Positions 1-31,195 of a DNA stretch of 31,195 nucleotides are shown here, piece after piece. How positions within the stretch are numbered: position 1 is the stretch's first letter; the number at the start of each line of letters is the position of its first letter. A program made the position numbers and the translations under genes. Origin of the DNA: Methanobacteriota archaeon (GTDB taxonomy: Archaea > Thermoplasmatota > Poseidoniia > Poseidoniales > Poseidoniaceae). The notes under the pieces were generated by a model. That model saw only the letters and a program-made list of their open reading frames with translations. It was not told the origin of the DNA and did no database searches. The stretch is taken from positions 1 through 31,195 of the forward strand of contig JABIGM010000028.1 of the NCBI GenBank assembly GCA_018650165.1, in the 5' to 3' direction.

Positions 1-378
1 AACGACGCAGTGGATCTTGATATCGACAATGACGGTATCGACAACCGCAACGACGCAGGCCCGAATGGCGAGGACTTCACTCGTGACCACGATAACGATG
101 GTTCGAATGACGCAGATGATACCGACGATGACAACGATGACATCCTAGACGTGGATGAAGTTGGTGGAGCCACTGGCACCTACCGCTACGACCACGACAA
201 CGATGGCATTTGGGACAGCACAGACACGGACGACGATAACGACGGCCTGTCTGACTGGTTCGAAACCAACGACGGTAACAGCCTAACTGGTCAATTTGAC
301 CACGACAATGACGGCAGTGATGACAACGAAGACGACGATGACGACAATGACGGCATCGAAGATATCCTCGAAGTTTGA
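1..378 (+). CDS. 3' end (partial) of a thrombospondin type-3-like (DxDxDG) calcium-binding repeat protein
   Basis: Frame 1 is open from base 1 to TGA at 376-378. It consists of tandem DxDNDG repeats, with 44 of 125 residues Asp by hand count. It ends without a TM anchor. The GTG at 10 is internal and not a real start. Confidence 0.85.
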   Translation, partial: NDAVDLDIDNDGIDNRNDAGPNGEDFTRDHDNDGSNDADDTDDDNDDILDVDEVGGATGTYRYDHDNDGIWDSTDTDDDNDGLSDWFETNDGNSLTGQFDHDNDGSDDNEDDDDDNDGIEDILEV

Positions 379-440
379 ACCACTTGAATTATCGTATTAG
401 GTAGTTGTTTCATACCCGTTCGAATTAGTTCGGGACAGCT

Positions 441-472
441 GATTCCACCGGGGGTTCGCCCCCGATGGAATC
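441..472 (+). other. GC-rich stem-loop (13 bp, one mismatch, UUCG loop) in the spacer between the two Asp-repeat genes; possible terminator or RNA stability element
   Basis: GATTCCA-C-CGGGGG-[TTCG]-CCCCCG-A-TGGAATC, followed by the pyrimidine tract TCCACTCTTTCTTTCC. Confidence 0.6.
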
Positions 473-554
473 TCCACTCTTTCTTTCCACCTCACGATGA
501 GGGGTGATACACTTAGCCCAGCGTGATACTCATGTGCACATACGCGTAGCGCGC

Positions 555-562
555 TTGATATA
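555..562 (+). promoter_or_regulatory. Possible archaeal TATA-like box for the giant protein gene
   Basis: TTGATATA about 40 nt upstream of ATG 601; match and position only. Confidence 0.25.
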
Positions 563-600
563 GTCGGCGTCAGTCACGAGATGATTCCGAAGTGTTAACT

Positions 601-3600
601 ATGCTCTCAAACAGACAATTTACTCAGCAAATCGAGAATAGACGCAAGTCCACAGTATCTGTGGGGATTGTGTTTTTGATGATCACCAGTACATGGATGG
701 GGCTGATTGCTTCACTCAATCAAGATTATGAATCAGATTCCATATTGGTTGATGCCGAACCACTTTCTTCAAGCGGAGCGCAATCAACCGATCAAGGCGG
801 CCAAGGAGAATGGAATGGCGGCATGCCATCTCATTTTGGTTTACAGATGCACGATGCACTCTGGGACTTGTCCTGGTCCGACCCTAGTATCATGTACGGG
901 CAAATCGGAGACCAATCCGCCCTAGCACTTGATGCAGGTTACGGCTCGATGCTCGAGGAATCAGGGGCAGATGATCACGACAACGACGGAATAAACGATC
1001 TTGACGACCTTGATGACGACAACGATGGAATCTACGATCTTCTTGAGAGATTTGATGGATGTTTTGGAACAGACCCCTACGACCACGATAATGACGGAAT
1101 TCAAGACCATCTAGACTGGGATGATGACAACGATGGAATCCTAGAAGGACCAGTAGATTATGATGCTCTAGAAGCACTGGGGCTCGACCCAAGAAATGTA
1201 ACAATGCATCGATACGTCGAATCCAGCACCATCCATCCTTTAACCGGACAAGCAGTTGGAATCTCTTACAGAGCAGACCAACTCCCATTCGATCACGATA
1301 ACGATGGCGTACCAGATGAAGACTCAGATGGTTCAGGTGCAGGCCGCTATGACGAAGATGACGATAACGATGCACGAATCGACCAATTCAAGTGGCCTTG
1401 TGATTTCGATAGTGATGGAGTCCAAGATTACTTTGACAATGATGATGATAACGACGGAGTAATCGATTGGAATGATGCTAATCCATACGACGCTAGCGTC
1501 ACAGGTGCAATGGATATTAGCGGAAATATGTTCGATGATTATCAACCATGGACCTTCAACCAATACAGACAATACTCTGCCGGTGTTAACTTTGTAGATT
1601 TACAGGCAGCAAAGGTCGATGCTAACGACGAATTCGACTTTGCAGGTGGAACGACAGGAGATGGCGCAGCAGGAACTCCTGCTTTCACCAACATTGTTGA
1701 CGGAGATTTGGATGGCGACGGAATTCCAAACTTTATCGACCCTGATAACGACGACGACGGAACTCCAGATTCAGCAGATACCGATGATGATAACGATGGC
1801 CTACTCGATATGTATGACCCTGATGACGATAACGATGGAATACCAGACACTTGTACAAACATAGATACTAATGGCGACGGCTTGAATGATTATACTGGAC
1901 TCAACTCAACTCCTTACCAGACCCCTGGTGCCGATACAGACAACACACCTGGGCATGATTGTGAAATGGATTATGACGCAGACCTTGACGACGATAGATT
2001 CAGACCATTCGACCAGAATTATAACGCTATTTGGGATTGGCTAGACCCTGACATGGGCGGTACACCAACTCCTGACGACTTTTTCCAGACACAAGGCTCG
2101 TCACTCGATTTCCCATACGACATGGATGACGATCAAATCGAAAACGAAAACGACTCATTCCCATTGGATAAGAATTCTGAAGCTTGGATTGCAACATGTA
2201 CCTCCCAATCTAATCCAAATCCACAAAACCCTGACCCAAGGTGTATGTCACGAAGAGCATCCTTTGCGCAATTCAATGACTGGGACGGCGATGGTATCTC
2301 TAACTGGGACGATGTAGATGACGACGGTGACGGAATTATTGACATGTTGGACATCGACTGGGATTGTGACTTTGACAACGACGCTCTTTTACACCAAATA
2401 AATGGAAGTAAATACAGAGACGACGGGCCAAACGACGTCGATTCAGATATCGATGGTGATGGTTTATCCAACGACATCGATTGGGATGACGACAACGATG
2501 GTCTAACTGATTTATACGATCCAGACGATGGAAATTGTGGAATTGTTGACTACGACGGCACAGATTCATTCGCAACACCATACTATCCACTTGGAGACGG
2601 CGCTGACCTTGATGGTAGTGCTGACAATCAAGATTATTCAGATAACACTGACAATTATTGGGACCTCGTTTGGAATACAAACCCATTCGCAGACGTTTAT
2701 CTAAACTACAACGGATATGACCCATCATCGCAACAAGGGGGGGAAGTTCCAGAGTTTTACTGGTTCCTGTTCACCCGATGGTCTTCTTACAATGGAGGTA
2801 ATGAATGGGACGTTGATGCAGATGGAGATTCTCTAATCAATGGATTAGATACCGACCAAGATGCAGACGGTATGCCAGATTGGTGGGACCAAGACGAAGG
2901 AAACGACGGTCTATTAGATGTCAACGATTTGAAAATGGGCGGTTCAATGGACCTAACTCAGTGTGGTATGACGGTCGGCCAATTGGGCTCAGGTTGGACA
3001 TGCGGTTACGCTTACGCAATAGCGTATCAAATGCCACTTACTGGAACCAATGCACAATTTGGCTCACCATATTCCACTAGAGCAGACGCAGCATTCGACC
3101 AAGGAGCAGGTGGAAAGAACACATGGGCCTGTACCCCGGGCGCTCAAGGCGGATGTTGGCACTATGATTTCGGAGGAGACGGAGACGTTGAGAGTGCGAT
3201 TTCATATACCCAAATCAAAGATAATCGTGATGCATTCATTACTTGGATGGGACTACTAACTGGTATTTGGCAGTGGAACTTTGACGACACTGCAGTAGCG
3301 GATACGGTAGGGTTCCCTGACGAATTAGGAGCAGATCTGCTTCACAATTCCGAAGACGGAGACGTAGATGGAGACTTTACTAACAACACAGTTGATCTCG
3401 ACGAAGACTACGACAATGTTTACGACTGGAACGATGTTGATGACGACAACGATGGTGTTTGGGATTTCTTTGAAGTCGATACCAACGATGACTTGGATGA
3501 TGACGTAGACCAAGACTATGGCACCGAGTTCTTCACTGGATTGAACTGTGACGACCAGGACGATGACGGAAATGACCAGGACGTTGATGGTGACGGATGG

Positions 3601-6600
3601 TTCCAAGCAGTTTGGGACCGCGGAGTCATGAGTCAAGGCCTGAAAGCACCTAAATTCTATGATGTTGATAATGACAATGATGGAGTTCCAGATTCCGAAG
3701 ATCCTGACGATGACAACAATGGAGTGATGGATGTTCAACAAGAATTACAGCCGGGATGTTTCTCTGGCGAAGAACAGCATCCGTTCGACCACGATAACGA
3801 TGGAATTGTAGACTGGAAAGACGATGACTTTGACGGCGATGGAATTGCAAATCTAGTTGAAGCTGCAGTTTCAATTACAGCACCGTACGACCACGACAAC
3901 GACGGTCTTCGGGATGATTTGGATAAAGACGACGATGAAGACGGAATGCAAGACATAGACGAAGTTCTGCTATGGCCTCTCCGCTTCGATACCGAATCTA
4001 CAAACCCATGGGACCACGATGACTTTGGAGGGGGCTTAGGTATTGCAAATCCATTAGATCCTTCGACAGGACCAGACGTAGTCGATAACGATGACGATAA
4101 TGATTCACGTGAGGATAACGATTGGGACCATCTGGAAGAGACACACACCTCAGACCTTTGTTATGGAGGTGCGCAATCAAGCGACTGGGACCACGACAAT
4201 GATTGTGTCCTAGATGCAGACGATAAGGCACCTACTTTCATTACTTTAGATATGCCAGATACACTTTGGCTAGATGCACAAAGCCCTGCAATATTCCGCG
4301 GGCACGTTGATTGGTTAAATCCTATATCATCAACACTTGAAGCAGCACCTGGGCTACCTGTTCAAGTTCATATTGAGTGGACTGGAAATAACACTACTGC
4401 AATCGAAACAATCGACGTTATCACAAACATGTGGGGTAATTTCACAGTTGGCCAGTTCCTATATCCAGAGGATTTAGTGGTTGGAGATAACACAACATAC
4501 CGTGTGTATGCAGAAGTTACCGAAATGTTTGCATTCAATGGAAACGAATCACAATCTTACTATGTAGGCTGTGAAGCAAACATGACCGTTGATTATTCCG
4601 CATGGACTTACTTCAGAAGCGACGAGCAGCCATTCTGGTTAGATTTCAAATCCCATTATGCCGCTGACTGGGCCCGTGGATTGTATGATAACCGTATCAA
4701 GAACTCACCGATCAGTTTCGAAATCACCGGTGGTCTTTTCGGCAACAGAACCAATCCATCTAACTTTACTGGATTCGATAATAACGGATACAGAACCGAT
4801 GATGACGGATGGGCTTCACTAACATTCGTTCAAAACCTTGGTGCTAATGGTACTTGGAAACAAGTACGGTGGAATTCGACTTTAGACAATGGCGTGGGAC
4901 AACTTTCCGGGGCCTACGAGGAAATCGTTTGGAACGATCTGACCAAAACCCATGACGTATTGGTCGACGCTCAAGGCGATCCGCTTCGTTATGACTATAC
5001 CAATACCAGTTTACCAGCTGGAGATATTGAGATTTTAGCCTCGGTAATACCCGGTCTTGCTAGCGAATGGCCATTCCCTTACTTACACGGCGATTCTTCT
5101 GATCCATTCCCTGTACGTGTCATGCACCGCATGAATATCGAAGGCGAAATGATCGTTAGCGGCCTCTCTGCAGTATACTATTGGGATGGGACAATCAACA
5201 ATGGCGATGGAACATTCGGAAACTGGGCAACACTCTTCCACCAGCAAGCACTCAACGCTGCTGGAGTTAGTTATGATGATGCTAAGGTATTGAGGCCTTA
5301 TCCAAGTCTATGGGATGGAACTCCGGAAAACCTACCGGGCGAAGCAATCAATTTGAGAAACTTCTTGGAAGTTAATGGCACCCACTGGTTCATTTCACTC
5401 GTTAACGGTGGAGATGGAGATTTGCCACCGTGTGGACAAGTCGACCCAACAGACCCATCAAGTCCAGTACGATGTGAAATCGTTCCTGAGATGAATACTG
5501 GTGAAACATTTGGAGTACGTGGAACTGTTACCAACCGTACAAATGATGCATGGGACCAAGATCCAATCGCTCTACAAATTGATATTGACCATAATGGACA
5601 ATTTATGGGCAGTCAGGAAACCGCCTATACGCAGCGTCCAGTAATGGATAATGGCGAAGCGACCTTCGAGTATAACTGGACCTGGTTCAGCCAATACGCG
5701 GCAGGAACATATGGCGTACGTGTTGATTTTACTAACAATGCATACTATTTCACTGGAAATTCGACCAATCTTGCGGCAACTGGCGCATACATCAACGTTT
5801 CAGTGGTAGGTACTACTCAGTTCCAAATGACCAGTGTCCCACGCTTATATCGTAACACTACAACTATTATTGAAGCTAGATTGTTGGACAATTCCTTACA
5901 ACCACTTCGTCAAGTTCCAGTGACCTGGACTTGGTCTTATGATGGTAGAAGCGGAGTGAATTATACTGATGACATGGGCACATTTGCCATACCTTTCGAT
6001 ATTAATCCAGAAGATTCACTGGGTAATTACTCGTTACAATTTGAGTATGATGGCGAATTACTGATGAAGGGTAATGTGGATAGCCAGAATGTGTGGGTTG
6101 TTTCTAGAACTTACGTCAATGTAATTTCCTCAGATCCAAATATCAGACAATCTGGTGATCGTTGGGATTTCACCGCACAAGTTACTGATGATAACAAAAC
6201 AGCAACTGTTAGAGATTCAGGTGGCCGTGAACTTAGCGGAGCATCAACTCCGAACGGCGGCCTCGTGGATGTTATCTACGAAGGGCTTGATTTCGATGGA
6301 GTCATGCACAGGCAGGTTGTAGCAACACTCGCTCCAAATGCTGGTTTAGTTTCACTACCAGAGCCTCAACCAGATGGAAGTCATTTGTGTTTCTATGATG
6401 GCAATAACGATGGCATCCCTGACCGTGACTCAAACGGTAATGGACAACTCGACGACGCAGAAGCGATTGGATGTATGAAGGCGAACGTCTCCCCACTATC
6501 TCCGGAATTATTGCGCCAAGACCCTGACAGTTTCTTACCAGATGGATTTGGGCCAGTATCGGTTTACTTGCGATTCCGCGAAACCCTTCCTAACGAAGGC

Positions 6601-8478
6601 TGTGAAAACTTGGAAGTTGAATACTTGTCCATGCAAGGTAAATGGGACCCATGTGTCGACCTAATCGGAAATGACCATTTCCGTATTCAAATGGCTTACA
6701 ATGCAAACGGTTTCTCATTAATCGGCCGCACAAGTTTGGATGTAGATGACCAGATTGTTTACACAAGCGAAATCGATCCATTGACCGGCGAAGTAGTGTC
6801 TAAGCCAATGGTTGTCACAGGACAATTAACTGATGAGTTGGATACCAATCTAACATTCAGAAATGTTCGTGTTAACTATGAGATGGTAAATAGCCCAGCT
6901 GGGCCAGTAGCATGTTACAACGGAATCACTGATATTAATGGTAGATTCGCAATCACATGCCCTCTATCAGATGTAATGGCCGGAACCGCTCGTGTTTCAG
7001 TAACTTATTCTGCATGGGACAACAACGATGCATACCGTTACCAGAACAAGACTGTTCAGACCGAGTTCGATGTATTTAGTAATTCGACACTACAAATTGC
7101 TGAAGTCGGACCGTTCAAGTCTAGCGTAGAAACGTTTGTTGCACCAAACAATGGAACTGCATTCCCAGTATTGTATCTAAAGGAGAGTTTCCATATCGAT
7201 GCAATCCTTACACAATCGAACGGGCAGTATGTTGGTGGAAAGTGTTTGAACATCTATCTTGACCCACAGAAGAACGTACGTCCGCTCTCTAGTATCAATA
7301 CAAGAGAATCCGATGGAATGGTCGAATGGTTCAGTGGCGATCCAAGTCAAAACCCTGGTCTAAAGGGAGTTGAAACTACTGGTGGAGAACTCGAAGGGTT
7401 CAGACTACTTCGGGTATCCTTCGAACCAGAAGTCAATGTTCCAGGTGGCTGTGATAAGGATACTAGCAACGTACTGAACGGTTCACACATGGATATCGTA
7501 GTTCTTGTTCGTAGCCGTGTTGACATTCAAGTGAAGACCTCTTGGTCTCATGTTAACAACAACGGGCTGGATACCAATGACAATGTCTTTGGAGAAGTTG
7601 CACTATTGCGCGACCGCCTTGATTTGGCTGTTGAAAACGAAGAGATATTCTTCATCCGAGAGTATTGGGATTCCGATGCTATGGAATGGGTTGTTGAAGG
7701 ACGCAACGAATCGTATACAAACGAACAAGGTATTGCTTCCTTTGATTGGACGTTTTCTGCAAAAACATGTGCAGGAGAAGCTTGTGTTGGAGATTGGAGA
7801 ATCAAGGCATACTACCCTGGCTCGACATTCTTTGCCGAATCAAGTGATAATATAACCCATGAGATACACTATGAGAAATCATCAATTGTAGACCAAAGTG
7901 AAGGAATATTCACTCCAAGTACGATAATGGCTCTAATCATAGTTCTTCTTGGTGCTGCTATTGCTGGAGTAATGTACTACCAACGTGTAGTCGCAAGGCG
8001 CCAAGTCGAAGCATTACGCGGTATACTAACCGATACTATGATGCAACTACAGGCTGCAAACGAGTACATTGCGATCATCTTTGACTGTTACAAGCAACTG
8101 GTCAAGCACTTCCGCAGACATGGATTCATGAAGAAGGTCTACGAGACAACACGTGAATTCGAAAGTGCGGTGCGTGGAGCATTCCACATGGTGCCGGCTG
8201 ACCAACTTGATGGATTCATAGCAATTTTCGAGGAAGCACGTTACTCGGACCACGAAATCGGCCCAAGCCATCGTGACAGTGCAATCGCAACTCTCAACGC
8301 AATCACCCAGAGCCTTTCAATCGCTCTTGGAGATGGTGGAATGATTACTAGAGGCGAGCAACATGATGCTAACCTATACGGTGGTCTGACCAAGGCTGGA
8401 GAATTTGTTGCGGCCGATGGAACCGTTCGTCAAGCAGGTCTTGATGAAGGCGAAGAACAATCTAATTTCAAGATTTGA
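601..8478 (+). CDS. Giant (~2,625 aa) cell-surface protein: N-terminal signal/TM, TSP3-like Ca-binding repeat region, Ig-like beta-rich stalk, C-terminal TM and cytoplasmic DUF4129-like domain
   Basis: 7.9-kb ORF (GTG 592 or ATG 601). Hydrophobic N-segment RRKSTVSVGIVFLMITSTWMGLIASL. Dozens of DxDxDG motifs. TM IMALIIVLLGAAIAGVMYY followed by CYKQL..F...G....ETTREF...FEEARYSDHEI, typical of DUF4129. Confidence 0.85.
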   Translation: MLSNRQFTQQIENRRKSTVSVGIVFLMITSTWMGLIASLNQDYESDSILVDAEPLSSSGAQSTDQGGQGEWNGGMPSHFGLQMHDALWDLSWSDPSIMYGQIGDQSALALDAGYGSMLEESGADDHDNDGINDLDDLDDDNDGIYDLLERFDGCFGTDPYDHDNDGIQDHLDWDDDNDGILEGPVDYDALEALGLDPRNVTMHRYVESSTIHPLTGQAVGISYRADQLPFDHDNDGVPDEDSDGSGAGRYDEDDDNDARIDQFKWPCDFDSDGVQDYFDNDDDNDGVIDWNDANPYDASVTGAMDISGNMFDDYQPWTFNQYRQYSAGVNFVDLQAAKVDANDEFDFAGGTTGDGAAGTPAFTNIVDGDLDGDGIPNFIDPDNDDDGTPDSADTDDDNDGLLDMYDPDDDNDGIPDTCTNIDTNGDGLNDYTGLNSTPYQTPGADTDNTPGHDCEMDYDADLDDDRFRPFDQNYNAIWDWLDPDMGGTPTPDDFFQTQGSSLDFPYDMDDDQIENENDSFPLDKNSEAWIATCTSQSNPNPQNPDPRCMSRRASFAQFNDWDGDGISNWDDVDDDGDGIIDMLDIDWDCDFDNDALLHQINGSKYRDDGPNDVDSDIDGDGLSNDIDWDDDNDGLTDLYDPDDGNCGIVDYDGTDSFATPYYPLGDGADLDGSADNQDYSDNTDNYWDLVWNTNPFADVYLNYNGYDPSSQQGGEVPEFYWFLFTRWSSYNGGNEWDVDADGDSLINGLDTDQDADGMPDWWDQDEGNDGLLDVNDLKMGGSMDLTQCGMTVGQLGSGWTCGYAYAIAYQMPLTGTNAQFGSPYSTRADAAFDQGAGGKNTWACTPGAQGGCWHYDFGGDGDVESAISYTQIKDNRDAFITWMGLLTGIWQWNFDDTAVADTVGFPDELGADLLHNSEDGDVDGDFTNNTVDLDEDYDNVYDWNDVDDDNDGVWDFFEVDTNDDLDDDVDQDYGTEFFTGLNCDDQDDDGNDQDVDGDGWFQAVWDRGVMSQGLKAPKFYDVDNDNDGVPDSEDPDDDNNGVMDVQQELQPGCFSGEEQHPFDHDNDGIVDWKDDDFDGDGIANLVEAAVSITAPYDHDNDGLRDDLDKDDDEDGMQDIDEVLLWPLRFDTESTNPWDHDDFGGGLGIANPLDPSTGPDVVDNDDDNDSREDNDWDHLEETHTSDLCYGGAQSSDWDHDNDCVLDADDKAPTFITLDMPDTLWLDAQSPAIFRGHVDWLNPISSTLEAAPGLPVQVHIEWTGNNTTAIETIDVITNMWGNFTVGQFLYPEDLVVGDNTTYRVYAEVTEMFAFNGNESQSYYVGCEANMTVDYSAWTYFRSDEQPFWLDFKSHYAADWARGLYDNRIKNSPISFEITGGLFGNRTNPSNFTGFDNNGYRTDDDGWASLTFVQNLGANGTWKQVRWNSTLDNGVGQLSGAYEEIVWNDLTKTHDVLVDAQGDPLRYDYTNTSLPAGDIEILASVIPGLASEWPFPYLHGDSSDPFPVRVMHRMNIEGEMIVSGLSAVYYWDGTINNGDGTFGNWATLFHQQALNAAGVSYDDAKVLRPYPSLWDGTPENLPGEAINLRNFLEVNGTHWFISLVNGGDGDLPPCGQVDPTDPSSPVRCEIVPEMNTGETFGVRGTVTNRTNDAWDQDPIALQIDIDHNGQFMGSQETAYTQRPVMDNGEATFEYNWTWFSQYAAGTYGVRVDFTNNAYYFTGNSTNLAATGAYINVSVVGTTQFQMTSVPRLYRNTTTIIEARLLDNSLQPLRQVPVTWTWSYDGRSGVNYTDDMGTFAIPFDINPEDSLGNYSLQFEYDGELLMKGNVDSQNVWVVSRTYVNVISSDPNIRQSGDRWDFTAQVTDDNKTATVRDSGGRELSGASTPNGGLVDVIYEGLDFDGVMHRQVVATLAPNAGLVSLPEPQPDGSHLCFYDGNNDGIPDRDSNGNGQLDDAEAIGCMKANVSPLSPELLRQDPDSFLPDGFGPVSVYLRFRETLPNEGCENLEVEYLSMQGKWDPCVDLIGNDHFRIQMAYNANGFSLIGRTSLDVDDQIVYTSEIDPLTGEVVSKPMVVTGQLTDELDTNLTFRNVRVNYEMVNSPAGPVACYNGITDINGRFAITCPLSDVMAGTARVSVTYSAWDNNDAYRYQNKTVQTEFDVFSNSTLQIAEVGPFKSSVETFVAPNNGTAFPVLYLKESFHIDAILTQSNGQYVGGKCLNIYLDPQKNVRPLSSINTRESDGMVEWFSGDPSQNPGLKGVETTGGELEGFRLLRVSFEPEVNVPGGCDKDTSNVLNGSHMDIVVLVRSRVDIQVKTSWSHVNNNGLDTNDNVFGEVALLRDRLDLAVENEEIFFIREYWDSDAMEWVVEGRNESYTNEQGIASFDWTFSAKTCAGEACVGDWRIKAYYPGSTFFAESSDNITHEIHYEKSSIVDQSEGIFTPSTIMALIIVLLGAAIAGVMYYQRVVARRQVEALRGILTDTMMQLQAANEYIAIIFDCYKQLVKHFRRHGFMKKVYETTREFESAVRGAFHMVPADQLDGFIAIFEEARYSDHEIGPSHRDSAIATLNAITQSLSIALGDGGMITRGEQHDANLYGGLTKAGEFVAADGTVRQAGLDEGEEQSNFKI
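970..4224 (+). repeat. Intragenic region of degenerate DxDxDG / DHDNDG acidic repeats
   Basis: Recurrent DxDxDGxxDxxDxDDDNDG units in translation; recurrent GAYCAYGAYAAYGAYGG-like sequences in the DNA. Confidence 0.85.
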
Positions 8479-8499
8479 AGTTGATTTATTACGGCTGAA

Positions 8500-8529
8500 G
8501 GCAAAGCGGGGCAGAATCCCCGCTTTGCC
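8500..8529. other. Perfect 12-bp inverted repeat 21 nt after the giant gene stop; possible terminator or 3' stabiliser
   Basis: GGCAAAGCGGGG-[CAGAAT]-CCCCGCTTTGCC, preceded by T-rich TTGATTTATT. Confidence 0.6.
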
Positions 8530-8575
8530 CCATTGTCGTCGCAGGTTTGATGTGCCATATGCTCGTGGCAGTACC

Positions 8576-9019
8576 ATGAGCGATTGGAAAACTCTCCTTG
8601 ATCAAGCAATGATCCAAGAAGATGGTGATACTGTTGGCGCACACATAACATACGGTAATGCAGTAAAAGCAGCACTTGCAAATGCGCAAGGCCTACTGCA
8701 TGATGTGGAAGCAGCACAAATTATGGAAGTAATATACGGAGCCCTTGTGGCCTATTCACAACAAGTGATGCTACGACTGAAAATTGAAGATGAGCAAGTC
8801 GGCGGCCCCGACCATGCATTTAGAGTTGGACAAGCATACGGAGTATCTTGTGTTCTAAATCACTTAATCGACCAGTTGACAGATGTGGCATCAATCACAA
8901 ATCTGCAAGCATTTGATGCCTTTTCAGACACACTACACAATGACATTTTGGTGCAAGTTAAAGCAGCAGGATTATTTGTTCCTGTACTCGATGCCAAGGG
9001 CGAAATTATCAATGAATGA
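8576..9019 (+). CDS. Hypothetical protein, 147 aa, predicted all-helical
   Basis: ATG 8576 (MSDWKTLLDQAM...). The longer 8405 start overlaps the previous gene and the hairpin. Normal protein composition, no recognised motif. Confidence 0.75.
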   Translation: MSDWKTLLDQAMIQEDGDTVGAHITYGNAVKAALANAQGLLHDVEAAQIMEVIYGALVAYSQQVMLRLKIEDEQVGGPDHAFRVGQAYGVSCVLNHLIDQLTDVASITNLQAFDAFSDTLHNDILVQVKAAGLFVPVLDAKGEIINE

Positions 9020-9127
9020 ATTCCTTAAAACGCAGCACCTCGGCGCGAAACACCAATTGTGCGCGTCGGTGGCTTCATAACAGGGCGGTCGGTCGGCGAC
9101 TTGCTTCTAAAGCATCGAGGGAGTCAT

Positions 9128-9493
9128 ATGAGTAAACCTGTAAGCAAGACAAACCCAAATTTAGTCGGTCTAATCGGCGATTTGAAGGCACAGTCTCGCG
9201 AGACCGGCGCACCTTTGTGGCGAGATGTCGCACTACGTCTTTCTAAGAGCCGTAGTAACTGGGCACAACCAAACCTTAGCCGCTTGAGCCGCCACTGCCC
9301 CGAGGGCGTAACAGTCCTCGTTCCAGGCAAGTTGCTCGGCAGCGGAGAGGTTTCGTCCAAGCACGACGTCGCCGCATACAGTATCAGCGCTGGAGCCCGT
9401 GAGAAGATCGAAGCAGCTGGAGGACGTGTCCTCTCGCTTGCTGATTTAATGAACGAAAACCCAAAGGGATCGGGGGTGTACATCCTTGGCTGA
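9128..9493 (+). CDS. rpl18e: 50S ribosomal protein L18e (eL18)
   Basis: KTNPNL..LI..LK..SRE..A.LW..VA.RL.K.R......NLSRL...VLVPGKLLGSG signature; first gene of the archaeal L18e-L13-S9-rpoN block. Confidence 0.95.
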   Translation: MSKPVSKTNPNLVGLIGDLKAQSRETGAPLWRDVALRLSKSRSNWAQPNLSRLSRHCPEGVTVLVPGKLLGSGEVSSKHDVAAYSISAGAREKIEAAGGRVLSLADLMNENPKGSGVYILG

Positions 9494-9974
9494 TAGCACT
9501 ACATACGTCTATGACGCTGACGGATTAGTCCTAGGACGTCTGGCTAGCACAGTTGCAGACCTTCTTCTGAAGAGCACACGTGCCGGTAACAGCGACCAAG
9601 TGGTCATTGTAAATTCAGAGAAGGCAGTCGTTTCTGGCAAGCCAACATCCGTATTTTCAACATACCATGACAAGTACGCACTAAACCATGCTCGTAAGGG
9701 ACCCTTTTTCCCACGTATGCCTGATATGATTCTGAAGAGAACTGTCAGGGGTATGTTGCCTTACCAGGAAAAGAGCAGCGGCCGCCGAGCCCTACGTAAT
9801 CTACGTGTTGAAATCGGTTGCCCTAGCCATCTTTCAGGAGATCTTCCTGAAGGACACGAAGCTGGCGATGACAGCAAGATTCGCCGAGCCCTTCCACAGC
9901 GATTCGTTCGTTTGGGAGACATCAGCGCCAACCTCGGCGCACCAGCACACCGTTGGAATGGAGGTGAGCAGTGA
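9486..9974 (+). CDS. rpl13: 50S ribosomal protein L13 (uL13)
   Basis: YDADGLVLGRLAS.VA..LL, VVIVNSEKAVVSG, GPFFPRMPD.ILKRTVRGMLP; TTG start preceded by SD-like GGGGGTG. Confidence 0.95.
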   Translation: MADSTTYVYDADGLVLGRLASTVADLLLKSTRAGNSDQVVIVNSEKAVVSGKPTSVFSTYHDKYALNHARKGPFFPRMPDMILKRTVRGMLPYQEKSSGRRALRNLRVEIGCPSHLSGDLPEGHEAGDDSKIRRALPQRFVRLGDISANLGAPAHRWNGGEQ

Positions 9975-10408
9975 TGGCTCGTAAGCAAAAGAAAGTAGCA
10001 CGTACATCAGGTAAGCGTAAGACTGCAGTTGCACGTGCCACCGTAAAGGCTGGCAAAGGAAGAGTTCGTGTTAATAGCGAACCTATCGAAATTCTACAAC
10101 CTGCTCTATCTCGCCGTAAGGCCATGGAGCCGCTAATTATTGCTGATGCAATGAAACGCCTTGCAAAGGTGGATATCAACATCCTAACCCACGGTGGTGG
10201 AATTATGGGTCAGACAGATGCGATTAGAACAGCAATTGCTCGTGGACTCGTTCACTACAATGGTGGTGCTGAAGGCCTTGATGAGGAACTTCGTGACGAA
10301 TACCTGCGCTTCGACCGCAGCCTATTGGTCAACGACCCTCGTCGTAAGGAAGCTAAGCATCAACTCGGTCGCGGTGCTCGCCAAAAGAAGCAGAAGTCCT
10401 ATAGGTGA
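9974..10408 (+). CDS. rps9: 30S ribosomal protein S9 (uS9)
   Basis: SGKRKTAVARA, GGGIMGQTDAIRTAIARGLV, DRSLLVNDPRRKE.K..LGRGAR.K.QKSYR; TGATG overlap with rpl13 and SD GGAGGTGA. Confidence 0.97.
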   Translation: MARKQKKVARTSGKRKTAVARATVKAGKGRVRVNSEPIEILQPALSRRKAMEPLIIADAMKRLAKVDINILTHGGGIMGQTDAIRTAIARGLVHYNGGAEGLDEELRDEYLRFDRSLLVNDPRRKEAKHQLGRGARQKKQKSYR

Positions 10409-10413
10409 TTTAG

Positions 10414-10617
10414 ATGATTATTCCAGTACGTTGTTTCAGCTGTGGCGGTATTATCGCGCACAAGTGGGAAGAGTTCAATGAAAAGAAAGACGCAGGTAGC
10501 GATATCATGACGGCTCTCGATGAAGTCGGACTTGATCGTTATTGTTGCCGAAGAATGTTTGTCTCACACATTGAACTAATCGATGAGGTTGCACCTTTCA
10601 GTGCACCTCGCCAATGA
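10414..10617 (+). CDS. rpoN: DNA-directed RNA polymerase subunit N (Rpo10)
   Basis: MIIPVRCFSCG...LD..GL.RYCCRRM zinc-binding signature; position after rps9. Confidence 0.97.
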   Translation: MIIPVRCFSCGGIIAHKWEEFNEKKDAGSDIMTALDEVGLDRYCCRRMFVSHIELIDEVAPFSAPRQ

Positions 10618-10652
10618 GTTAGCAAAAATTGACTATCTAATTCCCAAGCAAA

Positions 10653-10727
10653 GGGCCTGTGGGTTAGCTTGGCCTATACTTGGCGGCTGGGGGCCGTCAG
10701 ACCCCAGTTCAAATCTGGGCAGGCCCA
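10653..10727 (+). tRNA. tRNA-Pro (anticodon GGG), intronless, CCA not encoded
   Basis: Acceptor GGGCCTG/CAGGCCC, anticodon arm GGCGG-CTGGGGG-CCGTC, T arm CCCAG-TTCAAAT-CTGGG; usual euryarchaeal position after rpoN. Confidence 0.93.
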
Positions 10728-10750
10728 TCTCTGGGATGGATGTTTGAATC

Positions 10751-10795
10751 CAACTCATACTGAGTCTCCGTAGGAGACTCGAAGGCAATGAGTTG
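10751..10795. other. Two-stem hairpin between tRNA-Pro and the beta-helix protein gene
   Basis: CAACTCAT/ATGAGTTG (8 bp) enclosing GAGTCTCC-[GTA]-GGAGACTC (8 bp) with an asymmetric internal loop. Confidence 0.5.
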
Positions 10796-10821
10796 ATGGT
10801 AGATGAGTATTACCCGCAACT

Positions 10822-13800
10822 ATGAAAATCCGCGCGGCAGTGTTGGTAACCCTCCTAATAATGACCTCTGCAGCCTCAGTAATGGCTAGTGATACAGTCA
10901 CTACACAAGATGTAGAGATTTCTGGAAATTACGTGATGACAGGAAATTATACTGTTAGCCATGGAACAACTTTGACTCTAAAACCGGGTGCAACTATCGA
11001 TATGCAGAACTTTTGGCTAGAAGTTGAAGGAACTCTTGTTGGAAACAATGCAACAATAATGTCGTCAATTCAAACAACAGGCCAGGGGTCTCATAACGCT
11101 GGAGTTTGGGATGCTTTGACCATTTCTTCGATAGGTGTAGCAACTTTGGACAACATTACAATCTCGAATGCGAAGTCATGTATTATTGTTGACGGAACCT
11201 TGTCAGCTACTGGGTTGGTACTAGAGGATTGTTTAATCGGACTAGAAGTGGCAGGATCTGCAACAATCAGTGAGATATCTTCCGCACATATCGACCATGA
11301 CGGAATAAGAGTCACTGGAGTTGCAGATATTTCGGATTCCACATTTAGTGACATGAGCGGAGGTATTCTATCCAGCGGAGACCTCACCTTAGCTGGCGCT
11401 GACTTTACAGATGTAGGGACAGGACTGTCACTTACAGGAGGGACTGCCGATGTATCAACACTCAACTTTGTTTCAGGTATAGGAAACGGAGTTAGTATCT
11501 CCTCAGGCGTTACTGGAGATGTTGATGGGATGATAGGTCATTCTGCAAACGCCATTGTTTCGATGGATGCCTCTGGATTCACTTTGGCTAATATTGACAT
11601 GAGCGGTGAAAGATTAGTTAATTCATGGACAGCAGGCGACTTGACAATCTCAGATGTAGTCTTTGATGCAGATAGTGGTGAGACCCCGATTGACATTCGT
11701 ACCTCGGGCACAGTTACACTTTCCAATATTGCTTTGACTGGGCAATTTTCGGCCCAACAATCAACATTTAATGCACCATGGATTGGTATGAATTTAGCAG
11801 GAAGTGGCGATTACATAATTGATTCATCTAATATTGCATCTACTGATACAGCATTGAAAGCGAGTGGCACAGGAACTCTCTCAATTTCAGATTCTACATT
11901 TACTTCGGATAGAAAGGGATTATCATTTTCAGGAATTTCAGCAACCACTTTGCATAATGTAGTGGTTAACATCTCTAGTGGAGGCGAAATGGGAATTGAT
12001 ATTCTTCAGGGAATCCATACTTTCTCAGAGTTGGAAGTGAATATGCCATTCAATCAATTCGAAAGCGGTAGCACTGGAATTGAAGCATGGTGGTGTGAAA
12101 TCAATGCCGAAGATATTGCGGTAAACGGGTTCGCAAATGGTTTATCAGTTCATGAATCCATTCTAACAGCAGAAGATTTGACCCTTCTCGATTCCAGCGA
12201 ACAGGGACTATCTGCATCATCTTCAATGGTTACCGTTACCGATGCTTTGGAAACGAGACTTGCAGATAGCGGCCTGGCATTGGTGTCTTCTACAGCAGTT
12301 CTTAGGACATGGACCATGTCATATCATGACAATGGAGGGGAAATTGACTCCTCGTCCGAAGTAATTGTTTGGTCTTTGTCATCAATTGGCAATCTTAATT
12401 CAGATACTACAGGAGACGGGACTCTACATTACGGAACAAGTCAAACATTGTTGATTGATACTGTTGCAAATTATCGTTTGTGGGAGATGACGATATCATT
12501 CGAAGACCTAACTGGAAACTCAGTAGATGCCGATTGGGAAGTTCTAGGATTCAGCGGAACTGCTTCGAATGGCGAAGATATACTTCCAGTTAGCGAATCA
12601 GGGTCGCAGATCACTGCGACCTTTTCTGGCATAGGTGCTCTTTCTAGACCGTCTGGAGTCCAAGGTGGAACTCATACGATACAAGTACCTTTGATGCCAC
12701 AAAGCGACTGGACATTAGCTGGTGGAACCATTGTAGTTCTTGGCCCAACCGAAGATGGTAGCCCACATATCGCAGGAGGGAACATTACTATTCCATCTAA
12801 CTCCCAACTTCGCTTGCAAGATACAACGCTTCAATTACCGAGTTATGCCACACTAACCATAGATTACAATGGTGAATTTCTTGGGATTAATTCACACTTC
12901 GAAGGCGATGTTATCTCTTCAGGAGGCAGTGTGAATGATGATTATACGGGTGAAGAAAACTTGACCATCGTCGGGGATGTCATGTGGACCTCATGTCCAA
13001 TTGTTTCTCAAGAGGTACCAAATCTCAACATCGTAGGAGATATTCACCTAGATAATTCATGCAAAGTTACAATTCATACAGGAGGAGTTTCAGGAGATGT
13101 AACCGTTGGCACTGGAGCGATTTTCGAGATAGTCAACACTCTTGAAGTAACAGTTCTAGACAAGGGCATTGCCGTTCAAGGCGCATCAATAACAGTTCAG
13201 GGACAAAGCGTTTCTACAGACGCAGATGGTAAAGCTAGCAAATCAACAACCGCGTTAAGAGTTGACTCGAGCGGAACCACAACTGCTGGCCTAACGCAGG
13301 TAACAATGCAACGGGGTTCAATTTCAGACCTAATGGCCTGGGATACATCAGCATCTAAACAACATACTTTCATTGCCTCTACAATTTCAGGGGGGACTTT
13401 ATCTGAATGGCTTATCCTTGAGAAGGCATGGAGCCCTTACTACCTATCAAGCAATCTCGTGATCCCACAAAGCCAGACTATGACAATAAATGATGGTGTT
13501 TCATTGCGTGTTGCTGATGAAATAGCAATCACAGTAGAGGGTACATTCGAATCAGGGTATTCTACAATTTCATCTATGGGTGGAGGTGCAAGGTGGGGCG
13601 GCTTGATCGTTGGAGATAACGTCGAAACAACCGCTTCATTACTTGGTACAAGTTTAGTAGAAGGCTCACCAGTCTTGACCATGAGTGGTTATGCAGATAT
13701 AATTCTGAGCGACGGTTTACTTTCTCGTTCTAGTGGAGCAGAACCTCTGATTCGCATGACCAATTCTGCTGAAGGCACCCTTCAAATTGTTTCTACCACA

Positions 13801-15402
13801 CTTTCAGATTCCGCTTCTTATTGTATTGAAGCTCAAGGAACAGCGGAATTATCAATGCAACAAGTAACAATGCAAACTTGTGCAACAGATTCCCTTTGGG
13901 CCCGTAGTCTACCCCTTTCTATCGATGGATTAACCGTTACAGAAAAGGTCGACCTTGGCGGAGTCACAGGTGAAATGAACGACTTGAATGGAGCCGACTT
14001 ACATTTCAATAATTTAGATGGATTTATGATGTCAGATTTAACTCTTACATCAATAAATGGTTCAGATAACCGTGAGATAAATATCGATGGAGCGGTAATT
14101 AATGGAGCACCAGCAATTGATTTCGAAAATACAGCAGGTAGTATCTCTCATTTAGCAATCAACTGTGGCGGAAGTGGCGTTGGAGTTACTTCTCACCACG
14201 GCAGAGCATCTTCACCTCTTACCATTAGTGATTCATCAATTACATCTTGTACAAAAGGAATCGATTTACACACCGATGGCGAATCTGCTGCAATGGAATT
14301 AAATGATGTTAGCATCGAATCGATGGTGGCAATTTCTAGTGATGGAAACGACATAGTAATCCATGATGGAATTTTAAACGGTTCGGTAGATATGAACTCA
14401 GCAATGGCAAACCTCTTCGATGTATTGCCAACGTCTCAATCAACAACATTTGGGCAAATAATAATGTGGAAAACACACATCCTAGATGTACGCTTAGGAG
14501 CATTATCAGTGGAAGCAAACCTCGAACTTTCAGTTGGAGAAAGTTGGTCAGAAACTACGCTTGGCAGCAGTGTCCAAATTGCGATTCCACATACTACGGT
14601 TAGCGATACGGGTACCGATGCAGTAAGCATAGTTACAATTGTAGCAACAGCAGAAAATTTGCCAGACAGCAACGAACAGTATTCCTTTGGCCCAACTGAA
14701 GATGAAATAATCCAAATAAATATGGTCAGTAATCAAGCACCAAGTATCGATATAATCGATCCAGAAGATGGATTCACTATAATGGAAACATTGCCAATAG
14801 AAATCAGGGCTGTTATCAGCGACGACCTAGATTCTAACAGCGAGTTACAAATCATATGGCGAGTTACAATTGGGCAAACCGAAATGCAACAATTATCTGG
14901 CGAATGGAATAATATCACAGACCTCCAGGCGGGAACATATGTCCTTACTTTGGAAGTAACAGATACACAAGGCATGATGTCTAGTGCATCGAGTTCATTC
15001 ACAATTACATTACTTGATTCGGATGGAGATTGGATTGGAACATGCAATCTCGAAACCTGGTTCGATAAAGAAGAGAACGTGTATTGTGGCCCTGATGTTT
15101 ATGATACCGATGATGATAACGATGGAGTTCTAGACATAAGAGACCCATGGCCTACAGATTCCTGTGCTAGCATGGATACAGATAGTGATGGCCAACCTGA
15201 CAATATGCATTGCCCACCGGGAGTTACAACTTGGCTAACTGTTGATCCAGACGATGACGGAGATGGAATTCCAGATACATCCGAAGGACAAGAATCCGAT
15301 GACGATTCTAGTGGTAGCCCGATCACCATAATCATCTTCGTTGGCCTGTTCCTTGCCGCAGCAGCATTTATGCTAATGCGCAAAGAGCAGGAAGTGGAGT
15401 GA
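10822..15402 (+). CDS. Large (1,526 aa) secreted, membrane-anchored protein with right-handed parallel beta-helix modules, a PKD/Ig-like domain, TSP3-like repeats and a C-terminal TM
   Basis: Signal peptide MKIRAAVLVTLLIMTSAASVMA. Ser/Thr/Gly/Ile-rich beta-helix-like turns (I.I.DS.F, GI.I). NQAP..L.AGTYVLTLEVTD Ig domain. DTDDDNDG and DTDSDG repeats. TM ITIIIFVGLFLAAAAFMLM-RK. Confidence 0.8.
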   Translation: MKIRAAVLVTLLIMTSAASVMASDTVTTQDVEISGNYVMTGNYTVSHGTTLTLKPGATIDMQNFWLEVEGTLVGNNATIMSSIQTTGQGSHNAGVWDALTISSIGVATLDNITISNAKSCIIVDGTLSATGLVLEDCLIGLEVAGSATISEISSAHIDHDGIRVTGVADISDSTFSDMSGGILSSGDLTLAGADFTDVGTGLSLTGGTADVSTLNFVSGIGNGVSISSGVTGDVDGMIGHSANAIVSMDASGFTLANIDMSGERLVNSWTAGDLTISDVVFDADSGETPIDIRTSGTVTLSNIALTGQFSAQQSTFNAPWIGMNLAGSGDYIIDSSNIASTDTALKASGTGTLSISDSTFTSDRKGLSFSGISATTLHNVVVNISSGGEMGIDILQGIHTFSELEVNMPFNQFESGSTGIEAWWCEINAEDIAVNGFANGLSVHESILTAEDLTLLDSSEQGLSASSSMVTVTDALETRLADSGLALVSSTAVLRTWTMSYHDNGGEIDSSSEVIVWSLSSIGNLNSDTTGDGTLHYGTSQTLLIDTVANYRLWEMTISFEDLTGNSVDADWEVLGFSGTASNGEDILPVSESGSQITATFSGIGALSRPSGVQGGTHTIQVPLMPQSDWTLAGGTIVVLGPTEDGSPHIAGGNITIPSNSQLRLQDTTLQLPSYATLTIDYNGEFLGINSHFEGDVISSGGSVNDDYTGEENLTIVGDVMWTSCPIVSQEVPNLNIVGDIHLDNSCKVTIHTGGVSGDVTVGTGAIFEIVNTLEVTVLDKGIAVQGASITVQGQSVSTDADGKASKSTTALRVDSSGTTTAGLTQVTMQRGSISDLMAWDTSASKQHTFIASTISGGTLSEWLILEKAWSPYYLSSNLVIPQSQTMTINDGVSLRVADEIAITVEGTFESGYSTISSMGGGARWGGLIVGDNVETTASLLGTSLVEGSPVLTMSGYADIILSDGLLSRSSGAEPLIRMTNSAEGTLQIVSTTLSDSASYCIEAQGTAELSMQQVTMQTCATDSLWARSLPLSIDGLTVTEKVDLGGVTGEMNDLNGADLHFNNLDGFMMSDLTLTSINGSDNREINIDGAVINGAPAIDFENTAGSISHLAINCGGSGVGVTSHHGRASSPLTISDSSITSCTKGIDLHTDGESAAMELNDVSIESMVAISSDGNDIVIHDGILNGSVDMNSAMANLFDVLPTSQSTTFGQIIMWKTHILDVRLGALSVEANLELSVGESWSETTLGSSVQIAIPHTTVSDTGTDAVSIVTIVATAENLPDSNEQYSFGPTEDEIIQINMVSNQAPSIDIIDPEDGFTIMETLPIEIRAVISDDLDSNSELQIIWRVTIGQTEMQQLSGEWNNITDLQAGTYVLTLEVTDTQGMMSSASSSFTITLLDSDGDWIGTCNLETWFDKEENVYCGPDVYDTDDDNDGVLDIRDPWPTDSCASMDTDSDGQPDNMHCPPGVTTWLTVDPDDDGDGIPDTSEGQESDDDSSGSPITIIIFVGLFLAAAAFMLMRKEQEVE

Positions 15403-15941
15403 TGGCTGCACTCGCAAACACTCTACCTGACCCAGAAGCGATGGCTCAGTTTTGTGTTGCGCTATTGGGAATAATAGTTGCATGGGATGCATGGTGGCTT
15501 GGTCGCCAACGAGTAGATATTCCAACACTTGGAGAATTGCCCAATGCAGGTTATGCCTGGGAGTCCAATCAATCCCAAGAGGTCTCTCGCCAATGGGCTA
15601 ACCTGATGACAATGGGCGCCATGATGGTATTGCCATGGATGCTTGCAGAGCTATCTGATACGCCAATTATTTGGGTTTGGATTTGGGATATTTTGCTAGC
15701 AATACATCTTATTTCATTATTAATTCCCAAGAGGTATGCCATAACAGCAACCCATCTCTTTGCAGATGGTCAAAGGTATGAGTGGAATCGTCTTAAACTT
15801 GCAAAGAAGCAACCAAGGAAACGCATCATGTTACTCCGTAAAGGATGGGGCCCGTTTGGACCATTGCCCTTGGGAGGAGAAAGAAGCGAACTAACAATAG
15901 CACTTGAAAGAATAAATTCCATTTTGAGTGAAGAAGAATAA
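15402..15941 (+). CDS. Hypothetical membrane protein (~3 TM plus soluble C-terminal domain), 179 aa
   Basis: TGATG overlap with the upstream gene; hydrophobic segments AQFCVALLGIIVAWDAWWL, LMTMGAMMVLPWML and IIWVWIWDILLAIHLISLLI. Confidence 0.75.
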   Translation: MAALANTLPDPEAMAQFCVALLGIIVAWDAWWLGRQRVDIPTLGELPNAGYAWESNQSQEVSRQWANLMTMGAMMVLPWMLAELSDTPIIWVWIWDILLAIHLISLLIPKRYAITATHLFADGQRYEWNRLKLAKKQPRKRIMLLRKGWGPFGPLPLGGERSELTIALERINSILSEEE

Positions 15942-15946
15942 GTTCA

Positions 15947-17728
15947 CTATTCAAAAGACTCTAATTCACCGGTTTGAACAGCCCACAATCGAGCATAAGT
16001 TCCTGAATTAGATACTAACTCTTCATGGGTTCCATCTTCAATGATTTCTCCCTTTTCAAGAACTAAAATTCTGTCAGCATTACGAATTGTAGACAGGCGA
16101 TGAGCAATAATTACGGTCGTACGGTCCTTTGACACTTTACTGATTGAGCGCTGTAAAGCGGCCTCAGTCTCGTTGTCAACCGCAGATGTCGCTTCATCTA
16201 AAACCAGTAAAGGTGCATTTTTCAAAACAGCCCGAGCAATAGCCAATCTTTGGCGCTGGCCACCAGATAAACGATGACCACCTTCGCCAACAAGTGTGGC
16301 CCAACGTTCGGGTAATTCCTCGATAAAACCCGATGCTTCAGCCACAGCACCTGCCGCCTTCACATCGGCATCGCTCGCGTCGGGATTTCCATATCGAATA
16401 TTCTCAAGGATTGTAGTTGGAAATAGTGTAATGTGCTGATCTACTAATGCGATTGAAGAGCGAAGGCGATTCAGGTTCCATTCTGGCAAGACGCCCCCCG
16501 CCCATTCAATGCTACCTTCATCTGGTTCTGCAAAGCGTAATAGTAACCTGACAAGAGTTGTTTTTCCTGAACCGGTCACCCCAACCACGCCAGTCGTTTT
16601 CCCAGATAATATCGATAAATCAAGGCCATCAAACACCTTGTCGCGCCCAGTATAAGCAAAATGGACACCTTTGAAACTAATATTAGAATCTTCAATATCC
16701 TTTTGTCTAGGATTGTAATTTCCTTGTTTTATCTCCGTAGGGGATGTTAACACATTCAGAACTCTAGTAGATGACGCCATTGCTCTTTGGTATAGGTCGA
16801 AAGTTTCTCCAAGGCGAGTTAATGGCCACAGCAACCTTTGCGTCATGAAAACCAATACCGAATATGCACCAATAGCGAGCCCGCCTTCAAGCGTAATCCA
16901 ACCGCCGAGCAATAGTGTCGCTGTAAAACCACATAGAATCGCCATTCGAATCATTGGCACAAATGCAACTGAAAGTTTGATGGCTTTCTTGTTTGCATCA
17001 CGGTATTTGTTACTCAAATCTTCTACGCGCTCAAGCTCTCTACTCTCTGCAGTAAATGATTGAATTGTAGACATCCCCGAGAGGTCATTTTCCAATAATG
17101 CATTTAATTTTCCAGCGGTGTTTCGAACCTCTGCATATCGAGGTTCAAGACTGCGCTGATATAGGAATGACCCCCAGATAATAACGGGAATCGGAAGGAC
17201 AGCAAATAGTGCGACCTTCCATGAAATTGCCAAGAATACCGCCCCGACTACTATCACAGTAGTACTGACCTGAAGGAGGTCATTAGCACCCTTGTCTAAA
17301 AACCGCTCAAGTTGATTCACATCATCATTTAGAATCGCCAAAACATCTCCCTTTTGTCTTTCATCGAACCACCCCATTCCTTGTTCTTGGACATGGGCAA
17401 AAGTCTCCAAGCGCAATTCATGTTGTACAGTTTGAGCTAAATTTCTCCATAATATCCCATAGAAATATTCGAATAACGATTCAAGTCCCCAGATAAAGAA
17501 AGTTAGGACTGAGAGAAATATCAGTTGATGCCAGGGATCTACAACTCCAAAGCCTGCCAGAAACGAATCCTCTCGCTCTACAACAACATCAACAGCTAAG
17601 CCAATCAGTAACGGAGGCGCCAAATCCCAAATTTTGTTCAGAACAGAACACAATGTGGCCAAGCGAATAGTGGCCCGGTGAGGGGACATATATCCTAGCA
17701 AACGCTTGAATGGCCCCACCTCACTCAT
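15947..17728 (-). CDS. ABC exporter half-transporter (TMD+NBD fusion, MsbA/MdlB-like)
   Basis: N-terminal TM domain; Walker A GVTGSGKTT, Q-loop, signature LSGGQRQR, Walker B LLVLDEATSAVD, H-loop IAHRLST. Confidence 0.93.
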   Translation of the reverse strand: MSEVGPFKRLLGYMSPHRATIRLATLCSVLNKIWDLAPPLLIGLAVDVVVEREDSFLAGFGVVDPWHQLIFLSVLTFFIWGLESLFEYFYGILWRNLAQTVQHELRLETFAHVQEQGMGWFDERQKGDVLAILNDDVNQLERFLDKGANDLLQVSTTVIVVGAVFLAISWKVALFAVLPIPVIIWGSFLYQRSLEPRYAEVRNTAGKLNALLENDLSGMSTIQSFTAESRELERVEDLSNKYRDANKKAIKLSVAFVPMIRMAILCGFTATLLLGGWITLEGGLAIGAYSVLVFMTQRLLWPLTRLGETFDLYQRAMASSTRVLNVLTSPTEIKQGNYNPRQKDIEDSNISFKGVHFAYTGRDKVFDGLDLSILSGKTTGVVGVTGSGKTTLVRLLLRFAEPDEGSIEWAGGVLPEWNLNRLRSSIALVDQHITLFPTTILENIRYGNPDASDADVKAAGAVAEASGFIEELPERWATLVGEGGHRLSGGQRQRLAIARAVLKNAPLLVLDEATSAVDNETEAALQRSISKVSKDRTTVIIAHRLSTIRNADRILVLEKGEIIEDGTHEELVSNSGTYARLWAVQTGELESFE

Positions 17729-17779
17729 AGACCTGCTAGCGGCATGGATTATGAGAATGCTCGCATTTCTAAAATCGTC

Positions 17780-17805
17780 AAAATTAGATTATTTGTTCTA
17801 ATTTT
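17780..17805. promoter_or_regulatory. Perfect 9-bp AT-rich inverted repeat in the divergent promoter region; candidate operator
   Basis: AAAATTAGA-N8-TCTAATTTT between the ABC and DUF296 genes. Confidence 0.35.
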
Positions 17806-17846
17806 ACAAGCGAACCCTAATCAGGTGGCGTTTAGAGCCTAATTAC

Positions 17847-18275
17847 ATGGAATGGACACGAAGTGGCGAAGACCTGTTTGTAAGAATTGATCCAAATGAA
17901 GAAATCCATGCTTCATTACAAAGTCTAGCAGACGAAGTAGGATTTGATGCTGCAGCAATTACAAGTGGAATCGGGCGTACTCGAGATAATAAATATGGGT
18001 ACATGAACGAAGAAGGAGTGTATCAACCTAGACCACTCGACGCTCCGTCAGAATTAGTAAGTTTATCAGGCAACATTGCAAGAACACAAGATGGTGCAGC
18101 CTTTACTCACATTCATTGTTGCTGGTCAGATGATGACAACAATGTCCACGCAGGGCATATGTTTCAGGCTACAGTTCATGTAGTCGCTGAGATTCATATT
18201 CGCATACTTTCCGATGCGATAATGACACGTTGCCCATTGGCTGATTTCGAACTTCTTGGGTTACAATTTTCGTGA
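17847..18275 (+). CDS. PPC/DUF296-domain protein (AF0104-like, putative Zn-binding)
   Basis: R.DPNEEI..SL, SGIG, ELVSLSGNI, THIH...GH (three-His site), VAEI pattern. Confidence 0.88.
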   Translation: MEWTRSGEDLFVRIDPNEEIHASLQSLADEVGFDAAAITSGIGRTRDNKYGYMNEEGVYQPRPLDAPSELVSLSGNIARTQDGAAFTHIHCCWSDDDNNVHAGHMFQATVHVVAEIHIRILSDAIMTRCPLADFELLGLQFS

Positions 18276-18306
18276 AGTTCATACCCTATGGCGTTGGTGA
18301 ATAATC

Positions 18307-20325
18307 ATGGCCGGGGCGGAACGAATCCAACATCTGGCCGATGCGGTCAGATATCACCGCGAATTGTATTACAATCACGCTGCTCCAGAGGTTAGTGATG
18401 CTGAATTCGATGCTCTGTGGGATGAATTGAAGGAATTAGATCCTAGTAACGATGTGTTACATGAAGTCGGTCCCGAGCCTTTACCTGGTACTGTAAAAGT
18501 AGAGCATATGTTTCCGATGAGGTCACTGGATAAAGGGGTCTCAGATGAAGACATAATTCATTTTGTAACCCAGTCTACCTTTGGAGGTAATAGATACCTT
18601 GGCCAACCTAAACTAGATGGCTCAGCATTATCGCTAGAATATGTATCAGGTAATCTTCACCGTGCAGCAACACGAGGTAGTGGTGAGCGGGGAGAGGATG
18701 TAACACTCAATGCCAAACTGGTGGCGAATGTGCCATTACGCCTCAATGTTGCAGTCGATTGTCATGTGAGAGGCGAAGTTGTAATGCCATTGGCAACATT
18801 CGATGAGAAATATCGTGATATATCGCCTAATCCCCGCAACCTATGTTCAGGCGCATTACGCCAAAAACACGGGGATGGAAAGGCAGATGCTTCAGACCTT
18901 ATTTTCCAAGCATACGATGTTAAATTTCCAAAAGAATCTCCGGATATGCAAAATGATAGTGAACTACTTTCTTGGTTACAAGATGCCGGAATTGAGCCCG
19001 CTCCATGGACTATCTTTGAATCCGAAGAACCTCAGAAAGAGATGATTGAGTTTACACAAGAGTGGGGTACTAAGAGGGCCTCATATAAATTTGAAATCGA
19101 TGGCATTGTATTCAAATTAGATAATCTATCACAGCGTGAAAATTTAGGAATGACCGCGCACCATCCGCGATGGGCATTGGCTTGGAAATTCCCCTCACAA
19201 GAAGCATTTTCTGTATTATTGGGCGTCGATTGGCAAACAGGTAGAACGGGGGCGGTGACGCCAGTGGCACGCATTGCTCCACAAATGGTTGGAGGAGTTA
19301 CCGTTGAAAACGTGACTTTGCATAATGTAGGAGAGGTCCAAAGATTAGGTGTAAAAATTGGCGACAGGGTTACAATTACTCGAAGAGGAGACGTAATCCC
19401 AAAAATAATTGATAATCATGGGCCAGCATCTGAAGAAGATCTCCAAAACCGATTTCATGCAGATGGTACAGCCTTCACAGGAGAATTATTAGTTTCAAAA
19501 ATCGAGATTCCAAACGCTTGTCCAGCCTGTGGACGAGAATTAAACATGGAGGGGGCGTTCCTCAGATGTATCGCCTTAGAATGCGATGCTAGAACTGCTA
19601 GGTCGCTGACATATTGGTGCCGCACTCTTGAGATGGATGGAATCGGCGAGAAGTTAATCGAAGCACTATTGGAGCGAGGAATAGTCGAAACTATTGCCGA
19701 CTTATATCGCCTCAACCATACACAAATCTCAAACCTTGAACGCATGGGTGATAAGAGCGCATATAATGCTCTAGACGAACTTGCAAAAACACGAACTTTG
19801 AATTTAGCTAGGTTCCTTCACGCTCTTGGAATGGAGCGAATTGGGCCAGAGGTTGCAACAACAATTTCTCAACATTTCACCTCACTAGAAAACCTCCTTC
19901 GGTGGACAGACGAAGGACTTGACGAAGAGTTGACCATTATCGACGGTATCGGTGAAAAGGTGGCTGCAATCTTCAGAGAAGGAATCAACAAAAGACGTTC
20001 ATTAATTGATGAACTATCATCAATAATCAGCGTTACCAATGAATCCGAAGCATCAAGTGGAATATTTGATGGCAAGTCATTCTGTATCACTGGTTCATTA
20101 TCTCGGCCAAGAAAAGAAATTGCTCTAGCAATAAAGAACGCCGGTGGAAAAGTAGTTGGAAGCGTAAGCAATAACCTAGATGTCTTAGTCGCTGGGCAAA
20201 AAGCGGGTAGTAAATTAGCAAAAGCAGAATCATTCGGATTAGAAATTTGGTCCGAAGACGAACTTTTTGGTAAGTTTGCAGAACCCAAAAGCGGCCCTAA
20301 GACGTTATTTGATTATGACCAATGA
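18307..20325 (+). CDS. ligA: NAD+-dependent DNA ligase (bacterial type)
   Basis: Domain Ia YH..LYY....VSDAEFD.L..EL..L; motif I PKLDG; G.GEDVT.N; EIDGIVFK; HHPRWALAWKF; WQTGRTGAVTPVA; Zn finger CPACG...CIALEC; HhH repeats; BRCT GKSFCITGSL...GSKL.KA. Confidence 0.96.
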   Translation: MAGAERIQHLADAVRYHRELYYNHAAPEVSDAEFDALWDELKELDPSNDVLHEVGPEPLPGTVKVEHMFPMRSLDKGVSDEDIIHFVTQSTFGGNRYLGQPKLDGSALSLEYVSGNLHRAATRGSGERGEDVTLNAKLVANVPLRLNVAVDCHVRGEVVMPLATFDEKYRDISPNPRNLCSGALRQKHGDGKADASDLIFQAYDVKFPKESPDMQNDSELLSWLQDAGIEPAPWTIFESEEPQKEMIEFTQEWGTKRASYKFEIDGIVFKLDNLSQRENLGMTAHHPRWALAWKFPSQEAFSVLLGVDWQTGRTGAVTPVARIAPQMVGGVTVENVTLHNVGEVQRLGVKIGDRVTITRRGDVIPKIIDNHGPASEEDLQNRFHADGTAFTGELLVSKIEIPNACPACGRELNMEGAFLRCIALECDARTARSLTYWCRTLEMDGIGEKLIEALLERGIVETIADLYRLNHTQISNLERMGDKSAYNALDELAKTRTLNLARFLHALGMERIGPEVATTISQHFTSLENLLRWTDEGLDEELTIIDGIGEKVAAIFREGINKRRSLIDELSSIISVTNESEASSGIFDGKSFCITGSLSRPRKEIALAIKNAGGKVVGSVSNNLDVLVAGQKAGSKLAKAESFGLEIWSEDELFGKFAEPKSGPKTLFDYDQ

Positions 20326-20362
20326 CCAACGGACATAAAAAAGGTAGAGGCATAGCCACATT

Positions 20363-22795
20363 ATGAAAAAGAAACTATTACCACTTTCACTAGTGCTGCT
20401 GCTGTTATTATCAATGGCACCACTCTCTACCGGAAATAGTAATGGAATATTCAATCAGGGTTCGGGTTGTGGGGGCGGTTACTGTCACGGCAGCAATACC
20501 AACGCAGTAGTTTCAATGTCGGGACAACCTGCGAGTTATACAGCCGGGCAGGCCTATACACTGTCAATATCAGTCACCGGAGGGGTATCAGGGTCAACGA
20601 ACGGGGGCTTCAGTTTGGAGGTAAACACAGGAACTCTTTCTACCGGAGGAGTGGGTATTATGTCAGTCAAGGTAGATTCCAGTGGGACAAGTGCAACTCA
20701 TACCACTAACAGTTATCGCAGTTGGAGCGTAGATTGGACAGCACCAGCAACAGGGGCGGGAATCGCTACGTTTGATCTAGGGGGAAACGCAGTAGATGGC
20801 AATAATTACAATACTAACGATAATTGGGATTCAGTAAGTTACCAAGTCCCTGAAGCAGGAACGACTCCAAATAATGCGCCGTCGGCCACCAATCTACAAT
20901 TATCACCATCAAGTCCAGTAACAACCGACACACTGTCTCTCACATATTCTTACCAAGACCCAGATGGCGATGCTGAAAGCGGCACAACAATACATTGGTA
21001 CAAAGATGGAGTTTTGGAAAATTCACGCACCGACCAAACCACAGTTCCATTTTCTCTAACGACTAAAGGAGAATCGTGGAATGCCACTGTAACTCCAAGC
21101 GATGGAATAGATAATGGCACTCCAATCCATTCTTCTAATCTCGTAATCGCCAATTCAATACCATCTATTCAAAGTGCTTCCATTACACCATCACCGGCAA
21201 CCGAGAATAACAATCTCACAGTTGATTGGACATCAATTGATGCAGACGGAGATATACGAACAGTCAGTGGAATTGAATGGTATGTTGGTGGTTCTAAAGT
21301 TTCAGCATTTGATAATGATGTTACAATCCCATCTGTAGCAATTAGAGATGGCGATGTTTGGTACTCAAAAGTCAAAGTAAATGATGGAGAAATCGATAGT
21401 GCTTGGTTCACCACCCAACAGGTTACAATTGGCAGCGATAATTCTGCTCCCACTATGACTAGTGTCTCTTTAACAGGACCTTATACTACTCTTGACGATT
21501 TGGTTGCAACCTCTTTAGGAAACGATGTAGATGGCGACATTTTAACATACGAATGGGAATGGCCGGGTACTTCCTATACCACATCAGTACTGCCATCTTC
21601 AGAGACCAGTAAGGGAGAAAGTTGGACAGTAAAATGCAGAGTTACTGATGGAGAAGCATTTTCGGAATGGATGGAGAGTAGTTCAGTAAATATTCAAAAC
21701 TCACTACCGGTACTTACCAGCGTTAGTATTGATCAAGATTCAATATTTTTTGAGAGTGAAGCAACCTATACCTTTGAAGCCACAGATGCTGATGAGGACA
21801 CTCTTTTTACAAATGAAGTATGGTCATTAGACGGAGAAATACTCACTCTTACACTAACTGTTAATGATGATGATTTGAGTTATTCATCTGCGATATCCGA
21901 TACGGTAATTATTGCCAATTCGTTACCTATTGCAACCTACGCGGGTGCGAGTATACAAGATGCTTTGAGCGATATCAACCCATTGATTCAAACAGATGAC
22001 GCCAATGAGGACCCGGTTACAATCTCTTGGATGTGGATGAGAAATGGATTTACTACTGACTATAATCAGAGTATTATCCCTTCATCTAACTTAGGCGCTG
22101 GTGATATTTGGACAGCCTTCATAACTCCTAATGATGGCATGGATGATGGAGTGGTGCTGATAATAGAATTTACAATTTCGAACACGGCACCTACAGCAAT
22201 TATCACAGCTCCAACCGACCTCGTACAAGGCACATCAGTTATCTTTTCAGCTAGCGAATCCACTGATAGCGATGGCGCTATTGTGAATGCAATATGGAGC
22301 GTTGACGGTACTATTGCGCACACAGGAATGACATTTACTACATTGATTGCAAATCAAATGGAGATACAGGTAAAGGTAATCGATGATATGGGCGCAAGTG
22401 ACACAATCTCAGCGGTTTTCACTGGATTAGTACCACCCTATGCAACTAATACGGAAGCAACTGCAGACGGTAACGACGTAGTCCTTACTTGGGAAGGAAA
22501 CGCCGAAGAATGGGCGATAGTTCACAATGGCGAAGTAATCGATACAACATCTGCATCCAATTATCGTCATGCGCCTACGATGTCTGGAGCGCATACATAC
22601 AGCGTATTGCCTATCGTTGACGGCCAACAAATACAATGGGATGGCGAAACCTCTTCAGATAATGTAGAACTAAACTCAAATTCTGTTCCAGAAACACCGG
22701 GACCTAGTCAAACTGCAGGATTAATTTTCAGTATTGTACTACTCCTCGTTGGAATTACAGGTATAGCATTTTCATTTATCCCAAGGAGGGATTGA
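20363..22795 (+). CDS. Secreted, membrane-anchored protein: N-terminal Reeler-like (choice-of-anchor V-like) domain with CGGGYCH, five cadherin/Ig-like repeats, PKD, FN3-like domain, C-terminal TM
   Basis: Signal peptide; P..Y..G..Y.L.I, GGFSL, ATHT, WSVDWTAP, GNAVDG..D Reeler-like pattern; repeated N.xP...DxDGD...W...G[ED].W...DG units; TM GLIFSIVLLLVGITGIAFSFI-PRRD. Confidence 0.78.
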   Translation: MKKKLLPLSLVLLLLLSMAPLSTGNSNGIFNQGSGCGGGYCHGSNTNAVVSMSGQPASYTAGQAYTLSISVTGGVSGSTNGGFSLEVNTGTLSTGGVGIMSVKVDSSGTSATHTTNSYRSWSVDWTAPATGAGIATFDLGGNAVDGNNYNTNDNWDSVSYQVPEAGTTPNNAPSATNLQLSPSSPVTTDTLSLTYSYQDPDGDAESGTTIHWYKDGVLENSRTDQTTVPFSLTTKGESWNATVTPSDGIDNGTPIHSSNLVIANSIPSIQSASITPSPATENNNLTVDWTSIDADGDIRTVSGIEWYVGGSKVSAFDNDVTIPSVAIRDGDVWYSKVKVNDGEIDSAWFTTQQVTIGSDNSAPTMTSVSLTGPYTTLDDLVATSLGNDVDGDILTYEWEWPGTSYTTSVLPSSETSKGESWTVKCRVTDGEAFSEWMESSSVNIQNSLPVLTSVSIDQDSIFFESEATYTFEATDADEDTLFTNEVWSLDGEILTLTLTVNDDDLSYSSAISDTVIIANSLPIATYAGASIQDALSDINPLIQTDDANEDPVTISWMWMRNGFTTDYNQSIIPSSNLGAGDIWTAFITPNDGMDDGVVLIIEFTISNTAPTAIITAPTDLVQGTSVIFSASESTDSDGAIVNAIWSVDGTIAHTGMTFTTLIANQMEIQVKVIDDMGASDTISAVFTGLVPPYATNTEATADGNDVVLTWEGNAEEWAIVHNGEVIDTTSASNYRHAPTMSGAHTYSVLPIVDGQQIQWDGETSSDNVELNSNSVPETPGPSQTAGLIFSIVLLLVGITGIAFSFIPRRD

Positions 22796-23896
22796 ATGCG
22801 AATCCGAGTTGGAATTGTATTGCTATTGATGCTATTATCAGCCACAATATCCACTGCAAACCCTGGTGGCAAAGGAGATGATATCCGTTCAAGAGATTGT
22901 GCAGGGTCTTGTCACGCATCATCATCATCAAACGGAGTATCTTCTGCTAATCTTAGCATAGAACTCCCTGATGAAATATACGCAGGTTTGTTGATGGAAA
23001 TTATTACATCAGTCAGAGGGGTAGATGTTAGTTCAAATAATCTTGTTGGGATGGCACTACTAATCAATTCGGACGGGGCCAAGGATTTACCTGCTAACGA
23101 CGGATGGGAAGTAATCACAGATCCAAATGGCGGCGTTAACAATTATGTAGAAATCTCGGATTCATTTTCCTCACAAACTTCGGTAAATCGAAGTTGGACA
23201 TTACGTGCACCTAGTTCACCCGGGTCATATGAATTGTATTTAGCAGTCCAACACGGTTCCCAAGAAGGTGGAATTGCCATGAGCGGTATTTCAGATTCTG
23301 TCGAAGTGCAGGTTCTAACAGTACCAGAGAATCTACCACAACTTTCGCCTGAATGGAAACCGATTAATTCGAGATTAATTGGAGAAGAAACCACAATCAC
23401 CCTTGAAACTATGAATACCGAATCCGCCACAGTCGAACTAAAGAATGGCGCAGAGATTTCAATAATCTCGGTCACCGATGGTAAATTTACGATACCTGCT
23501 GCAGTTAACCCCGGTACAGTAGAATGGAGAGTAATTCTTGAAGGAGAGGGCCCTACTCAAACATCACCATGGTTCCGGTTAACCGCACAACTACCTGGTT
23601 GGTCTGTGGACGAAACATCACTATATGTTCAGGGGTTTGCACTCTTTTTACTTGGAGCGAGTTTGGTAATGATTCAGAGGCCAAAAGAAGAAATAATCGA
23701 TAAAAAATATGATAATACAAACCAGGTAATCGCAGTAGAAGCATCGATACCAGAATTAACATTTACACAAACATCCGAAATTGTAACCGAAGCAACCCCT
23801 ATTCCTCCAGAAGGATTGCCAGAGGGATGGACGATGGAGCAATGGAATTACTATGGGCATGAACATCTCAAAAGTTTAGAAGGAGGTGCAGTTTGA
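22796..23896 (+). CDS. Secreted, membrane-anchored protein with a paralogous Reeler-like domain carrying CAGSCH, a TM and a cytoplasmic GLPEGWTMEQW tail
   Basis: Starts directly after the previous stop (TGAATG) with SD AAGGAGG; signal peptide; WTLRAP..PGSY.L...V.HG; TM LYVQGFALFLLGASLVMI. Confidence 0.75.
   Translation: MRIRVGIVLLLMLLSATISTANPGGKGDDIRSRDCAGSCHASSSSNGVSSANLSIELPDEIYAGLLMEIITSVRGVDVSSNNLVGMALLINSDGAKDLPANDGWEVITDPNGGVNNYVEISDSFSSQTSVNRSWTLRAPSSPGSYELYLAVQHGSQEGGIAMSGISDSVEVQVLTVPENLPQLSPEWKPINSRLIGEETTITLETMNTESATVELKNGAEISIISVTDGKFTIPAAVNPGTVEWRVILEGEGPTQTSPWFRLTAQLPGWSVDETSLYVQGFALFLLGASLVMIQRPKEEIIDKKYDNTNQVIAVEASIPELTFTQTSEIVTEATPIPPEGLPEGWTMEQWNYYGHEHLKSLEGGAV
23882..23888 (+). 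promoter_or_regulatory. Shine-Dalgarno GGAGGTG for the DUF2231-like gene
   Basis: Exact archaeal SD 7 nt upstream of ATG 23896, which overlaps the previous stop (TGATG). Confidence 0.7.
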
Positions 23897-24408
23897 TGAT
23901 TTCATCACCAACACTTCATGTAATTTCTACCGAACTTACCATTGGTATGTTCGCACTTTCTGGTGTAGCATTCCTTCTTTGTTTATTACAAAAAGGACCT
24001 CTTTCAAGAGAAGCAGTGGCTCACTGGGCTCTCCTCGGCGGATTACTGGCAACTCCATTTGCAATACTAACGGGTATTGATTCAGCACCTGGCGATGGAA
24101 TTGATAATCCATTACTGGCGAACAAAGTGTTACTCTCCATGACATCAGCTGGATTAGCGATTGGAGTGCTAGTTAGGCGTAAATGGGGCGGCGAAGCCGA
24201 TATTCGTCACGCATGCACCGGGATGATTTCAGTAGGACTTATGCTAACTACAGCTGGAATGGGCGGTGAATATTCGAGAAACGAGACACTACTCTTTTTT
24301 GTGCCCAAAGAAACAGTACTGATTTTCCCAATATGGGCCAGTATACTGTTGATAATTCTAGGAATCGTAATTATAGCCAAATCAGCCATACAGCATAGAG
24401 TTAGTTGA
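23896..24408 (+). CDS. DUF2231-like integral membrane protein (4-5 TM)
   Basis: LHVISTELTIG ~ LHP.xVHFPIA; AHWALLGGLLATPFAILTG ~ A.W.L..G.L....A..TG; TTAGMGGEY ~ G.LGG.L; family call by eye. Confidence 0.6.
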   Translation: MISSPTLHVISTELTIGMFALSGVAFLLCLLQKGPLSREAVAHWALLGGLLATPFAILTGIDSAPGDGIDNPLLANKVLLSMTSAGLAIGVLVRRKWGGEADIRHACTGMISVGLMLTTAGMGGEYSRNETLLFFVPKETVLIFPIWASILLIILGIVIIAKSAIQHRVS

Positions 24409-25176
24409 TGGGGTAGTTTCAGGTTCAGCCCCTTCCATCATACCACGAATCTGTTCTTCTAGTAACTTAGCTTCTTCTAACAATGGACCGTGGTCCAAAT
24501 CGATTACAGGCAACATCTTGTTTAGATGTTCAATAATCACTGCAGCGGCTCCTGCATCCGGGTATCTTGGATCGGCTTCTACCATTAGACTCATGATATT
24601 TCGACCTCTACTCGCACCTTCGCTAAGCATTGCCCCGGTCATTCCTTTGATAACACCCTGTTCAAGAAGAGGAATCTCCATTTTCTCCAATAACTCATTC
24701 ATCAATGGTGTTGCTGCAACACCAAGGACATCTATTGCCTCTGTATCTTCGTATTCAACCATTGGTTCAGTAGGTAGTCCACCCTTCATTCCCTTACGGG
24801 CAAATGCATCGATAAGGACGCCCATAGCAGCCTTTTCATTTTTCGACCATGCAAATAATTCACTAACGATTTCATGGACTAGCGGGTCTGGAACAATCAA
24901 TTCACTCATTAGAAGAACTACCTTATCACAGCCCTCGATTTTACAGACGGGCTTTCCAGAATACGCTCTAATTGCCGGAAGTGGCACTCCATCTTGAATT
25001 AGACAAATAGCAGGTAATTTAGGGTGAGCAACTCCTCCCACAAATTCCAATTCTAAGTGATCAATCAAAAAATGAGCCACTACACTAGATACCATTCCTA
25101 CACTTGGGAAACAGCATACTACGAGTGCATCCTCGATATCTATGCTCTTGTCAAGCCAAACCTTCGCTCCTTCCAT
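24382..25176 (-). CDS. PAC2-family proteasome assembly chaperone / activator
   Basis: CCFPSVGMVSSVVAHFLIDHLEL..VG, SELIVP, G.I.GMTG..L, ADPRYPDAGAAAVIIE.LNK..P.ID...LLEEA..LE; C-terminal MLYG; ATG 25176. Confidence 0.9.
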   Translation of the reverse strand: MEGAKVWLDKSIDIEDALVVCCFPSVGMVSSVVAHFLIDHLELEFVGGVAHPKLPAICLIQDGVPLPAIRAYSGKPVCKIEGCDKVVLLMSELIVPDPLVHEIVSELFAWSKNEKAAMGVLIDAFARKGMKGGLPTEPMVEYEDTEAIDVLGVAATPLMNELLEKMEIPLLEQGVIKGMTGAMLSEGASRGRNIMSLMVEADPRYPDAGAAAVIIEHLNKMLPVIDLDHGPLLEEAKLLEEQIRGMMEGAEPETTPSTNSMLYG

Positions 25177-25270
25177 GTTATCAGGACATCCCTCTTTGCG
25201 TATAATGCCCGCGCATACCTTGTTCATTTGCAATCCCAAGCGATTTGAAGGTGAAGTCTCTAAGCGGAAC

Positions 25271-26416
25271 ATGGGCGAAGAAAGGAAGCACACACTTTCA
25301 CCGTCTGCATGGAACCGATTCGAAACCTGTCCTCGAATGTATTGGCTAAGTAGGCAGAGACTTCCTCGTAAAGCCGGAATGGCTGCCAGCCTTGGTACTG
25401 CAGTGCATGCTTCAATTGAAGATCTTCTTCAAGTGGATATTTCAAATCGTATATCGGATGAAACACATTGGTTACCAGATATGGCTGAAGGGTTTCTCAA
25501 AACCCGATGGAATGAAGAAAAAGAGATATTTCTAGCAACCCCTCGTCGACCAATGTGGAAAGAAAAAGAATGGGATAAGGCCAAGCGAATGCAAAGAGGT
25601 GCAATCAAAATGCTCCTTGAATTCATCGGCGCACCAGGTGTGACTCCGTTGAAAACCACAATTGCGTTGTGGAAGAGTCTTCTTTCAAGAGTTATTGCAG
25701 TAGAGGGTGAATTAAGGACAAGCGACAATCGTCTGATGGGCCGATTAGATATGTTATTTGCAGATGTTGACGAATCTGGAAACCTAAGCGGCTGGGTAGT
25801 TGCTGACCTGAAAACTGGAAGGGCACCAGAATCAGAATTGAAGCCTGAAGTTCAAAGACAGTTATTGCTGTATAGAGACATCCTTCTTTCCAATAATACG
25901 AACGCCCCTCCTGTCAAAACAGAGGGTTGGTATACTGCAAATGCAACACGTTACACTGCGACTGGAGACTCAGTTATGGAAGATGCATTAGCAGCTTGGG
26001 AGGCAACAAAACCTAGTGAAACACCTCTAGAAGCGACCCCAGGCCAATCTTCATGTGGTGGTTTTTGTGATTGGAAAGCATGGTGCCCTCATTGGTGGAA
26101 TTGGCGCTTAGAAAACGGGACACTAGGTAGTGATGATTTTTCAGACGCAGTAATCTTACTGCACCATTTTGATGAAACAAATGGTTCAGGAATTGCTGAG
26201 ATTTGTGAGCCGGCTAATGCAGAAGGTAGAGCAATGCCAACAGGCTTACAGATACCAATTAGTTTTGATGGACGCGGGAAAGAAGCATTGCAGGAATTAC
26301 TTGCCACGGGACATCAAGGGCCAATTTTCATAGGTGGCGCAATGACAAGCCGCGGCACATGGCGAGTAGGGCATTGGTGCGATGTCCTAGCTTGGTCACC
26401 AATCCCTGACGCTTGA
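25271..26416 (+). CDS. PD-(D/E)XK nuclease of the RecB/AddB/Cas4-like type, with a putative Fe-S Cys staple and a C-terminal extension
   Basis: LSPS....F..CPR.YWL, GTAVHA.IE, E..L, GRLD, VADLKTG, QL.LY, CGGFCDWKAWC. Confidence 0.88.
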   Translation: MGEERKHTLSPSAWNRFETCPRMYWLSRQRLPRKAGMAASLGTAVHASIEDLLQVDISNRISDETHWLPDMAEGFLKTRWNEEKEIFLATPRRPMWKEKEWDKAKRMQRGAIKMLLEFIGAPGVTPLKTTIALWKSLLSRVIAVEGELRTSDNRLMGRLDMLFADVDESGNLSGWVVADLKTGRAPESELKPEVQRQLLLYRDILLSNNTNAPPVKTEGWYTANATRYTATGDSVMEDALAAWEATKPSETPLEATPGQSSCGGFCDWKAWCPHWWNWRLENGTLGSDDFSDAVILLHHFDETNGSGIAEICEPANAEGRAMPTGLQIPISFDGRGKEALQELLATGHQGPIFIGGAMTSRGTWRVGHWCDVLAWSPIPDA

Positions 26417-27223
26417 GATATAATCGGCTAACTTAGTTCTGGCATCTTCGTCTTCAATGCCGTTTGGAGACAATAACCAGTCAAAATACCGAGGGTCTTC
26501 CTTAGCCACAGTTACTACATCCTTTCCACGATGTCTACCAAAAGCAACAATGTAAACGCCATTGTCAACACGAATTCTACCCTTTGTATCAAAGGAATCC
26601 AAGTCACTTAATGACCGGCCTAATTCACTTTCATCCTTACGCGCATCGCCATGGATTAACCATTCTTCAATTTCAATTAGTGACCGTCGAAAGCTCGAGG
26701 GATGATCACGCATTATTTTCCATAACAATAGCAAACATGCTGCAGCATCGGCGGCCGCATTATGCGCATTAGACAAATCAATTCCATGTTGGGCACACTG
26801 AGCCCCCAAATTATGAGGTCGTGAAATCTTAAGTCTTCTAACCGCTTCTAATGTATCTAGAACAACAAGTGGTTTTGGCGGTACCATTCCGCACCTGTAA
26901 TATTCATTTTCTAGCAATGGCATATCGAACCTACGCGCATTATGGCCAACGATTACAGCACCATCCATCAACTCAAACAACTCAACTGCATAGTGTTTGA
27001 ACACAGGTTCTCCCTTTACATCGGAAGCATAAATCCCATGCACTCTCGAAGCGCCCATGGGGATTGGTCTTTGTGGATTTACTAACACATCATAGTGGAC
27101 AGCACGGCCTTCTGCATCGGCGCCAATAAGAGCGATTTGTACAATGCGGTCGTTATTAGTTGAAACACCAGTCGTTTCAAGGTCGAATGCTAGGACGCGC
27201 TGCCCCTCTAGAATGTCGACCAT
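26396..27223 (-). CDS. DEDDh 3'-5' exonuclease (DnaQ/ExoX-like) with a C-terminal FGRHRG domain
   Basis: Exo I FDLETTG, IP..A..VHGI, Exo II GHNARRFD, Exo III HNAAADA; C-terminal FGRHRGK.V..V...DPRYFDWLL. Confidence 0.9.
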   Translation of the reverse strand: MVDILEGQRVLAFDLETTGVSTNNDRIVQIALIGADAEGRAVHYDVLVNPQRPIPMGASRVHGIYASDVKGEPVFKHYAVELFELMDGAVIVGHNARRFDMPLLENEYYRCGMVPPKPLVVLDTLEAVRRLKISRPHNLGAQCAQHGIDLSNAHNAAADAAACLLLLWKIMRDHPSSFRRSLIEIEEWLIHGDARKDESELGRSLSDLDSFDTKGRIRVDNGVYIVAFGRHRGKDVVTVAKEDPRYFDWLLSPNGIEDEDARTKLADYISSVRDW

Positions 27224-27299
27224 CACACATAGGCCGGCAGCCAACACACATGAACATCACTACGCAATTGCTATCACAATGGTGGAGAGAGGGAACATT

Positions 27300-27626
27300 A
27301 TGGGCATCAAAGACTGGTTTAAGAAAAAGCCGGAAACGATTGCAAAGAAGCCGAAACCTACAATCGAATTACCAGAATTAGACAAGGAGGCATTATTCGA
27401 AGAAACCCGAAAAATGTTTGACTCTGAAGAAGAGACATTGGCACCTGAAGAATTGGTTGAAACAACTCCGGAATATGATTCGGGGGATGTAGATGTAAGT
27501 GCCCTATTAGATGATGACATGGAATCAAATTACGACCTGAATACCGTTGAAGATACAGAAATTGAAGATATGTTATCCGGAGCAACAATTGTTGGAGATT
27601 TACCCGAAGAAGTCGATTTCGAATAG
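27300..27626 (+). CDS. Small hypothetical protein with a basic N-terminus and a highly acidic remainder, 108 aa
   Basis: ATG 27300 after purine-rich GGAGAGAGGG; MGIKDWFKKKPE... then Asp/Glu-rich. Confidence 0.7.
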   Translation: MGIKDWFKKKPETIAKKPKPTIELPELDKEALFEETRKMFDSEEETLAPEELVETTPEYDSGDVDVSALLDDDMESNYDLNTVEDTEIEDMLSGATIVGDLPEEVDFE

Positions 27627-27683
27627 AGCGATACCACGCATTAGAGGGACACGGTTAGATATGAAATATGTAGAGGGGCGTAT

Positions 27684-28847
27684 ATGAACACGAAGCAGGG
27701 CCTGTTGTTAGTCGCCCTGTTACTGATACAATCTCTAGCGGGTTGTACTAGTGTATTAGAAAACACAGTCAACCCTAGAGCAGTGCTAACCGCTACGCCA
27801 ACCGAGATACAAGAGGGCGAAGAAGTCACATTTGACGCGCGCGGATCAGATGCGATTGAGGGCATAATTTCTGAGTTCCAATGGGACTTTGGTGATGGAA
27901 CTAAAGCGACAACGATTGCAGGTTTCACATCACATCAATTCCTTTCTTCTGGCCAATTCAATGTACTCCTAACTGTTACTAACGACCAAGGGGGCACAGA
28001 CTCTACTAGTGTAATGGTACGTGTAAACGGCGCTCCAATCTTGAATTTATCAATTCCAGAAGATGTTCGAAGTGGAGACATTATTCTCCTAGATGCTTCT
28101 AAAACAGTAGACCCTGAAGGGGGGGAATTATCCTTCGAATGGGACTTAGATAACCTGGGGGATAGCAACGGTGACGGCGACACGCGCAATGACATAGATG
28201 CAACCGAAGCCCAAGTATACCTTCCAACAGAATCAAGCGGAACAATCCTAGGTTCATTGACAGTAGATGATAATGAAGGTGGAGTTGTAACACAGCAATT
28301 TTCTATCGAAGTTCAACCTCGCCGATACAAGGTTGACTGGGTCCAAAACACATTGCAATGGGATTATGATGATTATCTTGCACAAGGTGAAACTTGGAGC
28401 GATAATATGACTCCGGGCCTAGGGGCTAGAATAATGTCTTATGAGGCTCTTCTGGAACTCGATCAAGACCTCTTCATGCCCCCTGACAATTTCACACTAG
28501 CACTGAATATTGTTGATGATGGACACCGCCGCAGCTCTCAGACTAGTCCAGGAAATATTACAAGAAACGAACCCACTAATGCAGAAATCAATGCTAGCGA
28601 CTTGAATCCACTTGGTGAAGAAGGTGTATTTGATGCAGATAGCGCCGAGCAACTCCTAGAAGGATTGCTAAATGAGCCGGGGGCCCGTTTCGGCCAGGGA
28701 GAATGGATTTGGACTATAGTTGCCCAAAACGCTGACCCAGATTCACAAATAGAAACTGTGCCGGACCCAGATGGTGGAAACGATTGGACTCTAACCATCG
28801 TAATTACAGTATTAACTCCAGTATTGACCGAAGTCGCTTACGAATAA
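27684..28847 (+). CDS. Lipoprotein with PKD domains
   Basis: Lipobox LAGC; PKD signature VTFDARGS...FQWDFGDG...H.F...G.F.V.LTVT; second PKD-like domain LDAS.T.DP.G..L.FEWD. Confidence 0.85.
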   Translation: MNTKQGLLLVALLLIQSLAGCTSVLENTVNPRAVLTATPTEIQEGEEVTFDARGSDAIEGIISEFQWDFGDGTKATTIAGFTSHQFLSSGQFNVLLTVTNDQGGTDSTSVMVRVNGAPILNLSIPEDVRSGDIILLDASKTVDPEGGELSFEWDLDNLGDSNGDGDTRNDIDATEAQVYLPTESSGTILGSLTVDDNEGGVVTQQFSIEVQPRRYKVDWVQNTLQWDYDDYLAQGETWSDNMTPGLGARIMSYEALLELDQDLFMPPDNFTLALNIVDDGHRRSSQTSPGNITRNEPTNAEINASDLNPLGEEGVFDADSAEQLLEGLLNEPGARFGQGEWIWTIVAQNADPDSQIETVPDPDGGNDWTLTIVITVLTPVLTEVAYE

Positions 28848-28848
28848 C

Positions 28849-29202
28849 TCAGTTAAACTGAATCGGCTGAACGGTTTTCCAGTTCGCATTAGCGAGCTTC
28901 TTTGCTTTACCATCTGCAATAATTGGGTGAATATGATTTAATCTACCATGCATTCCTTGGACTCCAAATTTCACACGCAATTCGACCTGACGGTCACGCT
29001 CTGCGGCTTCCATTTGCTCTTCATCTAGTTCAACTCGAGCCATCTCTTTTCCAGTGGTTGCAGAAGAGATAGAGAAGGTATTACCACTAATCTTAGTACG
29101 TGGTTTGAAGTCCATATCATCTGGATTATTCATCCATGCTTCAATATCAATTGAAAGGTAATCGCGGATTCCGACACGCTTGATTGCGATGGTATCTACC
29201 AT
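28849..29202 (-). CDS. Hypothetical protein, 117 aa
   Basis: ATG 29202 with upstream GGAGG; fills the gap between flanking genes; no recognised motif. Confidence 0.7.
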   Translation of the reverse strand: MVDTIAIKRVGIRDYLSIDIEAWMNNPDDMDFKPRTKISGNTFSISSATTGKEMARVELDEEQMEAAERDRQVELRVKFGVQGMHGRLNHIHPIIADGKAKKLANANWKTVQPIQFN

Positions 29203-29311
29203 GTTGACCAAACCCTCCGAGAGGGCGGGGATTCAAAATCTCTCGCATTGCATTGGGGGTTGTGGGTTTCTACCCTAGTCTTTGATATGGGTTGATGGCG
29301 ATGTCCAAATT

Positions 29312-29581
29312 ATGTCACCCCCAACAATAGGTATAGGCACTCAGAAAAAAGCAAGATTACAGCGATTAAAAGATGAAGTTAAGCGCTTTGTTTTTGCGAA
29401 CCCAGGGTGTAGTGCACAAACAATAGTCGCTCACCTTTCCCATGATAAAAAGTTACGAAACCATGGATTAACTCCAAGGAAAATTGGATTTTTCATTCCA
29501 CGCCATCTTAACTCACATTTGGTTTGGTGGCAAGATCATATTGCGGGCCGTCGCGTATATGGGCCCGAGGATACAGAATAA
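29312..29581 (+). CDS. Small basic protein, possible winged-helix fold, 89 aa
   Basis: LK.EV..FV.ANPGCSA..I..HL.......LT..KIGFFI..HL...W...RVY resembles a wHTH layout. Confidence 0.65.
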   Translation: MSPPTIGIGTQKKARLQRLKDEVKRFVFANPGCSAQTIVAHLSHDKKLRNHGLTPRKIGFFIPRHLNSHLVWWQDHIAGRRVYGPEDTE

Positions 29582-29619
29582 TCGACACAGTGAAGGAGCA
29601 CCTGCGCCGCCACATCATC

Positions 29620-30282
29620 ATGGGTGGAGTTACGGCGTACTTCGATCTTGACGGCACCCTTCTTGATGCATCAAGTGAAAAAAGCCTCACTGCCCTGCTC
29701 TCTAGGCGTAGACCTTGGCGAATTCCTCTTGGAACAACAATGTGGAGTTTAGGGTTTATTGGAAATCTTCTAAGGGGCCGCTCAGTGTATGATGCTGCAA
29801 GAAATAGAGGCCATTTAGCACTGTGTAATTGGGAAACACTACGTAAATTATCAGCCGAAGTAGTCGAATCAAAACTATCAAAATTAGTATCACAAGACGC
29901 CAGAGATCGTTTGGAATGGCACCGAGAGAATGGGCACCGCCTAGTACTCATCACCGCTACAGTGATGCCGATGGCTCAAGCAATGGGCGATTATTTGGGG
30001 ATGGATGCAATTTATGGTTGTGGGCCCGAAGACATGACTGGAATCATGAGCGGTTCAGAAAAAGGCTGGAGTGTACCACGTCGTAAAGGAAAGGTACCGG
30101 TAGTTCAAGCGGATGCAGAATCGGTAGGACACGACCTAGTAGATTGCTGGGGATATGGTAATACACATGCCGACTCTTTCTTCATGTCAATTACCGGTAA
30201 TCCAGTCGCAGTTAACGCCGAAGGGGGCCTGAAATCTCTTGCAAAAGAGAAAGAGTGGGCCCAATTCGAATGGCGCGTATAG
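29620..30282 (+). CDS. HAD-superfamily subfamily IB hydrolase (SerB-like)
   Basis: Motif I FDLDGTL, H...GH.LVLITAT (motif II), K of motif III (RKGK), YGNTHAD (motif IV variant), GNPVAVN. Confidence 0.88.
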   Translation: MGGVTAYFDLDGTLLDASSEKSLTALLSRRRPWRIPLGTTMWSLGFIGNLLRGRSVYDAARNRGHLALCNWETLRKLSAEVVESKLSKLVSQDARDRLEWHRENGHRLVLITATVMPMAQAMGDYLGMDAIYGCGPEDMTGIMSGSEKGWSVPRRKGKVPVVQADAESVGHDLVDCWGYGNTHADSFFMSITGNPVAVNAEGGLKSLAKEKEWAQFEWRV

Positions 30283-30330
30283 TCTGCCCGTCGCGCTTAA
30301 ATGGGGAAGGCAGGTCGCCGAGTCTGCACT

Positions 30331-30404
30331 GGCCCCATAGTGTAGCCTGGATATCACAGTGGCTTGCGGAGCCACGAACCCGTGTTCGAATCGCGGTGGG
30401 GCCG
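30331..30404 (+). tRNA. tRNA-Arg (anticodon GCG), intronless, CCA not encoded
   Basis: Acceptor GGCCCCA/TGGGGCC, anticodon arm GTGGC-TTGCGGA-GCCAC, T arm CCGTG-TTCGAAT-CGCGG; TATA-like TTAAAT about 30 nt upstream. Confidence 0.93.
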
Positions 30405-30407
30405 CTC

Positions 30408-31025
30408 CTACTCCTCTTCATTGACGAGAGCAATTTTTGGCATTAATGCCATTCTTGCTGATGCGTTGAACAAAGGTAATGCAGCCATACATCCACAAAT
30501 CACCATACAAAAACCACAAAGATAGGCAAATATTTTTTCAACCAAAATCAATGCTGGTGGCAACATATCTTCGGACAATTGGTATGTCATCCAGTAGGAA
30601 TATACGCCTCCGATAGCGGCGATACCACTACCTAATAATGCAAATTTAGGACCATTAATATTTAATTTGAATAACAAAACCCCCCCTAATACGATCAGTA
30701 TGGACCCTACCATTACCGACCAACCGCGTAATGCATAGGCACCACCATCTCTCGCATCATCATGAAAACCTTGATACTCTTCATCAGTGACGTTTTCACC
30801 ACTGTCGCGTATCGCCGTTAGGATTTCATCTAATTCGTTTTGACTTATGTCATCAGCAAATGACAACTGTATGTAGCCATAAGAGGTCCATCCCATCGTT
30901 AGTGCACCTAGGATCAAAAGAATAGCAATAGTCTTCGGACCCTTTCTGTCGGGCCGTGGCGCGAAAAGGGCAGCAGGTGGGGCAAGCCCCTCCTCGTTTT
31001 TCATACGAATAGAAAAATCACTCAT
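30408..31025 (-). CDS. Hypothetical membrane protein (~4 TM), 205 aa
   Basis: ATG 31025 with SD GGAGG; TM segments IAILLILGALTMGW, VMVGSILIVLGGVLLF, FALLGSGIAAIGGVY, IFAYLCGFCMVICGCMAALP. Confidence 0.75.
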   Translation of the reverse strand: MSDFSIRMKNEEGLAPPAALFAPRPDRKGPKTIAILLILGALTMGWTSYGYIQLSFADDISQNELDEILTAIRDSGENVTDEEYQGFHDDARDGGAYALRGWSVMVGSILIVLGGVLLFKLNINGPKFALLGSGIAAIGGVYSYWMTYQLSEDMLPPALILVEKIFAYLCGFCMVICGCMAALPLFNASARMALMPKIALVNEEE

Positions 31026-31194
31026 CTGTACATGCCTCCAATCCTTTACGCAATTCATCAGGAATAATTTGCGAATCCATATTTATCATACTGACACAAA
31101 CAGTAACTTGCTCACTAGACCATAGAAGTTCCTTATTTTGATTATGAAATCTGTATTGCCAAGTGCAGGATTTATTTCCGACTTTTGAAATCCA
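31018..31194 (-). CDS. C-terminal part (partial) of a probable acyl-CoA thioesterase (hotdog fold, YbgC/4HBT-like); absent from the ORF track
   Basis: Hand translation WISKVGNKSCTWQYRFHNQNKELLWSSEQVTVCVSMINMDSQIIPDELRKGLEACTDE*; matches the 'V..VG.kS....Y...V.V.v.....IP..lR..L' thioesterase C-terminus; stop overlaps the next ATG (ATGAGTGA). Confidence 0.65.
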   Translation of the reverse strand, partial: WISKVGNKSCTWQYRFHNQNKELLWSSEQVTVCVSMINMDSQIIPDELRKGLEACTDE

Positions 31195-31195
31195 A

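What the first reader, a model, noticed from the sequence alone, without database searches (positions are those of the whole stretch)
20363..24408. Coupled three-gene surface module: two Reeler-like domains with Cys-x-Cys-His motifs plus a DUF2231-like membrane protein (candidate archaeal heme/redox or iron-capture system)
Seen: three co-oriented genes with translational coupling (TGAATG with SD AAGGAGG; TGATG with SD GGAGGTG). The first two are exported, TM-anchored proteins with paralogous heads: signal peptide, N-[S/P]-x-G, a Cys...Cys-His motif, then W-x-x-x-A-P. The third is a polytopic membrane protein. Established: CxxCH is the c-type heme attachment motif, and eukaryotic FRRS1/SDR2 ferric-chelate reductases combine a Reeler domain with a membrane cytochrome b561. 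Inference: this may be a split archaeal analogue in which extracellular heme- or metal-binding heads work with a membrane partner in iron acquisition, extracellular redox or sensing. I know of no characterised system like this in marine Thermoplasmatota.
Basis: partly seen in the sequence, partly recalled or inferred. Interest (0 to 1): 0.82.

Follow-up and report, generated by a model that had tools for sequence, protein, structure and literature searches.

The report
Probable surface haem-protein trio, marine archaea
Most Marine Group II archaea carry a three-gene unit for two outward-facing, membrane-anchored proteins that probably hold a covalently bound haem on unusual Cys-Xn-Cys-His sites, plus a small membrane protein predicted to clamp the anchor of the second; its job is unknown, and an electron-transfer role at the cell surface is the best guess.

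Summary
Three co-oriented genes (20363-22795, 22796-23896, 23896-24408) abut or overlap, each junction behind a Shine-Dalgarno-like site. The motifs are Cx4CH and Cx3CH, not CxxCH.

What I found:
- **Heads.** Both belong to the choice-of-anchor V superfamily. Its fold is closest to the F-spondin reeler domain and ties with cytochrome f. Cys, Cys and His are invariant; the Cys spacing varies from 1 to 6.
- **Family context points to electron transfer.** In this genome one paralogue is fused to oxidase subunit I and another heads the Rieske/cytochrome b operon. In another Thermoplasmatota family a copy sits between NrfCD-like genes and ccmABC.
- **Haem maturation.** The genome has CcmA(B)CEF but no canonical cytochrome c that I could find.
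- **The trio is a unit.** It is syntenic in every locus examined, across all three families of the order. ORF2 and ORF3 are present together or absent together (41 both, 6 neither, 0 discordant).
- **ORF2-ORF3 contact.** A complex model supports docking of ORF2's anchor on ORF3 (0.70, best control 0.00).
- **ORF3.** It is only weakly DUF2231-like and has one invariant His, so it is not a cytochrome b561 analogue.

Haem binding and function are unproven. The scan had already noted the family's oxidase and complex III copies on other DNA; the trio and its membrane partner are the new part.

The parts
20363..22795 (+). ORF1 (810 aa): signal peptide, N-terminal head domain, long stalk of beta-rich repeats, C-terminal TM anchor
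   Evidence: ORF. NF041895 choice_anch_V 72.7 bits (cut-off 42) on aa 16-157. Orthologues of 807-916 aa lie in the same position in 14 loci.
20435..20857 (+). ORF1 head domain (aa 25-165), Reeler / cytochrome-f-like beta-sandwich
   Evidence: AlphaFold2 model, pLDDT 87.5. Foldseek ranks 1-8 are the F-spondin reeler domain, E 1.5e-6. VIA-align ranks 1-2 are cytochrome f, Z 10.1, 134 residues aligned from model residue 25/30; this ties with other beta-sandwiches.
20468..20488 (+). ORF1 C-GGGY-C-H motif (C36, C41, H42)
   Evidence: Sequence. These three columns are invariant in 99 family members. Orthologues carry CxCH in 11 loci and Cx5CH in one genome of the same genus.
20858..22714 (+). ORF1 stalk (aa 166-784): beta-rich modules of roughly 90 aa, including one weak PKD-like match (aa 607-681)
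   Evidence: PKD_4 at 23.3 bits, below the cut-off. tblastn hits to orthologues recur at offsets of about 90 aa. No internal repeat was found by blastp at 1e-3.
22715..22780 (+). ORF1 C-terminal TM anchor (aa 785-806), followed by RRD
   Evidence: Hydrophobic stretch read.
22783..22789 (+). Shine-Dalgarno-like AAGGAGG, 6 nt before the ORF2 ATG; TGA|ATG junction at 22793-22798
   Evidence: Sequence.
22796..23896 (+). ORF2 (366 aa): signal peptide, divergent head, second beta-sandwich, TM anchor, cytoplasmic tail
   Evidence: 128 relatives. Full-length match in 101 of 121 genomes of the order. Model pLDDT 83.8 with strands at 46-175 and 180-265, TM helix 273-293 and tail helix 347-362.
22898..22915 (+). 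ORF2 C-AGS-C-H motif (C35, C39, H40)
   Evidence: Kept in all 85 full-length relatives, always as Cx3CH.
23252..23254 (+). ORF2 H153, an invariant second histidine (candidate second ligand)
   Evidence: Invariant in A1 and A5. It aligns to the GNAVNG region of the family, while the family's usual second His (H113 of ORF1) is missing in ORF2.
23612..23674 (+). ORF2 TM anchor (aa 273-293) with invariant Q279; predicted docking helix for ORF3
   Evidence: The predicted interface covers residues 268-294. Q279 is invariant.
23804..23869 (+). ORF2 cytoplasmic tail motif PPxGLPxGWTMEQWxxYGxExL
   Evidence: Conserved in A1. The same motif recurs at the ends of many 800-1800 aa ORFs in the order. Modelled as a helix.
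23882..23888 (+). Shine-Dalgarno-like GGAGGTG before ORF3; TGATG overlap at 23894-23898
   Evidence: Sequence.
23896..24408 (+). ORF3 (170 aa): 5-TM membrane protein, weakly DUF2231-like; invariant H8, G17, G60, N76, K77, G86, G123
   Evidence: 173 relatives; alignment A4. One copy per genome, in Poseidoniales and one further family. DUF2231 best E 0.022, hit by 5 of 16 members. Predicted to hold ORF2's anchor between TM3 and TM5.

Best explanation
The three genes form one functional unit. It is found in most, but not all, Marine Group II archaea (Poseidoniales).

ORF1 and ORF2 are exported by the Sec route and stay tethered by a C-terminal helix. Each starts with a Reeler / cytochrome-f-like beta-sandwich. 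On that domain the archaeal Ccm system (CcmABCEF) most likely attaches one haem covalently to the Cys-Xn-Cys-His site a dozen residues from the mature N-terminus (n = 4 in ORF1, 3 in ORF2). The His would be the proximal ligand. A second conserved His (H113 in ORF1, H153 in ORF2) or the conserved new N-terminus would be the distal one.

ORF3 is a small five-helix membrane protein that grips ORF2's anchor helix. Its invariant polar residues (N76-K77) and ORF2's Q279 lie at the outer membrane boundary.

The assembly would pass electrons along the outside of the cell. The ORF3/ORF2 pair is the membrane-proximal station. The ORF1 head is held far out on a stalk of about 600 residues and acts as the distal, swinging station.

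Shown:
- gene coupling
- conservation and joint loss of the genes
- the fold
- motif invariance
- presence of Ccm
- redox context of the paralogues

Modelled: the ORF2-ORF3 contact.

Inferred:
- haem attachment
- direction and partners of electron flow
- any link of ORF3 to the quinone pool
For: **Unit**
- TGA|ATG and TGATG junctions behind SD-like sites.
- ORF1-ORF2-ORF3 order in every locus examined from all three families of the order, while the flanking genes are shared only within one family.
- In the 47 genomes common, ORF2 and ORF3 are both present in 41, both absent in 6, and never discordant.

**ORF2-ORF3 contact**
- Score 0.70, best control 0.00. That mark was reached by 58 of 80 solved complexes and 2 of 110 mismatched pairs.
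- The runs share at least 71% of contacts, and the partner's pLDDT is at least 74.
- My own alignments and a riding haem were used, so the calibration holds only roughly.
- The interface is ORF2 268-294 against ORF3 TM3 and TM5.

**Haem**
- Cys, Cys and His are invariant in 99 family members, with spacing 1, 2, 3, 4 or 6 and His always directly after the second Cys.
- All 85 full-length ORF2 relatives keep C35, C39, H40 and H153.
- The genome has CcmF, a CcmA-type ATPase, CcmC and a CcmE ending ..KTSCP, the archaeal CxxxY type (PMC9084895).
- It has no hit to Cytochrom_C or Cytochrome_CBB3. The only CxxCH ORFs that look like real genes are thioredoxin-like or thiol-oxidoreductase-like proteins and one large TSP3-repeat protein.
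- In 251 Thermoplasmatota genomes the head family and CcmE mostly go together. The five apparent exceptions I tested (G136 of f18, four genomes of f29) all have CcmF/CcmC-like genes.
- Kletzin et al. 2015 (PMC4429474) predicted, by modelling only, that CxxCH homologues in Ignicoccus are Reeler-fold monohaem cytochromes c with a conserved His111.

**Electron transfer (context of paralogues)**
- A head is fused to COX1 inside the COX2-COX1-COX3-COX4-SCO1 operon.
- A head with a C-terminal anchor heads the Rieske/cytochrome b operon.
- In genome G136 a head gene lies between NrfC-like/NrfD genes and ccmABC, and another overlaps a multicopper oxidase gene.
- In family f23 the ORF3 homologue overlaps the stop of an EB_dh haem-domain protein that has CxxCH, Cx3CH and a C-terminal anchor.

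**Fold**
- Cytochrome f ties for first place for the ORF1 head and is the only hit aligned from the mature N-terminus.
- It is rank 3 by Foldseek for ORF2.
Against: - No experiment shows haem on any member of this family.
- The family's usual C-x-C-H spacing has, to my knowledge, never been shown to bind haem c.
- C-x-C-H-G also resembles Rieske box II (PMC4122944). Two Cys plus two His could equally hold a metal or a cluster.
- Ccm and the head family may go together only because both accompany aerobic respiration.
- The genome is 80% complete, so a canonical cytochrome c could be hiding.
- The cytochrome f match ties with cohesin, CLIPPER and reeler domains (Z 9.4-10.1). It is absent from the top 50 VIA matches for ORF2.
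- One haem at the end of a stalk of about 600 non-conducting residues cannot wire electrons to the membrane unless the stalk bends.
- ORF3 has only one invariant His and no recognisable quinone or haem site.
- The trio is missing from 20 of 121 genomes that still respire, so it is not part of the core chain.
- No expression data could be obtained.
Confidence: 0.45

Rival explanations
1. The Cys-Xn-Cys-His site, with the second His, binds a metal ion or a small iron-sulfur cluster rather than haem. The heads would then be copper, iron or zinc proteins: carriers, chaperones or sensors.
For: - Two Cys and two His are the conserved polar set.
- C-x-C-H-G is the form of Rieske box II.
- A Cys spacing that varies from 1 to 6 is easy for a metal loop.
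- The COX1 fusion lies in an operon with SCO1, so a copper-delivery role is conceivable.
- The copper proteins YcnI and CopC appear among the generic fold matches of ORF2 (Z 8.2 and 8.5).
- One paralogue (MSRRFS...) lies next to TatC.
Against: - The ORF1 and ORF2 signal peptides have no twin-arginine motif. An exported iron-sulfur protein would need Tat, as this genome's Rieske protein shows (RRQFLRYG).
- His directly after the second Cys, across all spacings and including canonical CxxCH members, is the signature of haem c.
- This reading leaves the Ccm system without a substrate.
- The YcnI and CopC matches do not stand out from unrelated beta-sandwiches.
Confidence: 0.2
2. The heads do carry haem, but ORF3 is not a working subunit. 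It would be a dedicated assembly or maturation helper for anchored proteins with the unusual Cx3CH site, much as special lyases serve CX15CH or CXXCK sites.
For: - ORF3 always follows a C-terminally anchored protein with Cx3CH: ORF2 in Poseidoniales (always Cx3CH), and the EB_dh protein with GGCLVTCH in family f23.
- It has one invariant His, near the outer face.
- It is single-copy and co-lost with ORF2.
Against: - ORF3 has no WWD motif and no match to haem-handling families.
- The model places it in tight, lasting contact with the anchor helix rather than the motif.
- Only two lineages support the Cx3CH link.
Confidence: 0.12
3. The trio is a capture relay for an outside ligand such as haem or iron, in the manner of the NEAT-domain Isd relay of Gram-positive bacteria. 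A far-reaching receptor (ORF1) would hand its cargo to a short one (ORF2) and then to a membrane protein (ORF3).
For: - The three proteins sit at graded distances from the membrane: a stalk of about 600 aa, a stalk of about 100 aa, and an integral membrane protein.
- The heads are beta-sandwiches, like NEAT domains.
- An automatic Atlas name for a related DUF2231 cluster mentions a haem transporter. That is a lead only (score 0.86).
Against: - Non-covalent haem receptors do not need an invariant Cys-Xn-Cys-His.
- ORF3 is too small to be a recognisable transporter, and no ATPase or permease gene is linked.
- Paralogues of the head sit in electron-transfer operons, not uptake operons.
Confidence: 0.1
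4. The heads are plain adhesion or surface-structure modules. The two Cys form a small disulfide loop and there is no cofactor.
For: - Animal reeler domains are matrix-binding modules with no known cofactor.
- ORF1 looks like a fibrillar adhesin: an N-terminal tip domain, a repeat stalk and an anchor.
- The best fold matches include adhesin tip domains and cohesins.
Against: - A disulfide loop does not explain the invariant His after the second Cys, nor the second conserved His.
- It does not explain the fusion to COX1, the position in the Rieske/cytochrome b operon, or the neighbourhood with ccm genes.
Confidence: 0.08

Closest known systems
NCBIfam NF041895, choice-of-anchor V domain
   Same: ORF1's head scores 72.7 bits (cut-off 42). 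It sits at the N-terminus directly after the signal peptide, followed by varied anchors, as in the family. The ORF2 family is homologous by profile comparison (98.3%, E 2e-14).
   Different: - ORF2 alone scores 28.8 bits, below the cut-off.
- Both proteins have widened the usual G-C-x-C-H-G to Cx4CH and Cx3CH.
- ORF2 has lost the family's GGF, GNAVNG and THT signatures and gained its own invariant His (H153).
- The family has no assigned function.
Predicted Reeler-fold monohaem cytochromes c of Desulfurococcales (Igni_0759 / Igni_1052; Kletzin et al. 2015, PMC4429474)
   Same: Exported proteins modelled on the F-spondin reelin-N domain. They have a Cys-Xn-Cys-His site near the N-terminus (C28, C31, H32), a conserved second His (H111, against H113 here) and in some a C-terminal anchor helix.
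   Different: - Those carry canonical CxxCH.
- They are stand-alone proteins with no described stalk, no ORF3-like partner and no three-gene unit.
- They rest on modelling only.
- I did not align their sequences here.
Cytochrome f (PetA) of cytochrome b6f complexes
   Same: A beta-sandwich haem c protein with the attachment site close to the mature N-terminus and a C-terminal anchor helix. It ties for the best VIA match of the ORF1 head (Z 10.1, rmsd 3.4, 134 aligned, from the N-terminus) and is Foldseek rank 3 for ORF2.
   Different: - No sequence-family match.
- Neither ORF1 nor ORF2 lies with Rieske/cytochrome b genes; a paralogue on another contig does.
- The motif spacing differs.
- The structural score ties with unrelated sandwiches.
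   Same: An outward Reeler-type domain combined with a membrane protein. In another archaeal family the same membrane protein is paired with a DOMON-type (EB_dh) haem domain.
   Different: - The parts are separate genes.
- ORF3 has five helices and one invariant His, against the four haem-binding His of b561 (the b561 figure is from my own knowledge).
- There is no evidence for iron reduction.
Pfam PF09990, DUF2231 (predicted membrane protein)
   Same: It is the only Pfam family hit repeatedly by ORF3 relatives (5 of 16, best E 0.022). The match runs along nearly the whole model, positions 3-128 of 139. An Atlas neighbour cluster also carries it (0.86).
   Different: All scores (8-13 bits) lie far below the cut-off of 26.4 bits. 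DUF2231 itself has no known function.

Membership tests
NCBIfam NF041895 choice-of-anchor V domain | HMM score at or above the curated cut-off (42 bits) | tested here: met
   ORF1 scores 72.7 bits. ORF2 alone scores 28.8 bits, which does not meet the cut-off, but its family profile aligns to the head family at 98.3% probability, E 2e-14.
NCBIfam NF041895 choice-of-anchor V domain | Invariant Cys, Cys-His near the N-terminus (usually G-C-x-C-H-G) | tested here: met
   The Cys, Cys and His columns are invariant in 99 members. The spacing here is 4 and 3 instead of 1. Among the 150 best representatives, spacings of 2, 3, 4 and 6 also occur.
Pfam PF02014 Reeler | Match to the Pfam model | tested here: not met
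   No hit at E <= 1 for ORF1 or ORF2, and none in the six-frame search of the genome.
Pfam PF02014 Reeler | Reeler-type beta-sandwich fold | tested here: met
   For the ORF1 head, Foldseek ranks 1-8 are the F-spondin reeler domain (E 1.5e-6, TM 0.47/0.59). The family profile against PDB sequences finds the same three entries first, E 0.01. By VIA, reeler has Z 9.4, tied with other sandwiches.
c-type cytochrome | CXXCH haem attachment motif | tested here: not met
   The motifs are Cx4CH and Cx3CH. From my own knowledge, CX3CH and CX4CH bind haem in some multihaem cytochromes. The family's usual CxCH has no known precedent.
c-type cytochrome | Export as an unfolded chain to the outer face (Sec signal, no twin arginine) | tested here: met
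   N-termini MKKKLLPLSLVLLLLL... and MRIRVGIVLLLMLL..., read. No signal-peptide predictor was available.
c-type cytochrome | A maturation system in the same genome | tested here: met
   CcmF (781 aa), CcmC, an ABC ATPase next to CcmC, and a CcmE fragment ending ..KTSCP.
c-type cytochrome | Covalently bound haem | not testable with these tools
   This needs protein chemistry.
Cytochrome f (PetA) | Fold of the large domain, with the haem site in the N-terminal segment | tested here: inconclusive
   ORF1 head: Z 10.1, ranks 1-2, aligned from residue 25/30, but tied with unrelated sandwiches; Foldseek rank 48. ORF2: Foldseek ranks 3, 11 and 12, not among the 50 VIA rows.
Cytochrome f (PetA) | Encoded with Rieske and cytochrome b genes | tested here: not met
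   The trio is flanked by DNA ligase, PAC2 and nuclease genes. A paralogue on contig C16 does head such an operon.
Pfam PF09990 DUF2231 (ORF3) | HMM score at or above 26.4 bits | tested here: not met
   12.6 bits in the six-frame search and 8.1 bits for the protein. 5 of 16 relatives hit, best E 0.022.
FRRS1/SDR2-type ferric reductase | Membrane cytochrome b561 with four conserved haem-binding His | tested here: not met
   ORF3 has one invariant His (H8) among 16 diverse relatives.

The most novel reading that the evidence does not exclude
The trio is an outward electron conduit of an abundant ocean archaeon. ORF3, a first functional example of DUF2231-like proteins, would take electrons from the membrane quinone pool and pass them to the haem of ORF2. 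ORF2 would hand them to the haem of ORF1, swinging on its stalk at the cell surface. ORF1 would deal with an outside partner such as ferric chelates, reactive oxygen species or organic matter. The carriers would be a new class of beta-sandwich c-type cytochromes related to both cytochrome f and the animal Reeler domain. The system would be a split prokaryotic counterpart of the eukaryotic Reeler-DOMON-b561 reductases.
Probability: 0.2. Interest if true: 0.9.

Novelty: new variant of a known kind. Interest (0 to 1): 0.72.

Why it matters
Marine Group II archaea are among the most abundant archaea of the surface ocean, none is cultured, and their respiratory chain lacks recognisable cytochromes c.

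If the head family carries haem on Cys-Xn-Cys-His sites:
- This organism's seven copies would explain why it keeps a full Ccm system.
- The range of sequences known to accept haem c would widen.
- A cofactor role would become thinkable for Reeler-type domains.

The trio itself would then be a surface redox device separate from the core chain, because it is lost as a block in some genera. That bears on how these cells interact with iron, oxygen radicals or dissolved organic matter.

It also gives a first testable partner, and so a first handle on function, for a DUF2231-like membrane protein.

Tried and rejected
- **Contigs around distant ORF2 relatives.** I used the genome search and the fetch from genomes instead.
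- **Fused forms of ORF3.** None found among longer proteins. This is weak evidence, as the tool itself warns.
- **Literature.** Searches for choice-of-anchor V, DUF2231 and CXCH with haem gave nothing useful. The only 'CxCH motif' paper concerns Rieske box II.
- **Internal repeats in ORF1.** blastp against itself found none at 1e-3.
- **ORF2 fold search by VIA.** It returned only generic Ig, macroglobulin, cohesin and PKD-like sandwiches. Cytochrome f and reeler are not among its 50 rows.
- **Cytochrome b561-like role for ORF3.** Rejected because only one His is invariant.
- **'Universal in the order'.** I held this after the first synteny look and dropped it. 20 of 121 genomes have only tail-motif hits to ORF2.
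- **Canonical cytochromes.** Cytochrom_C and Cytochrome_CBB3 gave no hit in the genome. The genome is only 80% complete.

Full report
**1. What is in the sequence**

The window holds three co-oriented ORFs at the stated place: ORF1 20363-22795 (810 aa), ORF2 22796-23896 (366 aa) and ORF3 23896-24408 (170 aa from the ATG).
- ORF1's TGA is followed at once by ORF2's ATG, with AAGGAGG six bases upstream.
- ORF2's TGA shares a base with ORF3's ATG, with GGAGGTG upstream.
- The neighbours are an NAD-dependent DNA ligase, a PCC-domain protein, a PAC2 protein and nucleases. The trio therefore stands alone.
- ORF1 and ORF2 begin with Sec-type signal peptides, then N-S-N-G or N-P-G-G, then C-GGGY-C-H (aa 36-42) or C-AGS-C-H (aa 35-40). 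These are Cx4CH and Cx3CH, not CxxCH and not C-x-C-H.

**2. The heads**

- ORF1's head is a member of NCBIfam choice-of-anchor V (72.7 bits, cut-off 42). ORF2 scores 28.8 bits.
- A profile comparison of the ORF2 family with the head family gives 98.3% probability and E 2e-14 over 142 columns. ORF2 is therefore a divergent member.
- A profile of seven heads from this genome finds 6804 cluster representatives at E <= 0.001. Among the best 150 the Cys spacing is 1 in 137, 2 in 6, 3 in 1, 4 in 4 and 6 in 1. His always follows the second Cys.
- In 99 aligned members C36, C41, H42 and G82 are invariant, and a second His (H113) is kept in at least 90%.
- ORF2 lacks that His but has its own invariant H153.
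- The ORF1 head model is confident (pLDDT 87.5).
  - Foldseek ranks 1-8 are the F-spondin reeler domain. A sequence profile finds the same entries first (E 0.01).
  - The Foldseek-independent search puts cytochrome f at ranks 1-2 (Z 10.1, rmsd 3.4, 134 aligned). It is the only match that starts at the mature N-terminus. It ties with CLIPPER, cohesin and reeler domains at Z 9.4-10.0.
- The Pfam Reeler model itself does not match.

**3. What the family does elsewhere**

This genome (1.75 Mb, 80% complete) has at least six further or related copies.
- One is fused, through an extra helix, to the N-terminus of oxidase subunit I, inside a COX2-COX1-COX3-COX4-SCO1 operon.
- One, with a C-terminal anchor, is the first gene of an operon with a Tat-exported Rieske protein and cytochrome b. 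That is the place of cytochrome c1 or f.
- In genome G136, from another Thermoplasmatota family, a copy lies between NrfC-like and NrfD genes and ccmA, ccmB, ccmC, with ccmF nearby. A second copy overlaps a multicopper oxidase gene.

All these places are ones where an electron carrier is expected.

Notes from other agents of this scan had reached the same reading for the oxidase and complex III copies on other DNA. They also led me to Kletzin et al. 2015. That paper predicted, by modelling only, that CxxCH homologues in Ignicoccus are Reeler-fold monohaem cytochromes c with a conserved His111.

**4. Is haem plausible?**

For:
- The genome has CcmF, CcmC with an adjacent ABC ATPase, and a CcmE fragment ending in the archaeal Cys-type motif (PMC9084895).
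- It has no hit to the two general cytochrome c families.
- Among exported ORFs with Cys-X(1-6)-Cys-His, the only ones besides the seven heads are two thioredoxin-like proteins, one TSP3-repeat protein and one unannotated 377-aa ORF.
- In 251 genomes of the phylum, the head family (90 genomes) and CcmE (80) largely share the same families and are jointly missing from the large families f5, f6 and f16.
- The five apparent exceptions I tested (G136 of f18 and four genomes of f29) all have CcmF/CcmC-like genes.

This makes the heads the natural Ccm substrates.

Against:
- It is circumstantial. Both features may simply accompany aerobic life.
- C-x-C-H has no precedent as a haem site.
- It also looks like Rieske box II.

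**5. The trio as a unit**

- ORF1-like, ORF2-like and ORF3-like genes lie in this order, abutting or overlapping, in all 43 loci I fetched from the three families of the order. The flanking genes are shared only within one family.
- ORF2 is always Cx3CH. ORF1 orthologues carry CxCH in 11 loci, Cx5CH in one genome of the same genus and Cx4CH here.
- A full-length ORF2 match is present in 101 of 121 genomes. The other 20, including whole genera, show only hits to the tail motif.
- ORF3 is single-copy.
- In the 47 genomes common to both searches, 41 have both genes, 6 have neither and none is discordant. The six that lack both are 91-97% complete and keep other head copies and CcmE.
- The trio is therefore an accessory block, separate from the core respiratory copies.

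**6. ORF3**

- It has five hydrophobic segments. H8, N76 and K77 are invariant at the predicted outer face, and four glycines are invariant within helices.
- DUF2231 is its only recurrent Pfam neighbour, but far below threshold. An Atlas neighbour gives the same weak lead.
- Outside the order the family appears in one further lineage, f23. There it overlaps the stop codon of an EB_dh (DOMON-type haem domain, E 7e-24) protein. That protein has CxxCH, a second Cx3CH and a C-terminal anchor.
- ORF3-type proteins thus pair with anchored, outward haem-type proteins of two different folds.
- The complex model of ORF2 with ORF3 (haem riding along) passed.
  - The score is 0.70, 0.70 and 0.68, with best control 0.00. 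That mark was reached by 58 of 80 solved complexes and 2 of 110 mismatched pairs.
  - The runs share at least 71% of contacts, and the partner's pLDDT is at least 74.
  - I used my own alignments and a ligand, so the calibration holds only roughly.
  - The interface is ORF2's anchor helix (268-294, with the invariant Q279) against ORF3's third and fifth helices.

**7. ORF2 model**

- The model (pLDDT 83.8) shows two beta-sandwiches, the anchor helix and a helical tail motif. The motif segment (aa 20-45) is poorly defined, as might be expected for a haem site modelled without haem.
- Foldseek lists cytochrome f at ranks 3, 11 and 12 among tandem Ig proteins.
- The VIA search gives only generic sandwiches.

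**8. Reading**

Most likely (0.45): the trio is a surface electron-transfer module built from two haem-carrying Reeler / cytochrome-f-like heads and a membrane clamp. The parts of this claim carry different weight:
- That the three genes form a unit is well supported.
- The ORF2-ORF3 contact is modelled.
- Haem attachment is probable.
- The redox role is inferred from paralogues.
- The outside partner is unknown.

Rivals:
- a metal or cluster site instead of haem (0.2)
- ORF3 as a dedicated maturation helper for Cx3CH proteins (0.12)
- a ligand capture relay (0.1)
- a cofactor-free adhesin (0.08)

**9.

- 'Reeler-like', 'conserved Cys/His', 'syntenic', 'Ccm present' and 'membrane partner' hold.
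- 'CxxCH', 'DUF2231 member', 'b561 analogue' and 'iron' do not hold or remain untested.

The thing is a new variant of known kinds (anchored c-type cytochromes, cytochrome f). It is real, widespread and uncharacterised.

Noticed in passing
window 23804-23869 (ORF2 aa 337-358): The cytoplasmic tail motif GLPxGWTMEQWxxYGxExL also ends many unrelated ORFs of 800-1800 aa across the order (hits to query residues about 270-365). It is modelled as a helix. It may be a shared docking or sorting signal of Marine Group II surface proteins.
   Followed up: partly
L014:4222-8999 (own genome, contig C16): A Rieske/cytochrome b operon: head-domain protein (262 aa, C-terminal anchor), a 151-aa membrane protein, a Tat-exported Rieske protein (CTHLCC ... 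CICHSS), cytochrome b, and an ORF of at least 599 aa (it runs off the fetched stretch) with weak C-terminal 4Fe-4S-type matches (E 0.003-0.05).
   Followed up: partly
L012:4147-6441 (own genome, contig C36): Oxidase subunit I (COX1, E 2e-142) carries an N-terminal head domain with GCLCH and an extra helix. The operon also holds COX2, COX3, COX4_pro and a 581-aa SCO1/SenC fusion.
   Followed up: partly
L013:2705-4959 (own genome, contig C1): A 317-aa head paralogue starting MSRRFSVLL (twin-arginine-like) lies directly upstream of a 431-aa TatC gene, next to transhydrogenase PntB. Tat export would be odd for a Ccm substrate. Unexplained.
   Followed up: no
L083:605-16722 and L084 (genome G136, another Thermoplasmatota family): One strand carries a 4Fe-4S NrfC-like gene, NrfD, a head-domain gene, two unknown genes (487 and 531 aa), ccmA, ccmB and ccmC, with ccmF nearby. 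A second head gene (with an fn3 domain) overlaps a multicopper oxidase gene.
   Followed up: partly
L097:5456-8238 and L098:473-2529 (genomes G176 and G145, family f23): The ORF3 homologue (213-214 aa) overlaps the stop of an EB_dh-domain protein with GCQGCH, GGCLVTCH and a C-terminal anchor. This is a second kind of outward haem-type partner for this membrane protein.
   Followed up: partly
window 24382-24408: The convergent PAC2-family gene (24382-25293, minus strand) overlaps the 3' end of ORF3 by 27 bases.
   Followed up: no
window 592-8478 and 10822-15402: Two giant ORFs (2628 and 1526 aa). The first has only a C-terminal DUF4129 match; the second has no Pfam match at all.
   Followed up: no
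window 18307-20325: A bacterial-type NAD-dependent DNA ligase lies directly upstream. It is syntenic with the trio only within one family of the order.
   Followed up: no
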